Positions 1 to 64,000 of a stretch of 64,000 bases of DNA are shown in pieces (within the stretch, counting starts at the first letter, position 1; each line of letters starts with the position of its first letter). The notes under the pieces are model-generated. The model made no database searches. It was not told the DNA's origin and was given only the letters and a program-made list of their open reading frames with translations. A program made the translations under genes and the position numbers. Location of the stretch: positions 10,913 to 74,912 of the forward strand of contig CAVPJI010000014.1 in the NCBI GenBank assembly GCA_963705215.1, written 5' to 3'. This stretch comes from an uncultured Chloroflexia bacterium (lineage in GTDB: Bacteria > Chloroflexota > Limnocylindria > Limnocylindrales > CSP1-4).

Positions 1-776
1 AACGCGGGAAGGAGTGCCGCTCCCGAGGCGAGTGACAGGCTGGGCGCACCCGTCGCCAATCGCATCGTGCCACCCAGGAACGGTCCCGTCACCTGCCGGG
101 CACCCCACGTGGTCTCGGCCGTGATCGACACGAGGGCGTTGGCCCGAAGCCGGTCGTAGAGCTCTCGGGTGCGCCGCAGTTCGGATCCATCGGTCATGAC
201 CAGGCGCTCCGCCAGGTAGCGCTCCTCAGGGATGGTCCTGACCGCGTTCAACCGGCGCCCCATTCGCGATTGGGAAACCCCGTGATCCGTGTGACTGAGG
301 TGGGTGAGGGAGTATCCGGCCGCACTCAGGCCCTTCTTCGCCACCAGGAAGGCGTACATCATCGGGGCAACCCAGACGATGCAGCCCGTGCCGCTCTCGA
401 GGGCGCGGTCGATGTGTTCGCCTCCGGTCAGCTCGATGCGCGGGTTCCATCCGCCGGGCCGGAACTCCCGCAGGTACTGGAGGTGCCGCTCCATGCGCCC
501 AGCCCTCGAGTGCACCACGGTCACGTCGGGTGCGGGCAGGCCGTCGCGGTCGCCGTATCTCTGCCGCACCCTCTCGATCCGGAACGCGGTGCTTCGTGGA
601 GTCAGGCGCGTCATCGCGCTACTGACAAGGACGCAGACGGGCGTCCAGAAGCGTTGAGGGGCCAGCCACGAAAGCGGGAGGAGGGTCACGAGCCACGCGA
701 CGATCGCGGGGTCCTGCCAGTCGAGCAGTGGGCGATCGCGCTGGATCGGGGCGTCGCTCCACCCTGCGCCTGTCAT
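1..776 (-). CDS. LpxL/PatA-like lipid acyltransferase family protein (3' end runs off the window)
   Basis: Manual translation from ATG at 776 stays open to the edge: ...IELTGGEHIDRALESGTGCIVW...PFLGGTMRLATGAPSLSLASGAALLP. This matches the G.EH.D.AL..G.G and PF.G.....TG...LA...GA.LLP pattern of the family. Not in the ORF track because no stop falls inside the window. Confidence 0.6.
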   Translation of the reverse strand, partial: MTGAGWSDAPIQRDRPLLDWQDPAIVAWLVTLLPLSWLAPQRFWTPVCVLVSSAMTRLTPRSTAFRIERVRQRYGDRDGLPAPDVTVVHSRAGRMERHLQYLREFRPGGWNPRIELTGGEHIDRALESGTGCIVWVAPMMYAFLVAKKGLSAAGYSLTHLSHTDHGVSQSRMGRRLNAVRTIPEERYLAERLVMTDGSELRRTRELYDRLRANALVSITAETTWGARQVTGPFLGGTMRLATGAPSLSLASGAALLPA

Positions 777-1164
777 CAGCGCCGACCCATTGACCACGGA
801 GGTCCGACCTCGGAGCGATGCCCGAGGTGCCAGCCTGGGACCTCGTTGCACTCCCCGACGGTGGCATGTGGCATCAGACGTCTCGCCGCCCAGCCGGCAG
901 AGAACTGGTCGCAGGCGCCGGGGAAGCGCGTCATGTCGCCGGCGACAACGTGATCCCGGAGCCGGCGCCCATAGACTGGGTGCTCAAGCTGCTCTCCCCG
1001 CTGCGTCGCTCAGCTCGGCGCGCCGGCCGAGCCGAGCGCGCGACGATTGCCAACAGGGCTCCATCATATGCGCGGCCGCGTCCGGTCGAGCGGGTGACTG
1101 GATGGGCCGCGGTGACCGACGTCAACGACGAGGCAGCGGTCGATCAGGCCCGGGCACTCCGTGC

Positions 1165-1385
1165 CGCCGTGGCTCGACAACCCGCTTGGCGCGGCATTCG
1201 TCCCTCCAGCGCCGGCGGAGGGCCGCCGCTTCTCGACGACCTCACAGCAGTCCTCGCACGCGAGGACCTCCCGCCGGTGGCACAGGCGGCGATCGCGCAC
1301 GCTCAGGTCGAGACGATCCACCCGTTCATCGACGGCAACGGCCGGGTCGGCCGCTGCCTGATCCACGTGGTCCTGCGCCGGAGCC
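1165..1385 (+). pseudogene. Fic-domain gene remnant
   Basis: NPLGAAFVPPAP in one frame, then after a shift near 1220 LLDDLTAVLAREDLPPVAQAAIAHAQVETIHPFIDGNGRVGRCLIHVVLRR (HPFxDGNGRxxR motif). No Fic-like N- or C-terminus. Confidence 0.7.
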
Positions 1386-1418
1386 GAGCCCCGGCCGGTC
1401 CGGCCGTGGCCGTTGGGA

Positions 1419-1871
1419 TCAGCCCGCCTCGGCCGCGTACGCCGCCACGACCTCGCTCAGGCGCCTGCTCCTGATCGGCTCGACGACGAGCTCGATGTCG
1501 GTCAGGGCGAAGTCACCTCCCTTGAACAGGAGCGGCTCCCCGAGGTCGCGCGCGAGGGCGTAGGCGAAGCAGTCGCCCATGTTGAGGCTGGCCGGGTGCC
1601 CCGAGCCGCGCCCGAACTGCTGATACGCCACCCTGGCAATCCGCGCCTGCTCGACGGTCAACGGCACGACCTCGATGTGCAGGAGGCGCAGCTTCGCGTC
1701 CAGGGCTCCCGAGAGGGCCGGGTCTCGACGACCGTCGATGACTGCTCCCAGCTCGACGTAGCTCGCGGACGAGAGCCGCCGGGCCAGAGCTGTGGACATC
1801 AGGCGCGTCAGCACGAGCGCATCCGCCTCGCGCAGCAGCAGCGCCACCAGGATCGACGTGTCGACGATCAT
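1419..1871 (-). CDS. vapC: VapC PIN-domain toxin
   Basis: MIVDTSILVALL...YQQFGRGSGHPASLNMGDCFAYALA...LLFKGGDF; ATGA overlap with the antitoxin stop. Confidence 0.9.
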   Translation of the reverse strand: MIVDTSILVALLLREADALVLTRLMSTALARRLSSASYVELGAVIDGRRDPALSGALDAKLRLLHIEVVPLTVEQARIARVAYQQFGRGSGHPASLNMGDCFAYALARDLGEPLLFKGGDFALTDIELVVEPIRSRRLSEVVAAYAAEAG

Positions 1872-2101
1872 CGGGGCAGGCCTCGTTCGTCGTAGAGGAG
1901 CGCGTCGAAGTCCTGGCTCAGGTACTCCCTGCCGAGGCGATCGCCGAGCTCGCCCCACGCCGCAAGGGCCTCGTCCACGTCGAAGGCGGGCTCGGGCGTG
2001 CGCATCTGCGCCAGGCGTGCCGTGACCGCGTCCGTGATCGCCGCCGTCATGGACACGTGCAGCTTGTCCGCCAGCTCCCTGACGAGCCTGACCGTCTCCT
2101 C
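1868..2101 (-). CDS. vapB: VapB antitoxin (Rv0623/VapB30-like), N-terminus apparently missing
   Basis: EETVRLVRELADKLHVSMTAAITDAV...LYDERGLPR. No in-frame start between the upstream stop (2156) and GTG 2056/ATG 2050. Confidence 0.7.
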   Translation of the reverse strand, partial: EETVRLVRELADKLHVSMTAAITDAVTARLAQMRTPEPAFDVDEALAAWGELGDRLGREYLSQDFDALLYDERGLPR

Positions 2102-2155
2102 CGCCGATGTCGGGTGGCTCGACGCCGTGACTGGCGCTCCCCGGCAGGACGTGGA

Positions 2156-3031
2156 TCAGGTGTCGCCGGACGGGGCCTCGTGCGCCTCGGCGTCGTCGAG
2201 GCCGTCCAGCCGGCGCCGGATGTCAGCGAGGTTCGACATCCGCTGCAGCACGGCGGGCACCTGGTCGAAGCCGCCGATGTAGGCCCACACGTAGGCGATG
2301 GTCGCGAAGATCGCCCCGACCTCCTCCGAGGTGCCTGTCGCTCGCACGAGCGCGAACACGGCGAGACCAAGCGCGATGACGTCGACGACGCCCCAGCTGA
2401 TGCCCTCGGCGTCGGACAGTCGGTTCCAGTGGCCCGCGATCACCCCGAAATGGTGGCGCACGTCCGCGACGGACCCCTCGTCGATGAGCGACACCTCGCG
2501 TTCCGACTGGTCGTTGAGAACGCGATAGATCCTGCCCGATCGTCGCATCAGGCGACGGTTGATCAGGGCCACCGGGATGGCGACGACGGCCGCGACGAGG
2601 CCGAGCAGCGGGTCGTAGAAGAGCAGCATGACCAGCGAGCCGACGACCGCGAACGCCGCGGTGATGGCGGTGTTGACACCACTCCTCAGGAAGTCGACGT
2701 ACTCGTCGGCCAGGAGCGTCCGCGCAACCACCGCTGTCGTCGCGACGCCCTCGGCACGCTGGTCCTCGACGAGATCCGTCGCGAACGCGGCGGACAGGCG
2801 ATTGAACAGGCGGGTGTCGTACCACTGCCGGGCGACACCGAGGCACGTGTGGGCCAGCGAGAGCAGGACGAACAGGATCACCCCACCCCACGAACCGTCG
2901 AGCAGCCCGTCGACCGCGAGGCCGATGGCGAAGGGGTACAGCAGCTCGAACGTGCTCTCGACCACCGCCGCCCCGTAGGACACCGCGAGCGCGCGCCGGT
3001 GCGGCCGCACGTGGGCCGTCACGAACCCCAC
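2156..3031 (-). CDS. Stand-alone ABC-transporter six-transmembrane domain protein
   Basis: 291 aa hydrophobic ORF (LLYPFAIGLAVDGLL...RQWYDTRLF); GGGAGG RBS upstream; no ATPase domain. Confidence 0.7.
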   Translation of the reverse strand: MGFVTAHVRPHRRALAVSYGAAVVESTFELLYPFAIGLAVDGLLDGSWGGVILFVLLSLAHTCLGVARQWYDTRLFNRLSAAFATDLVEDQRAEGVATTAVVARTLLADEYVDFLRSGVNTAITAAFAVVGSLVMLLFYDPLLGLVAAVVAIPVALINRRLMRRSGRIYRVLNDQSEREVSLIDEGSVADVRHHFGVIAGHWNRLSDAEGISWGVVDVIALGLAVFALVRATGTSEEVGAIFATIAYVWAYIGGFDQVPAVLQRMSNLADIRRRLDGLDDAEAHEAPSGDT

Positions 3032-3259
3032 GACGCGATCCTCCCTTCAGACCCTGGACGAGAGTGGCTCCTTCGGCGGATTCACGGCGCGTGCGGCGGG
3101 TCGCCTCCGCCATGATGCACGTTGCCACGACGGCCCGAGACGGCGTTCGCCGCCTTGGCATTGGGCTCGCGGCCTGCGGCCCGACGTCTGCGCCAGCGGC
3201 TCGATACCCTGGCGCCGCTCCATCTGCGATATTGACCGCTCGCACGCGAGGAGCAGGAG

Positions 3260-4939
3260 ATGGCACGCCGCTTTCCGATCCGGCGGGACACGCTGCGCGC
3301 CGATGGCGTCGCCGGTCTCGTGCTCGGCGTGCAGAGCGTCCCTGACGGCCTTGCCACTGGGCTGCTCGCGGGGGTCAACCCGCTCGCGGGCCTCTATGCC
3401 TACATGGTCGGCACGTTCACCGGCGCCCTGATCACCAGCTCCTCGTTCATGGCCATCCAGGGGACCGGCGCGATGGCCATGATCATGGCCGACATCCCGA
3501 CGCTGCACCAGTCCGCAGACGCCGATCGGGCGCTGGTCACGCTCTCGATCCTCACCGGCGTCATCATGCTGGCGGCCGGGCTCCTGAAGCTCGGGTGGCT
3601 CCTGCGGTTCGTCTCCAACGCGGTGATGGTGGGGTTCATCAACGCCGTCGGCGTCAACATCGTCCTGGGCCAGCTGGCGAACTTCACGGGCTACGACGCC
3701 GAGGGCCCGAACCGCGTCGTGCGGGCCTTCAACACGCTGGTCAACCCGGCCCAGCTCGACCTGCAGACCCTCGTGATCGGGATCGCCACGATCGGCCTGA
3801 TCGTCCTGTTCGAGCGGACCAGGCTTGGTGCCCTGGGCCTCGTGGTGGCGGTGGTGATCACGTCGGCCGGAGTCGTGGTTCTCGGCTGGCAGGTGGCCAC
3901 CCTAAACGACCTCGGTGTCGTCGCCAGCTCGCTGCCGCGGCCGGAGGCACCGCTGCTCAGCCTCGTGCCGGTGCTACTCCTGCCCGCGGCGTCGCTGGCC
4001 TTCGTCGGCCTGGTCCAGGGCGCGAGCATCTCCGCCAACTTCCCCAACGAGGATGGGAGCTATGGCGACGTATCGCGCGACTTCGTCGGGCAGGGCGCGG
4101 CCAACGTCGCGGCCGGGATCCTCCAGGGGATGCCCGTCGGCGGGTCGGTCTCGGCTTCGGCGCTCAACAAGGCCGCGGGCGCGCGCACGCGCCAGTCGTT
4201 GCTGATCGCGGGCCTCGTGATGGCGATCGTGGTGGTCGTGTTCGGGGAAGTGGTCGGCTACGTCGCCATGCCCGCCCTCGCCGGCCTGCTCATGCTCATC
4301 GGCTTCCGCACCATCAAGCCGGATGACCTCAAGTCAGTCTGGAGGACCGGCAACGTCCAGAAGGTCGTCCTGGTCATGACATTCATCCTGACGATGCTCG
4401 TCCCGCTGCAGTACGCGGTGATGGCCGGCGTGGGCGTGTCCGTGATCCTCTACGTCGTGCGCCAGTCAAACAAGGTCACGGTCCGGCGCTGGGAGCTCGA
4501 CGCCGAAGGGCACGTGATCGAGACCGATCCGCCGGCAACGCTCGGGCCCGCCGAGGTGGTCGTCCTCCAGCCCTACGGGAGCCTGTTCTTCGCCGCTGCT
4601 CCGGTGTTCGAGACCCTCCTGCCGGCCGTGACCGAGGCCTCGCGCGACAGCGTCGTGATCCTCCGCCTGCGCGGCCGGACCGACCTCGGGACGACGTTCA
4701 TGGACGTGCTCCTCCGCTATGCGCAGAACCTTGGGGCGGTGGGCAGCAAGCTCGTCGTCGTGTCCACGAACGAACGGATCGACGAGCAGCTGGGCGTGAC
4801 GGGCATCACCGCGGTGATCGGCGCCGACAACGTCTACGCCGGCGACCACCGGGTGGGCGCCGCCATCAGGCGGGCCTACGACGACGCGCTGGCCTGGGTC
4901 GCGGCCAGACGGGATCCCGGCGGCACCGGCCAGGATTGA
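3260..4939 (+). CDS. SulP family anion permease with STAS domain
   Basis: DGVAGLVLG..SVPDGLA, GLY, VMVGFINAVG, GQGAANVAAG, and a C-terminal GSLFFAAA STAS region; AGGAG RBS. Confidence 0.9.
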   Translation: MARRFPIRRDTLRADGVAGLVLGVQSVPDGLATGLLAGVNPLAGLYAYMVGTFTGALITSSSFMAIQGTGAMAMIMADIPTLHQSADADRALVTLSILTGVIMLAAGLLKLGWLLRFVSNAVMVGFINAVGVNIVLGQLANFTGYDAEGPNRVVRAFNTLVNPAQLDLQTLVIGIATIGLIVLFERTRLGALGLVVAVVITSAGVVVLGWQVATLNDLGVVASSLPRPEAPLLSLVPVLLLPAASLAFVGLVQGASISANFPNEDGSYGDVSRDFVGQGAANVAAGILQGMPVGGSVSASALNKAAGARTRQSLLIAGLVMAIVVVVFGEVVGYVAMPALAGLLMLIGFRTIKPDDLKSVWRTGNVQKVVLVMTFILTMLVPLQYAVMAGVGVSVILYVVRQSNKVTVRRWELDAEGHVIETDPPATLGPAEVVVLQPYGSLFFAAAPVFETLLPAVTEASRDSVVILRLRGRTDLGTTFMDVLLRYAQNLGAVGSKLVVVSTNERIDEQLGVTGITAVIGADNVYAGDHRVGAAIRRAYDDALAWVAARRDPGGTGQD

Positions 4940-4995
4940 CCTGGCGCGAGCCGCCGCTGGCGCCGGCGGCAGGTCAAGCGAAGAGCGGCGGCTCG
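4936..4995. repeat. Two interleaved perfect inverted repeats (pseudoknot-like or alternative hairpins)
   Basis: TTGACCTG (4936-4943) pairs with CAGGTCAA (4970-4977); CGAGCCGCCGCT (4947-4958) pairs with AGCGGCGGCTCG (4984-4995). Confidence 0.6.
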
Positions 4996-5051
4996 ACTCG
5001 CCACGGCAGGCAAACTTACATCGGATCGGACGGGACTGTTATCATATCCAC

Positions 5052-5294
5052 ATGATCAGGACGCAGATCTCGCTCACCGATGACCAGATGCGGCGCCTCC
5101 GCCGGGAGGCGCGACGACGGCATGTGTCCCTTGCGGCGGTCATCCGCGATGCGGTCGACCGGGTCGTGCCCGACGAGGATGTCCGGCGGCGCGACCGCAT
5201 CGACACGCTCCTGGCCGCGGCCGGCTCGGCCGCGTCCGGAACGGGCTCGGTTGCGCGGGATCACGACGCTGAGCTGGCGGGCGACCGCTGGTGA
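5052..5294 (+). CDS. vapB: Ribbon-helix-helix (CopG-like) antitoxin
   Basis: MIRTQISLTDDQMRRLRREARRRHVSLAAVIRDAVD; TATCAT at 5040-5045 just upstream suggests leaderless transcription. Confidence 0.85.
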   Translation: MIRTQISLTDDQMRRLRREARRRHVSLAAVIRDAVDRVVPDEDVRRRDRIDTLLAAAGSAASGTGSVARDHDAELAGDRW

Positions 5295-5683
5295 CCATCT
5301 TCGTCGACTCGAGCGGGATCCTCGCCCTCGTGGACCGCGACGATCCGGCTCATGCGGGCGTCGTCGAGGCGTTCACGCTGGGTCGATCCGAGGTCCTCGC
5401 GACGCACGCCTACGTCATCGTCGAGACCCTGGCGGTGGCCCGCCGACGCTACGGCCCCACAGTCACGGCCGATCTCATCGACCGCGTCATCCCGGCTTTG
5501 GACGTGGCGGCGGTCGACGCCGACCTGCATGCCGCGGCGGTTGCGGCCTTCGGTGGCACGGTCGAATCGGCGGTCTCGCTCGTGGACCGGACGAGCTTCG
5601 CCTTCATGCGCCGGGAGGGGATCGAGCGTGCGATCGCCCTCGACGCGGACTTCCGAACCGCAGGCTTCGAGACGCTCCCCTGA
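5291..5683 (+). CDS. vapC: VapC PIN-domain toxin
   Basis: IFVDSSGILAL...E...SLVDRTSFAFMRREGI..AIALDADF; GTGA overlap. Confidence 0.88.
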   Translation: MTIFVDSSGILALVDRDDPAHAGVVEAFTLGRSEVLATHAYVIVETLAVARRRYGPTVTADLIDRVIPALDVAAVDADLHAAAVAAFGGTVESAVSLVDRTSFAFMRREGIERAIALDADFRTAGFETLP

Positions 5684-5717
5684 CGGATCGGCCGGGGGGC
5701 CGCCCGGGTACACCGAG

Positions 5718-5757
5718 TTGACACCCAGGCATATACGTAATATCTTACGTATATGCC
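5718..5757 (+). promoter_or_regulatory. Sigma70 promoter overlapped by a MarR-type operator
   Basis: TTGACA (5718-5723)-17 bp-TATCTT (5741-5746). A perfect 13-bp inverted repeat GGCATATACGTAA-tatc-TTACGTATATGCC (5728-5757) covers the ATG at 5753. Confidence 0.85.
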
Positions 5758-6217
5758 GACCGACGACGAGCTCCTCGCGGCCCGAGCGGAGATCTTCGGA
5801 TCGATCTTCGTCGTCGTCCAGCACCTGGCGCGGCGCGCCGACGCGGAGCTGGCGGTCCTGGATCTCACGACGCGCCAATGGCTGCTCCTCGCCGTCCTGA
5901 CGAAGTGGTTCCCGGGCCACAGGCCATCGCTGAGCGAGGCGGCCGAGAGGTACGGGAGCTCGCGGCAGAACGTCAAGCAGATCGCGCTCGGCCTGGAGGC
6001 GCGCGGCTTCGTCCGCCTCGTCCCCGATCGCGACGATGGCCGGACCACCCGGATCGAGCTCACCGAGCGGGTCGGCGTCTTCGACGAGCCCGAGATGGTC
6101 GGGCAGGCCTCGGCGATGCTGGCAGACGCCTGCGCCGGCCTTTCGGCCGAAGAGACCCTGACCTTGCGCGACCTCGTCCGGCAATGGCTCGCCGGCGTCG
6201 CGAATCCCGAAACGTGA
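5753..6217 (+). CDS. MarR family transcriptional regulator
   Basis: LTTRQWLLL...SLSEAAERYGSSRQNVKQIALGLEARGFVRLVPDRDDGR winged helix. Confidence 0.88.
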   Translation: MPTDDELLAARAEIFGSIFVVVQHLARRADAELAVLDLTTRQWLLLAVLTKWFPGHRPSLSEAAERYGSSRQNVKQIALGLEARGFVRLVPDRDDGRTTRIELTERVGVFDEPEMVGQASAMLADACAGLSAEETLTLRDLVRQWLAGVANPET

Positions 6218-6231
6218 AAGGAAGATCAACC

Positions 6232-6624
6232 ATGCTCCGGATCGCCGCGGGGGCCGTCGTCGTCGCCCACGGGCTCATTCACCTCATCGGCTTCGTGGTC
6301 CCGTGGGGGATCTCCTCGGTCGAAGGCTTCGCCTACCGGACGACGGCCCTTGGCGGAGCGATCGCCCTCGGCGACACGGGGGCCCGGGCGGTCGGGATCG
6401 TCTGGCTGGCGTGCGCCGTCGGCTTCGTCGTGGCGGGCCTCGGGATCTGGCGGCGCGCCTCCTGGGCGGCGCCGCTCACGGCGGCCCTCGCGGGCGTCTC
6501 GGTCGCCGTGGGCGTCCTCGGCCTTCCCGAGACGTCCGCCGGGATCGTGGTCAACGCCGCCATCTTCGGCGCCGTGGCGTGGGTGTCGTTCGCCCGCCCG
6601 CGTGTCCGCGAGGCGGCCCGATGA
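6232..6624 (+). CDS. Small integral membrane protein (4 TM)
   Basis: MLRIAAGAVVVAHGLIHLIGF... with hydrophobic segments; in an operon with marR. Confidence 0.7.
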   Translation: MLRIAAGAVVVAHGLIHLIGFVVPWGISSVEGFAYRTTALGGAIALGDTGARAVGIVWLACAVGFVVAGLGIWRRASWAAPLTAALAGVSVAVGVLGLPETSAGIVVNAAIFGAVAWVSFARPRVREAAR

Positions 6625-7459
6625 CCGCGCCCGTCCTGACGGCCCGGGGGCCGGCGGAGCATGCCGCGGGCCGCTCGCTCCAGGGGCGGTACGACCGGGT
6701 CGTCGCGGCCGAGTTCGCGGCCCAGCCGCTGCGGCCGGGGGCGCCGCCGCTCACCCAGGAGGACCTCGCCGGGCTGCCGGCGCCGGTCCGGCGGTACGTC
6801 GAGCGCTCCGGCGCGCTCGGGAGGCCGCGCCCGCAGAACATGCGGGTCGTGCTCGACGCGGACATGTACCGCGGGCCGGGCCAGGCGCCGATGCGTGCGA
6901 CCTCGATCCAGTACACGTTCTTCGACCGACCCGCCCGCCTCTTCCTCATGAAGGCGCGGATGTTCGGTCTGCCGGTCCGGGCCCTGCACGTCTACCGCAG
7001 GAGCAGGCCACATTCACCGTCCGGGTGGCGTCGCTCGTGAACATGGTCGACCTGCGCGGCGACGAGATCAGCGCCGCCGAGACGGTCACCGTGCTCAACG
7101 ACCTCTGTCTCATGGCGCCCGGCGCGCTGGTGGACCCTCGCCTGGCGTGGACGCCCGTCGACGACCGGACGGCGGCCGTGGCGTTCACGAATGGCCCGCA
7201 CCGGGTCGGCGCAACCCTCGTCTTCAACGACCGCGACGAGCTCGTGGACTTCTGGTCCGACGACCGACCGGAGAGCAGCAGCGGGCGGTTCGTCCCGTTG
7301 CGCTGGTCGACCCCGGTGGACGAGTACCGCGACGTCGGCGGCCACCACCTGCTTCATCACGGCAGCGCGGTCTACGCCCGTCCCGACGGCCCGTTCGCGT
7401 ACGGGACCTTCACGCTCCGATCGATCGAGTACGACGTGGCGGGGCCCAGGCCGGAGTGA
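6621..7459 (+). CDS. DUF6544-like protein, split by a frameshift near 6997 (probable sequencing indel)
   Basis: First part LAGLPAPVRRYVERSGALGRP...LFLMKARMFGLPVRALHVYR continues in another frame as QEQATFTVRVASLVNMVD...ETVTVLNDLCLMAPGALVD...WSTP. Confidence 0.7.
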
Positions 7460-7480
7460 CGTCGAGCGAGTGCAGGGGTA

Positions 7481-7506
7481 TCCTTACATCTGCGACGTTG
7501 TAAGGA
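7481..7506. promoter_or_regulatory. Palindromic operator upstream of the AbrB-type antitoxin
   Basis: TCCTTACA-N10-TGTAAGGA; the right arm overlaps the AAGGAG RBS. Confidence 0.7.
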
Positions 7507-7513
7507 GTCAGGC

Positions 7514-7762
7514 ATGGAGGTCTCGGCGCGGCTCAGCTCCAAGGGCCAGATCACGGTCCCGCGAGCGGTTCGCGAGGCGCTGTCGCTCGAAGAGGGGGAT
7601 CGACTCGTATTTCGGGTTGAAGGTGATCACGCCGTGCTCGCTCGAACCCCGGATCTCCTCGCCATGGCGGGGTCGGTGAGCGTGCCCGCGGCAAAGCGGG
7701 GCGCGCCGTGGGCGGAGGTCCTCCGGCAGACCCGGCGGGCCCGGGCCGCCGATCGGCGGTGA
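7514..7762 (+). CDS. vapB: AbrB/MazE/SpoVT-family antitoxin
   Basis: ARLSSKGQITVPRAVREALSLEEGDRLVF. Confidence 0.88.
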   Translation: MEVSARLSSKGQITVPRAVREALSLEEGDRLVFRVEGDHAVLARTPDLLAMAGSVSVPAAKRGAPWAEVLRQTRRARAADRR

Positions 7763-8154
7763 CTGCATTCGTCGATACCAACGTCCTGGTTCGGCACCTG
7801 ACCGGCGATCCACCCGACCTGGCGGCGCGGGCGACCCGCTACCTCGGGGCCGCCGACGAGCTGCTGCTCCCGGATCTCATCCTCGCCGAGGTGGCCTACG
7901 TCCTCGAGTCCTTCTACGAAGCCCCTCGGGCACAGGTGGCGACGACGCTGCGCGCCGTGCTGGCCTATCCGGCAATCCGCGTTGTGGATGCCGACCTGCT
8001 CCAGCGGGCCGTCGAGGTCTACGAGATCGACCGGCTCGACTTCGCCGACGCGTACCTTGTCGCCAGCGCGGAACGGACCGGGATCGGGGTCATCGCCTCG
8101 TTCGATCGCAGCATCGATCGCGTGGCAACGGTCCGCCGCGAGGAGCCGGGCTGA
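7759..8154 (+). CDS. vapC: VapC PIN-domain toxin
   Basis: AFVDTNVLVRHL...ILAEVAYVL...LDFADAYL...IASFDR; GTGA overlap. Confidence 0.9.
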   Translation: MTAFVDTNVLVRHLTGDPPDLAARATRYLGAADELLLPDLILAEVAYVLESFYEAPRAQVATTLRAVLAYPAIRVVDADLLQRAVEVYEIDRLDFADAYLVASAERTGIGVIASFDRSIDRVATVRREEPG

Positions 8155-8263
8155 GCAGATCGGTGGCCGTCGAACGGCCGCGCTTCGTGGTATCACCCGC
8201 CGCCGGTGGCGAGCTGCCGGAGCCCCAGGAGTGTCCTGCGAGGCCGCTGCGAACCGTCGGAGG

Positions 8264-8662
8264 TCAGCCGGCGAGGGCGGTGTCCACGCGGATGACGGGT
8301 GGGTTCTCGAAGTGCTTCTTGACCGCACACTGCTCCGCCGCGCGCACGACCGCATCGGCGTACTTGTCCGGGAATCCCGCGGGCAGCTCGATCGTGACCT
8401 GCACATCGGTCACCAGGTGGGTCGTCGGATCGACCTGCATCCGCTGGACGAGGCGAATCCCATCGGTCGAGATGCCGCGCTGCCGGCAGAACCCCAGCAC
8501 GTAGATGCCCGCGCACGTTCCGATCGTCGATAGGAAGGTGGCGAGGGGCGTCGGCGCCGAGCTCTGGCCGCCGCCCGACGGCGGCTGGTCGGTGGGAACG
8601 ACGAAGCTCCCGAAGTGCGCGTCGACGCGCGCGCCTCCCGGGAAGTCGATGGTCATTTCCAT
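8264..8662 (-). CDS. OsmC family protein
   Basis: MEMTIDFPGG...TDQP..GGG..SAPTP...GTCAG...EQCAVK; GGAGG RBS. Confidence 0.88.
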   Translation of the reverse strand: MEMTIDFPGGARVDAHFGSFVVPTDQPPSGGGQSSAPTPLATFLSTIGTCAGIYVLGFCRQRGISTDGIRLVQRMQVDPTTHLVTDVQVTIELPAGFPDKYADAVVRAAEQCAVKKHFENPPVIRVDTALAG

Positions 8663-8727
8663 TGTGCGGAACCTCCGGTCGGGGGCGGATGAGATGCAGC
8701 GGAGAATGGCGAGAGCATACCCGTTCC

Positions 8728-8757
8728 TTGCATAGTTGCGCAAGTCTGCAATATAAT
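8728..8757 (+). promoter_or_regulatory. Promoter with 24-bp palindromic operator between divergent osmC-like and rhodanese genes
   Basis: TTGCATAGTTGCGCAAGTCTGCAA (20/24 symmetric) immediately followed by TATAAT (8752-8757); TTGCAT-18 bp-TATAAT. Confidence 0.7.
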
Positions 8758-8845
8758 GGCCGCGGGGCCGGCGGGCCATCCGGATGCGCTCATCGCCGGT
8801 GACATCGCTCGATGGAGTCCGCCCGGCACCATCAGGGAGGTACGC

Positions 8846-9181
8846 GTGTTCTCGTTCCTGAAGCGCCTCGGCGGGCCGCAGATCGACGTCGCGGAGCTCG
8901 ACGCGCTCCTGGCTCAGGGTGCCATCCACGTCCTCGACGTCCGCGAGGAATCCGAGTTCCGCGGTGGCCATCTTCCCGGGGCGATCCACGTCCCGGTGAA
9001 GCGGCTGCCCGACCGCGTCGGCAGGCTCAAGCGCGACAAGCCGTACGCGGTGATCTGCGCGTCGGGCAGCCGGAGCCGAGGCGCCACCAACTACCTGCTC
9101 GACCAGGGCTTCGAGGGGACGGTGTCGGTGCGCGGCGGGACGGGCGCGTGGGCGCGCAGCGGTCGTCCCCTCGTGCGCTGA
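8846..9181 (+). CDS. Single-domain rhodanese (sulfurtransferase)
   Basis: LDVREESEFRGGHLPGA...ICASGSRS...GGTGAW; GGGAGG RBS before GTG. Confidence 0.88.
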   Translation: MFSFLKRLGGPQIDVAELDALLAQGAIHVLDVREESEFRGGHLPGAIHVPVKRLPDRVGRLKRDKPYAVICASGSRSRGATNYLLDQGFEGTVSVRGGTGAWARSGRPLVR

Positions 9182-9303
9182 GCGTCGGTCGCAAGGTCCT
9201 TGGGTCCGGGCCAGGCCCGGGAACGCCCACGGGATCAAGTAGCATCCCTTCCCACGATGGCAGAGACGCGCTCCCCGCAAAGGGTCTCAGCAGGGGTCCG
9301 TCC

Positions 9304-10806
9304 GTGAGCTGGACCGTCGACCAGCTGCTGCAGGAGCCGGGGCTCAGTCTGCGGACCGTCGTTCACGCCCACGGGGCTCGGGCCATCTCGTGGGTTCATC
9401 CGACCGAGCTCCCCGATCCGTCACCGTATCTCCGGGGTGGCGAGGTCGTCCTCACGACCGGGATGTGGCTCGAAGCCGGCACACCAGTGGGTGCCTTCGT
9501 CGCTGCGTTGGCGAGGAGCGGGGTGGTGGCCGTCGGCTTCGGGCTGAGCGTGGGCCATCCTGCGATGCCTCAGGGGCTCGAAGAGACCTGTCGCGAGAAC
9601 GCCCTGACGCTCTTCGAGGTTCCGCTGGACGTGTCGTTCCAGACGGTCGTGCGCGCGTTCGTCCTGCAGAACGCCCGCGAGGGCGTCGTTCCACTTCGGG
9701 CCGCAGTCCGGCACAACCAGGCGTTCGTGACCGCACTCGGCGAAGGGAAGGGGATCCGGGGCGTGCTGGAGATCATCCGCAGGGACCTCGGCGCCGACGC
9801 CCATCTGTGGGACAGGCGTGCGCAACTGATCGCCGGGACCACTACGGCTGATCCGAGTTTCGTGGATCGAGCCTGGGAATCCGTGAGGCGGCGGAACCGC
9901 CGCTTGGATCTCGGGGGGAGTGCCGTCGTGCCGATCGGGCCTCGGGGCGCTCGTGAGGCGGTCCTCCTCATCGAGCGCCCGCTCGAGAGGATGTCGGCTG
10001 CCGATGTCGCCGAGGTCGAGCAGGCAGTGAGCTTCATTGGCCTCGAGCTCGGGAGACGCCAGGCAATACAGGAGACCGTCCGCCGCTTCACCGCCGACAT
10101 CGTCGAGGGCCTCTTCGCGGCGGACGTCGACGCGGCCGCCGTCTACCGGCACCTGACCATGCTGGGGTTCGAGCCCGACGCGCCTGTGTTCCTCGTCGTC
10201 AGCCGCGTCGATGACTGTCTGGAGCCGCTCGATTGCCTCGATGCGGCCTTCAGCTCCCTCGGGGTTCGATCGGGCAGCACCTCGGCTTCGGGTCGCCTGG
10301 TGAGCTTTGCCCAGGTGAGGGCACAGGACTTCGATGCCGAGTCCATGGGCCGGGCCGCCTGGGAGTCGCTCGGCCCCGGAGCCTGCGTCGGCGTGGGGAG
10401 CCTGGCGCTCGAGCCGGCAGGTCTCCGGCGGAGCCTGCTCGAGGCCGACTACGCGTGCCGCCTGGCGATGCGGCGCGGCGGTGGCGAGCCACACCATGCT
10501 TCGTACACTGCGGTGGGATCTCACCTCCTCCTGCTGGCACTGCTGGATGAGGATGTGCTGGCCGTCTACCGGCGAGCGGTGCTCCAGCCGCTGCTCGACC
10601 ACGACTCCCACAGCCCGGTCAACCTCATCGAGACGCTGCGGGTCTTCCTGGCCTCCGGTCAGCACCTGGCGTCCGCCGCCTCCCAGCTCGGGGTCCACGT
10701 CAACACGCTCCGCCACCGGCTTCAGCTCGTCGAGCAGCTCACAGGCCGCGACCTCAGATCGATGGCCGACCTGACGGACCTCTACCTCGCGATCGCGCTG
10801 GACTGA
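9304..10806 (+). CDS. PucR/CdaR family transcriptional regulator
   Basis: N-terminal PucR domain (ISWVHPTELPDPSPYLRGGEVVLTTG) and C-terminal HTH (LIETLRVFL...AASQLGVHVNTLRHRL). Confidence 0.9.
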   Translation: MSWTVDQLLQEPGLSLRTVVHAHGARAISWVHPTELPDPSPYLRGGEVVLTTGMWLEAGTPVGAFVAALARSGVVAVGFGLSVGHPAMPQGLEETCRENALTLFEVPLDVSFQTVVRAFVLQNAREGVVPLRAAVRHNQAFVTALGEGKGIRGVLEIIRRDLGADAHLWDRRAQLIAGTTTADPSFVDRAWESVRRRNRRLDLGGSAVVPIGPRGAREAVLLIERPLERMSAADVAEVEQAVSFIGLELGRRQAIQETVRRFTADIVEGLFAADVDAAAVYRHLTMLGFEPDAPVFLVVSRVDDCLEPLDCLDAAFSSLGVRSGSTSASGRLVSFAQVRAQDFDAESMGRAAWESLGPGACVGVGSLALEPAGLRRSLLEADYACRLAMRRGGGEPHHASYTAVGSHLLLLALLDEDVLAVYRRAVLQPLLDHDSHSPVNLIETLRVFLASGQHLASAASQLGVHVNTLRHRLQLVEQLTGRDLRSMADLTDLYLAIALD

Positions 10807-10819
10807 CCCGAGCGCGTCC

Positions 10820-10839
10820 CGTTGTAGAAACCTCCAACG
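10820..10839. promoter_or_regulatory. Candidate PucR/CdaR-type operator
   Basis: CGTTGTAG-AAAC-CTCCAACG inverted repeat between the regulator and the permease; TTGACC at 10869. Confidence 0.55.
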
Positions 10840-10973
10840 CTCGTGCGCCGAAGGCACTCCCCTGACAATTGACCCGTGCGGCGGGGAGTGGCGAGACTTG
10901 GAGCGCAGCGAGCAGCAGCTGCCCGGACTGCCGCGACCCTCACCACGACCATGTCAAGAAACGGGAGGGAGCA

Positions 10974-12074
10974 GTGACCCTAGACTTCCTAACCATCGAG
11001 GACATTCTCGCAGCGTTGGCCACGCTGGCGGATGCCATCGGCGAGGGCTTCGTGGCCCTGAGCCTCGGCTTCGCATCGGCTCCCACCGGCATCGGGTTCC
11101 TCGTCGGGGCCGGTGCGCTCCTGGTGTTCCGCTCGGTCGTCCCGGTCTCGTTCGAGGTCGAGTCGCTGACCGTGGTGTCGCGGTTGTGCGAACGCGACTG
11201 GAAGCGCATGGCGCAGAGCGTCCTGGTCGCGGGAGTCGTCGGGGCGGCGTTGGGCATCCTCGGCGTCTTCGGGATGATCGTCGACTTCATCGACGGCCCG
11301 ATCCTGTCGGGGATGATGACCGGCGTCGGGCTGATCCTCAGCTTCGTCGCCTACGAGACCTTCAAAGAGAACAGGATCATCGGCGGCGTCTCGATCGTTG
11401 TCGCGCTGGGCACGTTCTTCCTGCTCATCAACGATCCGAACAACCTCATCTACGCCCTGTTCGCGAGCGTCGCGGCGGCGATCGTCGTGTCGCGGTTCGT
11501 CGAGTTCAAGCCCATCGTCGATCCTAATGCCCCGCGGGAGAAGATCGGGCTGATCCCGCTTGATCGGTTCGCCTTCCTCAAGGACATCCGCGTGATCCGG
11601 GCGGCCCTCGCCCTCCTCGCCCTGCGAATCGGCACCAGCATCGCCTATTCAGGGATCGACGGGCAGCTGTCCGGGACCGAGCCGAACGTGGACCACACGA
11701 ACATCATCGCCGGACTCGCGGGCGCCGCATCCGCCGCGTTCGGCGGGGCTCCCGTGGAGCCCATCATCTCGGGCACGGCCGCTGCGCCGAACCCCGTGAC
11801 GTCGGGGTTCATCATGATGGTCATCATGGGCGTCCTGCTTCTCCTCGGCCTGCTGCCGAAGCTGGCGAGGTGGGTGCCCACCGCGTCGATTGCCGGCTTC
11901 CTCTTCCTGTTGGGCGCGGTGCTCGCCATCCCCGGCAACATCGGCGGGGTGATCACCGAGACAGACACCTTCAGCGGCCCGGTGACGGTTGCGGTGACCG
12001 CGGTCACGTTCGACCCGTTCCTGGGCATGGTCTGCGGAATCCTCGTCCGCTTCGTCACCGGCCTCGTGATGTAG
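10974..12074 (+). CDS. NCS2/AzgA-like nucleobase-type permease
   Basis: 366 aa, very hydrophobic; GGAPVEPIISGTAAA substrate-loop-like segment; GGGAGG RBS; downstream of PucR. Confidence 0.6.
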   Translation: MTLDFLTIEDILAALATLADAIGEGFVALSLGFASAPTGIGFLVGAGALLVFRSVVPVSFEVESLTVVSRLCERDWKRMAQSVLVAGVVGAALGILGVFGMIVDFIDGPILSGMMTGVGLILSFVAYETFKENRIIGGVSIVVALGTFFLLINDPNNLIYALFASVAAAIVVSRFVEFKPIVDPNAPREKIGLIPLDRFAFLKDIRVIRAALALLALRIGTSIAYSGIDGQLSGTEPNVDHTNIIAGLAGAASAAFGGAPVEPIISGTAAAPNPVTSGFIMMVIMGVLLLLGLLPKLARWVPTASIAGFLFLLGAVLAIPGNIGGVITETDTFSGPVTVAVTAVTFDPFLGMVCGILVRFVTGLVM

Positions 12075-12141
12075 CCAGCTTTCCCGGTCACGGCAAATCC
12101 GGCGCACCGGTTCAACACCGCGCCAGGCACGGAGGTTACAG

Positions 12142-12747
12142 ATGATCATCGGCAACGCCGCGCTCCTCGTTATCGACATGCAGTACGACTTCCTGGCCGA
12201 GGGCGCACCCGTCTACTGCGTCGGCGGAATGGAGATGGTTCCCCGCGTCAGGAAGCTGATCGACGCCTGCAAGGCGGCCGGGATCCCGGCCATCTTCACG
12301 CAGGAGGTTCATCGGGCCACGCGCATCGACATGGGACGTGAGCTCGATGGCAACGAGCCAGACCACTGCCTTATCGGCTCGCGAGGGGTCCAGATCCACG
12401 ACGACCTGCAGCCGGGCCCGGACGATCTGCGGGTGCCAAAGCCCAGGTACGACGCTTTCCTTGGCACGGACCTGCCGTACGTCCTCAATGGTCTCAAGGT
12501 GTTCCCCCACGACACCCTGATCATCTGCGGCGTGGCGTCCAACGTCTGCGTCCACTACACCAGCGCCGGGGCCCACCAGCGCGACTACCGGGTCAAGGTC
12601 GTGGAGGACTGCTGCGCAGGCAGCAGCGTCGAGGAGCACGAGGCGGCCATCACGCAGATCAACTACCTGCAGAACGGCGCCCGGGTGAAGCTCGCCGAGT
12701 TCCTGGAGGACATCGCCGAGTACGGGGCGCGCAAGGTGCCCGGCTGA
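12142..12747 (+). CDS. Isochorismatase-family cysteine hydrolase
   Basis: LLVIDMQYDF...KPRYDAF...GVASNVCVHYT (D-K-C triad). Confidence 0.88.
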   Translation: MIIGNAALLVIDMQYDFLAEGAPVYCVGGMEMVPRVRKLIDACKAAGIPAIFTQEVHRATRIDMGRELDGNEPDHCLIGSRGVQIHDDLQPGPDDLRVPKPRYDAFLGTDLPYVLNGLKVFPHDTLIICGVASNVCVHYTSAGAHQRDYRVKVVEDCCAGSSVEEHEAAITQINYLQNGARVKLAEFLEDIAEYGARKVPG

Positions 12748-12753
12748 CCCGCG

Positions 12754-12780
12754 CCCGTGGGCGTAAGCCACGCCCACGGG
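12754..12780 (+). terminator. Hairpin after the cysteine hydrolase gene
   Basis: CCCGTGGGCGT-aagcc-ACGCCCACGGG perfect 11-bp stem; no U-tract. Confidence 0.5.
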
Positions 12781-12891
12781 GAGCAGGGACTCGGGAAGCC
12801 GCGGAGACCCTGCAGGACATTGATCCCGTTGAGAGACCAGTCAAGTCCCGTCTGGTTCTCGTCGGCTAGCTCAGAGAGGAGGAGGGCATCC

Positions 12892-13869
12892 ATGACAACC
12901 AGGGCGACGGGCGGGCCAGCCGCCGGAGCCGAGTCGCTGCCCCCCTCGTCGCCGCCGTACGTGATGAAGATCAACGACCACGTCGTCGGCTTCTACGTCG
13001 GCCGGGGGCTGACCGGCCCGTCGGGCCTGGAGGATCTCTACCCGGAGAACTGGGTCAACTACGGGTCCTGGGACCTCGGCGGGATCAACTACGCCGTATA
13101 CAGGGGCGACGAGGCGATCCTGTACGACGCCGGGACGCTGCCGTCGCTGGGCCAGTGGGAGCGCGACTACCTGACGAACGAGCTGGGGATCAAGCGCTTC
13201 ACCGTCGTGCTCTCTCACTGGCTCCTCCCCCGCATCGCCGGCCTCGCTGCGTTCGCCGACTGCCCGATCTACGCCAACGCCGCCACCAACGCCTACCTGC
13301 GCAGCAACCGGAAGGTGATGGAGGCGGGGACACTCTGGGGACCGCCCGGCGTCCCGGTTGTGATGCCAACGAAGGTGATCGGCCTCGAGAGGCCACTCAC
13401 GCTCTCGGTCGGTGACATGACGGTCCAGTTCCGCCACTACCACATCCACACCCGCGACAGCTGGGCGATGGTCATCCCGGCCGACCGGGCCCTCTATCCC
13501 GGTGACATGCTCGAGGACACGATCACGTACATGGTCGATCCGGGCCGGGTCCCGACGCACATCAAGGAGCTTGGGCGGATGCGCCGGCTCCGCGTCGACC
13601 GGATCTACCCGAACCACGGCGACCCGGACGTGATCATCGCCGGCGGCTACACGACGTCGCTCATCGACGCCGTGAGCGAGTACGACCGGAGCATGCTCCG
13701 GCATGTCCACGACGCCCAATACCTGGAGATGAGCATCGAGGAGGCGATCCCGAACGCGCTCGCGACCGGCGCCGTCTCTGTCTGGGGGTCGTACCGTGCG
13801 GCTCACCGGCACAACCTCGAGCTGATGCTCGGCCACTGGCAGCACGAGCTGCCGGGTGGTCCTGCCTGA
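12892..13869 (+). CDS. Metallo-beta-lactamase-fold protein with degenerate metal motif
   Basis: AILYDAG...VVLSHWLLPRIAG (where HxHxDH is expected)...HIHTRD...GDMLED...YPNHGD. Confidence 0.75.
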   Translation: MTTRATGGPAAGAESLPPSSPPYVMKINDHVVGFYVGRGLTGPSGLEDLYPENWVNYGSWDLGGINYAVYRGDEAILYDAGTLPSLGQWERDYLTNELGIKRFTVVLSHWLLPRIAGLAAFADCPIYANAATNAYLRSNRKVMEAGTLWGPPGVPVVMPTKVIGLERPLTLSVGDMTVQFRHYHIHTRDSWAMVIPADRALYPGDMLEDTITYMVDPGRVPTHIKELGRMRRLRVDRIYPNHGDPDVIIAGGYTTSLIDAVSEYDRSMLRHVHDAQYLEMSIEEAIPNALATGAVSVWGSYRAAHRHNLELMLGHWQHELPGGPA

Positions 13870-13930
13870 GCCCGCTCCACGGCACAGCCTGAACTGCTCA
13901 AGGAGCCCGCGCCGGCCGCCATGGCCTGCG

Positions 13931-14602
13931 TCAGGGCTGGCTCGTCGGTGCCGACGAGGCGCGTCTCGGCAGGTCGCGCTCCATCGCGCCCGTCATCCGG
14001 ATGAGCGTGGCGGCCAGCGCGATGAACGCGACACCGGCCAGCCAGCCCCCGAGGACGTCGGTCGGGTAGTGGACACCGAGGGCGATCCGCGAGAGCCCCA
14101 CGAGGAACGGCAGCGTCACACCGGAGATCACGGCGGCGCGGCGGATCGCGAGCGGGAGCCGGCTCCGCCAGGCGACGACGGCCAGGAGCCCATACGTCGC
14201 TGTGCTGTTCAGCGTGTGACCCGAGGGGAAGCTGTAGCCGGACGCCGATACGAGCGGCTCACCCGGAGGTCGCGGCCGGGCCACGAAGTCCTTGACGAGG
14301 TCGGTGAAGAGCGTCGCCGCGATGAGCACGACGCCGACGATCAGCGCCAGGCGGACGCGACGGGAGAGCCCGGCGGCAAGGACGAACGCTGCTCCGATCG
14401 GCACGAGGATCGCCCCGCCGAGGAATGTGCAGGCTTCCCAGAACCAGGTCGGGATGGGAAGCGCCTGCAGGGTGGCCGCGAACGGCTCATCGAACGCGAG
14501 GCCGCCGCGATGGACGACCAGCGTCGCGAGGACGACGAAGGCGAGCGCGCAGGCGAGGCCCACCCAGGGCCACACGTCGCGACGGGCCGAGCGCACGTCC
14601 AT
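13931..14602 (-). CDS. PAP2 family phosphatase
   Basis: KDFVARPRP, SFPSGH and SRIALGVHYPTDVLGG motifs. Confidence 0.9.
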   Translation of the reverse strand: MDVRSARRDVWPWVGLACALAFVVLATLVVHRGGLAFDEPFAATLQALPIPTWFWEACTFLGGAILVPIGAAFVLAAGLSRRVRLALIVGVVLIAATLFTDLVKDFVARPRPPGEPLVSASGYSFPSGHTLNSTATYGLLAVVAWRSRLPLAIRRAAVISGVTLPFLVGLSRIALGVHYPTDVLGGWLAGVAFIALAATLIRMTGAMERDLPRRASSAPTSQP

Positions 14603-14695
14603 GGCGGCGCAGCATATGGGACGCGACGCCGGGGCGAGCGGGCTGACTCAGGGTGAGGCACACGAACGCGACGCGCCCGGGTCGCCCCTGCCGGC

Positions 14696-15097
14696 CTACT
14701 GGACGGTGATCGTCCCCGTCATGGAGGAGTGGATTCCGCAGTGGTAGGCGAAGGTGCCGGCCGTCGCGAAGGTCTGGCTGAACGTCCCGCCCTTCCCGAG
14801 CGTGCCGCTCTTGAACGAGCCGTCGTCGGCCGTGACGGTGTGACTGGCGCTGTCGTTGTTGGTCCAGGTGACCGTCGTCCCGACGGAGACCGTCAGCGTG
14901 GCCGGCTGGAACGTGAAGCTGGCGATCGACACGGCGCTGCCCGCGGCGGCCGGGGGAACGCCTGAGGGAGCGGTTGACGCCGCCGGCGGCGGGGCGCTCG
15001 ACTGGGGCGCGGTGGGCGCCGGCGAGGAGCTGCTCGAGCAGGCGGCAAGCGCAAGCATGGCGGGCAGGATCAGGGTTGCGAGTCGAGCGTGACGCAT
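14696..15097 (-). CDS. Cupredoxin (plastocyanin/azurin-like) lipoprotein
   Basis: Lipobox LAAC; HTVT and YHCGIHSSM type-1 copper ligands. Confidence 0.88.
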   Translation of the reverse strand: MRHARLATLILPAMLALAACSSSSSPAPTAPQSSAPPPAASTAPSGVPPAAAGSAVSIASFTFQPATLTVSVGTTVTWTNNDSASHTVTADDGSFKSGTLGKGGTFSQTFATAGTFAYHCGIHSSMTGTITVQ

Positions 15098-15243
15098 GGC
15101 TATCCCCCAGGTGGCAGGCGGCGAGCCGCCGAACGAGCGCGACGAGTGACGATCTGTGGGCGCGGAGTCTAGTCCCCCTGCGCCGGCAACACCCGGCCGC
15201 CTCTTGCGCGGCGGGACGTGCAGCGAGCGATCTGCAGGGGGGC

Positions 15244-15288
15244 TTGACAGCGCCAGGCGATCACGGATAATGTGAGTGAGCGCTCACT
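15244..15288 (+). promoter_or_regulatory. Promoter with TetR-type operator
   Basis: TTGACA (15244)-16 bp-GATAAT (15266); perfect palindrome AGTGAGCGCTCACT (15275-15288). Confidence 0.75.
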
Positions 15289-15314
15289 TGCGCCCGATAC
15301 CCATGAGGCGTCAC

Positions 15315-16262
15315 ATGTCCGTCGTCACCACCACGAACCTGAGCCGTCGGTTCGGGCCGATCACGGCCCTCGACCGGCTCACGGTCGAGCTTCCCGCCGC
15401 CGGCGTCATCGGCCTGGTTGGACCGAACGGGTCGGGGAAGTCCACCCTGATCCGCATCCTGCTGGGCCTGATCCGGCCCACGGGCGGCAGCGCGTCGGTC
15501 CTGGGCTCGACGATCAGCCACCCGGCGCGCTACGCCGCGCGGGTGGGAGTCCTCGTCGAGAGCCCTGCGTTCATCCCGGGCCTGTCGGCGCGGGCCAACC
15601 TCGTGTCGCTGGCTCGCCTCCGGCGGCTCCCGCTCGCGCGCGTCGATGCCGTGCTTGCCCAGGTCGGCCTCGTGGGCCGCGATCGAGAGCCCGTGAAGCG
15701 CTTCTCGCTCGGGATGAAGCAGCGCCTCGGGATCGCCGCGGCCCTCCTGTCCGACCCCGAGCTGCTCATCCTCGACGAGCCGACCAACGGGCTGGACCCG
15801 GCGGGGATCGTGGAGATCCGGGAGCTGCTCCGCGACCTCGGCCGGGAGGGGCGGACCGTCCTCGTCTCCTCGCACCAGCTCTCGGAGATCGAGGCAGTCT
15901 GCGACCACCTCGTCGTCATTCGCTTCGGCGAGCTGGTCTTCTCCGGCCCCATGGCCGAGATGATGAAGCGGACCCGCGAGCACATCGACATCGCGGCCGA
16001 GCATGCCGCCGACATGGACCGCCTGGACGCCGCCCTCGTGGCCGGAGGCTGGGCGGTCACCGCGGTGGACGACGTGCTTCGAGTCGCCGCGGCCGCCGAT
16101 CGGGCCGCCGACCTCAACAGGGCGGCGGCGGCCGCGGGCGTGACGCTCAGCCGGCTGGTCTTCGCCCAGGACAACCTCGAGGAGATCTTCCTGGAGATGA
16201 CCGGTCGCGTGGACGGCGAGCTGGCGAACGGCCGCGCCGCAGTCGATGAGAAGGTGGCGTGA
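15315..16262 (+). CDS. ABC-2 type exporter ATP-binding protein
   Basis: GPNGSGKST, FSLGMKQR, LILDEPTNGLDP, VSSH. Confidence 0.92.
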   Translation: MSVVTTTNLSRRFGPITALDRLTVELPAAGVIGLVGPNGSGKSTLIRILLGLIRPTGGSASVLGSTISHPARYAARVGVLVESPAFIPGLSARANLVSLARLRRLPLARVDAVLAQVGLVGRDREPVKRFSLGMKQRLGIAAALLSDPELLILDEPTNGLDPAGIVEIRELLRDLGREGRTVLVSSHQLSEIEAVCDHLVVIRFGELVFSGPMAEMMKRTREHIDIAAEHAADMDRLDAALVAGGWAVTAVDDVLRVAAAADRAADLNRAAAAAGVTLSRLVFAQDNLEEIFLEMTGRVDGELANGRAAVDEKVA

Positions 16263-17059
16263 TGATCGCCGCGGTTCGGAGTGAGCTGACGCGCCTGCGC
16301 CAGCCTCGTCTCCTGGTCACCTGGTTCGGCCTCATGACCCTTTTCGCCGTGATGATCAACACGGTCATGATCACCTTCTCGACCGGCGGGGGAAGCCTGC
16401 CGCCCGGGGCACCCGGCGTCGCGTTCCCCACCCTCGCCGAGCTGGAGAGCCCGTCCGGCCTGATGTCTGGCCTGGCCGCAGCCTCGAGCATGTTCGGCAT
16501 GGTGACGCTCTCCATCTGGGCCGTCGTGACCGCGAGTGACTACGGCAGCGGCCTGATCCGCCTCCTCGTGGCCGCGGAGCCGCGCCGGTGGCGGCTGCTC
16601 GCTGGGAAGGTCGTCGCGCTGGTCATCCTCACGGCCGCCGCTACGACGGTCGCCGCCATCGTCAACGTCCTCGCGGTCATGCCGGTAGCCGGGGCGGCGG
16701 GCATCTCGACGGCCGCTTGGGGAACCGACCTGGTCGCGGTGGTCGCCGGCGCGTGGGTGAACCTCTTCCTGGCCCTCTGCGTCTGGGGCGTGCTTGGCCT
16801 CGTCATCGCGACGCTTGCCCGTTCGGCGGCCGTGGCGATCGCGATCGGTGTGGGCTACGTCCTCGTCGTCGAGTCGATCGTCAAGATGCTGGAGGGCGTC
16901 CCGTCTGACTGGCTCCTCGGGACAACCCTCAACGCCGTCGCCAACGGCGGCACGGCCGCCGTCGCCTACGGCACGGCCCTCGCCCTCGGGTTCGGCTATG
17001 TCACCCTTGGCCTGGTCCTCGCGGGTGCCGTGTTCATCCGGCGGGACGTCACCGATTGA
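16259..17059 (+). CDS. ABC-2 type exporter permease
   Basis: Six hydrophobic segments, SDYGSGLIR motif, C-terminal FIRRDV. Confidence 0.88.
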   Translation: MMIAAVRSELTRLRQPRLLVTWFGLMTLFAVMINTVMITFSTGGGSLPPGAPGVAFPTLAELESPSGLMSGLAAASSMFGMVTLSIWAVVTASDYGSGLIRLLVAAEPRRWRLLAGKVVALVILTAAATTVAAIVNVLAVMPVAGAAGISTAAWGTDLVAVVAGAWVNLFLALCVWGVLGLVIATLARSAAVAIAIGVGYVLVVESIVKMLEGVPSDWLLGTTLNAVANGGTAAVAYGTALALGFGYVTLGLVLAGAVFIRRDVTD

Positions 17060-17105
17060 GGGCAGCGCCGGCGGTGTCGCGGCGACCGGGGCTCGAGGTA
17101 CGCGG

Positions 17106-17717
17106 ATGACCAAGCGAGGCGAGGCAACACGGGCGAGGCTCATCGAGGCGACGCGCAGCGTCGTCCGCGAGGTCGGCTACGCCCACGCCTCGACCCGGGC
17201 GATCGCCCAGGCGGCGGGAGTTGCCGAAGGGACGATCTACCGCCACTTCCCGGACAAGGCGGCGCTCTTCTTCGCGACCGTCCTCGCGGCGAACGCCCCG
17301 ATCGTCGCCTGGGTCACCACGCTGCCCGCGCGGGCAGGCGAGGGCACGGTCGAGGAGAACCTCACCGATGCCGCGGTTCGGCTCGCCGGCCTGCGGGACC
17401 AGATCCTCCCGCTCGAGTTGGCGATCGCCGCCGATCCCGAGCTCGCGGCGCAGCGCCGGCAGGCGATGGCGGCCGCAGGCTCCTCGCTGCCGCCCGGGCC
17501 GCCGGAGGCCGTGGCCGCCTACCTCGCCGCCGAGCAGCAGTTGGGGCGCATCCGCGAGGATGTCGACCCCCGAGAGGCGGCCGCCGTCCTCCTCGGGATG
17601 CTGTTTGCGCTCGGCACCATGCCGGCGATCGGGGACGAGGGCGTCAGCCCCGACCGCGTTGCCTCCGCGGTGCGGCTCATCGTCCGCGGGATCCAGCCGA
17701 CGCAGCCCGAGCCCTGA
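17106..17717 (+). CDS. TetR/AcrR family regulator
   Basis: STRAIAQAAGVAEGTIYRHFPDK HTH. Confidence 0.9.
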   Translation: MTKRGEATRARLIEATRSVVREVGYAHASTRAIAQAAGVAEGTIYRHFPDKAALFFATVLAANAPIVAWVTTLPARAGEGTVEENLTDAAVRLAGLRDQILPLELAIAADPELAAQRRQAMAAAGSSLPPGPPEAVAAYLAAEQQLGRIREDVDPREAAAVLLGMLFALGTMPAIGDEGVSPDRVASAVRLIVRGIQPTQPEP

Positions 17718-17753
17718 CCGCCACCGATCGGCGAGGAGCGGGGACACCGAAGC

Positions 17754-18110
17754 CTACTTCGGGCGAACCAGCCAGGCGCTCCAGGTCGCCTCGTCCCGGC
17801 CGACCGTGACCTTCTCGCCGTAGCGGACCAGGGGGAGCCGCAGGATGCGCGCGTCGGCGTGGATCCGCGCCACGAGGCCCGCCGTGTCCGCAGGGACCAG
17901 GGCCAGGCCGGCATCCCGGTACGCACGGCCCTCGACGTCCATCAGCGCGGCCGCGCCCAGCCGGTCAAGGAACGGCCGAAGCTCCTCCGCCGCCATCTGC
18001 CGCTTGCGCACGTCGACGAAGGTGGCGACGATCCGTCGCTCCCGGAAGAACCGCAGCGCGGCACGCGTGGCCTGCGAGTCAGCCAGGCCGAAGACCAGGA
18101 TCTTCGGCAT
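17754..18110 (-). CDS. ArsC/Spx/MgsR-like protein without cysteines
   Basis: ILVFG..DSQATRAALRFFRERRI...ILRLPLVR...VTVG. Confidence 0.7.
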   Translation of the reverse strand: MPKILVFGLADSQATRAALRFFRERRIVATFVDVRKRQMAAEELRPFLDRLGAAALMDVEGRAYRDAGLALVPADTAGLVARIHADARILRLPLVRYGEKVTVGRDEATWSAWLVRPK

Positions 18111-18150
18111 CTTCTTCGTCGGCGTCCTGCCGAGGGGGGCGGGCACCGGA

Positions 18151-19038
18151 TCAGGTGTCCGCGATGGGCGGCTCGAGCAGCACCAGGTTGTGGCGTGCCT
18201 TGCGCGTGTCGAGGGCGACCAGCGCACGACCGTTCGGGGTGAAGGCGAGCCCCTCGGGCTTGCCCTCCAGGTCGCCGAGCCGCCAGGTCGCGGGGGCGGA
18301 GACCACACCGCCGGTCGGCTGGAGGTCCGAGAGTCGCGCGATCGAGCCGGACTTGTCGCTGAGCACGTAGAGGTGGCCATCAGGACCGACCTCCAGGTCG
18401 CTGAAGTCGGCGCACGCCGTGCGGAGCCCCTTGTCGGGCCACCAGACCGCGAGGGCGACGTGACGCTGGTCGCCGGGCTCCACTTCCCACGGTGCGCCGG
18501 GCGCCAGCGCCCCGCCGCGCGCGAGCCCGACCGGTTCTGCGCCGGGCGGCCCGAACTCGATCAGGGCCGCCGGGTCCTTCTCCTTGGCCACGAGCAGGTG
18601 ACCGCCGGGCAGAAGGACGGCCCCCTCGCCGCGCGAGCCGGCCGGATCTGCCCAGGCCCGGGCGAGGCGGTCGTCTCCCGAGATCTCGAGCGCGATCGAA
18701 GCGACCACGCGCCGCGTGGCCGGGTCGATCAGCTCGGTCCGCGGCGGCGACTCCTGGAGCAGCAGGACCCGTCCCGCGCCGTCGGCGCAGATGGCTTCGA
18801 TGTCGGGATCGTCCTCGGGCAGCCGAGTGCCCTCGAGGTGCGTGACGTCGGCGGTCTGCCAGGCGAGGGCCGCCATGTCGTCCTTCGGCTGCGCGAACCA
18901 GGCCGCGACTGCCACGCGGTCTCCGATCGCCAGGAGCGCCAGCTCGCCGGCCGGGCCACGCCGGAGGCAGATGCCGGAGACCTCCCTGAGCGGGACGTCG
19001 ACCACGCGACAGACGGTGAGCCGGGCGTGAGCCTTCAC
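18151..19038 (-). CDS. Beta-propeller protein (SdiA-regulated/YjiK-like)
   Basis: Repeated blade motifs EVSGI, DIEAI, GEGA, FSDL, KPEGLAF. Confidence 0.55.
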   Translation of the reverse strand: MKAHARLTVCRVVDVPLREVSGICLRRGPAGELALLAIGDRVAVAAWFAQPKDDMAALAWQTADVTHLEGTRLPEDDPDIEAICADGAGRVLLLQESPPRTELIDPATRRVVASIALEISGDDRLARAWADPAGSRGEGAVLLPGGHLLVAKEKDPAALIEFGPPGAEPVGLARGGALAPGAPWEVEPGDQRHVALAVWWPDKGLRTACADFSDLEVGPDGHLYVLSDKSGSIARLSDLQPTGGVVSAPATWRLGDLEGKPEGLAFTPNGRALVALDTRKARHNLVLLEPPIADT

Positions 19039-19072
19039 GGTCTCGCCTCGGGCGGCCGCGGTGGGCTGGCGC

Positions 19073-19351
19073 CTACTTGTAGCCGATCTTGTCCTTGTTC
19101 GAGTAGGCGCTCGAGCCGTAGGTGCCGATGTCCGCGAAGAGCCCGATCACGACCACGATGAACTCGAGGCCGGTCAGGCCTCCCGGGGCGACGAGCACGT
19201 AGGCCAGCGTCGTCCAGGGCAGGGCGAGGATCCCGAGGATGGGCACGAGCGGGCCGCTGAACGTTGTGTTCCAGCGCTCCGCGTCGAGCAGCCACCAAAC
19301 CACGTTGATGGCCCGCGGCCCGACGAGGGCGGCAAGCAGGATGGCGCACAT
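19073..19351 (-). CDS. Small membrane protein
   Basis: MCAILLAALVGPR...LGILALPWTTLAY; AGGAGG RBS. Confidence 0.7.
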   Translation of the reverse strand: MCAILLAALVGPRAINVVWWLLDAERWNTTFSGPLVPILGILALPWTTLAYVLVAPGGLTGLEFIVVVIGLFADIGTYGSSAYSNKDKIGYK

Positions 19352-19424
19352 CGAGATCGATCCTCCTGGCTGGGAGCGCGTGACCTTGCCACGATACACG
19401 CGGGTGGAAGCGCCCAAGCGGCAA

Positions 19425-20900
19425 TCACTCGATCCGGAACCGCGGGCCGCTGACGATCTCCTGCTGCCCTTCCTCAGCCACGAGGCAGGCGACGAACGCG
19501 TCGCCGGGAACGAGCTCCGCCAGGCCCGACCCGGTCGTCCCCGGCTCGAGGTAGACGAAGCCGGGAACGTCGACCATCGGCGGCTGTTCGATCGTTCCCG
19601 GGTGGTCCTTCATCCACGTGTCGAGGTCCTCGTAGGTCGAGCCCTCGATCAGACGAACGACGACCGCAACCGACTCTACCCCCGAAGCATTCGCGTACGA
19701 GACCATGGACGCGCCCGCCGGCACCGTCGCGGGGACATCGGACGCGCAGGTGGTTCCATCGAAGGTGATCGCGAGGTCTCCCTTCACCTCGAGGGGAGTC
19801 CGGCGCGGGCCGCCGGCGCGCAGGCCGGCGAGGAAGGCCGTCTCGAAAGCCGCCCGGTCCGCGGCCGTCGAAAGCGTTATGGCCGTGCCGCCGTCCGAGC
19901 GGATCGTCCGGCCGGCCTCCGGCCCCTCGGTCGTCACGGCGACGCGGGCCTCCTCCGTCGTGACGACCGCCGGCTCGACCAGCATCGCGGCGGCCAGCGC
20001 GTCCCAGAAGTAGTCGACGTCGATCGACATCGGGGTGCGCAGGAGGAGCTCGTCGACGAGGTTCGCGGGACCCGCCGACGCGTCCGCGTGGAGGCCGTCG
20101 GCGAACGCCCGGGTGATCTTCACGTCGTTCGTCGCGTCGAGCGGGACCAGGGTGATCGGGATGCCGGACGCGAATACGGCGTCCGCCGCGGTGGGGTCGG
20201 CGGCGAAGTTCCATTCGGCCGGCGCCGGGCTCCCGTCGACGGTGGCGTTGCCGTCCACGTCGACGGCGCCGCCCATGATCACGATCCGGGCGATGCCGTC
20301 GGCCAGCTTCGGGTCCGCGGCGAGGGCCTGGGCGATGTTCGTCATGGGGCCGGTGGCCAGGACGGTGACCGGCCGGTCGCTGCCGCCGATCGCCTCGGCG
20401 AGGAGATCCACGGCGGTGCCCTTCGGGGTCCCGGGAACCCCGGCGACCTTGAGTCCCCAGAGCCCGTCGGCGCCGGTTCGCCACTCCTCGGGAAAGACCT
20501 GGCCACCGGCGACCGGCTCCTCGGAACCGCACGCGGTCGGCACCGCGGGCGCCTGCAGCTCGTTGAGCAGGTTGCGCACGTTCCTGGCGCCCGGCCCGCA
20601 GTGCGCGATCCCGGTCCCGGTGACAGTGACGGCGAGGATCTCGACGTCGGGCTGCGTCGTGAGGTACGCGATCGCCATCACGTCGTCGAAGCTCATGTCG
20701 TTGTCGATGATCAGCGGAATGGGACCGCTCGGGACGGGGCCGGTTGGGACCGCCGCCGCGCCCGACGGGCTGGCCTCCCCCGCCGACGTGGCCGGGGTAG
20801 ACGACGACGACCCCCCGCATCCGGCCAGCACGAGGGCGAGGAGGATCCCGGCTGCCTGCCGGCGGCCCGGGATGACCGAACGGGAAACGCGACGCCGCAT
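19425..20900 (-). CDS. Nucleoside hydrolase (IU-NH family) lipoprotein with extra C-terminal domain
   Basis: Signal peptide with LAGC lipobox; IIDNDMSFDD, TGPMTNIA, IMGG, AEWNFAADP, PLDAT, YFWD motifs. Confidence 0.85.
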   Translation of the reverse strand: MRRRVSRSVIPGRRQAAGILLALVLAGCGGSSSSTPATSAGEASPSGAAAVPTGPVPSGPIPLIIDNDMSFDDVMAIAYLTTQPDVEILAVTVTGTGIAHCGPGARNVRNLLNELQAPAVPTACGSEEPVAGGQVFPEEWRTGADGLWGLKVAGVPGTPKGTAVDLLAEAIGGSDRPVTVLATGPMTNIAQALAADPKLADGIARIVIMGGAVDVDGNATVDGSPAPAEWNFAADPTAADAVFASGIPITLVPLDATNDVKITRAFADGLHADASAGPANLVDELLLRTPMSIDVDYFWDALAAAMLVEPAVVTTEEARVAVTTEGPEAGRTIRSDGGTAITLSTAADRAAFETAFLAGLRAGGPRRTPLEVKGDLAITFDGTTCASDVPATVPAGASMVSYANASGVESVAVVVRLIEGSTYEDLDTWMKDHPGTIEQPPMVDVPGFVYLEPGTTGSGLAELVPGDAFVACLVAEEGQQEIVSGPRFRIE

Positions 20901-21178
20901 CTCGAACCTCCGTCGTCGAGGGACGCCGGGTCACGATAGTCGGTGCGACGGGCGATGCCCAGAGCCCTCCGGCCCCTGAACACGGACCGCACCGAGGTGG
21001 CTGGATCCGCCGCAATGGAGGATGCGCGGCGGCACGAGCCGTGGTGGACTCGACGGTGATAGGGCGTGCGGCAGGTTCCCTCCGGCATCGCGACCGCGTG
21101 GTGTCCCCAGGGTCGGGCCGGCCCAGCATCACGTGCCGCGATCAAGCACCCTGATGCCCCAGACAAGGAGAATCGAAC

Positions 21179-22344
21179 GTGGCCGAGGTACAGAGAGTCG
21201 CCACCACCGTTCCGCTCAACTGGAACGAGGTGTGGTTCACCAATTGCCCGATGGTCTCCGCCAACAACGTGGACCAGGAGCTGGGCTGGTGCCGCGAGGA
21301 GTTCAAGAAGATCGGCGTCGACTACGCCTACTTCCGCCACGCTCCCGAGAACAACTGGTACCCGCACTACATCCACAACCTCGACAACCTGATCCGCTTC
21401 GGCGGCCTCTATCCGCCGATCCACGTCAACGCCGACATCCGGCGCACCGTGCTGCTGGGGGCGACGTGGGTCTACGAGGGCGGCTGCATGGCCGTGCGAG
21501 CCGACGACAAGCTGTTCCGGATGCAGGACCTGAAGGGCAAGAAGGTCGGCATCAGCAAGAGCCTGAACACCATCAAGAACGACTGGTGGCGGATCCAGGA
21601 GCACATGGGCATCGAGAACATGCTCATGCTCAACGGCATGACCATGGACGACATCGAGCTCGTCGAGTTCCCGTACCCGGACGACTGGTACGACAAGCCC
21701 GAGATGCTCGCAGTCACGATGAACAACCCGTCCGAGCTGTGGATGCGTCGCGACCACAAGCACGACTACGCCTTCCGGCCGCTCGAGAAGGCCCTCCTGG
21801 CCGGCGCCGTGGACGCCATCTACACGCAGAGCAAGGTGTTCCAGCACATCCAGGAGGCCACCGGTCAGCTCGCGATGATCGAGGACCTCTCGAAGTACCC
21901 CGACTGGCGGGTCCAGGTCGCCAACACCCCGGCCGTCATCACCTGCACCGACGTGATGGCGGACGAGCACCCCGAGCTGGTCATCGCCTACATGAAGGCC
22001 ATGATCAAGGTCGGGCGCTGGGCGAACGAGAACAAGCACGCCGCCGGGGCAATCCTCAACCGCCAGACGTTCTACCTGGATGCCGAGGACACGTACCAGG
22101 GCATCAAGGACGTGGACATAGTGCCGAGCCTGAGCGCAAGGAACCTGCAGACCATCAAGATCGGCAAGGACTTCATGTTCAGCCACGGCTACATCAAGCA
22201 CGACTTCGACGTCGACGCGTGGGCCCGCCCGGAGTTCCTCGAGCAGGCCGCGGAAGAGGTCCTCAAGGAGGAGTGGGAGCGCCGAAGCTGGAGCAAGCTG
22301 CCGCGGGCGGCGGGCTCGAGGTGGAAGGCGTCCGGCTCGGCTAG
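21179..22344 (+). CDS. DszB-like (arylsulfinate desulfinase / SsuA-fold) protein; true stop probably TAG 22342-22344 after an indel near 22300
   Basis: FTNCP, HYIHNLDNLIRFGGLYPP (Cys/His/Arg spacing as in DszB) and DLKGKKVGIS; no signal peptide. The alternate frame ends ...LEVEGVRLG* just before a hairpin. Confidence 0.7.
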
Positions 22345-22362
22345 CCCGAGGCCAACGACACA

Positions 22363-22394
22363 GATCTGCCCGCCGGGTCGCTGGCGGGCAGATC
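22363..22394 (+). terminator. Intergenic hairpin
   Basis: GATCTGCCCGCC-N8-GGCGGGCAGATC perfect 12-bp stem. Confidence 0.55.
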
Positions 22395-22419
22395 GGTCCC
22401 ACCACGACGGGAGAGCCCA

Positions 22420-22977
22420 ATGACCACGACGCATGACTCGCTGCCCATCGCCGAGGCGCGACGGACCAGCCTCGGGCTGTACGTCACCGCGAAGGAGGCC
22501 TACGACATGTGGCAGGCCGACCCCGGCCTGAAGGTCCTCGACGTCCGCACGCCGGAGGAGTTCGTCTTCGTCGGCCACGCGCCGATGTCGGTGAACATCC
22601 CCTTCGCGCTGCAGACGTACGAGTGGGACCCCGAGAAGAAGGCGCTGCGCTGGGAGCTCAACCCGGAGTTCCTCGCCGCAGTGCAGGCATGGGCCGCGCC
22701 CGACGAGCAGATCCTCGTCGCCTGCCGGTCTGGGGGCCGCTCCGCGATGGCCATCAACATGCTGGCGAAGGCGGCCGGGTTCACGAGAGCCTGGAACATC
22801 CTCGACGGCTGGGAGGGGAGTCAGGTCAAGGACCCCGAGAGCGTCTTCGACGGCATGCGGATGAAGAACGGCTGGAAGAACTCCGGGCTGCCCTGGACCT
22901 ACGAGATCGACCCTGACCGGATGAAGCTGCCGGCGCGCCAGAGCCGGACCTTCGTGGCCGGGAACGAGCACGACTGA
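22420..22977 (+). CDS. Rhodanese-like sulfurtransferase
   Basis: LDVRTPEEFVFVGH...ACRSGGRS...ILDGWEG...GWKNSGLPW. Confidence 0.88.
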   Translation: MTTTHDSLPIAEARRTSLGLYVTAKEAYDMWQADPGLKVLDVRTPEEFVFVGHAPMSVNIPFALQTYEWDPEKKALRWELNPEFLAAVQAWAAPDEQILVACRSGGRSAMAINMLAKAAGFTRAWNILDGWEGSQVKDPESVFDGMRMKNGWKNSGLPWTYEIDPDRMKLPARQSRTFVAGNEHD

Positions 22978-23013
22978 GCGTCGGCTGCTCGCGGACATGT
23001 GGGGCTCGTCAGT

Positions 23014-24729
23014 CTAGCTGCTGCCCACCTCGCGTCCCAGCACCTCGACCGCCTCGGGGACCGAGCGGTAGAAGCGGCCCTCGTCGATCGTCTCGAGCAG
23101 CCCGTAGCGCACGATCGTGTCGCGGACGCTCGACTGGAGCTCGGCGAACGCGAGGTGGATCCCGGCCGAGTTCAGCTCGAGGTCCAGGTCCGCGAGCATG
23201 GCCCCCGCGGTCGTGTCGATGTCGGTGATCGGCTCGGCGGCGACGAGGACCCATTGCGGCGGTGCGGCGGCGGCCTTCACCAGCTCGCGGATCAGGTCGC
23301 GGAACTGGTTCGCGTTGGCGAAGAAGAGCGGCGCCGACCAGCGGACGATGAGCAGCCCCGGGACCTGCTCCGCGTCCGGGTAGCGCCGGATGTCGTGCCA
23401 GCCGGGGACGTCAGGATCCTTGCCGAGGACCGCGGAGTACGGGGCCCACGCGCGCTTGAAGATGTAGACCACGGACAGGGCAACCGCTACGACGATTCCC
23501 TGCAGGACACCGATGAACATGACGCCGAGCGCGCAGGCGACGGCAAGCGCGAACTCGGTCTTGCGGACGCGGAACAGCCTGCGCAGCTCGGCGACATCGA
23601 ACAGGCTGATCGAGGCGGCAATGACGACGGCAGCGAGCACCGGCTGCGGCATGTCCTGGACCAGGCCCGGGACGACGAGCAGCATCGCGATGACCAGGCC
23701 GGCCGCCACGAGGCCGGTCAGCTGGGTCTTCGCCCCGGACTGGAAGGCGACGGCCGTCCGCGAGCCGCTCGTGCTCACGGGGAACCCCGAGAAGAGGCCG
23801 GCCGCCAGGTTGGCGGAGCCGATCCCGGCCAGCTCCTGGTTCCCGTCGATCTCGTAGCCGGCGCGGCGGGCGAAGCCGCCGGAGGTGGAGATCGTGTCGC
23901 CGATGGCAACGAGCGAGATCCCCAGCGCCGACGCGAACAGCACGGGGATGTCCTCGAGCGGGACGGCCGGGAAGCTGGGCAGCGGGAACCCCTGGGGGAG
24001 CATCCCGATCACCGCGACGTCACGGCCCTCGAGGTCGAGCACGATCGAGAGCCCGATCGAGACGACCACCGCGACGAGGATGCCGGGCGTGCGCGGGGAC
24101 AACTTCTTGAGGCCAAGGATGATGACGAGGCTCAGGAGGCCGATCCCGAGCGCCCACGGGTTGGTCAGGTCGAGACTCTGCAGGAAGGCACGTGCCTCGT
24201 CTATGAGGCCGCTAGCGTCGGTCGAGAACCCGAACAGCTTGGGCAGCTGGCCGATGAAGATCGTGATCGAGAGGCCGGCGAGGTAACCGGTGCGCACGGG
24301 GCTCGAGAGGAGGTCGGCGACAAAGCCGAGCCGGGCCACGCCCGCACCGACCGTGACGACCCCAACCAGAAGCGCCAGCATCCCGGCGAGGGCGATCGCC
24401 ATTTCCTCGCTGCCGGCGGCGAGGGGCACGATCGTCGCAGCGATCATCGGCCCCAGCGACGAGTCGGGACCGAGGACGAGGATCGGCGACGGCCCGACCA
24501 GGGCGTAGGCCACGAGACACAGGACCGTCGTGTAGAGCCCGTGGATGGCGGGCAGCCCGGCCAGCTCCGCGTAGGCCATCCCCTGCGGGACCAGCAGCGT
24601 GACGAGGACGACGCCGGCGATCAGGTCACGCGACAGCCACGACCGCTCGTAGGTGCGGAGGACCCGGACGCCGGGCACCCACCGCTCGACTCGCGCGAGC
24701 CCGGGGCTCGCGGCCGCCGCCGTCTTCAC
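23014..24729 (-). CDS. SulP family anion permease with STAS domain
   Basis: DLIAGVVLVTLLVPQGMAYAELAGLP..GLY, NQELAGIGSANL, PLFFANA, DIDTT. Confidence 0.92.
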   Translation of the reverse strand: MKTAAAASPGLARVERWVPGVRVLRTYERSWLSRDLIAGVVLVTLLVPQGMAYAELAGLPAIHGLYTTVLCLVAYALVGPSPILVLGPDSSLGPMIAATIVPLAAGSEEMAIALAGMLALLVGVVTVGAGVARLGFVADLLSSPVRTGYLAGLSITIFIGQLPKLFGFSTDASGLIDEARAFLQSLDLTNPWALGIGLLSLVIILGLKKLSPRTPGILVAVVVSIGLSIVLDLEGRDVAVIGMLPQGFPLPSFPAVPLEDIPVLFASALGISLVAIGDTISTSGGFARRAGYEIDGNQELAGIGSANLAAGLFSGFPVSTSGSRTAVAFQSGAKTQLTGLVAAGLVIAMLLVVPGLVQDMPQPVLAAVVIAASISLFDVAELRRLFRVRKTEFALAVACALGVMFIGVLQGIVVAVALSVVYIFKRAWAPYSAVLGKDPDVPGWHDIRRYPDAEQVPGLLIVRWSAPLFFANANQFRDLIRELVKAAAAPPQWVLVAAEPITDIDTTAGAMLADLDLELNSAGIHLAFAELQSSVRDTIVRYGLLETIDEGRFYRSVPEAVEVLGREVGSS

Positions 24730-24730
24730 G

Positions 24731-25816
24731 TCAGAGCTGCGCGATGGCCCGGCCCAGGCCGCGCCGGTAGCTCGCCGCGACGATGGGTCGCCACGTGGGC
24801 TCGAACGTCCCGCGCAGCCGCTCCACGCCCTGGTCCAGGTGGGCGACGAGCTTCGCGATCGCCTTGCCCTGGGCGTCGGTCGGGGTCGTGGACGTCGCGA
24901 GCTCCCGGGCGCGCAGCGCGGCGACGTGGCGGTCGTGCTGGGTCCCCAGGTGGTCCTGGAGGGCGACGACCGGCCTGATCAGCGCCGTCACACCCGGTTC
25001 GAGCGGCTCTCGGACGAACTCGAGCGTGTAGCGCAGCCACTTGGCCGCGATCCGGAGCTCGTGGAGCGTGGCGAGATCGGCCGCCCCGAGGTCGCCGTCG
25101 AACGCCCACACGGACTGGTAGGCCTCCCAGATCGTCGCCGGCATCCGGTGGCGCAGGAGCCTGGGTGCATGGGGCGCGACGGGGAGCGCGGCGAGCCCCG
25201 GTGTCTCGACGAACCTGGAGTAGTCCGCGATGAACCCGGCGAAGCGCTCCGACTCGAGCTCCGCGACGAGATCGACGCGGCGCGCCTCCCGCTCGGCGCG
25301 CCACGCAGAGAGGAGGGGCTCGAGGCCGGCGCGCTGGCGGCCGCTGCGCTGCGTTCCGTAAGCCACGACGATCTCGATGAGGACGTCGAGGTCCCGGACC
25401 GCGCCCAGGCGAGCCCCGACGTCGCGCAGCTCGCCGCGATAACGCCGTCTCTCTTCGCGCTCGAACCCGTCGCCGAAGACCCGCCACGCGGCGCGCATCC
25501 GGCGGGCCGCGACGCGCATCGCGTGGACCTCCTCGGGGTCCTCGCCGGCGATGACGCCGGGCACCCGGGCCAGCATCCGCGCGAGGTGGAAGTGCAGGAT
25601 CTTGCGCCCGGCCTCGGCCCACGGATCGTCGGTCCGGACGTCCGGTGTCCGGCCGATCGCCGGGGTCGCCGCCGTGGGGGCGACGGCCTCCGAAGGGATG
25701 GGCTTCGCCGCGTCGCGATCGGGCGACTCGACGGCGTCGGTCTCGTGCGTCGGCGTTCCAGGCTCGCTCGAACCCACGTCGGACCCGCCCGACCCTGGCG
25801 TCGCACCGTCCATCAC
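24731..25816 (-). CDS. CHAD domain (polyphosphate-binding) protein
   Basis: VHAMRVAARRMR, LGAVRDLDV, LHELRIAAKWLRY, LQDHLG..HD. Confidence 0.9.
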   Translation of the reverse strand: MMDGATPGSGGSDVGSSEPGTPTHETDAVESPDRDAAKPIPSEAVAPTAATPAIGRTPDVRTDDPWAEAGRKILHFHLARMLARVPGVIAGEDPEEVHAMRVAARRMRAAWRVFGDGFEREERRRYRGELRDVGARLGAVRDLDVLIEIVVAYGTQRSGRQRAGLEPLLSAWRAEREARRVDLVAELESERFAGFIADYSRFVETPGLAALPVAPHAPRLLRHRMPATIWEAYQSVWAFDGDLGAADLATLHELRIAAKWLRYTLEFVREPLEPGVTALIRPVVALQDHLGTQHDRHVAALRARELATSTTPTDAQGKAIAKLVAHLDQGVERLRGTFEPTWRPIVAASYRRGLGRAIAQL

Positions 25817-25927
25817 GATCGGATCACCTGCCCCTCTCCGTCAAGCTTGCTTCTGCGCCCTGGCAGGATGCCCCGACGATGCGCCCGGGCGCGGCGGCGC
25901 GTCGGAGGTTTGCGCGGATCGCTCGCC

Positions 25928-26803
25928 TCAGAACGGGGTCGGGATGTAGTTCAGGGTCAGGTTCGGCTCCCTGCCCTTGCTGGACGCCTTGCGCTTGGGC
26001 AGCTCGATGTCGCGCGGCTCATCGGGCTCGTAGGGCACCCGGCTCAGCAGGTGGCTGATGATGTTGAGCCGGCCGCGCTTCTTGTCATCCGTCCGGGCGA
26101 TCCACCACGGCGCCCAGGGCGTGTCCGTCGCGGCGAACATCGCGTCCCGGGCCCGCGAGTAGTCGTCCCAGCGGCCATATGACTTGAGGTCCATGTCGGT
26201 CAGCTTCCAGGTCTTGCGCGGGTCGTGGATGCGCCCCTCGAGACGGCGCGTCTGCTCTTCGGGGCTGACCTCCAGCCAGTACTTGATGAGGATGATGCCG
26301 TTCTCCACCATGGCCTTCTCGACCGCCGGCACCTGCTCGAGGAACCGCTCTGTCTGCTCGGGCGTGCAGAAGCCCATGACCCGCTCGACTCCGGCGCGGT
26401 TGTACCAGCTCCGGTCGAAGATCACGACCTCGCCCGCGGCCGGGAAGTGCGTCATGTACCGCTGGACGTACATCTGCGACTTCTCGCGCTCGGTCGGGGC
26501 GGAGAGAGCGACAACCGTGAACACGCGCGGGCTGACCCGCTCGGTGATCCGCTTGATCGTGCCTCCCTTGCCGGCTGTGTCCCGACCCTCGAACACGATG
26601 CAGACCTTGGCGCCGGCCGCCTTCACCCATTCCTGCATCGCCACGAGCTCGCCGTGGAGACGGCGCATCTCGCGCTCGTAATCCTTGGTCGTCATCTTCG
26701 AGGAGGCCTCAGGCTGGGTCGCCGCGGGCTGGGTGGTCCCATCGCCCGGTTGGGCCTGGCCCTTCTCGAGCTTGCTGGCCTTCGTGTCCTTCTTCTTCAC
26801 CAC
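25928..26803 (-). CDS. ppk2: Polyphosphate kinase 2 (class I-like)
   Basis: FEGRDTAGKGG, FDRSWYNRAGVERVMGFC, DDKKRGRLN. Confidence 0.93.
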   Translation of the reverse strand: MVKKKDTKASKLEKGQAQPGDGTTQPAATQPEASSKMTTKDYEREMRRLHGELVAMQEWVKAAGAKVCIVFEGRDTAGKGGTIKRITERVSPRVFTVVALSAPTEREKSQMYVQRYMTHFPAAGEVVIFDRSWYNRAGVERVMGFCTPEQTERFLEQVPAVEKAMVENGIILIKYWLEVSPEEQTRRLEGRIHDPRKTWKLTDMDLKSYGRWDDYSRARDAMFAATDTPWAPWWIARTDDKKRGRLNIISHLLSRVPYEPDEPRDIELPKRKASSKGREPNLTLNYIPTPF

Positions 26804-26830
26804 GGATCTGATCCCTTCTGCCGGCGCTGA

Positions 26831-29599
26831 CTACGCCGCGGCGGCGACCGGAGCCGCCTGGGTCGCGGCCGCCTCGTCACCGAGACGGACCTTGAGGAGC
26901 TTGCGTGCTTCCTCGGCCACGATGAGCGACAGCGGGACGACGAGGCACACGGCCCACTGTTCGACCGACAGGCTGGCGGTCCCGAGGAGCCGCTGGAGGA
27001 AGCCGAGCTCGGTCGCCAGGATGATCGTCAGCACCGACAGGCCCGTCGCCACCAGCAGCGGCTTGTTCGCGAGGATGGACCCGCCGAAGAGCGACTCGTC
27101 CTGGTCCGCGGTCTCCAGGGAGGAGAAGAGACGGAAGAGCGAGAAGGTGGTGATGCCCATCGTGCGGGCGACCACGTCGCCGTAGCTCTCGTTGGCCCAG
27201 GCCAGCACCCCGAGCGTGCCCGCGGCCATGACGAGCCCCATGAACACGAGCCAGGTCATCAGGCGCCGCGGGATGATCCTCTGCTCCTTCGGCCGCGGCG
27301 GGACCTTCATGAGGCCCTCCCGCGGCTTGCCGTAGCCGAGGCCGATCGCCTGGAAGACGTTCACGGTGAAGTTGAGCCACATCGTCTGGAGCGGGAGGAA
27401 CGGGATCCCGCCCAGGATGTTGAGGAGCGCAGACCCGAGGAACGTCGCGATGTACCCGAACAGGCCCGCCATCTGGAAGCGGATGAACCGCAGCAGGTTG
27501 TCGTAGACGGCGCGCCCGAGGCCGACCGCCTTCACGATCGTGGCGTAGTTGTCGTCCGTGAGGATCATCACGGCAGCCTGCTTGGAGACCTCGGTCCCGG
27601 TGATCCCCATCGCGATGCCGATGTCTGCCTTCTTGAGCGCCGGCGCGTCGTTCACGCCGTCGCCGGTCATCCCGACGACATGGCCCTTCTTGCGCAGGAT
27701 GTCCACGAGGTGGACCTTGTCCTCGGGGGAGACGCGGGCGATGACGCCGATCCCGTCGATCTGGCGCATGGCCTCTTCATCGCTCATCGCGCGGAACTCG
27801 GCGCCGGTGATCGCGCGGCCCTCGATGCCGATCTGGTGGGCGATCGCGCCCGCCGTGACCGCGTGGTCGCCGGTGATCATCCGGACCTGGATCCCGGCCG
27901 CCTGGGCCTGGGCGATGGCGTCCTTCGCGGCTGGCCGCGGCGGATCCACGATCCCCACCATGGCGAGGAGCGTCAGCCCATCGATGGCGGGCAGCAGGTC
28001 CGCGTCCGGGTCGAACGTGGCCGGGTCGAAGTCCTTCTGGCCGGTCGCCATGACCCGGAGGCCCTGGGTGCCGAGGCGCTCGTTCTCGGTCATGTAGCCA
28101 TCGCGGATGTCGGCGATCGCGACGGGGCTGCCGTCGGGGCCGTGGGCGTCCTTCGCCCGGGCGAGAAGCTGGTCCGGCGCCCCCTTGATGTAGCCCCGGA
28201 TGACGTCCTTGCCGGCCTCGTCCTTCATCGCGTGGAACGTGGCCATCATCTTGTAGGCCGCGTCGAATGGCAGCGTCGCCACGCGGGGGTAGCGCTCGCG
28301 GGTGAGGGCCGGGTCGACGCCGCCCTTGGCCGCGAGGACCACGAGCGCGCCTTCGGTGGGGTCGCCGACGAGCCCGCCGTCCCGCACCTCGGCGTCCGCG
28401 CACAGGGCCATCGGCAGCAGGTACTGCTCCAATGAGACATCCGGCTGGCCGGCGGCGTGGGCGATCTGCCCGATCGTCGAGTAGCCGTCGCCGGAGATCG
28501 AGTAGCGGCGCCCGACGACCGCCATCTGGGTGGCGGTCATCTGGTTGAGGGTGAGGGTGCCGGTCTTGTCGGAGTTGAGCGCCGAGGTGGAGCCCAGCGT
28601 CTCCACCGAGCGGAGGCGCTTCATGATCGCGCCGGCATCGGCCAGCTGCTGGGAGCCCTTGGACAGGATGGCCGTCGTCACGGCCGGGAGCGCCGTGGGG
28701 ATGGCCGCCACCGCGAACGCCACCGCGCTGAGGAACAGCTCCTGGATCTGGACGCCGCGGTAGAGGCCGAGCGCCGTGGAGACCACGAGCGCGAGGCCGG
28801 CGATCACCAGGATCTGGTTCGTCAGCGCGTCCAGCTGCTTCGTCAGCGGGGTCTTCTCGACCTCCGTGGCCTGCAGCATGCCGCTGATGTGGCCGACCTC
28901 GGTCGCCATCCCGGTGGTCACGACGAGCACGGTGCCCGCCCCTCGGGTGACCTGGCAGTTCATGAACGCCATGTCGACGCGGTCCCCGAGGGCGGCGTCG
29001 GCGGCGACCGCGTCCGCCGACTTGGGCGTGGGGACGCTCTCCCCCGTCAGGGCAGACTCGTCGATCTCGAGAGTGGCCGCGGTCAGGATGCGCGCATCCG
29101 CCGGGACGAGATCACCGGCCTCGATGTTCACGATGTCGCCCGGGACGAGCTGGTCCATCGGGATCTCGACGAGGTTGCCGTCCCGCCGGGCTTTCGCCTT
29201 GACGACCATCATCCCTTGCAGGGCCGACGCGCTCGCCTCCGCCTTGCCCTCCTGGTTCATGGCCATCCACGCGTTGAAGACGGTCAGCAGGATCAGGAAG
29301 ACGCCGGTGTAGAACTGGCCGGGCAGGAAGAGGCAGACGATGCCCGCGACGAGGAGCACGAGCTGCATCGGATCCGCGTACTGGCGCGTGAACGCCTGCA
29401 GGCGGGAAACCTTCTTGGCCTCGGCGAACGTGTTCGGGCCGACCTTCGCGCGCCGCGCATCGGCCTCGGCCGAGGTCAGGCCGCCGTCGATGGTGACCTC
29501 CTGGGCCGCGAGAGCGGCATCCGGGCTGAGGGCGTGCCACGCAGGGGAGGCCAGCGTGGCCGGTGTGGGTCCGGCTGGCGTGCCGGTCTGCGAAGTCAT
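26831..29599 (-). CDS. P-type ATPase, P2A-like scaffold with atypical membrane site
   Basis: LTGES, DKTGTLT, KGAP, DPPR, MITGD and GDGVNDAP all intact; M4 reads AIPTALP. Confidence 0.92.
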   Translation of the reverse strand: MTSQTGTPAGPTPATLASPAWHALSPDAALAAQEVTIDGGLTSAEADARRAKVGPNTFAEAKKVSRLQAFTRQYADPMQLVLLVAGIVCLFLPGQFYTGVFLILLTVFNAWMAMNQEGKAEASASALQGMMVVKAKARRDGNLVEIPMDQLVPGDIVNIEAGDLVPADARILTAATLEIDESALTGESVPTPKSADAVAADAALGDRVDMAFMNCQVTRGAGTVLVVTTGMATEVGHISGMLQATEVEKTPLTKQLDALTNQILVIAGLALVVSTALGLYRGVQIQELFLSAVAFAVAAIPTALPAVTTAILSKGSQQLADAGAIMKRLRSVETLGSTSALNSDKTGTLTLNQMTATQMAVVGRRYSISGDGYSTIGQIAHAAGQPDVSLEQYLLPMALCADAEVRDGGLVGDPTEGALVVLAAKGGVDPALTRERYPRVATLPFDAAYKMMATFHAMKDEAGKDVIRGYIKGAPDQLLARAKDAHGPDGSPVAIADIRDGYMTENERLGTQGLRVMATGQKDFDPATFDPDADLLPAIDGLTLLAMVGIVDPPRPAAKDAIAQAQAAGIQVRMITGDHAVTAGAIAHQIGIEGRAITGAEFRAMSDEEAMRQIDGIGVIARVSPEDKVHLVDILRKKGHVVGMTGDGVNDAPALKKADIGIAMGITGTEVSKQAAVMILTDDNYATIVKAVGLGRAVYDNLLRFIRFQMAGLFGYIATFLGSALLNILGGIPFLPLQTMWLNFTVNVFQAIGLGYGKPREGLMKVPPRPKEQRIIPRRLMTWLVFMGLVMAAGTLGVLAWANESYGDVVARTMGITTFSLFRLFSSLETADQDESLFGGSILANKPLLVATGLSVLTIILATELGFLQRLLGTASLSVEQWAVCLVVPLSLIVAEEARKLLKVRLGDEAAATQAAPVAAAA

Positions 29600-30588
29600 G
29601 CCTTCTTCCCTTTCCCGGCCTTCTTCTCGGCCTTCTTGCCCGCGGCCTCGGCCGCCGTCGCGATCTCGATCGGGTCGGGCTCAGCTCCCGGCGGCGCCTG
29701 GCCCTCGAGCTCGACCTTGGCGGCCTGGAGAGCCGCGCGTGCCTCCGGGCTCACCTTCGGGAACCTGGGGTCGATCTCGATCAGCGTGTGGGCGATGACG
29801 CCGGCGGCGGCGACTCGCGCGAACGGCTTGTCGTCGGCCGGGATGACGTACCAGGGAGCCCACGACGTGCTCGTCTTCGACAGCACGTCCGCGAACGCCT
29901 TCTGGTAGTCGTCCCAATAGGCGCGCTCCTTCACGTCGCTGGCGCTGAACTTCCAGTTCTTGTCCGGCTCGTCGATCCGGGCGAGGAACCGGCGGCGTTG
30001 CTCCTCCTTGCTCACGTTGAGGAAGAGCTTGACGATCCGGAAGCCCTGGTCGGTGAGGTAGCGCTCCCAGTCGTTGATCTCGCGGAAGCGGCGATTCCAG
30101 ACGTCGCCCCGCTTGGACGAGGGCGGCAACTTCTGGCCGGCAAGGATCTGCGGGTGGACCCGGACGACGAGGACCTCCTCGTAGTAGCTGCGGTTGAAGA
30201 TCCCGATGTTGCCGCGCTCCGGCAGCTTCTTCGCGTAGCGCCAGAGGTAGTCGTGGTCGAGGTCCTCGGGCGACGGGACCTTGAAGCTGCTGACCTGGAC
30301 GCCCTGCGGGTTGACCCCGCTCATGACGTGCCCGATCGTGCCGTCCTTGCCGGCCGCGTCCATCGCCTGGAAGACGACGAGAAGGCCATACGTGTCCTGG
30401 GCGGCCAGCCGCGTCTGGTAGTCCGCGAGGAGGTCGACCACGGCGGCAAGGATCTCCCTGGCCTCGGCCTTGGACTGCTTCCTCGTGCCGGCCGGATCGA
30501 AGTCGCGCGGCAGGCGGACCCGCCGCCCGGGCTCTACGCGGAATGGCTGGATGAACTCCTCGATCCGCTTGGGTCTGAGGTCGGCCAT
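29596..30588 (-). CDS. ppk2: Polyphosphate:nucleotide phosphotransferase, PPK2 class III-like
   Basis: FQAMDAAGKDG, SFKVPS, FNRSYYEEVLVVRVH, KNWKFS; ATGA overlap with the ATPase. Confidence 0.92.
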   Translation of the reverse strand: MADLRPKRIEEFIQPFRVEPGRRVRLPRDFDPAGTRKQSKAEAREILAAVVDLLADYQTRLAAQDTYGLLVVFQAMDAAGKDGTIGHVMSGVNPQGVQVSSFKVPSPEDLDHDYLWRYAKKLPERGNIGIFNRSYYEEVLVVRVHPQILAGQKLPPSSKRGDVWNRRFREINDWERYLTDQGFRIVKLFLNVSKEEQRRRFLARIDEPDKNWKFSASDVKERAYWDDYQKAFADVLSKTSTSWAPWYVIPADDKPFARVAAAGVIAHTLIEIDPRFPKVSPEARAALQAAKVELEGQAPPGAEPDPIEIATAAEAAGKKAEKKAGKGKKA

Positions 30589-30685
30589 TGGGATGCCCCC
30601 GCTTGAAGCGTCGTGGCCTGATGGGTGCAGGAAAGCACGACGGAGATCTCGCGCGGCAGTCAATCACGGATTGGCGCCGCGCACC

Positions 30686-30702
30686 TCGTCCAAGTCGGAG
30701 GA
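30686..30702. promoter_or_regulatory. Candidate LuxR/MalT-type box
   Basis: TCGTCCAAGTCGGAGGA about 100 bp upstream of ppk2; similar 17-mers at 32590 and 33429. Confidence 0.45.
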
Positions 30703-30761
30703 TAGTCGGTCGCGATCGGTCGGTGCCGGACCAGCCCCGCAACACGCGCAGGGCGGTCCCG

Positions 30762-32372
30762 TCACGCGTCCCCGGTATCGTCCGCGGGCTCCGGCTCGGG
30801 CACGAGCGCCCCGTGGGGGAGGTCCTTGGTGAACGCGAGGGAGGCGAAGGCGATCAGCGCCGCGGCCAACAGGCCGGCCTTGAGCGACCGGAGCTGGGCC
30901 TCCTCGTAGTCGTCCACGAGCGCCTGGGTCGTGGCCTCGTCGAGCCCGGCCGCCCGCGCGGCAGCCTCGATATCGGCCGAAGCGACGAAGTCGATCCCGG
31001 ACCCGGCGGCGACACTCACCTGGGCTGCGACCTCGGCGCTGATTCGCTCGTCCGACTCGATCTTCGTCACGAACGTGCCGGTCAAACCGGCCAGCACGAT
31101 CGCCCCGATGAGGGCAACGCCGAGCGAGGAGCCGAGCTGCTGCCCCGTGTACTGGAGACCGCCTGCCTCACCCCGGCCCGAGGCGTCGACCGACGACTGG
31201 ACCACGAGGCCGAGCTGGGACGCGATGAGCCCCATCCCCACGCCGAGGACGGCCATCGACAGCGCGAAGGCCAGGTCCGCGAGGTCGGGCCGGATGGTGG
31301 CGAGCAGGGCGATCGCGGCCAGGCCGGTCAGTGCCAGGCCGGCCCGGGTGATCGACCGCACGGGGTAACGGACCGACAGGCGCGACCCGGCCGCGGCGGC
31401 GACGAACATCGCGATCGAGGCGGGCAGCATCTTGATCCCCGTCTGGAGCGCATCGAGGCCCAGGACGAGCTGCAGGTACAGGGGGATCGTGAAGAAGATG
31501 CCCATGAGGATCAGGTTCTGGGAGAAGAGGCCGATCAGGCCCGACCGCAGCGGCAGGATCTTCAGGAGGTCGAGGTGGACGAGCGGGTCGTTCCCGGTGG
31601 CCTCGCGGTGGCGCTGCCAGGCCACGAAGGCCCAGAGCAGCGCGGCGCCGGCGGCGATGACGAAGGGGGTCAGGGCGAGGCCGAACGGCTCGATGGGCGA
31701 ATCCTTCGGCTCGATCAGTCCCCAGGTGGTCGACTGGAGCACGCCCAGGACGACCGCGCCGAGACCGGTGGCGGCCAGGACGGAGCCGACGACATCCAGG
31801 CGCGGCTTCGGGCCGGTCCGGACGGCGTCGGCGACGAAGCGGGTCATGGCGAGGATGCCGATCACGATGACGACCTCGCCCAGGAAGACCACCCGCCATG
31901 ACAGCTCCGTGGTGGCCCACCCGCCCACGATGGGACCGATGGCGATCCCCGCGCCTGCCACGCCGCCGATCACCGCGTAGGCGACCTTGCGCTCCTTGCC
32001 CTCGAAGTTGCCCGCGATCAGAGCCGCCATCGCGGGCAGCACCAGGGCCGCCCCGATCCCCTCGAGGATCGACCATCCCAGGGTCAGCTGCGCCACCGTC
32101 TGCGACACGGCAGTCAGGCCCGAGCCGCAGGCGTAGATGACGAGGCCGATCACGAAGGCCCGTCGCCGGCCGATGATGTCGCCGATCTTGCCGCCCGTGA
32201 GCATCAGCATGGCCATCACCAGGCAGTAGAGGGTGATGACCGCCTGGATCGTGGTGACCGTCGTCTCGAAGTCGGCGACCAGCTGGCTGATCGAGACGTT
32301 CATGACCGACTGGTCCAGGACCATGATGAACTGGGCACCTGCGAGCGCGACCAGCGGCCACCGACGCTTCAT
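30762..32372 (-). CDS. MFS transporter (DHA2/EmrB-like, 14 TM)
   Basis: AQFIMVLDQSVMNVSI, GGKIGDIIGRRR, GPIVGG. Confidence 0.9.
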   Translation of the reverse strand: MKRRWPLVALAGAQFIMVLDQSVMNVSISQLVADFETTVTTIQAVITLYCLVMAMLMLTGGKIGDIIGRRRAFVIGLVIYACGSGLTAVSQTVAQLTLGWSILEGIGAALVLPAMAALIAGNFEGKERKVAYAVIGGVAGAGIAIGPIVGGWATTELSWRVVFLGEVVIVIGILAMTRFVADAVRTGPKPRLDVVGSVLAATGLGAVVLGVLQSTTWGLIEPKDSPIEPFGLALTPFVIAAGAALLWAFVAWQRHREATGNDPLVHLDLLKILPLRSGLIGLFSQNLILMGIFFTIPLYLQLVLGLDALQTGIKMLPASIAMFVAAAAGSRLSVRYPVRSITRAGLALTGLAAIALLATIRPDLADLAFALSMAVLGVGMGLIASQLGLVVQSSVDASGRGEAGGLQYTGQQLGSSLGVALIGAIVLAGLTGTFVTKIESDERISAEVAAQVSVAAGSGIDFVASADIEAAARAAGLDEATTQALVDDYEEAQLRSLKAGLLAAALIAFASLAFTKDLPHGALVPEPEPADDTGDA

Positions 32373-32589
32373 CGACCCTGCCTCTCGTGTGTCAGACCAC
32401 GCATCCGGCGGGGCGATACTCCCATAGGCGGGCCCGCGCCGCGAGGCCGAGCCGCGCCCGCGCCAACGCCGGGGTGGACGAACAAACGCCACCGTCCGAG
32501 CGCGACCTGGGGGTTCGCCAGCGCCCTCCGCCCCTCTGGGCCACAATGGCCGCGCGCCCGAGGACCTCGCCACCGGTCGAGCAGGATCT

Positions 32590-32606
32590 TCGCTCGAACC
32601 GGACGA
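32590..32606. promoter_or_regulatory. Candidate LuxR/MalT-type box
   Basis: TCGCTCGAACCGGACGA upstream of the DUF1269 gene, in the divergent region. Confidence 0.4.
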
Positions 32607-32657
32607 GAGACCCACCGCAGGTCCTGGCCGGCGCTGCACGGACGGGAGAATCCATCC

Positions 32658-33275
32658 ATGACGGACGAGAAGACCACCCCGGCGGATGACGTCGTCGTCG
32701 TCGTTGCCGGGCAGATCGCGGATGACCAGGGCGTGCTTGCCGAAGCGGCGATCGCGGCCCAGGGCGACCAGGCCCTGATCGTGGCCCGGTTCGCCGACAC
32801 CGAGACTGCCATGGCGATCTACGACGTGCTGATCGAAGCGGAGATCTCCGGCGATCTCGACATCGACGGCGTGCTGGTGGCCAAGGCCGACGAGGGCGGC
32901 CGGATCCACATCCAGAAGATGACCGAGCACAGCACCCGCAAGGGCCTCAAGTGGGGGATCGTGGGCGGCGTGGTCGCCGGGATCTTCCTGCCCGCGACGA
33001 TCATCGGCGGCGCGGTCGCCCTCGGCGTGGCCGGGGCCGCGGCGGGCAAGGCCCGCAACCTCTACCACAGGGTCGAGGTCGAGAAGGCGCTGACGGACGT
33101 CATCACCCCGGGCACGTCGGGCATCCTCTGCCTCGTCTCGGCGCCGGCCGCAGCGACGATCGCGAAGAAGATGCCGGAGGCCCAGGAGATCAAGACCGTC
33201 CCGGTCGACGCCGAGACCGCCGGCGCGATCAAGGCCGCAGCTGCCGCCGCCGACGCGGGGGCGCCCAGCGCCTGA
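32658..33275 (+). CDS. DUF1269-like membrane-associated protein
   Basis: DGVLVAKADEGGRIHIQK...GLKWGIVGGVVAGIFLP...PGTSGI. Confidence 0.7.
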   Translation: MTDEKTTPADDVVVVVAGQIADDQGVLAEAAIAAQGDQALIVARFADTETAMAIYDVLIEAEISGDLDIDGVLVAKADEGGRIHIQKMTEHSTRKGLKWGIVGGVVAGIFLPATIIGGAVALGVAGAAAGKARNLYHRVEVEKALTDVITPGTSGILCLVSAPAAATIAKKMPEAQEIKTVPVDAETAGAIKAAAAAADAGAPSA

Positions 33276-33344
33276 TCCGGGTTTCGCGCGGCCAGGCCGA
33301 CAACCGAGGGGAATCGGCCGTCGCTGCGGGTGCCCGAGGTCTTC

Positions 33345-33383
33345 ACGCCCGCCGCCCCGACGACCGGGGCGGCGGGCGTTTCT
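33345..33383 (+). terminator. Rho-independent terminator
   Basis: ACGCCCGCCGCCCCG-acgac-CGGGGCGGCGGGCGT perfect 15-bp stem followed by TTCT. Confidence 0.75.
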
Positions 33384-33428
33384 ACGTGCGACGGCCGATA
33401 ACCCATGCAGCGCCCGCGTGAGACGGCG

Positions 33429-33445
33429 TCATCCCAACGAGATGA
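33429..33445. promoter_or_regulatory. Candidate LuxR/MalT-type box
   Basis: TCATCCCAACGAGATGA, 70 bp upstream of the CMD-like gene. Confidence 0.5.
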
Positions 33446-33514
33446 TGCGAGGCGCCCTGCCCCGGGCTTGAATGGAGCGGTCCAGGCGCAGGGAAGCACG
33501 ACCGGAGGTCGGCG

Positions 33515-33943
33515 ATGAGCGGCAGCACGGGCCCATCCACCCGAGCGGCATTCCGTCGCCTGACGCTGGGCGACACGGCGCTCATCGCGGCGATGGCCGA
33601 CCCGGGGGTCCGCGAGCCGAGCGTCCATCACCTCGACCCGTGGACCGAGGCCCTGGTGAGGATCGGCGTGCTGGTCGCGCTCGACGCCCCGCCGTCGTCC
33701 TTCCGGAGCGCCGTCGATGCGGCCCAGATGGCCGGGGCTCAGCTCGACGACCTGCTGGCCGTGCTCACGGCTGTCGCCGGGCCTGTCGGTTCCGCGCGGG
33801 TCATCTCGACCGCACCGCGAATCGCGCTGGCCGCCGGCTACGACGTCGAAGCGGCGCTGGAGCAGGTGCGCTCACCGGACGACGACGGGGATCCGCCCGC
33901 CGGCCCGGCCGGGGACGCGGACGGAGGCGCCGGCCCGCGGTAG
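33515..33943 (+). CDS. Carboxymuconolactone decarboxylase (AhpD)-like protein, no CxxC
   Basis: LDPWTEALVRIGVLVALDA...AGAQLDDLLAVLTAVAGPVGSARV...LAAGYD. Confidence 0.7.
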   Translation: MSGSTGPSTRAAFRRLTLGDTALIAAMADPGVREPSVHHLDPWTEALVRIGVLVALDAPPSSFRSAVDAAQMAGAQLDDLLAVLTAVAGPVGSARVISTAPRIALAAGYDVEAALEQVRSPDDDGDPPAGPAGDADGGAGPR

Positions 33944-34114
33944 CACCCGAGCCGCGATCATCGGGGCGTGCGGCATCGCCCGGATCCCCGAGCTCCTGCG
34001 GCGCTTCGTCGCGGCGCTCCGCCCTGCGTCGAGTCGCGTGCTGGATAGCCCGGTGGACCTCATGCTAGGGTGTTGGCGGCCCGATTCCGGGTCATCACCG
34101 CACACGAGGGCTTG

Positions 34115-36438
34115 ATGGCGGTCGCCGAAGACGATCCCCGACGCCGGGCCACGGAAGCGGCGGGCAAGGCAGCTGACCGTCCTCGCTTCCTCCCGCCGGT
34201 CCCGCTGGTGGAAGCCAAGCTTGTGCCGCCCGCGCCTCGTGCCGGGATCATCGAGCGAACGCGGCTCATCCGTCTCCTGACCGCCGAGCCGGCCGCGTCG
34301 ATCGTCTCGATCGTGGCCCCGCCGGGGTACGGGAAGACCCTGCTCCTCGCCGACTGGGCAGCACGAGAGCCCCGACCCGTGGCCTGGCTGACGCTCGACG
34401 ACCACGACAACGACCCCGCCGTCTTCCTGTCGTACCTCGCCGCGGCCTTCGACCGGATCGAGCCGATTGACAGCTCCATCATGTCAGCGATCGTGGCCCC
34501 CAGGCGACGGATCCTCTCGACGGCGGTCCCGCGTCTCGCGTTCGAGCTCCACCGCTGGGGCCGGCCGGCCCTGATCGTCCTCGACGATGTCCACCGACTG
34601 GTCGATCGAACCTGCCTCGAGGCCCTGGCCGAGCTCCTGGACCACCTGCCTCCCGGGCTCCGGGTCGCGCTGGCGGCACGGACCGTGCCGGGCCTGCCCT
34701 TCGGGCGCATCCGGGCGGATGGCAACCTGCTCGAGATCGGCACGAGCCTGCTGGCCCTGGACGAGACCGAGACCGAAGCGCTGACGGCGGCGATCGGCCA
34801 CAAGCTGACCGCCAGATGAGGTCCGGGAGCTGGCCGACCGGACCGAAGGCTGGGCGGCCGGGGTCTACCTGGCTGCCCTGGCCCGGGATCACGGAGACCA
34901 GGGTGACGCACCGATGGGTGACCTCTCCGGCCGGGAGCGCTTCATCGCCGATTACTTCCGCTCGGAGCTCCTCCGGACCCTGCAAGGCGATGACGGCACG
35001 TTCCTGACCCGAACGTCGATCCTGGAGAGGGTGGAGCCCGAGGTCGCGCAGGCGGTCGCCGGACTGCCTGGCGCCTCGGAGCGACTCCGGTCGCTCGCGC
35101 ACGCGAACCTCTTCGTCGAGCCGGCCGGCAGCGCGCAGGAGTCGTACCGCTACCACCACCTGCTCCGGGACTTCCTCGGGGCGGAGCTGGAACGACGAGA
35201 GCCGGGCACCACGAGCGGGCTCCACCGCCGGGCTTCCGCCTGGTATGCCGCCAACGGCCCCATCGATCTCGCGATCAGGCATGCGAACGCCGGCGGCGAT
35301 GTCGACGATGCCGCGCGTCTCGTCACGGCCGCCACCCTGCCGACCTACTACGGCGGCCGCACGGCCACGCTGGAACGATGGCTCGAGGGCTTCGACGAGG
35401 CCGTCTTCGAGCGGCAGCCGGCGCTGGCCGTCATGGCCGGCTGGGTCCACATCCTCAACGGGCGGGCGGATGAGGCCGATCGCATGGCGGACATCGCGGA
35501 GCGTTCGACGTTCGTCGGCCGCTCGGACGATGGCGCGGCGTCGTTCGCGTCGTCGAGGTCGATGCTTCGGGCCATCATGGGCCGGCGCGGACCGGAGGAT
35601 GCGCTGGCGAATGCGGCCTTCGCCGTCTCCCACGAAGCGCCGGGGAGTCGCTGGCGAGGCGTGGCGCTCTTCCTCCTGGGGTCTGCCCACCTGCAGCGCG
35701 GGGACGTGGATGCGGCCGACGCGGCGTTCCGGGACTCCGCGGCCGCGGCACCTGCGGTGGGCGGGGCATCTCCGATCGCCGCGGCGAAACGATCCTCCAT
35801 CGCGATTGGGAGAGGCGACTGGAAGGCGGCGGAGACGCTGGCCCGGGAGAGCCGGAAGATCCTCACCGGTGCCCACCTGGAGGAGCTCGCCTCCGCAGTC
35901 GTCGTGTACGCCGTCGGCGCGCGGGTCGCCTTCCATCTCGGCGACGTCGCAGGCGGGCGGGCGGACCTGGTTCGCGCCCAGGTCGTGCGCCCGCTGGCGT
36001 CGCATGCGGCGCCGGGATACTCGGTCGATGCCCTCCTCGAGCTGGCGCGGGCCTACCTGGCCACCTCCGACGTGGCAGGCGCCCGGAGCGTCGTCCGGGA
36101 GGCCGAGGAGATCGTCCACCGGCGCCCCGCCCTCGGGGTCCTCGTGACGGAGCTCGCGGAGATCCGGCGACAGCTCGGAGATGCCGCCTCCACCCTCGCC
36201 GGATCATCGTCGCTTGACCGCCGCCGAGCTGCGGTTGCTGCCGATCCTGCCCACGTACCTCTCGTTCCAGGAGATCGCCGACGGCCTGTCCCTCTCGCGG
36301 AACACGGTGAAGACGCAGGCCCTCTCGATCTACGGGAAGCTCCAGGCGTCGTCGCGCGGCGAGGCGGTCGAGCGAGCGGTCGAGCTCGGGCTCCTGGAGC
36401 CGTTCCCCGTCGTGGAGGCCATCCGCCGGGCCCGCTGA
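34115..36438 (+). CDS. MalT-like LuxR family STAND regulator; two +1 frameshifts near 34812 and 36214 (probable sequencing errors)
   Basis: APPGYGKT, WLTLDDHDND, LIVLDDVH; after the first shift RTEGWAAG and YRYHHL; after the second shift LTAAELRLL...SFQEIADGLSLSRNTVKTQ..SIYGKL (LuxR HTH). Confidence 0.85.
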
Positions 36439-36564
36439 GGCAGCTCGGGCGGGCGGCGCCGTGGGGGCGCCCTGCGATACTCCCGGCACGGGCAACGGAC
36501 CGGAAGCCGTTGCCGCGGACCCTCACCTGCGTCAGCGGCGGCCGGGCCATGGGGCGTGTCGGCA

Positions 36565-36600
36565 CGCATCAATGCATCACAGAGATGATGCTATGATGCG
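36565..36600 (+). promoter_or_regulatory. Double-box operator and -10 element of vapBC
   Basis: CGCATCA-AT-GCATCA-CAGAGA-TGATGC-TA-TGATGCG; TATGAT at 36592-36597, ATG at 36604. Confidence 0.7.
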
Positions 36601-36603
36601 CCC

Positions 36604-36858
36604 ATGCGAACCACCATCACGCTCGAGCAGGACACGGACGCCGTCGTCCGCCGCCTCATGCGCGAGCGTGGCCTCACCTTCAAGCAGGCCGTGAACGAGG
36701 CGATCCGGGCCGGAGCAGCGCAGCCCGGCCGTCGCCGCGCCTTCCGGACGCCGACGTTCGAGATGGGGACGCCGATCGTCCCGCTGGAGAAGGCGCTCCG
36801 TCTTGCCGGCGAGCTCGAGGACGAGGAGCTGCTGCGCAAGCTCGCGGCCCGCCGGTAG
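36604..36858 (+). CDS. vapB: VapB antitoxin (mycobacterial-type RHH)
   Basis: MRTTITLEQD...MRERGLTFKQAVNEAIRAG...KALRLAGELEDEEL. Confidence 0.88.
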   Translation: MRTTITLEQDTDAVVRRLMRERGLTFKQAVNEAIRAGAAQPGRRRAFRTPTFEMGTPIVPLEKALRLAGELEDEELLRKLAARR

Positions 36859-36869
36859 GGTCGGACGCC

Positions 36870-37298
36870 GTGCTCATCGTCGACGCGAACGTCCTCCTGT
36901 ACGCCGTCAACACGGCCGCGCCGCGCCACGCCCCGGCGCGCTCATGGCTCGACGGTGCGTTGGCCGGACGAGAGCCGGTTGGGTTCGCCTGGACCGTGCT
37001 GCTCGCCTTCCTGCGTCTCACGACGCACCCGGCGGTCTTCCCGCGGCCACTGACGGTCGGGGAGGCGACGGAGATCGTCCGGGCCTGGCTCGCGCAGCCC
37101 GCGGCCATCGTGGTCGATCCGACGCCCCGGCATGCCGACCTGCTGGCGGGTCTGCTCGCCGAGGCCGGGACCGCAGCCAACCTTGTCGGCGACGCGCACC
37201 TCGCAGCGCTCGCCCTGGAACACGACGCCGTGCTTGTCTCCTTCGACGCCGACTTCGGACGCTTCGCCGGGCTGCGTCGAGAGACGCCTGGAACCTGA
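36870..37298 (+). CDS. vapC: VapC PIN-domain toxin
   Basis: LIVDANVLLYAVN...FLRLTTHP...NLVGDAHLAALALEH...SFDADFGRF. Confidence 0.92.
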   Translation: MLIVDANVLLYAVNTAAPRHAPARSWLDGALAGREPVGFAWTVLLAFLRLTTHPAVFPRPLTVGEATEIVRAWLAQPAAIVVDPTPRHADLLAGLLAEAGTAANLVGDAHLAALALEHDAVLVSFDADFGRFAGLRRETPGT

Positions 37299-37395
37299 GA
37301 AGCCTGCGACCGGCCGGACACCCAGCTGGGCGCCCGGCCGGCTCAGGGTCGGTTGCCGCGCCCGTCGGGGCGCCCGGCCATCGAAGCCCGGTCGA

Positions 37396-37716
37396 TCAGG
37401 CCCCGGGTGCCCGGTACGTGGGCGACATCTTCGACGCGGCGTCGACCTCCTCGGGCGTGAGGAGCACGACCGTCCGCGGGTTGACGGCGCCGGATGCAGC
37501 GGCGGTCAGCGCCGCGGCGGCGACGGCCGCGTTGCTGGGCGCGTCGACGATGATGTAGAAGTCGTCGCTCCCGAAGGCGAAGTAGTACGCCTCCATGGTC
37601 CCCCCGAGGGACTTGATCATCGCCTCCGTCGCGGCGCGACGGGCGCTCCCGCCCTCGGCGAGGAGCCCCTTGACGCCCTCCTTGGTGTAGCTGCCGGCCA
37701 CGAGATACTTGGACAT
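37396..37716 (-). CDS. GYD domain protein
   Basis: MSKYLVAGSYT.EGVKGLL.EGGSARR...YYFAFGSDDF...LLTPEEVD. Confidence 0.85.
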   Translation of the reverse strand: MSKYLVAGSYTKEGVKGLLAEGGSARRAATEAMIKSLGGTMEAYYFAFGSDDFYIIVDAPSNAAVAAAALTAAASGAVNPRTVVLLTPEEVDAASKMSPTYRAPGA

Positions 37717-37820
37717 GGCGTCCCCTCCTGCCGCGGGGCGTCCGATGGACGCGCTCGGTCCGCGGTCGCGAGAGCGTAGTCCGGCAGCGCCACGTGTCAA
37801 CAGGCACCTGTTCGGGCCAT

Positions 37821-37849
37821 TTGACTCATGCTGATGAGTCAGATAGTCT
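37821..37849 (+). promoter_or_regulatory. Promoter and operator of vapBC
   Basis: TTGACT-17 bp-TAGTCT; palindrome TGACTCAT-gctg-ATGAGTCA (37822-37841). Confidence 0.8.
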
Positions 37850-37856
37850 CATGTTG

Positions 37857-38114
37857 ATGACAAAGCGGCTGCAGGTCCTTCTCGACGACGACGAGCTGGC
37901 GGAGATCCAGGCGGTCGCGCGGCGTCGCCACCAGACGACCGCGGCCTGGGTTCGCGATGCCCTTCGCGTAGCGCGCGACACGGCGAGCTACCCGGAGACC
38001 GGGCGCAAGCTCCACGTGATCCGCGAGGCCGTAAGCCACGCCTACCCCGCCGGCGATGTCGGCGACATGCTCGAGGAGATCGAGCGCGGCTACGGGGACG
38101 GGAACCCCGGATGA
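37857..38114 (+). CDS. vapB: RHH antitoxin
   Basis: [37 protein letters not shown]...[17 protein letters not shown]. Confidence 0.85.
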
Positions 38115-38506
38115 TCTTCGTCGATTCGAACATCCCGATGTATCTCGTCGGAGCCGACCTTCCGAACAAGGGCGCTGCGCGCACGCTCCTGGAGCGGGCG
38201 ATCACCGACGGCGAGATGCTCGTCACGGACGCCGAGGTGCTCCAGGAGATCCTCCATCGTTACGTGGCGATCGATCGCCGGGACGCGATCGAGCCCGCGT
38301 CCGCGGCCTTGCTCGGCGTCGTCGACGAGGTCTACCCGGTCGAACGGGCGGACGTCGAACGCGCCCGCCGGATCGTCCTCGGGACGAGGATGTCGGCCCG
38401 CGACGCGATCCACGTCGCGATCATGCGGCGGCGCGGGGTCGACCGGATCCTGACGTTCGACCGCGCCTTCGACGAGGTCGAGGGGATCTCGCGCGTCGGC
38501 GGGTAG
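38111..38506 (+). CDS. vapC: VapC PIN-domain toxin
   Basis: [11 protein letters not shown]...[10 protein letters not shown]...SARDAIH...TFDRAFD. Confidence 0.9.
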
Positions 38507-38659
38507 TCCCTCGACGCCGGCCCACCGGCCAGCGCCGGCCGCGGCCCGCGGCGGTCAGGGTGTGGCGGCGAACCCTGCCGCGGTCCATCGCGCCGGCCGT
38601 GAGGCCCCGACGCGCCGGGAAGCGCGGCCGCCGGTGCCCGGCCGTACCATCGCGCGACG

Positions 38660-39346
38660 ATGAAGCCACCGCTGCACATCGCCCTCGAGATCGCCCGCAC
38701 GCGCACGTTCGCGGTGGCCGTCGACTGGCCCGGCTTCACGCGCGGCGGCCGCGACGAGGATGCCGCCCTCGACGCGCTGCTGCGGGCCGTCCCTCGCTAC
38801 GCGGCGGCACTGGCGGCGGCGGGCGTGCCGTTCGCCCCACCCGTTGATCGCGCGGGCCTGGCCGTCGTGGACCGGCTGCCCGGCACGAGCACCACCGAGT
38901 TCGGGGCGCCCGGCGTGCCCCTTCCCGGGGATGACGCGCCGCTCGACGAGGTCGGGCTGGCTCGGCAGGCGGCCATCCTGCAGGCCACCTGGGTGGCGTT
39001 CGAGGCAGCTGCCGAGCGGCATGCCGGCACCGAGCTTGCGAAGGGCCCGCGCGGCGGCGGCCGCGATCTCGCGAGGATCGTCGCCCACGTCGAGGACGCG
39101 GACCGTGCCTACCTCGTCCAACTGGGAGCCCGAGCCCCGACGCCCGCCGCCGGGCCCGCGCCGATCGCCGACGTTCATTCCGCCGCCCTCGCGGCGCTCC
39201 GGGCGCGGGCGCTGGGTCTACCCGTCACCGATCCGAACAGAGTGGCAAAGCCATGGCCCCCGCGGTATTACCTCCGGCGGGCCGCGTGGCATTGGCTCGA
39301 CCACGCCTGGGAGATCGAGGACCGGGCCCGCCCGGCCGGGGCCTGA
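38660..39346 (+). CDS. Conserved hypothetical protein (DinB-like C-terminal helices)
   Basis: AVDWPG..R.GR, ELAKGPRGGGRD, YYLRRAAWHWLDHAWEIEDR. Confidence 0.7.
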   Translation: MKPPLHIALEIARTRTFAVAVDWPGFTRGGRDEDAALDALLRAVPRYAAALAAAGVPFAPPVDRAGLAVVDRLPGTSTTEFGAPGVPLPGDDAPLDEVGLARQAAILQATWVAFEAAAERHAGTELAKGPRGGGRDLARIVAHVEDADRAYLVQLGARAPTPAAGPAPIADVHSAALAALRARALGLPVTDPNRVAKPWPPRYYLRRAAWHWLDHAWEIEDRARPAGA

Positions 39347-39365
39347 CGAGCGGGCCCTGGGTGCC

Positions 39366-41876
39366 CTACAGCGCCGCGACGGCCTCTTCCAGCCGCTGGG
39401 TCGCGACCACCGCGTCCGTGTCGGAATCGAAGATGATCGGGGCGCCCACCACGAGCTCCACGTCCCCCCGGAAGGAGCTGGGCAGCCGGCGTCGGTCGAT
39501 GATCGACATCCGATTGATCCGCAGCTTCACCGGCACGATGGGCGTGCCGCCCTCCACGGCGATGAGGCCGGCGCCCGCCTTGAACGGCTGCAGCGGTCCG
39601 CCAACGGTCAGCTTGCCCTCCGGGTAGAGGAGGATGTGGAAGCCCTTGTCGAGCCGCGCCCCGAGCAGCTCGAGGCTGCGCCGCACGGACCCCTCGCGGG
39701 CAAGCGGGAACGCGTTGGCGAGGACGGAGGCGAGGACGCCCTTGACCGGGTTGCCGTAGATCGTCTCGGCGCCGGCGGCCACCGAGAGCTTCCAGCGGAC
39801 GGAGAGCGGCAGGCGGCTCAGGATGATCGCGTTGTCCAGGTGGAGGCAGTGGTTCGGCGTGATGAGGACCGGCCCATCGAGGTCGCGGAGGGCCTCCATC
39901 CCGGTCGTCCGGACCCGGTAGAACACGGTGGCCAGCGGGTACATGATGAAGAGCTGGGAGGCGACGCCGACCGCCCGGGCGAGCGGGCTGAGCGGCCAGC
40001 TCCAGCGCATCGGCTTGCGTTTCTGGCCGCGGGCCGCCTCGATCATCGCGGCGACCTCGGCGACGGTCGCGTCCGGCGCGAGCGCGTCGTCGTCGAGGTA
40101 GATGCCGAGCTCCTCCTCGATGACGCCGAGGAGCTCGACCCGCTTGAGCGAGTCCATCTCGAGGTCCGACTCCAGGCGCGCCGTCGGGACGAGCCGGTCG
40201 GCGGGCACGCCGGCGACCTCGGCGATCACGGCCGCGACCGGGTCGGCCGGCAGCCCGTCGAGCTTCGCCCCGATCCTCGTCGAGCCCGCGGTCGCGGCCG
40301 ATGCCCCTGCCGCGGCGGCCGCGACCAGCTCCGGCAGCCTCTCCAGGACCAGGGGCTTCTTCACCTTGAGGGTGTGCGTCCGGGGCAGGTCCTCCTCCGG
40401 CCAGACGGTGAAGCCGCGGACCCGCTGGTGGGGGGCGAGGCGCTCGTTCGCCGCCTTGACGACGTCCTCGGCCGCGGCCGGGTCGTCGAGGAGGAGGACG
40501 GCGTGGACGCGGAGGTCGGTGCCGGGCGGCCAGCCGACGACCGCCGCGTCGGTGAGTCGCTCGTCCTGGCGCAGGATCGCCTCCACGTCCTCGGCATAGA
40601 CCTTCTGCCCGTCGGGCAGGGCCAGCATGTCCTTCTTGCGGCCGCGGAAGACGAGGAACCCGTCGGGGGTGAGCTGGCCGAGGTCGCCGGTGTGGTACCA
40701 GCCCTCGGCGTCGATCGCGGCCGCGGTGGCCTCCGGGTTCCGCCAGTAGCCGGCGAAGCGGCCGGGGCCGCGGGCCAGGACCTCGCCGTCCTCGGCGAGG
40801 CGGATCTCGACGCCGGGGATCGGCTCGCCGACCGTCTCCATCCGGTTCCGCTCCGGCCGCGTGAACGTGACCACCGGGCCCATCTCCGTGGCCCCATAGC
40901 CCTGGAGGACGTCGATCCCCATCTCCGTCCAGCGCCTGCCGAGCTCGACGTCCATCGCCGAGGCGCCCAGGCCGACGGTGTGGAGCTTGCCGCCGATCGG
41001 CGAGAGGACCGGCGAGAAGAGGATCCGCCGGGCGGGCTTCGGGAGCGGCCGGGCGAGGGCGTGGAGGCGCTCGAACGCATCGCGGCGGCCGGCCTGGTCG
41101 ACCCGCCGTTCGATCGCGGTGTCGATCAGCCGGAGGCCCTGCGGCACGATGAGCAGGATCGAGGCCTTGAAGTCGCGGAACGTCCGCAGGAGGACGATCG
41201 GCTGGCGGCTCACCGGGTAGACGACGCTGGCCCCCACGGTGAGCGGCGCGATGAACCCCAGGACCTGCTCGTAGAGGTGGGAGAGCGGCAGGACCGAGAC
41301 CATCCGGTCGTCCTTGCCGAACGGCACGATCGCGGTCATGGCGGCGGTCACGGAGAGCAGGTTGCGGTGGCTGAGCATCGCCCCTTTCGGATCGCCCGTC
41401 GTTCCGCTCGTGAAGACGATCTCGGCCAGGTCATCCGGGGCCACCGCGGCCGGCGGCAGCGGCTCCGCGCGCCGGGCGCGGTCCGGCAGCGACTCGACCA
41501 GGACGACCGGGAGGCCGAGCTGGCGGGCGGCCTTCTCGGTCTGGCGCGAGGCGAGGACGAGGCGCGCGTCGGTCTGGGCAGCGATCTTCCGCCCGAAGTC
41601 GACGGGGTGGCGAACGTCGAGGGGCACGGCGACGCCCCCGGCATGGATCAACCCGAAGAAGGCGAGACCCCACTCGGGCCGGTTCACGGACCAGAGGATC
41701 GCCCGGTCGCCGGGGGTGATTCCCTCGTCGGCGAGCACGCGCGCAACCCGCGGAACGGTCGAGCGAAGGTCGCGGTAGCGCAGGACGCGGGTCCGGAACG
41801 AGGGGCGGATCATCAGGGCGGGCCGACGGTCGAACCGGGCGCCGACCTCCTCCACCAGCTGGACGAGCGTCTCCAT
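39366..41876 (-). CDS. Trifunctional acyl-AMP ligase - ACP - PlsC-type acyltransferase
   Basis: FTSGTTGDPKG, QGYGATE and YHTGD (adenylation); MDSLKRVEL (phosphopantetheine Ser); NHCLHLD and YPEG (acyltransferase). Confidence 0.9.
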   Translation of the reverse strand: METLVQLVEEVGARFDRRPALMIRPSFRTRVLRYRDLRSTVPRVARVLADEGITPGDRAILWSVNRPEWGLAFFGLIHAGGVAVPLDVRHPVDFGRKIAAQTDARLVLASRQTEKAARQLGLPVVLVESLPDRARRAEPLPPAAVAPDDLAEIVFTSGTTGDPKGAMLSHRNLLSVTAAMTAIVPFGKDDRMVSVLPLSHLYEQVLGFIAPLTVGASVVYPVSRQPIVLLRTFRDFKASILLIVPQGLRLIDTAIERRVDQAGRRDAFERLHALARPLPKPARRILFSPVLSPIGGKLHTVGLGASAMDVELGRRWTEMGIDVLQGYGATEMGPVVTFTRPERNRMETVGEPIPGVEIRLAEDGEVLARGPGRFAGYWRNPEATAAAIDAEGWYHTGDLGQLTPDGFLVFRGRKKDMLALPDGQKVYAEDVEAILRQDERLTDAAVVGWPPGTDLRVHAVLLLDDPAAAEDVVKAANERLAPHQRVRGFTVWPEEDLPRTHTLKVKKPLVLERLPELVAAAAAGASAATAGSTRIGAKLDGLPADPVAAVIAEVAGVPADRLVPTARLESDLEMDSLKRVELLGVIEEELGIYLDDDALAPDATVAEVAAMIEAARGQKRKPMRWSWPLSPLARAVGVASQLFIMYPLATVFYRVRTTGMEALRDLDGPVLITPNHCLHLDNAIILSRLPLSVRWKLSVAAGAETIYGNPVKGVLASVLANAFPLAREGSVRRSLELLGARLDKGFHILLYPEGKLTVGGPLQPFKAGAGLIAVEGGTPIVPVKLRINRMSIIDRRRLPSSFRGDVELVVGAPIIFDSDTDAVVATQRLEEAVAAL

Positions 41877-41904
41877 CGACCTGACCTCCGTGGGGATGCC
41901 GGGC

Positions 41905-42588
41905 TCAGTGACCGGCCCTGCGGGCGAGCGCCGCGAGGACCTCGTTCGCCCCGTCAGTCCAGGGCGGGTAGTGGGCGAAGACGATGGTCGCCACGTCGAG
42001 CGCGGCCATCTTCCGCACGCTCGACTTCGCGGCGGCGTAGTCGTCGCTGTAGAGGCGGCTGGCGAAGACGACGCGGCCCCGCCGGACCTGGAGGGCGTCG
42101 CCGGTGAAGAGGATCCGGTCGCGGGGGGCGTAGAGGCAGATGCTGCCGGGCGTGTGGCCGGGCGTGTGGACGACGCGCAGGCCGCCGAGGACCGGGAGGA
42201 CGTCGCCGTCCTCGAGCGGGTGGAACGTGGTCGGCGGGCGGACGACCGACGCGAAGAGGCGGCCCCGGGTCGGCCGGCGGAGGGCCTCGCGGAACCGGAC
42301 CTGGAGGCGCTCGAAGTCGGCCGGGTGGATGCACACCTCCGCGCCGACGGCCTCGAGCTCGGCAACGGTGCCGGCGTGGTCGGGGTGACCGTGGGTGACG
42401 ACGACCCGCCGCACCTCGGCGAGCGGGCGCCCGAGATCCGCGAGGCCACGCTCGATGCGGCCGAGCGACCCGGCGATCCCGGCGTCGACGAGCGTGACCT
42501 CGTCCTCGGGGATTGCGTGCACGTTGACGCTGATCGCCGCGGGCACGCTGACGAGGCTGATCGCGTGGACGCCCGCCGTAACCTCCAT
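41905..42588 (-). CDS. MBL-fold metallo-hydrolase
   Basis: THGHPDHAG, HTPGHTPG, FTGDA, FAH. Confidence 0.9.
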   Translation of the reverse strand: MEVTAGVHAISLVSVPAAISVNVHAIPEDEVTLVDAGIAGSLGRIERGLADLGRPLAEVRRVVVTHGHPDHAGTVAELEAVGAEVCIHPADFERLQVRFREALRRPTRGRLFASVVRPPTTFHPLEDGDVLPVLGGLRVVHTPGHTPGSICLYAPRDRILFTGDALQVRRGRVVFASRLYSDDYAAAKSSVRKMAALDVATIVFAHYPPWTDGANEVLAALARRAGH

Positions 42589-42701
42589 CACCCTCCCGCC
42601 CCGCGGCCGACGCGTCGCCGTCACGCGGCCGTGGCTGCGAGGATCGTCCGGCCGTGTCGCCCGATCCGCCAGTGACGAACGGCCCCTCCCGACGATCGAT
42701 G

Positions 42702-42727
42702 CAATCCGGATTCGCCCAGGCCCCGAA
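42702..42727 (+). promoter_or_regulatory. Candidate SigK-like ECF promoter
   Basis: CAATCC-N15-CCGAA upstream of the DUF4397 gene; resembles the mycobacterial SigK motif CCATCC-N15-CCGAA. Confidence 0.4.
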
Positions 42728-42807
42728 AAGGGGGCGAGACGAGCATCCACCCGACGACCGATGACGGTCCGGGTCGCTCGACAGGCAGGACCAGGAGACA
42801 CGATCAG

Positions 42808-43668
42808 ATGCAGCGCAGCTTCGGCCGCATCGCGGCCCTCATCGGCGCCGGGGCCCTCGCCCTCGCCGTCGTCACCCCGGCCTTCGCCGCCGGCCCCGCC
42901 AAGCTGACCGCGGTCGTCGCGGTCGACTCCACCGACGCGCCCGCCGCCGGCAAGGCCTGGGTCCGCGTCCTCCACGGCTCGCCCGACGCGCCCGCCGTCG
43001 ACGTCAAGGCCAACGACGCCAACATCCTCACGAACGTCCCCTTCGGCGTGATCTCCGACTACCTCCCGGTTGACGGCGGGACGTACAACATCAAGGTCTG
43101 CGCCGCCGGAACGACCACCTGCGTGATCAACGCCGACCTCACCTTCACCGCCGGCAAGAAGTACACCGTTGCCGCCACGAACCTGGTCGCCAGCATCGAG
43201 GCCCAGGTCCTCGAGGACACGGCTGTCGCGAACGCCCAGCAGGCCCAGGTCCGGGTGATCCACTTCTCCGCCGACACGCCCGCCGTCGACGTCCTGACCC
43301 AGGACGGCGCGACCGTCGTCGTCGACAACCTCGCCTATCCGAACGCCACGGGCTACCTCGCCCTCGCCGCCGGCTCGTATGACCTCAAGGTCTGCGCCAA
43401 CGCCGACAACACCGTCTGCCCGCTCGATCCGGGCGCCCTCGACCTCGCCGCCGGCACGGCCTACAGCGTCTTCGCCGTCGGCTCCCTCCAGGCGACGCTC
43501 GCGACGCCTGCCCCCGATACCACCCCGCCGCCGACCTCCACCCTTGCCCCGACGCAGGATGGCTCCTCGAACGGCAGCCTGATGGTGATCCTCGCCATCG
43601 TCGCCCTCGCCGGGGCCGGCGCCTTCGCGATGAACCGCCGCCTCGCGACTGGCCGCGTCGAGAAGTAA
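42808..43668 (+). CDS. DUF4397 surface protein with C-terminal anchor
   Basis: Signal peptide; two VRV.H.S.D.PAVDV repeats; PPTST, then a TM segment and a basic tail. Confidence 0.85.
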   Translation: MQRSFGRIAALIGAGALALAVVTPAFAAGPAKLTAVVAVDSTDAPAAGKAWVRVLHGSPDAPAVDVKANDANILTNVPFGVISDYLPVDGGTYNIKVCAAGTTTCVINADLTFTAGKKYTVAATNLVASIEAQVLEDTAVANAQQAQVRVIHFSADTPAVDVLTQDGATVVVDNLAYPNATGYLALAAGSYDLKVCANADNTVCPLDPGALDLAAGTAYSVFAVGSLQATLATPAPDTTPPPTSTLAPTQDGSSNGSLMVILAIVALAGAGAFAMNRRLATGRVEK

Positions 43669-43688
43669 CCCGCTCCCCCTCCCCCCTC

Positions 43689-43731
43689 GCGACGCCGGTC
43701 CGGTCCTCCCCGGGCCGGCGTCGCCGTTTCT
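43689..43731 (+). terminator. Rho-independent terminator
   Basis: GCGACGCCGGTCCGG-tcctcc-CCGGGCCGGCGTCGC then CGTTTCT. Confidence 0.7.
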
Positions 43732-43781
43732 CCCGGGTGTAGGCTGTCGGCCAGGGTGACGGGCAGAGTGGAGATCCCGGG

Positions 43782-44900
43782 ATGAACGACACCACGCGGC
43801 ACGGCGGCCTGGACCTGGCGACGATCGTCGCCGCCCCCAAGGTGCTCCTGCACGACCACCTGGACGGCGGCCTGCGTCCGCGGACCGTGATCGAGCTCGC
43901 CCGCGAGGGCGGCTACGACGGCCTCCCCACGACCGATCCCGACGAGCTGTCCGCCTGGTTCCGGCGGGGCGCCGACCGCAAGAGCCTGGAGCTCTACCTC
44001 GCCGGGTTCGCCCACACCGTGGGCGTGATGCAGACGCCCGAGGCGCTCGAGCGGATCGCGGCGGAGTGCGCCGAGGATTTCGCGAACGACGGGATCGTCT
44101 ACGCCGAGGTCCGCTTCGCGCCGGAGCTCCACCTCGAGCGCGGGATGACGCTCGACGAGGTGGTCGAGGCGGTGCTCCGCGGCTTCCGGCGTGGCAGCGC
44201 GGGCCGCCCGCTCGAGATGCGCGCCCTCGTGACCGCGATGCGAACGGCCGCGCGGTCCCTGGAGATCGCCGAGCTGGCCGTCCGCCATCGCGACGAAGGC
44301 GTGGTGGGCTTCGACATCGCCGGCGCAGAGAAGGGCTATCCACCGAGCCGGCACCTCGACGCCTTCCACCTGATCGCCCACGAGAACTTCCACTTCACGA
44401 TCCACGCCGGCGAGGCCTTCGGGCTGCCGTCGATCTGGGAGGCGCTCCAGTGGTGCGGCGCCGAGCGGCTGGGCCACGGCGTGCGGATCGTGGACGACAT
44501 CGTGGTCGGCGACGACGGGCGCGTCGCGCTGGGCCGGCTCGCGGCCTATGTGCGTGACCGGCGAATCCCGCTGGAGATGTGCCCGACCTCGAACGTCCAC
44601 ACGGGCGCCGTCGCCTCGATCGAGGAGCACCCGATCGACCTCCTGCGTCGCCTCCGCTTCCGGGTCACGGTGAACACGGACAACCGCCTCATGAGCGGGG
44701 TCACGCTTTCGTCGGAGTTCGAGGCGCTCGCCCGGGCCTTCGGCCTGGACCTCGCCGAGATGCAGTGGCTGACGCTCAACGGCATGAAGAGCGCCTTCTG
44801 CTCGTTCGACCAGCGGCTGCGGGTCATCAACGAGCAGATCAAGCCGGGCTACGCCCGGCTCATGGCGCGGGCCTCGCAGGCGGACATGCTCGTCGGGTAG
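43782..44900 (+). CDS. add: Adenosine deaminase
   Basis: [51 protein letters not shown]. Confidence 0.92.
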
Positions 44901-44990
44901 CTCGCTTCGGGGCGACGGGTGCCCCGGCGCCGGTCTGGTGCGGTCGGGGGTACTTCCGGGTAGGGGTGGCGGCCGCGACTGTCGGCTTCA

Positions 44991-46598
44991 ATGAGCCCTG
45001 CCATGAACACGCCGGCCGCGCACGACGCGGCCTCGACCGTGCAGCAGCTCCTCGTGCGCGGATTCGCGTGCGTCGGAGCGATCGCCGCGGCAAGCCTCGT
45101 TGTGGTCGCCATCACTGGCGCCTCTGGCGTCCCTGTTGCGGTCATCGGGGGAGGGGCTGCCGCGACCGTCATTGCCGCCGGCGTGGTGCGTCACGTCGTC
45201 GGCGAGGTCGAGGCCCTCCGCGCGAGCCTCTTGGAGGACCTCCGGGACGCGCGGGCGGCCTACGATCGGGCAACCCTCGATGCGCGCATTGATCCGCTGA
45301 CCGGCCTCGGCAACCACCGCGCCTTCCAGGAGGAGCTCTCCCGCCAGGTGGCCATTGCCATTCGCGAGGCGAGTCCCCTCTCCCTCGCGATGATCGACCT
45401 CGACGACTTGAAGCGCGTGAACGACACCGATGGCCACGCCGCCGGCGACAAGCTGCTGGCTACGCTCGGGCGGCTGATCGGCGCGACCTTGCGGCCCGCC
45501 GATCGCCCCTTCCGCGTCGGCGGCGACGAGTTCGCCCTCCTGCTGCCGGGGACGAGCACGGAGGCAGCGTACGGCGTCGTCCGGCGCCTGCTCGCGAGCG
45601 CCACCGGGGGCCATCCGACCCTGCGCGACACACGGCGCTTCTCGTTCTCGGCGGGGATCTCCACCTGCCCGGACCTGAGCACCGACGCGGGCCGCCTCAC
45701 CCACCACGCCGACGCCGCCCTCTACTGGGCCAAACGCCACGGCCGGACCGACATCCAGGTCTTCAATCGATTCCGCCACGGAACCGTCGACGACGAACGC
45801 TCGGCCGAGGAGCTGGCCAAAGCCATCGCCCGCGTGGCGTCCACGCGGGCGCTTCGGCCGGTCTATCAGCCGATCATCTCCCTCGTCACGGGCCACCCGG
45901 TCGGCTTCGAGGGCCTCGTCCGACCCACGCCCGAGTCCGGCTTTCCGAACGCCTCGAGCCTGTTCACCGCCGCCGAGGTTGCAGACCGGATCGTCGAGCT
46001 CGACATGGCCGCGATCGAGACGATCGCCGCCCGGGTCGGGCAGCTGCCCAAGGGGCTCTACCTGAGCCTGAACCTGTCGCCGCGAAGCCTCGAGACCGAG
46101 CAGTTCCAGGTCGGCGAGCTGATCGGGATCCTGCGCCGCCACGGGCTGCAGCCAACCCAGATCGTCATCGAGCTCACCGAGCGTGAGGCCATCGAGGATC
46201 TGTCCCGCCTGAAGAGCAACCTGGAGCGGGTCCGTGCTGCGGGCATGCGCATCGCCGCCGACGACGTCGGGGCAGGCAACGCCGGGCTGCGCCTCCTGAG
46301 CGAGATCGCGTTCGACGTCGTCAAGATCGACCTCTCGCTCGTCCAGCGCGGCCTGCTCCAGGATTCGTCGCTGGCTGTTCTGCGCGGGATTCGAGAGATG
46401 GCGAGTCGCTCGGGCGCGACGATCGTGGCCGAGGGCGTGGAGACGCCGGAACAGCTCGTCGCCCTCCAGCGCCTGGGGATCACCTCCGCGCAGGGCTACC
46501 TGCTGGGCCGACCGGCCGACCGCCCCGTTGCCACGCCGGTCGACCTCGCCACGATCGCGACGATGTCGAACCTCGACGAGGCCGCCATCGCCTCCTGA
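44991..46598 (+). CDS. Membrane-anchored GGDEF-EAL c-di-GMP enzyme
   Basis: Two TMs, DPLTGLGN, GGDEF, YQPI..FEGLVR, DDVGAG, VKID, AEGVE, QGYLL. Confidence 0.92.
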   Translation: MSPAMNTPAAHDAASTVQQLLVRGFACVGAIAAASLVVVAITGASGVPVAVIGGGAAATVIAAGVVRHVVGEVEALRASLLEDLRDARAAYDRATLDARIDPLTGLGNHRAFQEELSRQVAIAIREASPLSLAMIDLDDLKRVNDTDGHAAGDKLLATLGRLIGATLRPADRPFRVGGDEFALLLPGTSTEAAYGVVRRLLASATGGHPTLRDTRRFSFSAGISTCPDLSTDAGRLTHHADAALYWAKRHGRTDIQVFNRFRHGTVDDERSAEELAKAIARVASTRALRPVYQPIISLVTGHPVGFEGLVRPTPESGFPNASSLFTAAEVADRIVELDMAAIETIAARVGQLPKGLYLSLNLSPRSLETEQFQVGELIGILRRHGLQPTQIVIELTEREAIEDLSRLKSNLERVRAAGMRIAADDVGAGNAGLRLLSEIAFDVVKIDLSLVQRGLLQDSSLAVLRGIREMASRSGATIVAEGVETPEQLVALQRLGITSAQGYLLGRPADRPVATPVDLATIATMSNLDEAAIAS

Positions 46599-46701
46599 GG
46601 CGTCGCCCGGGGCGCAGTCCCACGGCCGGCCTCACGTTCGATTGGACGATGCCGGCCCCGGCGAAGGACCGCGGCCGGCATCGATCGTGCGCCTGTCGCG
46701 C

Positions 46702-47679
46702 CTAGCGCATCGTGAGGGCCATCACGGCCTTCTGGGCGTGGAGCCGGTTCTCCGCCTCGTCGTAGACGACCGAGTGCGGGCCGTCGATGACCGCATCTGC
46801 GACCTCGACGCCCCGGTCGGCGGGAAGCGGATGCATGTAGATGGCGTCCTCGGCCGCCATCCCGATCCGCCGCTCGTCGGCGATCCAGTCGGTGTGCTTC
46901 TTCGCGATCTCCGCGCCCTCGGTCTCGTCCTTCGCCGTGAGCATGGCGCCCCAGCTCTTGGCGTAGACCACGTCGACGCCGCGCAGGCCGGCATCGAAAT
47001 CGTCCATCAGCTCGAAGCTGCCGCCGGAGCGGCGGGCATTCTCGGCCGCCTGGTCGACGATGTCGGCTGGAAGCTTGAACTCCGGCGGGTGGACCAGCCG
47101 GACGTTCATCCCGTAGCGGGTGGTCAGGAGCGAGAGGTCGACGGGAACACTGATCGGCTTCTGGTAGCTGGCCGCGTACGCCCAGCTGATCGCAATGGTC
47201 CGGCCCCGCGGGTCGCCCTTCTTCTCGAAGATCGTCAGGAGGTCGGCCAGGGACTGGTGGGGATGGAAGAGGTCGCACTGCATGTTGAGGACGGGGACAC
47301 GGCTGGCGGCCGCCACCTCGCGGATGTAGGCGTTGCCGGCACCCCAGTCCACGTTGCGAATGGCGATGCCGTCGTTGTAGCGGCCCAGGATCTCCCCGAT
47401 CTCCTTGGGCGTGTCGCCGTGGGAGATCTGGGTGGTCCGGCTCTCGATGAACTGGGCGTGGCCGCCCAGCTGGGCCATCCCGGCCTCGAACGAGGCCCGG
47501 GTCCGGGTGGACGAGAAGAAGAAGAGCATGGCCAGGACGCGGTCCCGGAGGAGCGGGTGCGGGATCCCGAGGGCCCGCTCCCGCTTCAGCAGGGCAGCCA
47601 CCTCGAGGACGGAGTCGATCTCCTCCTTCGTCCACTCCTGGAGGCTGATGAGGTCGCGGCCGCGCAGGTCGGTCTGCAT
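46702..47679 (-). CDS. YgeW-like (knotted-type) carbamoyltransferase
   Basis: SSTRTR, HPHQ, SWAYAASYQKPISVP (YgeW-like loop), AKSWG, MHPLP, AENR. Confidence 0.8.
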   Translation of the reverse strand: MQTDLRGRDLISLQEWTKEEIDSVLEVAALLKRERALGIPHPLLRDRVLAMLFFFSSTRTRASFEAGMAQLGGHAQFIESRTTQISHGDTPKEIGEILGRYNDGIAIRNVDWGAGNAYIREVAAASRVPVLNMQCDLFHPHQSLADLLTIFEKKGDPRGRTIAISWAYAASYQKPISVPVDLSLLTTRYGMNVRLVHPPEFKLPADIVDQAAENARRSGGSFELMDDFDAGLRGVDVVYAKSWGAMLTAKDETEGAEIAKKHTDWIADERRIGMAAEDAIYMHPLPADRGVEVADAVIDGPHSVVYDEAENRLHAQKAVMALTMR

Positions 47680-47687
47680 GTCGGCGC

Positions 47688-48641
47688 CTACTCTGCCGCG
47701 CCGAGGATGAGCGCAAGGAGCCCCATCTTGAGCGCGACGCCGTTGAACGCCTCGGCCCAGTAGCGCTGGTGGCGGGTGGCGTCGACGTCCTCGGGCAGCT
47801 CGTCCATCCGCGGGAGCGAGTGGAGGATCATCGAGGAGCGCTTGGCCTTCTCGCGCAGGAGCTGGCGGGTGACGACGTACTCCGGAGGCGTGAGCCCCAT
47901 CTCACCGGCCCGCTCCACGCGCGAGGCCGTGTAGTCGGCCTGCACGACCGGCTCCATGTAGATGACGTCCGCCTCGCCGATCACGTCGCGGACGTCACCG
48001 GCCTCCTGGTAGTCCACGTTGAGCGCGTCGATCTCCGCCTTGAACTCCGGGAGCAGCGACATGTCGGGCGGGCCGACGACGATCGCCTTGGCGTCGAACT
48101 GCGAGAGGGCGTACAGGATCGAATGCATGGTCCGCATCCGCATGTCGCCCACGAGCAGCCAGGTCAGCCCGTCAAGGGTCCCCTTCTCCAGCAGCGTGGT
48201 GTAGAGGTCGGTCAGGACCTGGGTCGGGTGCTCGCCCCAGCCGTCGCCGCAGTTGATGACCGGCACGGACGCCCACTTCGCCGCCTCGTGCGGTGCGCCC
48301 TGCTGGAAGTGGCGGATCGCGATGACGTCCGCGTAGAACTCCAGCATGTGGAACGTGTCCTTGATCGACTCCTGGTAGAAGTCGCCGGCGCGGGTCATCT
48401 TCGAGTCGGAGAACCCGAGGACGTGCCCCCCGAGGCGATGCATGGCGGCCTCATGGGAGAGTCGCGTCCGCGTGCTGGGCTGGTAGAAGGCCGTCAGCAG
48501 GGTCTTGTGCTTCAGCAGGTCGGTGTTGCGACGGTCGCGCGCGAAGGGCCGCAGGTCGTCCGCGACCTGAAAGACCCTGAAGAACTCGTCCCGGCTGAAA
48601 TCCTTGAGGGACAGGATGTCCCGGCCCTGGAAGCTCCGCAT
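47688..48641 (-). CDS. ATCase-like carbamoyltransferase of unknown substrate
   Basis: QPSTRTRLS, NCGDGWGEHPTQ and HSLPR, but no KGE motif and no TRxQxER motif. Confidence 0.8.
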   Translation of the reverse strand: MRSFQGRDILSLKDFSRDEFFRVFQVADDLRPFARDRRNTDLLKHKTLLTAFYQPSTRTRLSHEAAMHRLGGHVLGFSDSKMTRAGDFYQESIKDTFHMLEFYADVIAIRHFQQGAPHEAAKWASVPVINCGDGWGEHPTQVLTDLYTTLLEKGTLDGLTWLLVGDMRMRTMHSILYALSQFDAKAIVVGPPDMSLLPEFKAEIDALNVDYQEAGDVRDVIGEADVIYMEPVVQADYTASRVERAGEMGLTPPEYVVTRQLLREKAKRSSMILHSLPRMDELPEDVDATRHQRYWAEAFNGVALKMGLLALILGAAE

Positions 48642-50155
48642 CAGATTCCTCCGCTGGTTGCGTGGTGGGAGTGCAGGCGCCGGTGCGCCGCACGGGTGAC
48701 GGGCTGATCGCCGGGCGCCGGCGTGGGCGGGCGCCGTACGGCGCCGGTGAAGAGGACCGCGACGTTCTCGTCGGGGCGGATCGCGCGCGTTCGGACCAGG
48801 TCCAGGAGGCCGGCAAGGCCCGCCGACCCGGTGTGATCGACGTCGATGCCGGTCGTGGCGCGGGCCAGCGCGTTCGCCTCCTCGAGCGTGGGCTCGGAGG
48901 TGACGAGCGGCCCGCCGCCGCTCTCGAGGATGCCGGCGAGGCAGGCTCGCCAATCGTACGTCTCATCGTCGATGATGCCGTGCGCGACGCTGCGCGGCTC
49001 CTGCTCCCAGGGCCACATGAAGGCCGAGCGGTGGCGGCCGGCGTCCGCGAGGACCTCGTCGGCCGGCTCGCCTGCCGCGACGCGCGCTCGCACGCGCTCG
49101 AAGGCACGGGCCAGCGGGTGGACGGTCGCCGGCTGCACGGCGTGAATCCGGGGCAGCGCGGCTCCCTCGTACCGTAAGCCGGCGATCACGGAAGACAGCA
49201 GTGCCCCACCGCCGACCTGGACCACCACCCGGTCCAGGCGAGCGGGGCCGCCGGGCGCCGCGACCGCGGCGGCCAGCTCCCAGCCCAGCGTCTCCCCGCC
49301 CTCGATCGCGAGGCCGTTGAGGTTGCCCTGGCAGGTGAACGGGACCGCGCCGGTCTCGACAGCGCGCAGGAGCGCGTGGTACGTCGGGATCGCCCGTGGC
49401 GCCCGGCTCGCGCTCGCACACGGTGCAGGCGGCGCCGAGGGCCTTCAGGCGCTCGACCACCACGGGATCAGCGTCGGGCGGGATGAAGACATCGAGGTGG
49501 CGGTCCGCGGCGCGGGCGACGACCGCAGCCGCGAGGGCGGCGTTGCCGCAGGAGGCGATCGCGAGAGGCGCCCGCTCCACGGCGGGCTGCCCCGCCGTCC
49601 GTTCCCCGGCGGGCTGCCCCGCTGCGGGCTCAGCGGCCGATGTGCCGCCGGCGATCGATCGTTGGCGCGCGTCCTCCACCGCGAGCTCCAGGAGTGTCCC
49701 GAAGAGGTGGCGGGCCTTGTGCGAGCCCGACACGTTGCCGGTCTCGTCCTTGACCCAGACCCCGCCGGCCGCGGAGAAGCCCAGGGCGTCGGAGAGCGGA
49801 CCGCTCCGCATGAATGGCGTGATCCCGAACCCATGGCCGTCGACCAGGGCGACCGCCGTGTCGAGCCGCTGCACGAGGCCGACGTACTCGGCGTCGCTCC
49901 AGCCCACCGCCCGGGCCCGGTTGTACGCATGGAACCGCGTTCGCCAGCGGACGTACGGGCTGGGCGCCCCCGTGTCCTCGGCAAGCGCTTCGTGCCCGGC
50001 GACCGTCACCCGGACCAGCACGTGGTCGACGTCATCCCCCGGCCGGGCCGCCGGGCAGGCGAAGGCGAGCGGTGCCTCGTCCGGGACGTGATGCCCGCAG
50101 CCGGCGCAGACGAGCGCCGTCGGCGGCGCGGCACCGCCCGCCGGCCGTGCTTCTG

Positions 50156-50159
<4 letters not shown>
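48641..50159 (-). CDS. Threonine-synthase-like PLP fold-II enzyme; +1 frameshift near 49387 (probable sequencing error)
   Basis: N-terminal [29 protein letters not shown]; after the shift TYHALL...FTCQG...VQVGGGAL...GSAGLAG...LFTG. Confidence 0.8.
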
Positions 50160-51649
<1,490 letters not shown>

Positions 51650-51831
51650 CCTTGCTCCTCCGGGGCGACGTCGGCCGCCCATGTACGCGTCGTATCCTTC
51701 GGGTCGACCCGGAAGGCAACTTCGGGCCGGACGGCACACCCCGCAGCGGGGCGGCGCCGCCACAATTCTGTCACCGACGGCGAGCGTCGGAAGGGCCAGT
51801 TGGTCCCCGCCTGCAGGACTGGGGTCGCACG

Positions 51832-54492
51832 ATGGACTTCATTCTGAACGGCCGGCCGGTCTCGACGGAGGCCGAACCGGGCACCAGTCTGCTGGAGCTG
51901 CTCCGTGAGCGCTTCGGGCTGCGCTCGATGAAGGACGGCTGCGCACCGGAGGGATCGTGCGGGGCGTGCACCGTGCTGGTGGACGGCCGCCCGGTCGTCT
52001 CGTGCGCCCGCGACGCGGCGGAGATCGCGGGTCGCGACGTCGTGACCCTCGAGGGCCTCCCGGCCGACGCGCGGTCGGCCTGGGCCGCGGCGTTCATCTC
52101 GTCCGGCGCCAGCCAGTGCGGATTCTGCTCGCCCGGGATCGTCATGAAGTCGGAGGGACTCCTCACGCGCGACCCGGCGCCATCCCGCGAGGCGATCGCC
52201 CGGGCCCTGGCCGGCAACCTCTGCCGCTGCACCGGCTACGTGAAGGTGATCGACGCGATCGAGGCCGTCGCGGCGGCCCGGCGCGGCGAGCGCGACCTCC
52301 CGGCCACCCCGGCCGGCGGCGGTGTCGGCGCCCGTGCCGACCGGATCGGCGCCCGGGAGATGGCTCTCGGCGAGCAGCCGTTCGTGGCCGACATGTCCGC
52401 GCCCGGCATGCTTCACGCCGCCCTGCGCCTCAGCGACCACCCACGGGCCGTCGTCCTCCGGATCGACACCGCGCACGCCGCCGCGGCCCCCGGGGTCGTC
52501 GCGATCGTCACCGCCGCGGATGTCCCCGGCGAGCGCGTCCAGGGCCTGATCGCCCGCGACTGGCCGGTCTTCGTGGCCGAGGGCGAGACGACCCGCTACG
52601 TCGGCGACGTCCTCGCCGCCGTTGCCGCCCGGACCCGCCGCGAGGCCCGGGCCGCCGCCGCGCTGATCGAGGTCGAGTACAAGACCCTCGACCCCGTCGG
52701 CGACCCGTTCGCAGCCCTCGAGCCGGCCGCCCCGCCCGTCCACGCCGCCGGCAACCTCCTCGAATCCTCGGTCGTCCGGCGCGGTGATGCTGCGGCGGCC
52801 CTCGCGACCGCCGCCCACGTCGTTCGCGAGCGCTTCACCACGAGCCCGATCGACCACGCCTTCCTCGAGCCCGAGGCCTGCCTGGCGGTGCCGGGCGACG
52901 GCAGCCCCGGCGCCCCCGTCCTCCACCTCTTCTCGCAGGGCCAGGGTGCCTGGGATGACCGCCGCCAGGTCGCCTCGCTCCTCGCCCTCCCCGAGACCGA
53001 CGTCCGCGTCACCCAGGTCGCCACCGGCGGGGCCTTCGGCGGCAAGGAGGACCTCACGGTCCAGGGGCAGGCCGCGCTCCTCACCCGGGTCACCGGGCGC
53101 CCCGTCCTCCTCGCCCTGTCGCGCGCGGAGAGCCTCCGGCTCCACCCGAAGCGCCACGCGATCACCCTCGACTACGAAGTCGGCTGCGACGCCGAGGGTC
53201 GCCTCGTCGCGGTCCGGGCCCGGATCGTCGGCGACACCGGCGCGTACGCCAGCGTCGGGGCGAAGGTCCTCGAGCGGGCCGCCGGCCACGCCTGCGGCGC
53301 CTACCGCGTCCCGAACGTCGACGTCGAGGCCCGCACCGTCTACACGAACAACCCGCCGGCCGGCGCCTTCCGCGGCTTCGGCGTCCCCCAGGCGACGTTC
53401 GCGATGGACGGCTGCCTCGACCGTCTCGCCGAGCGGGTCGGCCTCGACGGCTGGGAGATCCGTTGGCGGAACGCCTGCCGGACCGGTGACCGTTTCGGGT
53501 CCGGCCAGCGGCTGGGAGCCGGTGTCGGCCTCGAGAAGACGCTCCTCGCCGTCCGCGACGCCTACCGCGACGCCCGCGCCCGCGGTGCGGCCGCTGGGAT
53601 CGCCTGCGCGGCCAAGAACGTCGGGATCGGCAACGGCATGGTGGAGCGGGGACGGGCCCTCCTCCGCGTCGAGCCGGACGCGAGCATCACGCTCTGGCAC
53701 TCGTGGACGGAGATGGGCCAGGGCGTCCACACGGTCTTTGCCCAGGTCGTCGCCGAGGAAACCGGCGTGGACGTCGCCACGGTCCGGGTCCGCGTCGACA
53801 CGGAGCGCGAGCTCGACACCGGCGAGACGACGGCCTCGCGGGCGACGACGCTCGGCGGCCAGGCGGTCGCCGACGCGGCCCGCAAGCTGCGCTCGGCGAT
53901 CGACGCCCTGCCGCCCGGCACCGACCTCGAGACCCTCGCCGGGCAGGAGTTCGGCGGCGAGTTCGTCGTCGACTGGACGACGAAGCTCGACCCGGACATC
54001 GAGGACCCGGTCACCCACCTCGCCTACGGCTGGGCGACCCAGGTCGTCATCCTCGACGACGAAGGCCGCCTGGCGCGGGTCGTCGCGGCCCACGACGTGG
54101 GTCGGGCCATGAACCCGACGCTTCTCGAGGGCCAGGTCGAGGGCGGGGTCCACATGGGCCTCGGCCTCGCGCTCACCGAGGCGTTCGTGACCGATCGCGG
54201 CGTGCCGCTCACGACAACCCTGAAGTCGCAGGGGATCATCCCCGCCGCGGGGATGCCGCCGGTCGAGGTCATCGTCGTCGAGGAGCACCAGCCAGAGGGC
54301 CCGTACGGGGCGAAGGGCGCCGGCGAAGCGGTCCTCGTGCCAACGCCGGCCGCCGTTGCCGGCGCGCTCCAGGCCTTCGACGGTCGCTGGCGGACCGCGC
54401 TCCCGATGCGGGACTCCGCGGCTGCGCGAGCGGCCCTGCCCCGGGTGGACAGCCTGCCGCGGGCCGGCTCGACCGCGGGAGGGCCGCCCTGA
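51832..54492 (+). CDS. xdhD: XdhD-like / selenium-dependent xanthine dehydrogenase-type Mo hydroxylase (2Fe-2S fused to Mo-binding domain)
   Basis: [30 protein letters not shown]; [29 protein letters not shown]. Confidence 0.8.
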
Positions 54493-55514
54493 TGTCGGCG
54501 GTCACGCCCGGGCTCGTCTGCGCCCATCACCACCTCTACTCGGCGCTCGCCCGGGGGATGCCGGCACCGCCGAAGGTCGCCACGAGCTTCCAGGAGATCC
54601 TGGAGCAGGTCTGGTGGCGCCTCGACACGGCGCTCGACCTCGAGATGATCCGCTGGTCGGCGATGCTCGGTGCCCTCGAGGCGCTCGAGAACGGCACGAC
54701 GGCGATCGTCGACCACCACGAGTCACCCAACGCCATCGAGGGCAGCCTGGACGTGATCGCCGAGGCGTGCGCCGCCGTCGGGGTCCGTGCGCTGCTCGCT
54801 TACGGGGTCACGGACCGCCACGGCGCCGACGGCGCCCGGCGCGGCCTCGCCGAGAACGAGCGCTTCATCCGGGCCGGTGGTCGGGGCCTCGTGGGGATCC
54901 ATGCCGCCTTCACCTGCTCCGACGAGTCCCTGCGCGCCGCCGCCGGGCTGGCCGCAGATCTTGGCGTCGGGGTCCACGTCCACGTGTGCGAGGGGGTCGG
55001 CGACGTCGACGCGCCTCGCCGGCTCGCTGGTCTGACCCGCGGCAACTGGCTCATGGCCCACTGCGTCCACCTGCCCACCGATCACGAGCTGCGGGGGACG
55101 ATCCTCCACAACCCGATGTCGAACCTGAACAACGCAGTCGGCTACGCCAACCCGGCGCGGTTCACGAACCCGGTCGCCCTCGGCACCGACGGGATCGGCG
55201 GCAACGTCCTCGAGGCGTTCCGGCTGGCCTACGTCCTGCAGCGCTCGGTCGACGTCACCTGCGGGCCGGACACGGCGTGGTCGTGGCTCGAGAACGGTTG
55301 GAACCTGGTCCCGGAGGCGCGCGCCGACGAGGTCGAGTGGTCCTACGACCCGATGGACCCGTGGCAGGTCGCCTTCACCCCCGGAATCATGCCGCGGAAG
55401 GTCACGATCGGCGGCGAGGTCGTCTTCGCCGATGGGAGGCCGACCCGGGTGGACCCCGACGAGGTCCGGGCGAAGGCCCGGGAGCAGGCCGCCCGCCTGC
55501 ACGCCCGCCTCTGA
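54492..55514 (+). CDS. ssnA: SsnA-like amidohydrolase (short form)
   Basis: PGLVCAHHHLYSALARG, WWRLD, GTTAIVDHHESP, GIHAAFT, HVHVCE, HNPMSN, LGTDG; TGATG coupling to xdhD. Confidence 0.8.
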   Translation: MSAVTPGLVCAHHHLYSALARGMPAPPKVATSFQEILEQVWWRLDTALDLEMIRWSAMLGALEALENGTTAIVDHHESPNAIEGSLDVIAEACAAVGVRALLAYGVTDRHGADGARRGLAENERFIRAGGRGLVGIHAAFTCSDESLRAAAGLAADLGVGVHVHVCEGVGDVDAPRRLAGLTRGNWLMAHCVHLPTDHELRGTILHNPMSNLNNAVGYANPARFTNPVALGTDGIGGNVLEAFRLAYVLQRSVDVTCGPDTAWSWLENGWNLVPEARADEVEWSYDPMDPWQVAFTPGIMPRKVTIGGEVVFADGRPTRVDPDEVRAKAREQAARLHARL

Positions 55515-55540
55515 CGGCCGCGGGGCCGGATCGAGCGCCG

Positions 55541-55888
55541 CTACAGGGCCAGGTGCAGGCGGAGCGCCTCATCGATCTGAGCCATGATTGCGCGCGGGAC
55601 CACGCCGAGACGGGCGCCCACGCGCGCAACGTCCACGGACCGGACCTGCTCGGACTGGGCCTTCGAGTCTCGCGGAAGGCCCGTACCGGATGCCGGGAGC
55701 ATGGTCTGGAACGGATAGATCCGCTCGACGTTCGACGTCACCGGCACGACCGTGACCACGCCGCGGCCGAGCCGATCGGCGCTCTCGTTGGCGCTGTCGT
55801 TGCTGACGATGACCGCCGGCCGCCGCTTGTTCGACTCCGACCCGCGCGCAGGATCGAGATCGACTTCGTAGATCTCACCGCGGCGCAT
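55541..55888 (-). CDS. mazF: MazF/PemK endoribonuclease toxin (MazF9-like)
   Basis: MRRGEIYEVDLDPARGSESNKRRPAVIVSND...VVPVTSN..IYPFQ...SKAQSEQVRS. Confidence 0.92.
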   Translation of the reverse strand: MRRGEIYEVDLDPARGSESNKRRPAVIVSNDSANESADRLGRGVVTVVPVTSNVERIYPFQTMLPASGTGLPRDSKAQSEQVRSVDVARVGARLGVVPRAIMAQIDEALRLHLAL

Positions 55889-56124
55889 CAGGAGGGGACC
55901 CCTTCGGTCAGCCCATCTCCGACGGTCGACTCCCACATCCGCCCCTCGCCATCGTCGGTCGACCACTCCTCCCACGCGCTCTCGTACGCAGCGCTCAGCT
56001 CCGCCGCGCGCAGCAGGTGGACGGCCTTCTGCAGGGCGGCCGAGCGCGACAGCAGGCCCTGTTCCTTCGTGTAGTCGTCGAGGAACTGGACGTCGGCGCC
56101 CGGGAGGCTGACACTCACCTTCAT
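55888..56124 (-). CDS. mazE: MazE antitoxin (RHH, MazE9-like)
   Basis: MKVSVSLPGADVQFLDDY...SRSAALQKAV...AYESAWEEW...WESTVGDGL; TGATG overlap with mazF. Confidence 0.88.
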   Translation of the reverse strand: MKVSVSLPGADVQFLDDYTKEQGLLSRSAALQKAVHLLRAAELSAAYESAWEEWSTDDGEGRMWESTVGDGLTEGVPS

Positions 56125-56131
56125 ACCGTGG

Positions 56132-56173
56132 ATGCTACCCCAGATCGTTCTGGGTAGCAAGAACCCTGCTACC
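56132..56173 (-). promoter_or_regulatory. mazEF operator (three TGCTACC boxes) and -10 element
   Basis: TGCTACC at 56133, inverted copy at 56153-56159, direct copy at 56167; minus-strand TAGCAT 7 nt before the ATG. Confidence 0.7.
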
Positions 56174-56295
56174 AGCGACAGCTGCGACCCCGCACCACGA
56201 ACGGACCGAGACGTGACGGCCGGCCTATCCTGAAGCGGAGCCGGCCGGTGCGCGCCCGACCCGGCGTCGCGTCCGACCTCACGAGGGAGCACCCG

Positions 56296-59727
<3,432 letters not shown>

Positions 59728-59818
59728 CCCGGATCGGCGGCCGGGGCGCGGATCGCGCGCCGAAGCACGGGTCGCGCCCGACCCGGTCACGGTGGGACGC
59801 TTGCCGGCGTTCGGCCGC

Positions 59819-61234
59819 CTACCCGGCCGCGTCGAGGACCATGCGCCGGAGCACCCGGGCCGTGGCCGACCGCCGGTACGCGGCGGTCGAGCGCAGGCCA
59901 TCCCGCGGGTGAATGTCCAGGAGCACGGCCGTGGCCGCCCGGTCCGCCACGTCGGCCGAAGGGACCGCGCCCTCCAGCACCGCCTCGGCGCTCGGGGTCC
60001 GGATCGGCACCTCCGTGATCGTCCCGACCGCGACGCGGACGTCGCGCCACGCCGGCGACCCGGGATCCTGCCGCCACGCGACCGCCAGCGCAACCTTGGA
60101 GAGCGCGAGCGCCCGGCGCGTGCCGATCTTCCGATAGCGCAGCTGCCGGCCTCCGCCGACCGGGAACTCCAGCCGGAGCAGCAGCTCGCCCGGCTGGAGC
60201 GCCGTCCGCCGGTAGCCGATGAAGAACGACGCGGCGGGGATCGCCCGCTCGCCGCCCGGCCCGCCGACCACCATCACGGCCTCGGCCGCCAGCATCAGCG
60301 GCAGGCTGTCACCGGCCGGCGACGCGTTCACGACGTTGCCGCCCAGGGTTGCCATGTTCTGGAGCTGCGTGGCCCCGAACACCGCCGACAGCTCGGCGAT
60401 GGCCGGCAGGTGGTCTGCGACGAGCGGCGACCGGCGCAGGTCCGTGTAGGTCGCCGTGGCGCCGATCACGAGCCGATCGCCGTCGACCCGGATCCCGCGC
60501 AGCTCGTCGATCCCGGTCAGGTCCAGGAGCCCCGCGGCGGCGGCGCCGTCGCCCGCGAGCTCGACCATGATGTCCGTGCCGCCCGCGATCGGCCGCCAGG
60601 TGCCCTCGGCGAGAAGCCCGTACGCCTCCGCGAGCGTGGTCGGGCGCACGAAGGCGGGCCCGACGCGGACGTCCGACCCCGGCTCGACGTTGGGCCGGGT
60701 CGGTGGACCGGGCAGCTCACGCGGCACGTGCGGCAGGCCGCCCGGCACCTCGCGCGGCGCCGTCGTGGCCGCCATCGCGATCGCGTCGATGACCTTCATG
60801 TACCCGGTGCACCGGCACAGGTTGCCGGCGATCACCTCGCGGATGGCGGCGTCCGTCGGCTCCGCGCCGGAGTCCAGGAATGCCCGGGCCGACATCAGGA
60901 TGCCGGGCGTGCAGATGCCGCACTGCACGCCACCCGAGTCCACGAAGGCGGCCTGGACCGGGTCGAGCCGCCCGTCCTCGGCGAGCCCCTCGACGGTGCG
61001 GACGTCGCGACCTTCCACCTGGCCGACCGGGACGAGGCAGCTCAGGACCGGCGTCCCGTCAACCAGGACCGTGCAGGCGCCGCACTCTCCCTCGCCGCAG
61101 CCCTCCTTGGTGCCGACGAGGCCGAGGTCGATCCGGAGGGCGTCGAGGAGTCGCTCACCGCCGGCTCCGCCGACCTCGACCGGATCCCCATTGACCGTGA
61201 AGCGGGTCGCCCGGGTGGGCGTGGTGGTCGTCAC
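59819..61234 (-). CDS. Xanthine dehydrogenase-family small (2x 2Fe-2S) and medium (FAD) subunit fusion
   Basis: [29 protein letters not shown], then AGGTD and TLGGNVVNASPAGD. Confidence 0.88.
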   Translation of the reverse strand: MTTTTPTRATRFTVNGDPVEVGGAGGERLLDALRIDLGLVGTKEGCGEGECGACTVLVDGTPVLSCLVPVGQVEGRDVRTVEGLAEDGRLDPVQAAFVDSGGVQCGICTPGILMSARAFLDSGAEPTDAAIREVIAGNLCRCTGYMKVIDAIAMAATTAPREVPGGLPHVPRELPGPPTRPNVEPGSDVRVGPAFVRPTTLAEAYGLLAEGTWRPIAGGTDIMVELAGDGAAAAGLLDLTGIDELRGIRVDGDRLVIGATATYTDLRRSPLVADHLPAIAELSAVFGATQLQNMATLGGNVVNASPAGDSLPLMLAAEAVMVVGGPGGERAIPAASFFIGYRRTALQPGELLLRLEFPVGGGRQLRYRKIGTRRALALSKVALAVAWRQDPGSPAWRDVRVAVGTITEVPIRTPSAEAVLEGAVPSADVADRAATAVLLDIHPRDGLRSTAAYRRSATARVLRRMVLDAAG

Positions 61235-63564
61235 GACCGGGCCTCCTCTCCGTCGCGGTCGGCCGCGTCGAGCGCCGCGAGGATCCGCTCGGGCGTGGCG
61301 GGCAGCTCGTTGATCCAGACACCGGTGGCATCGTGGATGGCGGCGACGACCGCCGGCGCCACGACGTCCATCGGCAGCTCGCCGATCCCCTTGGCGCCGT
61401 GCGGCTCGTTCGCGAACGGGTTCTCCACCAGGACGGCCGTGATCTTCGGCGCATCGAGCGAGGTGGGGATCAGGTACTTCGAGAGCCGGTCGTTGAGGAA
61501 CCGGCCGTCCTTGAGCTTCATCTCCTCGATGGTGGCGTAGCCGACCGCCTGCAGCGAGCCGCCCTCCACCTGCCCGGCGGCCATCAGGGGGTTGATCACC
61601 GTGCCGCAGTCGTCCGCGGAGACGACGTGCTTGACGGCCACCTCGCCGGTGTCGAGGTCAACCTCGACCTCGGCCGTGGCGGCCGCCCAGGAGAACGCCG
61701 GGTAGGCGTCGCCGACGTAGGTGGCGTCGTCCCAGGTGATGTCCGGGTAGCCGGTGAACTGCTCGTCGAAGCGGAGAGCGCCGTGGGTCCGGGCGACATC
61801 GCCGTAGACCGCCGCGAACGGCCCGGGGGCACGCTCCTCGACCGCGGCCTTGAGCCGGTCGGCCGCCCTGGCCACGAGGCCGCCGACGACCATCGTGGTG
61901 CGCGAGGCGACGGTCGGGCCGCTGTTGGGGACGACCGAGGTGTCCTGGCGCACGACATCCACGTCCTCGAACGGGATCCCGAGCCGGTCCGCCGCGATCT
62001 GGGCGAACACGGTCCGCATGCCCTGGCCCATCTCGGTCTGGTCGGAGAGGACGCGGACGCGCCCGTCCGCCGTGAGCTCCACCGCGGCGATGCTGGCCAG
62101 GTACTTCTCGCCGCCGCCGGTGAAGCCGGCGCCGTGCCAGCCCATGGCGACCCCGATCCCGGGCGCGCTGCGCGGCCTCCCGGCCGCGCGATCCACGCGG
62201 CGCGCCGCCGCGAAGGCCGTCCGGCGCGCCTCGAAGTCGCTGACCTCGGTCGCCGCCGCGAGCGTCTCCCGGGCCGAGACGCTGTCGCGCAGCACCTGCT
62301 GCGTCGGCGTCAGATCGCCGAGCTGGTACGCCCAGCGCGCCCGGAGCTCCGCCGGCGAAACGTCGAGCGCCTCCGCGATTCGGTTGACGTGCATCTCCGC
62401 GGCGAACTCGGTCTGGGGAGCGCCAAAGCCGCGGAAGGCGCCGGTGGGCGGCGTGTGCGTCTGCACCGCACGGGAGCGGATCCGCACGTTCGGGCAGGCA
62501 TACGGGCCGGCCGAATGGAGCGTCCCGCGCGAGAGCACCACCGACGAGAGGGTCGCGTAGGCGCCGCCGTCGAACGTGATGTCGATGTCCTGGGCGACCA
62601 GCCGCCCGTCGCGCGTGACGCCGGTGCGATGGGTGACCACCGCCGGATGGCGCTTCGTGGAGACGGAGATGTCCTCGTGGCGGTCGTAGATCAGGCGGAC
62701 CGGCCGACCGACCGCGAGGGCGAGCATCGCGGCGTGGATGGCGAGCCCCGACGGGAACTCCTCCTTGCCGCCGAAGGCGCCGCCCGTGTCCTCCTGGACC
62801 ACCACGCAGTGCTCGGCGTCGAGGCCGAGCGCCCGCTTCATGGCGGCGTGCACGTAGTACGGGCACTGCAGCGAGCCGTGGACCGTCACGCCGCCGTCCG
62901 GCCGCGGCACCGCGATCATGCACTGCGTCTCGATGTAGAGCTGCTCCTGGTGACCGACCCGGTAGGTCCCCTCGATGACCTGGTCCGCCTGGGCGAACCC
63001 TGCCTCGAGGTCGCCTCGGGCGATGTGGTAGTCGGTGAAGACGTGGTCGGACGCGAGCATGTCCGTGACGGCCGGGAGCGGCTCGGTGCGGAGCCGGATG
63101 TGATCGCGCGCGGCGTGCGCCAGGGCAAGCGTGGGTGCCGCGACCAGGGCGACCGGCTCGCCGAAATGGCAGATCTCGTCCGCGGCGAGGACCGGCTGGT
63201 CGTCCTTCATGAGGTGGATGACGTTCTCGCCGGGCACGTCCGCGGCCGTCAGGACGACGACCCGGCTCCAGTCGAAGGCGGGGTCGCGCTCGATCCCGAG
63301 CAGGCGGGCGTGCGCCTCGGTCGACCGAACGGTGGTCCCGTGCCATGCCCCGGGTACCACGAAGTCGTCGGTGTACCGGGTGGCGCCGATCAGCTTGGGA
63401 ACGGCGTCCACGCGGGGCACGGACCGCGGGTCGGCGGCCGGATCGGGGATCCGCCAGGCCGGTGACGCCTCGCGAGGTGCGGCCGCCGGAGGCGGGGGCG
63501 CAACCGAAGGCGCGGTAGGGGCAGGTGTCGCGTGGGGGGTCCGGACCGGCGCTCGCGTCGTCAT
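61231..63564 (-). CDS. Xanthine dehydrogenase-family molybdopterin-binding large subunit
   Basis: [55 protein letters not shown]. Confidence 0.92.
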   Translation of the reverse strand: MTTRAPVRTPHATPAPTAPSVAPPPPAAAPREASPAWRIPDPAADPRSVPRVDAVPKLIGATRYTDDFVVPGAWHGTTVRSTEAHARLLGIERDPAFDWSRVVVLTAADVPGENVIHLMKDDQPVLAADEICHFGEPVALVAAPTLALAHAARDHIRLRTEPLPAVTDMLASDHVFTDYHIARGDLEAGFAQADQVIEGTYRVGHQEQLYIETQCMIAVPRPDGGVTVHGSLQCPYYVHAAMKRALGLDAEHCVVVQEDTGGAFGGKEEFPSGLAIHAAMLALAVGRPVRLIYDRHEDISVSTKRHPAVVTHRTGVTRDGRLVAQDIDITFDGGAYATLSSVVLSRGTLHSAGPYACPNVRIRSRAVQTHTPPTGAFRGFGAPQTEFAAEMHVNRIAEALDVSPAELRARWAYQLGDLTPTQQVLRDSVSARETLAAATEVSDFEARRTAFAAARRVDRAAGRPRSAPGIGVAMGWHGAGFTGGGEKYLASIAAVELTADGRVRVLSDQTEMGQGMRTVFAQIAADRLGIPFEDVDVVRQDTSVVPNSGPTVASRTTMVVGGLVARAADRLKAAVEERAPGPFAAVYGDVARTHGALRFDEQFTGYPDITWDDATYVGDAYPAFSWAAATAEVEVDLDTGEVAVKHVVSADDCGTVINPLMAAGQVEGGSLQAVGYATIEEMKLKDGRFLNDRLSKYLIPTSLDAPKITAVLVENPFANEPHGAKGIGELPMDVVAPAVVAAIHDATGVWINELPATPERILAALDAADRDGEEARS

Positions 63565-63863
63565 GTCTGGTACTCGTCCTTCACGATGTGGGCACCGGCC
63601 CTGCCGCGGACCGCGCTGAGGTGATTCTCCGCGTGGGTGGCGCCGACTTCACGGCCGCTCCGCTGCCCCGGTGACCTTCGCCGGCGCAGGCCGGCGGAGA
63701 ACCGAGGCGCCGATGGAACCGCCCACCCGGCGACGATGCACGGCCCGGCCGACTGCCGTCAAGGGACAGTCCGCCCGCCTCGGGGGGGCGGTCCGGCAGG
63801 CACCGAGCCCCGTCGACGAGTCGCCGCAGGGCGCCGCGTCCGCGGGATCCCGAGACGAGCCGG

Positions 63864-64000
63864 CTACTCGCTGAGCCAGGCCGCGATGTCACGGGCCGAC
63901 GGAATCCGGCCTGCGCTCACGACCTTGCCGTCGATGATGAGCCCGGGGGTGCTGAGGATCCCGTGAGCCACGATCTCGGCCCGGTCGGTGACATGCACGA
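63864..64000 (-). CDS. Small thioredoxin-like protein (MTH895-type), 5' end outside the window
   Basis: Manual translation ...HVTDRAEIVAHGILSTPGLIIDGKVVSAGRIPSARDIAAWLSE*. Confidence 0.75.
   Translation of the reverse strand, partial: VHVTDRAEIVAHGILSTPGLIIDGKVVSAGRIPSARDIAAWLSE

Follow-up and report, generated by a model that had tools for sequence, protein, structure and literature searches.

The window, a 64,000-nucleotide stretch of the genome of a soil Chloroflexota bacterium, carries a P-type ATPase gene set between two PPK2 genes, with genes for a CHAD-domain protein and a SulP-family transporter close by. Positions are counted from the first letter of the window, and flanking genes were called with GC3 guidance before they were scored against Pfam and NCBIfam. 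The genes of the locus are as follows:

30762..33068, minus strand: DHA2-type MFS transporter, start codon uncertain; upstream of the module and loosely linked to it
29596..30663, minus strand: upstream PPK2, 355 aa (Pfam PPK2, 5.8e-65; TIGR03709, 362.5 bits, above cut-off)
26831..29599, minus strand: P2-type P-type ATPase (P0001), 922 aa, ATG start, with a carboxylate-free transport site (open reading frame and translation)
25928..26803, minus strand: second PPK2, 291 aa (Pfam PPK2, PF03976, 1.5e-96; TIGR03707, 352.2 bits, above cut-off)
24731..25816, minus strand: CHAD-domain protein, 361 aa (Pfam CHAD, 1.4e-48)
23014..24729, minus strand: SulP-family anion transporter with STAS domain, 571 aa (Sulfate_transp and STAS; TIGR00815, 418.6 bits, above cut-off)

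The TGA stop codon of the upstream PPK2 gene overlaps the ATG of the pump gene (ATGA), with a Shine-Dalgarno-like run at hand, and the second PPK2 gene starts 27 nt downstream of the pump's stop codon. Both PPK2 neighbours conserve the Walker A and lid residues, with GKD and other columns that are invariant in an alignment of 41 sequences. The more distant MFS gene recurs in 23 of 160 related loci. A promoter and terminator scan of positions 22400-33600 gave nothing above shuffled sequences, and two complex predictions for pump residues 20-700 with residues 39-355 of the upstream PPK2 (41-row alignments) each returned an ipSAE of 0.00, which weighs neither way. The same genome also encodes Pit, PstB (above its family cut-off) and PPK1, as well as Kdp for K+.

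Two RNA-library runs contained about 5% of the sampled words and yielded short contigs over parts of the operon; a 251-nt contig with 11 differences runs across the PPK2/pump junction (29416-29666). We do not count this match as expression, because it could stem from DNA carry-over or from related organisms.

An intact catalytic core with an altered transport site

The pump contains the Pfam domains Cation_ATPase_N, E1-E2_ATPase, Hydrolase, Cation_ATPase and Cation_ATPase_C, and scores 264.1 bits against TIGR01494, the model of the P-type superfamily (HAD-IC; cut-off 62.3). A sequence-only reading of this DNA had reported intact catalytic motifs, and these are indeed present: TGES at residue 185, DKTGT at 344 and GDGVND at 646, to which MITGD at 574 (TGD at 576) is added. 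They are whole in 81/81 aligned sequences of the clade described below. An AF2 model (pLDDT 78.5) has the ten-helix P-type fold and, together with the Pfam matches, gives A, P and N domains joined to a ten-helix membrane domain; in it M4 is unwound at residues 300-303, where IPTALP interrupts it between helices 285-299 and 304-321. A Foldseek search with this model returned SPCA1a and SERCA as the best structural matches (TM 0.78-0.83). Judged by its sequence, the pump is a catalytically competent P2-type enzyme, LMCA1- and SPCA-like.

We mapped the transport site by HMMER alignment to the solved Listeria pump LMCA1 (E = 8.8e-139, residues 36-902). The positions that carry the comparison are these:

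29306..29308, minus strand: Thr98, outer end of M2, in place of the canonical Asp/Glu (residue comparison)
28685..28702, minus strand: M4 IPTALP, residues 300-305, with Thr302 for the gating and ligand Glu (aligns with LMCA1 IPEAL)
28556..28570, minus strand: DKTGT phosphorylation motif, residues 344-348, with a clade-specific Asn342 just before it
27452..27478, minus strand: M5 FQMAGLFGY, residues 708-716, with Leu713 for Asn (AGLFGY against LMCA1 AGNLGA)
27350..27376, minus strand: M6 LNFTVNVFQ, residues 742-750, with Asn747 for the Ca2+-ligand Asp (NFTVN against LMCA1 NLVND)
27125..27145, minus strand: M8 FSLFRLF, residues 819-825, with Arg823 at the position of LMCA1 Arg795 and SERCA Glu908 (FRLF against ARTL)

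In addition, Tyr716 of M5 stands at the position of an Ala in LMCA1 and of Glu771 in SERCA, while in M6 Asn743 is retained and Gln750 takes the place of Pro. The accessible text on LMCA1 (PMC11468904) gives the LMCA1/SERCA equivalences as Glu292/Glu309, Asn716, Asp720/Asp799-800, Arg795/Glu908 and Ala691/Glu771; it describes Ca2+ as coordinated by Glu292, Asn716 and Asp720 and as bound beside Arg795, in part via backbone carbonyls. Set against LMCA1 and against 117 canonical representatives, the substitutions that had been read by eye in M4, M5, M6 and M8 are correct at all five positions. The single LMCA1 site has three side-chain ligands, and because this pump lacks two of them, Ca2+ binding in the known way would be excluded, which favours what the by-eye comparison had argued. 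Amide and hydroxyl donors, with one unpaired Arg, make up the site that is left.

The substitutions are conserved across a clade

These changes are not peculiar to one sequence. The suspected clade with a conserved PT[AG]LP motif was recovered by alignment and tree, as a bipartition of 91 tips with SH-like support of 0.99, and the pump shares the features by which we define it: Thr98, Leu/Cys at position 713, Asn743-Phe744, placement in the tree and a same-strand adjacent PPK2 gene. Among 78 close relatives with 63-91% identity to the pump, 64 have the Thr/Asn/Arg triplet at 302/747/823; taken singly, Thr302 and Asn743 are each found in 77/78, Gln750 in 76/78, Arg823 in 68/78 and Asn747 in 66/78. 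Within the 64 Asn/Arg sequences, 15 of 21 positions in M4 and 13 of 19 in M6 are invariant, compared with 347/922 overall.

We compared 41 clade sequences with the 117 canonical representatives. The pattern goes beyond chance: the canonical set keeps the M4 Glu in 116/117, the M5 Asn in 108/117 and the M6 Asp in 100/117. Position 713, Asn in those 108 canonical pumps, is Leu in 37/41 clade sequences, and position 98 is Thr in 41/41 whereas 111/117 canonical sequences have Asp/Glu. M4, M5, M6 and M8 together have a net charge of +0.90 in the clade and −1.84 in canonical pumps; for the M1-M2 loop the figures are −0.10 and −1.62, respectively. Fifteen of the 46 clade-specific conserved residues fall in the nucleotide-binding domain. 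On this comparison of sequences, replacement of the acidic residues is under clear purifying selection, which makes the automatic annotation of the clade as 'Ca2+-transporting ATPase' very probably wrong.

Close paralogs differ in site charge (Asn/Arg, Thr/Arg, Asp/His and Gln/Asn types, and a Met/Thr/Leu type without any polar charge carrier, fully apolar), and some PPK2-linked clade members have site carboxylates, in the form of an M4 Glu (IPEAMP), a new M5 Glu or an LMCA1-like Glu/Asp/Arg. Such variety fits diversifying cation specificities, or a cargo route that bypasses the canonical site, no less well than it fits anions. The DNA runs that carry the sequence are wetland, sediment and soil metagenomes, and the clade occurs in many metagenomes from these habitats; for P0122 and P0126, two proteins of sister families, a sample of 300 genomes from the phylum held no high-identity match, the best reaching 60%.

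A PPK2 gene adjoins the pump gene at most loci

The PPK2, CHAD and SulP neighbourhood noted from the sequence is real, and the link to PPK2 is much stronger than a single locus could show: in 71/80 genome loci the pump gene has a PPK2 gene directly next to it in the same orientation. Metagenome loci of the sister family, whose pumps are 45-47% identical, have the same-strand adjacency in 63/80, or 63/67 where enough flank was present; of the remaining loci, 13 were truncated and 4 had full flanks without PPK2. Canonical pumps served as controls and gave 0/13 (0/6 for pumps from the same genus, over 6 kb, and 0/7 for pumps from other genomes in the phylum, over 1.5 kb). The PPK2 neighbour of clade pumps may belong to either of two PPK2 subfamilies and lie upstream or downstream. 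Where pumps come in pairs, as two paralogs in each of five genomes and as a tandem pair at locus L056, every one of them is accompanied by a PPK2 of its own. Other neighbours that recur in the 160 loci are genes of ion transport and polyphosphate: SulP (42), TMEM175 (11), CLC (7) and Ppx (6). In the sister Asn/Arg subtype, 9 of 16 loci have a gene for a TMEM175-type K+ channel nearby.

In the searchable literature we found no description of a P-type ATPase paired with PPK2, CHAD or polyphosphate. The accessible text of the PPK2 papers searched makes no mention of a near-obligate pairing of pump and PPK2, and the adjacency analysis in the accessible text of a paper on PPK2 distribution covered PPK2-PPK2 pairs only. 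Searches for the M4 motif words PTALP, PTGLP, PAGLP and IPTALP gave only unrelated matches among the matches listed.

The sequence-only reading had also argued from the position between two PPK2 genes, near CHAD and SulP, to phosphate or another anion as a candidate cargo, and this argument the wider sample does not support. Pumps with IPEAMP, the M5 Glu or Glu/Asp/Arg are PPK2-linked too, and since the link extends to these carboxylate-bearing members it gives no specific pointer to the cargo of the Asn/Arg subtype. We likewise rejected the notion of an organism without other phosphate uptake, Pit and PstB being present; with these and PPK1 in the genome, there is no sign of a need for a phosphate pump.

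A PPK2-linked pump, probably for a cargo other than Ca2+

The acidic Ca2+ ligands are lost and PPK2 is nearly always adjacent, which together suggest a cargo that is probably not calcium and is moved in step with polyphosphate metabolism. Our main reading, to which we give a probability of roughly 0.4, is a polyphosphate- and PPK2-linked pump module that moves a non-Ca2+ species. Its parts differ in strength: that the protein is not a Ca2+ pump is highly likely, and that it is an active pump functionally tied to PPK2 and polyphosphate seems probable from the sequences compared. We infer this coupling, as we do the nature and direction of the cargo.

In such a module the pump would be made together with PPK2, its upstream copy being translationally coupled to the pump. 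PPK2 would interconvert polyphosphate and NTP beside the pump; in the simplest case, transport would be driven by ATP that PPK2 regenerates from polyphosphate. An enzyme that regenerates ATP in the cytosol does not have to be encoded beside its consumer, and the same synteny would result from co-regulation in polyphosphate mobilisation, for example with counter-ion export. For the Asn/Arg subtype we lean towards a small anion or other non-metal cargo held at Arg823, Asn743, Asn747, Thr302 and Gln750; uptake of this cargo may take place in the E2P half-cycle, as for K+ in the Na,K-ATPase and lipids in P4 pumps.

An anion as cargo is plausible on site chemistry alone, and we regard it as doubtful. 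The bolder form, a first anion-pumping P-type ATPase that binds phosphate or a small oxyanion at Arg823 with Asn, Gln and Thr and works as one unit with its own PPK2, is distinctly unlikely. We know of no P-type ATPase that pumps an anion, and for a Cl- ATPase the accessible literature (PMC3319893) records kinetic claims without a gene. If the bolder form were true, polyphosphate would directly fuel, or be fed by, membrane transport, and the paralogs with private PPK2s would constitute a polyphosphate-energised pump family with different cargoes.

The alternative that survives best, though we consider it rather unlikely, is a cation pump (K+, Na+, Mg2+ or H+) for polyphosphate counter-ion homeostasis, which would export or import the cations that polyphosphate binds or releases as PPK2 makes it or uses it up. 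In that case Asn743, Thr302 and Asn747 would form the site together with backbone carbonyls from the unwound stretch of M4, and Arg823 would be a built-in counter-ion comparable to LMCA1 Arg795, next to which LMCA1 holds its Ca2+. To our knowledge, all characterised P2 and P3 pumps move cations, and in this one Asn743 is retained, as are the prolines of M4. Glu/Asp/Arg or Glu persists in related pumps linked to PPK2, so these pumps probably go back to an ancestor that moved cations, from which the paralogs may have evolved toward different counter-ions; the TMEM175-type genes near the sister Asn/Arg loci point the same way. However, all five canonical positions are free of carboxylates and the Arg is unpaired, so that a bound cation would face a net positive charge. 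The acidic residue of the outer mouth is also gone from every clade sequence compared, and Kdp already supplies K+ transport in this genome.

It is unlikely that the pump moves something large or amphipathic, be it a lipid, another organic or lipid-linked molecule, or polyphosphate itself. Such a cargo would move via a groove and trigger E2P dephosphorylation, as in P4 flippases or P5 pumps, the canonical site having been filled in. Among P-type pumps, we know only P4 and P5 to lack acidic residues at the canonical site; both have large cargo, and the P4 site contains a basic residue. The clade-wide changes are hydrophobic, or polar but uncharged (Leu713, Phe744 and Val746, with Gln79, Thr98, Thr106, Thr253 and Thr260 in M1-M3), and the sister family includes the fully uncharged Met/Thr/Leu site. 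Scores against the P4 and P5 models nevertheless lie far under cut-off, the conserved neighbourhood contains no accessory-subunit or lipid-metabolism gene, and we see no link of PPK2 to lipid transport.

It is improbable that the protein is a non-transporting derivative with a vestigial ion site, in which an enzyme that cycles ATP/ADP and phosphoenzyme would, together with PPK2, act as a regulator or sensor of polyphosphate or energy state. The high variability of the site among paralogs, a PPK2 partner for each paralog and the many clade-specific residues in the nucleotide-binding domain would suit such a role, but the membrane site is strongly conserved within each subtype, and the AF2 model retains ten helices and an unwound M4. 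As for an ordinary Ca2+-exporting ATPase with tolerated substitutions, the name given to close relatives in databases and the Ca2+ pumps among its best solved relatives are outweighed by the replaced LMCA1 ligands, by scores under every NCBIfam Ca2+-ATPase cut-off and by the near-constant M4 Glu and prevalent M6 Asp of canonical relatives, and we hold it very improbable.

Few transporters are as well understood as the P-type ATPases, in which a small set of acidic residues is used to tell specificity. The pairing described here suggests a testable idea, namely that polyphosphate stores and a primary pump form one module in slow-growing soil bacteria. An anionic or other non-metal cargo for the PPK2-linked pump would widen the chemistry of P2 pumps; a cation bound without carboxylates would be a new binding mode as well.

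Comparison with known systems

LMCA1 (PDB 6zhf, 9euq) is the best solved sequence relative and shares with the pump its length class, catalytic motifs and M6 Asn, along with the M8 Arg (Arg823 here) that, by the accessible account of LMCA1, fills site I. The pump differs from it in having Thr302 for Glu, Asn747 for Asp, Leu for the M5 Asn and Thr for the M2 acid. The P2A Ca2+/Mn2+ pumps SPCA1/PMR1 and SERCA provide the best structural matches and the best NCBIfam models, yet the pump scores under both P2A equivalog cut-offs (TIGR01522, 545.6 against 798.3 bits; TIGR01116, 495.9 against 703.4) and lacks all the carboxylate ligands that the sequence-only reading had named; among the P2A site II ligands, M4 Glu and M6 Asp are gone and only Asn743 is retained.

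The pump in fact falls below every NCBIfam equivalog cut-off, those of the Ca2+-ATPases included. For P2B pumps of the PMCA type (TIGR01517, 385.2 against 507.05 bits), the single Glu/Asn/Asp site is absent as well, and for P3A (TIGR01647, 375.8 against 615.5) the pump has no M6 Asp, the residue that acts as proton acceptor in P3A H+-ATPases. Scores are also short for the P3B Mg2+-ATPases (TIGR01524, 327.9 against 610.75) and for KdpB (TIGR01497, 137.4 against 527.9). With P4 and P5 pumps the likeness is in possible working only: in these the canonical site is without cation-binding carboxylates, and cargo binds E2P and is then imported. The pump, with PTALP in M4, is not a member of either group (TIGR01652, 59.4 against 431.25 bits; TIGR01657, 187.8 against 618.25).

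Family 23, classed as functionally uncharacterized P-type ATPases, is likewise a bacterial P2-like family with ten helices outside the classical groups; its member CtpE of Mycobacterium smegmatis is described, in the accessible text of PMC5615198, as a Ca2+ uptake pump of 791 aa with ten helices and VPEGL in TM4, and it is by this description only that the 922-residue pump with IPTALP is set apart from it. The membrane H+-pyrophosphatase is an unrelated protein that would offer a functional analogy if PPK2 fuels the pump, the coupling then being indirect, via NTP. The analogy lies in an inorganic phosphoanhydride store that energises membrane transport.

Genomic context of the pump

The pump (P0001) is encoded by a single open reading frame (ORF) of 922 aa, in a window of ~70% G+C. 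GC3-guided gene calls combined with Pfam placed it among the following genes.

Genes around the pump in the window (gene call and Pfam, except the pump, an ORF)
30762-33068, minus strand, MFS
29596-30663, minus strand, PPK2, upstream of the pump
26831..29599, minus strand, pump
25928-26803, minus strand, PPK2, downstream of the pump
24731-25816, minus strand, CHAD
23014-24729, minus strand, SulP with STAS

The stop codon of the upstream PPK2 overlaps the start codon of the pump as ATGA, with a purine-rich run ahead, and the downstream PPK2 starts 27 nt past the pump's stop codon. The two PPK2 proteins fall in different NCBIfam subfamilies, each above its own cut-off. The genome (2.54 Mb, 81% complete) also encodes PPK1, a third PPK2, a Pit-type transporter and PstB above cut-off; its sequence yielded no canonical P2 pump. 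Elsewhere in this genome, at L202 (contig C11, 5775-9640), a KdpB match spans two overlapping ORFs in different frames, the longer of which also matches the KdpA N-terminus; a frameshift could explain the split, as could misassembly or an artefact of ORF calling.

On the plus strand of the window, a small CMD-like ORF (33446-33943) lies beside an AAA_16/AAA_22 ATPase ORF (34070-34819), followed in another frame by a TPR_MalT ORF (34914-36596); the latter two may be separate genes or a single STAND-type regulator interrupted by a frameshift. Homologues of the CMD-like and AAA_16/AAA_22 ORFs recur a few kb from the pump-PPK2 module at many related loci (e.g. L014, L026, L039, L048, L076-L078, L082 and L088), and these ORFs may be a regulator of the module. 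Farther on, a 1027-aa protein (39366-42449, minus strand) with AMP-binding, phosphopantetheine-attachment and acyltransferase domains is Aas-like, an acyl-ACP synthetase/acyltransferase fusion; after its gene come DUF4397, adenosine deaminase and a GGDEF-EAL protein.

An intact P-type ATPase outside the named families

Pfam identified a complete P-type ATPase domain set, and the catalytic motifs TGES (185), DKTGT (344), TGD (576) and GDGVND (646) are intact, as the sequence-only reading had claimed for TGES, DKTGT and GDGVND. The best solved relatives were, in order, the Listeria Ca2+-ATPase LMCA1 (E 8.8e-139), SPCA1 and SERCA. An AlphaFold2 model built from a 41-sequence alignment (mean pLDDT 78.5) has ten membrane helices, M4 being interrupted at 300-303, besides the A, N and P domains; its TM-scores against SPCA1a and SERCA are 0.78-0.83. 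The pump is a P-type superfamily member closest to LMCA1/SPCA. It passed only the generic P-type model of NCBIfam, scoring under the curated cut-offs of all specific families (nearest: PMR1-type Ca2+-ATPase, 545.6 bits; SERCA-type, 495.9 bits), and lacks both the defining site residues and the scores of the Ca2+ (P2A, P2B), H+ (P3A), Mg2+ (P3B), Kdp, P4 and P5 groups. Nor is it of the CtpE-type family 23 (791 aa, VPEGL), judged by that family's description in PMC5615198. Neither a PT[AG]LP clade nor the pairing of PPK2 and pump genes is described in the literature searched; the supplements of the PPK2 neighbourhood study, outside that search, may bear on this.

A conserved site without carboxylates

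Alignment with LMCA1 by HMMER agreed with the by-eye alignment made earlier. Thr302 replaces the M4 Glu, Leu713 the M5 Asn and Asn747 the M6 Asp, while the M6 Asn (Asn743) and M8 Arg (Arg823) are retained; Tyr716 aligns with LMCA1 Ala691, which by PMC11468904 stands for SERCA Glu771. Clustering the best 150 matches of an exhaustive search at 50% identity gave 117 canonical representatives, which were aligned with the 41-sequence clade alignment; of these 117, the M4 Glu is present in 116, the M5 Asn in 108 and the M6 Asp in 100.

A word-indexed search found at least 120 clusters similar to the pump (83-98% identity), named automatically, where at all, 'Ca2+-transporting ATPase' or 'cation-translocating P-type ATPase'. 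A one-genome-per-species scan gave 181 encoding stretches, of which we retained the best 80, all Chloroflexota-type MAGs by record title save one labelled Actinomycetes. Uninterrupted full-length proteins from 77 of these (three were short or interrupted) and the query formed a set of 78 sequences at 63-91% identity. Thr302 and Asn743 are each present in 77 and Gln750 in 76. The M6 and M8 positions co-vary, Asn or Thr occurring with Arg, Asp with His and Gln with Asn: the triplet Thr302/Asn747/Arg823 accounts for 64 of the 78, Thr/Asp/His for five, Thr/Thr/Arg for four and Thr-or-Ser/Gln/Asn for two, the last three having disrupted C-terminal parts. In a FastTree phylogeny (122 sequences, 893 columns, LG+gamma, midpoint root), a bipartition supported at 0.99 (SH-like) grouped all these sequences with five more distant representatives (P0121, P0122, P0126, P0133 and P0146), and the node joining the Asn/Arg and Asp/His subtypes had support of 1.0. 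This bipartition and the near-invariant Thr302 bear out a conserved PT[AG]LP clade rather than a one-off. The nearest representatives keeping the M4 Glu and M6 Asp, P0127 and P0132 (47% identical), already have Thr at 98 and Thr/Ser in place of the M5 Asn; by sequence they look like intermediates.

We found 46 clade-specific positions (conserved to 85% or more within the clade, at most 10% common to canonical pumps), including Leu713, Phe744, Val746, an inserted Gly731 and Asn342, directly before the phosphorylated Asp. At the outer end of M2, Thr98 occupies 41/41 clade sequences, against Asp/Glu in 111/117 canonical pumps. Summed charge over M4, M5, M6 and M8 is +0.90 in the clade versus −1.84 in canonical pumps, and that of the M1-M2 loop −0.10 versus −1.62. 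Fifteen of the 46 positions lie in the nucleotide-binding domain, for example Thr442 in place of Glu, Tyr449 in place of the PFDxxRK Arg, and Arg508, and Arg573 precedes TGD (residues 396-546 and 573; window about 27880-28414); these residues could mark altered nucleotide handling or a PPK2 docking surface.

PPK2 linkage across relatives and controls

In 71 of the best 80 of 181 loci, a same-strand PPK2 lies no more than about 500 bp from the pump (upstream only in 40, downstream only in 31; absent from nine with full flanks), although kinship among relatives means that such fractions overstate the count of independent events. CHAD occurs within 2.5 kb downstream in 12/80 and SulP in 18/80. 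None of these three genes lies within 6 kb of six canonical pumps (35-37% identical) in same-genus genomes, or of the own genome's two other P-type ATPases, a CopA-like pump and KdpB, and PPK2 is absent within 1.5 kb of all seven canonical pumps examined from further genomes of the phylum. Each paralog has its own PPK2 in five two-pump MAGs (separate loci L019/L069, L016/L071, L029/L089, L061/L092 and L057/L081) and at the tandem locus L056 (pumps at 8001-10754 and 13099-15828).

Unbiased clustering of adjoining ORFs at all 160 loci gave as next commonest neighbours SulP (42), MFS (23), DUF2252 (20) and an ABC exporter (13), with TMEM175-type K+ channels (11), CLC (7) and Ppx/GppA (6) rarer. 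Among loci of the query's subtype, 21 of 47 have SulP nearby, and the K+ channel lies near 9 of 16 belonging to the sister Asn/Arg subtype (M5 AACYGY), L062:12532-13227 being an example. Ppx/GppA is near three of four Asp/His-subtype loci.

In the sister family of P0126 (45-47% identical to the query), PPK2 adjoins the pump in 63 of 80 metagenome loci; 13 have flanks too short to judge and four lack it despite full flanks. Catalytic motifs are intact in 81/81 sequences. Site types include an IPEAMP type retaining the M4 Glu, types bearing a new M5 Glu, an LMCA1-like Glu/Asp/Arg type and a fully uncharged one (L093-L139; M4 VPMAMP, M6 NFLITAPVG, M8 FSLMLV), with PPK2 directly upstream. The VPMAMP motif presumably resembles the PIAMP of plasma-membrane H+-ATPases, and a taxonomic home for these loci was not found among 300 sampled genomes of the phylum. 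PPK2 adjacency is common to all these types and persists when the PPK2 subfamily, its side or the pump subtype changes, which makes the partnership a trait of the whole clade, probably older than the loss of carboxylates. The linkage gives no argument for phosphate as cargo, a candidate raised earlier from the neighbourhood, since the types with M4 Glu, M5 Glu or Glu/Asp/Arg are PPK2-linked too.

Candidate functions and comparison with LMCA1

The P-type enzyme is intact, its conserved pocket has one Arg and no carboxylate, and PPK2 is its near-obligate partner. This linkage supports a functional connection with polyphosphate, and we infer that PPK2 and pump work jointly. Most simply, PPK2 would remake NTP from polyphosphate for the pump under energy scarcity; alternatively, the pump would handle ions bound or freed by polyphosphate turnover. 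For the pump's subtype, the predicted site chemistry favours an anion or other non-metal species as cargo because of the unpaired Arg, the amide and hydroxyl donors and the acid-free outer mouth; against this count the variable site charge among paralogs and the lack of precedent, no P-type ATPase being known to pump an anion. Our best combined explanation, tentatively held at a probability of roughly 0.4, is a polyphosphate/PPK2-linked pump with non-Ca2+ cargo.

A cation pump is the foremost competitor, if an unlikely one, and we consider a large or organic cargo doubtful. Invariant residues make up 15/21 of M4 and 13/19 of M6 in the 64 Asn/Arg sequences, above the 347/922 overall, so the site is being kept up rather than decaying, and a non-transporting derivative seems quite improbable. 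An ordinary Ca2+ pump, despite the automatic names, is very hard to credit. In LMCA1, PMC11468904 describes a single Ca2+ held by Glu292, Asn716, Asp720 and backbone carbonyls, with Arg795, the replacement of SERCA Glu908, occupying site I. By our alignment, the pump retains one of these three side-chain ligands of the sole site, the M6 Asn, and has lost the other two, which would preclude Ca2+ binding in the LMCA1 manner; the M8 Arg is also common to both.

Follow-up and report, generated by a model that had tools for sequence, protein, structure and literature searches.

A putative reductive urate degradation cluster with a non-orthologous lower branch in an uncultured Chloroflexota bacterium

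Introduction

How might the reductive degradation of urate be completed in an organism where genes resembling those of its first steps are clustered with an operon that lacks the established enzymes of the last steps? This question is raised by a 64,000-nucleotide stretch of DNA (hereafter the window) from an uncultured, high-GC bacterium of the Chloroflexota. [quoted passage not shown] The chemistry of the urate pathway is treated in the available texts of Li et al. (PMC12507026) and Liu et al. (bioRxiv 10.1101/2025.04.24.650524). An earlier note on the window had listed xdhD-like, ssnA, ygfK and ygeW-like genes, a second carbamoyltransferase, two PLP enzymes and a second Mo hydroxylase, and had proposed a variant lower branch; all of these genes were recovered where it had placed them.

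Our analysis largely supports a reading of the cluster as a previously undistinguished variant of an already known urate pathway. With a probability of about 0.68, the segment 46702-63564 would represent a functional gene set that degrades urate reductively by way of 2,8-dioxopurine, with a lower branch composed of non-orthologous parts. A recently discovered oxygen-free route for uric acid would thereby be found in a soil or sediment bacterium, with the final steps carried out by different, uncharacterised enzymes that are common to many environmental bacteria. In distinction from the E. coli and C. sporogenes system, the host encodes a haem-copper oxidase, making it capable of aerobic respiration, and its records in public sequencing runs are from sediment, freshwater and wetland, not from the gut. 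The source assembly measures 2.54 Mb and is 81% complete.

Upper-branch genes

Genes were assigned by profile searches against Pfam and NCBIfam, using the NCBIfam cut-offs, and by tblastn comparison with E. coli proteins (E 1e-5). The upper operon and the purine genes around it are as follows.

43782..44900, + strand: adenosine deaminase (A_deaminase, 361 bits)
51650..51831: intergenic stretch separating the divergent lower and upper operons (gene calls)
51832..54492, + strand: fused 2Fe-2S and Mo-cofactor hydroxylase of the TIGR03311 class (Pfam Fer2_2, Ald_Xan_dh_C, MoCoBD_1/2)
54492..55514, + strand: short SsnA-like amidohydrolase, 340 aa (NF005540, 255 bits, profile positions 56-340)
56248..59727, + strand: YgfK-type flavin/Fe-S reductase, 1159 aa (TIGR03315)
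59819..61234, - strand: fused 2Fe-2S and FAD subunit of an XDH-family Mo hydroxylase (Fer2, Fer2_2, FAD_binding_5, CO_deh_flav_C)
61231..63564, - strand: Mo-binding subunit of the same XDH-family hydroxylase (MoCoBD_1/2, gene call)

The hydroxylase at 51832..54492 scores 930 bits with TIGR03311, above the equivalog cut-off of 830 (DOPDH-type), and merely 231 bits with TIGR03313, which we take to be the model of E. coli XdhD, a protein to which it is 26% identical. The earlier label of an xdhD-like gene is thus correct as to the Mo hydroxylase and not as to the XdhD class. By homology, the enzyme is proposed to be a DOPDH-like reductase that converts urate to 2,8-dioxopurine. Like Clostridium DOPDH as described by Liu et al. 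(bioRxiv 10.1101/2025.04.24.650524), it has a fused FeS and Mo layout with no adjoining FAD subunit.

YgfK, proposed as the 2,8-dioxopurine reductase, reaches 825.3 bits with TIGR03315, just under the cut-off of 835.3, and is the genome's best match to E. coli YgfK (36% identity across 1075 residues). The SsnA-like protein remains below its cut-off (255 against 444 bits), with 32% identity to residues 54-438 of E. coli SsnA; its reading frame begins right at the HxH motif, and, unlike the E. coli and C. sporogenes proteins, it is devoid of the approximately 55 N-terminal residues of the profile. The same short form is present in four relatives (L010, L013, L031 and G092), together with YgfK in each. 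The XDH-like enzyme (59819..63564) would probably supply urate from xanthine or hypoxanthine; its FeS-FAD subunit scores 306 bits with TIGR02963 (cut-off 467) and its Mo subunit, which may start at 63420 instead, 506 versus 784 bits for pucD and 383 versus 850 for xdhB. L010, L053 and G092 each have a copy of the adenosine deaminase, 88-90% identical, at the corresponding position, and a PucR regulator and a nucleoside hydrolase are encoded elsewhere within the window.

Conceivably, the substrate of the upper genes is not urate but some other N-heterocycle (a different oxopurine, a pterin, an analogue of a pyrimidine), in which case the ring-reduction pathway and the end amino acid reaching the PLP enzymes would be different. 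The identity of the cluster proteins to their E. coli pathway counterparts is only 26-36%, SsnA is truncated, SsnA, YgfK and the YgeW-like protein are below their cut-offs, and the organism is able to respire oxygen. Furthermore, the maturation genes yqeB and yqeC, which occur in every urate degrader examined by Liu et al. (bioRxiv 10.1101/2025.04.24.650524), gave no match above cut-off in the 81%-complete source genome, and yqeB was found in 0/5 relatives. We nevertheless regard another substrate as rather unlikely, in view of the TIGR03311 equivalog score of the hydroxylase, the purine genes around the cluster, and same-family loci that carry true YgeW (599-653 bits), YgeY-like hydrolase, dihydropyrimidinase, and guanine or 8-oxoguanine deaminases. 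In addition, SsnA clusters of Chloroflexota and Actinomycetota are placed within the urate pathway family in the available text of Li et al. (PMC12507026).

Lower-branch genes

The lower operon contains four genes.

46702..47679, - strand: short YgeW-like carbamoyltransferase with OTCase fold, 325 aa (Pfam OTCace_N, OTCace)
47688..48641, - strand: PyrB-derived (ATCase-like) carbamoyltransferase, 317 aa (TIGR00670)
48641..~50155, - strand: PLP enzyme 1 (PLP1), fold-type II with an N-terminal Cys-rich segment; PALP domain halves in two frames
50156..51649, - strand: PLP enzyme 2 (PLP2), 497 aa, with a CysK/CBS-like core extended at both termini (PALP)

The first transferase is, at 35% identity, the closest counterpart of E. 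coli YgeW in the genome, scores 180 bits with the YgeW model NF005538 (cut-off 453), and reaches the cut-off of no NCBIfam OTC or YgeW model. In an alignment the YgeW-specific motifs are present and the insertions of YgeW are absent, and in a tree the protein is sister to the YgeW clade with a support of 100/98. Phosphorolytic cleavage of one ureido group is its proposed reaction. The second transferase barely exceeds the TIGR00670 cut-off (240.3 versus 236.95 bits) and falls with PyrB in the tree (support 100/100). The position of E. coli R229 is occupied by Pro, the K84 loop is changed and there is an insert of eight residues. In E. coli PyrB, R229 and the K84 loop presumably hold the side-chain carboxylate of aspartate; judging from the alignment, the residues for this side chain are lost. 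We propose that this enzyme replaces the YgeY hydrolase. Its gene starts near 48641 and not at 48953.

PLP2 and PLP1 are translationally linked. The model of PLP2 (pLDDT 91.5) has cysteine synthases as top fold matches, with weak similarity to the SbnA family, whereas a fold search with an intact homologue of PLP1 gave threonine synthase, serine racemase and threonine deaminase. Both share fold-type II and the cluster position with the diaminopropionate ammonia-lyase YgeX/DpaL, from which they differ in these folds, in the lack of a TIGR03528 match and in forming a conserved pair; by position, the pair presumably functions in YgeX's place.

Canonical lower-branch genes are missing from the window, as the earlier note had observed for hyuA, ygeY, ygeX, carbamate kinase and yqeB/yqeC. 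The search was extended to the whole genome, the figures applying to an 81%-complete assembly. For YgeY the best TIGR03526 match has 81 bits (contig C9, cut-off 321.5) and for YgeX the best TIGR03528 match 23 bits (another contig, cut-off 532), and E. coli YgeX as tblastn query had no match at E 1e-5. Carbamate kinase (arcC/YqeA) gave at best 32 bits with TIGR00746, which is not over the cut-off, and the cluster-linked kinase of a relative found no match either. The absence of carbamate kinase thus stands for this genome and not for close relatives; in the related loci L010, L033, L038 and L046 the gene comes after the transferases. Likewise, hyuA is absent from the cluster, but a candidate exists on contig C24: the sole hydantoinase of the genome (D-hydantoinase/dihydropyrimidinase, TIGR02033 573 bits, 41% identity to E. 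coli HyuA), located among pyrimidine-degradation genes. The earlier note had also suggested a search for selD, which is present on contig C17 adjoining selA and a split formate-dehydrogenase-like gene, indicating the use of selenocysteine.

Distribution in related genomes

PLP2 is the signature gene of the lower-branch variant. Relatives with 59-87% identity occur in at least 597 species genomes, and in the family the mean column identity is 68%, with an invariant catalytic Lys. In 80 related loci, PLP1 is immediately downstream of PLP2 in 63, and a hydroxylase or SsnA lies within 10 kb of PLP2 in 28; these 28 include PLP1 in 27 cases, a dihydropyrimidinase in six and a YgeX-like gene in one. 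The 27 loci with the PLP pair beside a hydroxylase or SsnA represent at least five phyla, the record titles of the loci naming Chloroflexota, Actinomycetota, Acidobacteriota, Gemmatimonadota, Pseudomonadota and Myxococcota. Where the pair is apart from the hydroxylase, a full-length TIGR03311 match (at least 771 bits) is encoded elsewhere in 15/18 genomes, as compared to 0/7 genomes having PLP2 without PLP1. In a phylum sample of 201 genomes, an SsnA-class gene is present in 27/30 PLP2-positive versus 18/171 PLP2-negative genomes, and YgeX above cut-off in none of the 201. Since related genomes are not independent, such co-occurrence counts overstate the support. The predicted association of the extra genes with ssnA and the Mo hydroxylase is borne out by these figures. 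The lower-branch variant is widespread over phyla and no peculiarity of the source bacterium.

The combinations of lower-branch genes in the loci follow a pattern.

YgeW with M20 hydrolase: 8 loci
Short YgeW-like form with PyrB-like transferase: 5 loci
Short YgeW-like form with M20 hydrolase: 1 locus
YgeW with PyrB-like transferase: 1 locus
YgeW with the short form, or M20 hydrolase with PyrB-like transferase: 0 loci

Thus the PyrB-derived transferase and the YgeY-type M20 hydrolase replace each other from locus to locus, as do the short YgeW-like form and true YgeW. Gene co-occurrence and alternation uphold the variant lower branch claimed by the earlier note, as something not special to this bacterium; its chemistry is deduced from gene content.

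These data also bear on the idea that the lower operon serves biosynthesis or housekeeping (synthesis of arginine, pyrimidines, cysteine or diaminopropionate, or of a ureido-amino-acid natural product) and merely adjoins purine genes. It would agree with the placement of the transferases in the OTC and ATC families, one of them just at the ATCase cut-off, with the CysK-like nature of PLP2 and its SbnA similarity, with a canonical argF not being found in the source assembly, and with some 25 Acidimicrobiia loci in which the PLP pair is surrounded by housekeeping genes. We consider it highly improbable, because synteny with hydroxylase and SsnA is kept across phyla, the pair is linked to TIGR03311 at the genome level, a catabolic carbamate kinase adjoins the transferases in relatives, and other loci have YgeW and the YgeY-type hydrolase as alternatives to the two transferases. 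Moreover, the relatives have a true OTC (404-432 bits) separate from the cluster copy (about 240 bits) as well as true PyrB genes outside the cluster, the source genome has a housekeeping PyrB on C9 adjoining a dihydroorotase-like sequence, and the cluster enzyme seems to have lost the aspartate side-chain residues.

Proposed pathway and comparison with known systems

In the urate route that we favour, the XDH-like enzyme would supply urate and the TIGR03311 hydroxylase would form 2,8-dioxopurine, after which ring reduction by YgfK and ring opening by the short SsnA would yield ureidomethyl-hydantoin, all by homology. The hydantoin is probably opened by the dihydropyrimidinase that the pyrimidine cluster on C24 encodes. 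From the resulting 2,3-diureidopropionate each transferase may remove one ureido group by phosphorolysis to carbamoyl phosphate, the gene alternation suggesting that the PyrB-derived enzyme acts in the canonical YgeY position. In the YgeX position, PLP2-PLP1 could release pyruvate and ammonia from 2,3-diaminopropionate or from a mono-ureido amino acid, with PLP1 perhaps being the beta-eliminating or racemising member and PLP2 its CysK-type partner. In operons that have no hydroxylase, PLP2 is also accompanied by a YgeX-like gene and two genes of the carbamoyl-amidohydrolase type, and locus L035 has both PLP1 and a YgeX-like gene; thus PLP1 is more than a mere substitute for YgeX.

In the arginine deiminase pathway, catabolic OTC splits a ureido group by phosphorolysis, giving carbamoyl phosphate from which carbamate kinase forms ATP. 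The relatives' kinase directly after the two transferases recalls that arrangement, which differs from the present one in having citrulline rather than ureido derivatives of diaminopropionate as substrate, a single transferase instead of two in series, and a kinase, which was not found in the source genome. If a PyrB-derived transferase indeed takes the place of the YgeY hydrolase, both ureido groups would be kept as carbamoyl phosphate, from which organisms with a carbamate kinase could gain up to two ATP per urate. As no kinase was found here, this energetic gain would not be realised in the source organism, unless a copy resides in the missing 19% of the genome.

The window shares with E. 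coli and C. sporogenes the clustering of a Mo hydroxylase with YgfK-type and SsnA-like proteins, a YgeW-related transferase and the purine-catabolic setting; it differs by a cluster without HyuA, YgeY and YgeX, a genome without detected carbamate kinase and YqeB/YqeC, and a lower operon in which a PyrB-derived transferase is joined by two PLP enzymes of other kinds. Among the variants described in the available text of Li et al. (PMC12507026) are UacX/UacY of C. difficile and Chloroflexota clusters with an F420-type luciferase-like reductase. A modular upper branch, alternative reductases and SsnA as common marker are features in common with these variants; YgfK, DHO_dh+Fer4 (UacX-like) and F420 LLM types all occur among the relatives, the window lineage using YgfK, unlike the F420-type clusters. 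In the Figure 3 legend of Li et al. (PMC12507026), any neighbourhood PF00291 protein is scored as 'YgeX' and any PF00185 protein as 'YgeW', a scheme that does not separate the PLP2-PLP1 pair or the PyrB-derived transferase from the canonical enzymes.

A broader proposition, to which we would give somewhat less than even odds, is that environmental bacteria from at least five phyla, many of them capable of respiring oxygen and without YqeB/YqeC, have their own form of the 2,8-dioxopurine pathway, in which an obligate, uncharacterised PLP pair would serve for YgeX, a PyrB-derived transferase would serve for YgeY in Chloroflexota and Actinomycetota, and PLP2 would catalyse a reaction without E. 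coli counterpart.

Integrity of the cluster

Finally, it may be asked whether the cluster is decaying, with a pathway that is no longer run. PLP1 spans two frames owing to one surplus base near 49385-49389, an insertion evident against L010 and L053, and would be a pseudogene; the ssnA-ygfK unit is broken by a toxin-antitoxin module; and the kinase, found after the transferases in both L010 and L033, is missing from the cluster and the entire assembly. On the other hand, G092 has PLP1 as one uninterrupted full-length match, and contigs bridging the site in four runs of four studies all lack the surplus base, three of them with 0-3 other differences across 214-291 bases. As the base is missing from the contigs of four runs and from three relatives, the frameshift is probably an assembly error; further split genes in the source assembly and in a related MAG also suggest indel errors. 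The other cluster genes have open frames with a strong coding-frame signal, and the whole cluster is kept in the closest relatives L010, L053 and G092. The latter, from the same genus and 95% complete, has no cluster-linked kinase either, yet all its other cluster genes are intact and it has a carbamate kinase elsewhere in the genome. Decay is thus clearly improbable.

Like the split PLP1 frame, the toxin-antitoxin pair (55541-56124, - strand) had been overlooked in the earlier note.

55541-55888, - strand: MazF/PemK-like toxin (PemK_toxin, 99.8 bits)
55888-56124, - strand: putative antitoxin, an ORF upstream of the toxin with no Pfam match

MazF has no match in any of the 80 related loci, and ssnA abuts ygfK in G092, where the module is absent. 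The module lies on the strand opposite to ssnA and ygfK, both of which are complete, and is an insertion outside the pathway.

Gene content of the cluster

An earlier note, made from the sequence alone, had placed a variant cluster for reductive urate degradation at 46702-63564, and the gene content it described is confirmed by gene calls and family scans. Since the G+C content of the window is about 70%, raw ORF lists are full of false frames; genes were called from the G+C content at third codon positions and with a codon model that had been trained with the source genome.

Genes of the cluster (coordinates, strand, product), from gene calls and family scans
46702-47679, minus, OTCase-fold carbamoyltransferase (short YgeW-like form)
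47688-48641, minus, PyrB-like carbamoyltransferase
48641-~50155, minus, PLP enzyme 1 (PLP1)
50156-51649, minus, PLP enzyme 2 (PLP2)
51832-54492, plus, fused FeS/Mo hydroxylase
54492-55514, plus, SsnA
55541-56124, minus, MazF/PemK toxin and small upstream ORF
56248-59727, plus, YgfK
59819-61234, minus, FeS+FAD subunit
61231-63564, minus, Mo subunit

The fused hydroxylase scores 930 bits against TIGR03311, the model of the proposed urate to 2,8-dioxopurine reductases (equivalog cut-off 830), and only 231 bits against TIGR03313. YgfK stays slightly below its cut-off (825 against 835 bits), and SsnA, of which the first residues are at the HxH motif, covers only profile positions 56-340 (255 against 444 bits). 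In tblastn searches of the source genome with the E. coli K-12 urate-locus proteins, the best matches of YgfK and SsnA had 36% and 32% identity, the latter starting at SsnA residue 54, while YgeW found the OTCase-fold gene (35%) and XdhD the window hydroxylase (26%). YgeX had no match in this 81% complete genome, and YgeY had a weak one (24%) on a contig other than that of the window.

The short form of SsnA (318-341 aa, without the N-terminal ~55 residues) is found in all five examined environmental loci that use YgfK (window 54492-55514; L010:6053-7078; L013:8917-9900; L031:19568-20524; L095:12669-13688), whereas loci with UacX-like or F420 reductases have a full-length SsnA (442-461 aa). 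E. coli, unlike the environmental YgfK loci, pairs YgfK with full-length SsnA.

Relatives of the cluster and genome-level linkage

PLP2, the CysK-like signature gene of the lower operon, was used as the query in a scan of a single genome per species; at least 597 genomes have a relative (59-87% identity), and the two closest (86-87%) are titled uncultured Chloroflexia MAGs. The best 80 of these loci were examined with 10-kb flanks, using tblastn with proteins from the window, its relatives and E. coli, and assigning each interval to its best query. PLP1 is the immediate downstream neighbour of PLP2, in the same orientation, in 63 of the 80 loci; the hydroxylase (at least 50% identity) is present in 25 loci and SsnA in 27, and 28 loci have at least one of the two. 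That the extra genes go together with the upper pathway, as the inference of the earlier note required, was borne out by this profiling: PLP1 is present in 27 of those 28 loci, a YgeX-like gene in one and a dihydropyrimidinase in six. By record title the 28 belong to Chloroflexota, Actinomycetota, Acidobacteriota, Gemmatimonadota, Alpha- and Betaproteobacteria and Myxococcota, the proteobacterial ones including a cultured carrier, Rhodoplanes azumiensis KCTC 15603. The reductase varies among relatives: besides YgfK there are DHO_dh+Fer4 proteins resembling C. difficile UacX and F420 luciferase-like proteins, of which the latter are the variant that the available text of Li et al. (PMC12507026) records for Chloroflexota.

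In a sample of 201 genomes of the phylum, PLP2 (E-value 1e-50 or better) occurs in 30. SsnA (NF005540) is above the cut-off in 28 and reaches at least 400 bits, a threshold of our own and not a curated one, in 41, with the short form in four more. By the 400-bit or short-form measure, SsnA is present in 27 of 30 PLP2-positive against 18 of 171 PLP2-negative genomes (one of these 18, G149, is an unpublished genome); at the curated cut-off, 20 of the 28 SsnA genomes have PLP2. YgeX is above its cut-off in none of the 201, with two near misses. A genome-wide TIGR03311 search (full-length, at least 771 bits) of 25 genomes without a hydroxylase within 10 kb of PLP2 gave a full-length match elsewhere in the genome in 15 of 18 genomes with the PLP2-PLP1 pair against 0 of 7 with PLP2 but no PLP1. 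Since related genomes are not independent, all these linkage counts are descriptive only.

The genes around the pair in Acidimicrobiia were considered as a functional clue and rejected: in the neighbour analysis of the 80 loci they are conserved housekeeping genes (ClpP, ComM-like, DprA, integrase, sigma factor), whose conservation is due to shared ancestry, not function.

Carbamoyltransferases of the lower branch

When nine representative loci were scanned with Pfam and NCBIfam models, two styles of lower branch emerged. The first, in Proteobacteria and Acidobacteriota, has a true YgeW and a YgeY-like M20 hydrolase of about 515 aa, often with carbamate kinase; YgeW scores 599-653 bits in loci L017 and L013, and the copy in the Thermoanaerobaculia locus L031 scores 377, below the cut-off of 453. 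The second, in Chloroflexota and Actinomycetota, has PyrB-like and short YgeW-like transferases, and in many cases carbamate kinase comes next.

Combinations of transferases and M20 hydrolase (number of the 80 loci)
YgeW with M20: 8
Short YgeW-like with PyrB-like: 5, plus L053
Short YgeW-like with M20: 1
YgeW with PyrB-like: 1
PyrB-like alone: 5
M20 alone: 1
YgeW with short form, or M20 with PyrB-like: 0

In L053, one of the closest relatives, the PyrB-like gene is fragmented and falls under the coverage filter, yet it gives a 94% match and pieces in other searches.

In a maximum-likelihood tree of 31 transferases the PyrB-like clade groups with E. coli PyrB and the PyrB of the source genome itself (100/100), and the short form and YgeW are sister groups that exclude E. 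coli ArgI (100/98); the tree has a single OTC outgroup and carries a long-branch warning. Alignment shows that the PyrB-like enzyme has kept the carbamoyl-phosphate motifs, that a proline stands at the position of R229 in E. coli, and that its 80s loop differs and an acidic insert of 8 residues is present. In E. coli PyrB, R229 and K84 presumably bind aspartate. The short form has the YgeW-specific motifs and lacks the YgeW insertions. The source genome has a separate PyrB on contig C9. The possibility that the OTC-like cluster gene is the organism's ArgF was set aside because three related genomes (G001, G002, G004) each combine a true OTC of 404-432 bits with a cluster copy of ~240 bits.

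The two PLP enzymes

PLP2 is highly conserved, with a mean column identity of 68% over 46 sequences and an invariant lysine, Asn-loop and Gly-rich loop. Its predicted structure (pLDDT 91.5) resembles those of cysteine synthases, CBS and beta-cyanoalanine synthase (TM ~0.8 on the target) and has additional N- and C-terminal helices; a PDB search with its sequence gave only distant cysteine synthases (best 59 bits). The model of PLP1, built from the intact homologue of the close relative L010 (pLDDT 88.3), is similar in fold to threonine synthase, serine racemase and threonine deaminases. The protein atlas offered no functional lead, with only generic names such as 'pyridoxal-phosphate dependent enzyme', 'PLP-dependent lyase/thiolase' and 'pyridoxal-5-phosphate-dependent protein subunit beta'. 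Prediction of a PLP2-PLP1 complex from own alignments scored 0.00, which is informative neither for nor against binding.

Among loci that lack PLP1, five have a YgeX-like gene (35-39% identical to E. coli YgeX) within about 7 kb of PLP2, and in L023 it is directly beside PLP2. Two loci in Gamma- and Alphaproteobacteria MAGs (L016:1103-8997 and L026:3552-11452) have the order TRAP transporter, YgeX-like, M20, CN-hydrolase and PLP2, an operon that may serve to break down a ureido amino acid taken up from outside; no TIGR03311-class hydroxylase was found in the L026 genome. Of the pair, PLP1 seems to be the counterpart of YgeX and PLP2 a constant partner of its own, with exact reactions that we infer. 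The parallel is not strict, since one locus (L035) has both PLP1 and a YgeX-like gene.

Features local to the window

Relative to the close relatives L010 and L053, one extra base near 49385-49389 splits PLP1, and in the same-genus genome G092 the gene gives a single full-length match and reads through. The region 48700-50100 was checked against contigs of four public runs, each from a different study and labelled as sediment, freshwater, wetland and sediment metagenomes; the runs used were those with at least half of the sampled words. All contigs bridging the site have one base fewer, three of them with 0-3 other differences over 214-291 bases; an intact form exists in public contigs, and for this reason a genuine pseudogene was rejected as the main reading, although the source strain may still carry the insertion. 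An assembly error is the likelier explanation, since other genes are split as well: a DUF6544 gene in the window, on the plus strand, forms overlapping ORFs at 6621-7040 and 7025-7459 (profile positions 3-87 and 95-220), and transferase genes in the related MAG G002 are also split.

The MazF/PemK-like toxin gene and its small upstream ORF, which has no Pfam match, separate ssnA from ygfK and are encoded on the strand opposite to both; in G092 ssnA adjoins ygfK, without MazEF in between. Only 103 bp separate the short YgeW-like transferase from the next gene in the window. In G092, too, no carbamate kinase adjoins this transferase, and the ORF that stands there instead has, by eye, a methyltransferase-like motif; the genus thus has in common the loss of the cluster-linked kinase. 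G092 has a kinase on another contig.

The rest of the source genome

The assembly comprises 2.54 Mb in 28 contigs, with the window on contig C14, and is 81% complete, to which all gene absences are subject. The earlier note had reported hyuA, ygeY, ygeX, carbamate kinase and yqeB/yqeC to be absent from the window, and none is among the genes called at 46702-63564. Profile searches of the whole genome gave nothing above cut-off for YgeY, DpaL/YgeX, carbamate kinase (ArcC), YqeB or YqeC; hyuA and selD fared differently.

A single D-hydantoinase/dihydropyrimidinase, which scores 573 bits and shares 41% identity with E. coli HyuA, is present on contig C24, and its neighbourhood (C24:19859-28461), with an F420-type luciferase-like oxidoreductase, a CN-hydrolase, an NCS1 permease, an aldehyde dehydrogenase and a class-III aminotransferase, is a pyrimidine-degradation setting. 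The oxidoreductase (TIGR03842, 442 bits) stands in the expected place of dihydropyrimidine dehydrogenase.

The selD gene adjoins selA and a formate-dehydrogenase-like gene, so selenocysteine use fits better than a selenium-cofactor trait. On contig C17 (16787-30700) the latter gene reads as an Fe4S4-part ORF followed by a molybdopterin-part ORF, which fits a putative in-frame selenocysteine codon. In five cluster-carrying relatives, three of them 95% complete, yqeB was not found. The source genome codes for subunit I of a haem-copper oxidase (545 bits); OHCU decarboxylase, which marks the oxidative urate route, was not found in the 81% that is assembled.

Relation to the described urate pathway

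The reductive urate pathway was elucidated only in 2025 and, in the available text of the sources, is portrayed as a selenium-requiring trait of gut anaerobes (bioRxiv 10.1101/2025.04.24.650524; PMC12990295). The portions at hand of Liu et al. (bioRxiv 10.1101/2025.04.24.650524) report YqeBC and SelD in all their urate-degrading strains and a pathway seemingly selected in the animal gut; those of the Percudani commentary (PMC12990295) confine it to obligate or facultative anaerobes and count the sequence in which the ureido groups are cleaved among the open questions. In the corresponding text of Li et al. (PMC12507026), the steps from urate to pyruvate are defined, SsnA is reported in Chloroflexota and Actinomycetota together with an F420 variant, and neighbourhoods are coloured with PF00291 as 'YgeX' and PF00185 as 'YgeW', so that, as presented there, PLP1, PLP2 and the transferases described here are not separable from the canonical enzymes. 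A search of full texts, apart from the supplements of the primary papers, which may contain neighbourhood tables, turned up no description of the PLP pair or of the PyrB-like transferase as part of the urate pathway.

Comparative genomics supports the proposal of an undescribed lower branch, with the modification that it is widespread rather than peculiar to the source organism; the chemistry proposed for it is putative. The cluster and its relatives suggest that the pathway is common among soil and sediment bacteria and can run without selenium-maturation genes. The two alternations, of YgeW with the short form and of the YgeY hydrolase with a PyrB-derived transferase, are relevant to the question of which ureido group is the target of which enzyme, and the PLP2-PLP1 pair provides two highly conserved enzymes with a testable substrate range. 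A hydrolysis-free lower branch could be of use in engineering urate-degrading strains with a better energy yield.

Other observations in the window

Further purine-related context lies about 35 kb from the cluster: a PucR-family purine-catabolism regulator followed by transporter-like, isochorismatase-family and metallo-beta-lactamase-fold genes (9304-13869, plus), and a nucleoside hydrolase (19425-20900, minus). At 25928-30588 (minus) a P-type cation ATPase gene stands between two polyphosphate kinase 2 genes, and a CHAD-domain gene and a SulP transporter adjoin them. The 64-kb window also has five PIN-domain (VapC-like) genes (1419-2056, 5291-5683, 7759-8154, 36870-37298 and 38111-38506), one of which is adjoined by an Rv0623-like antitoxin.
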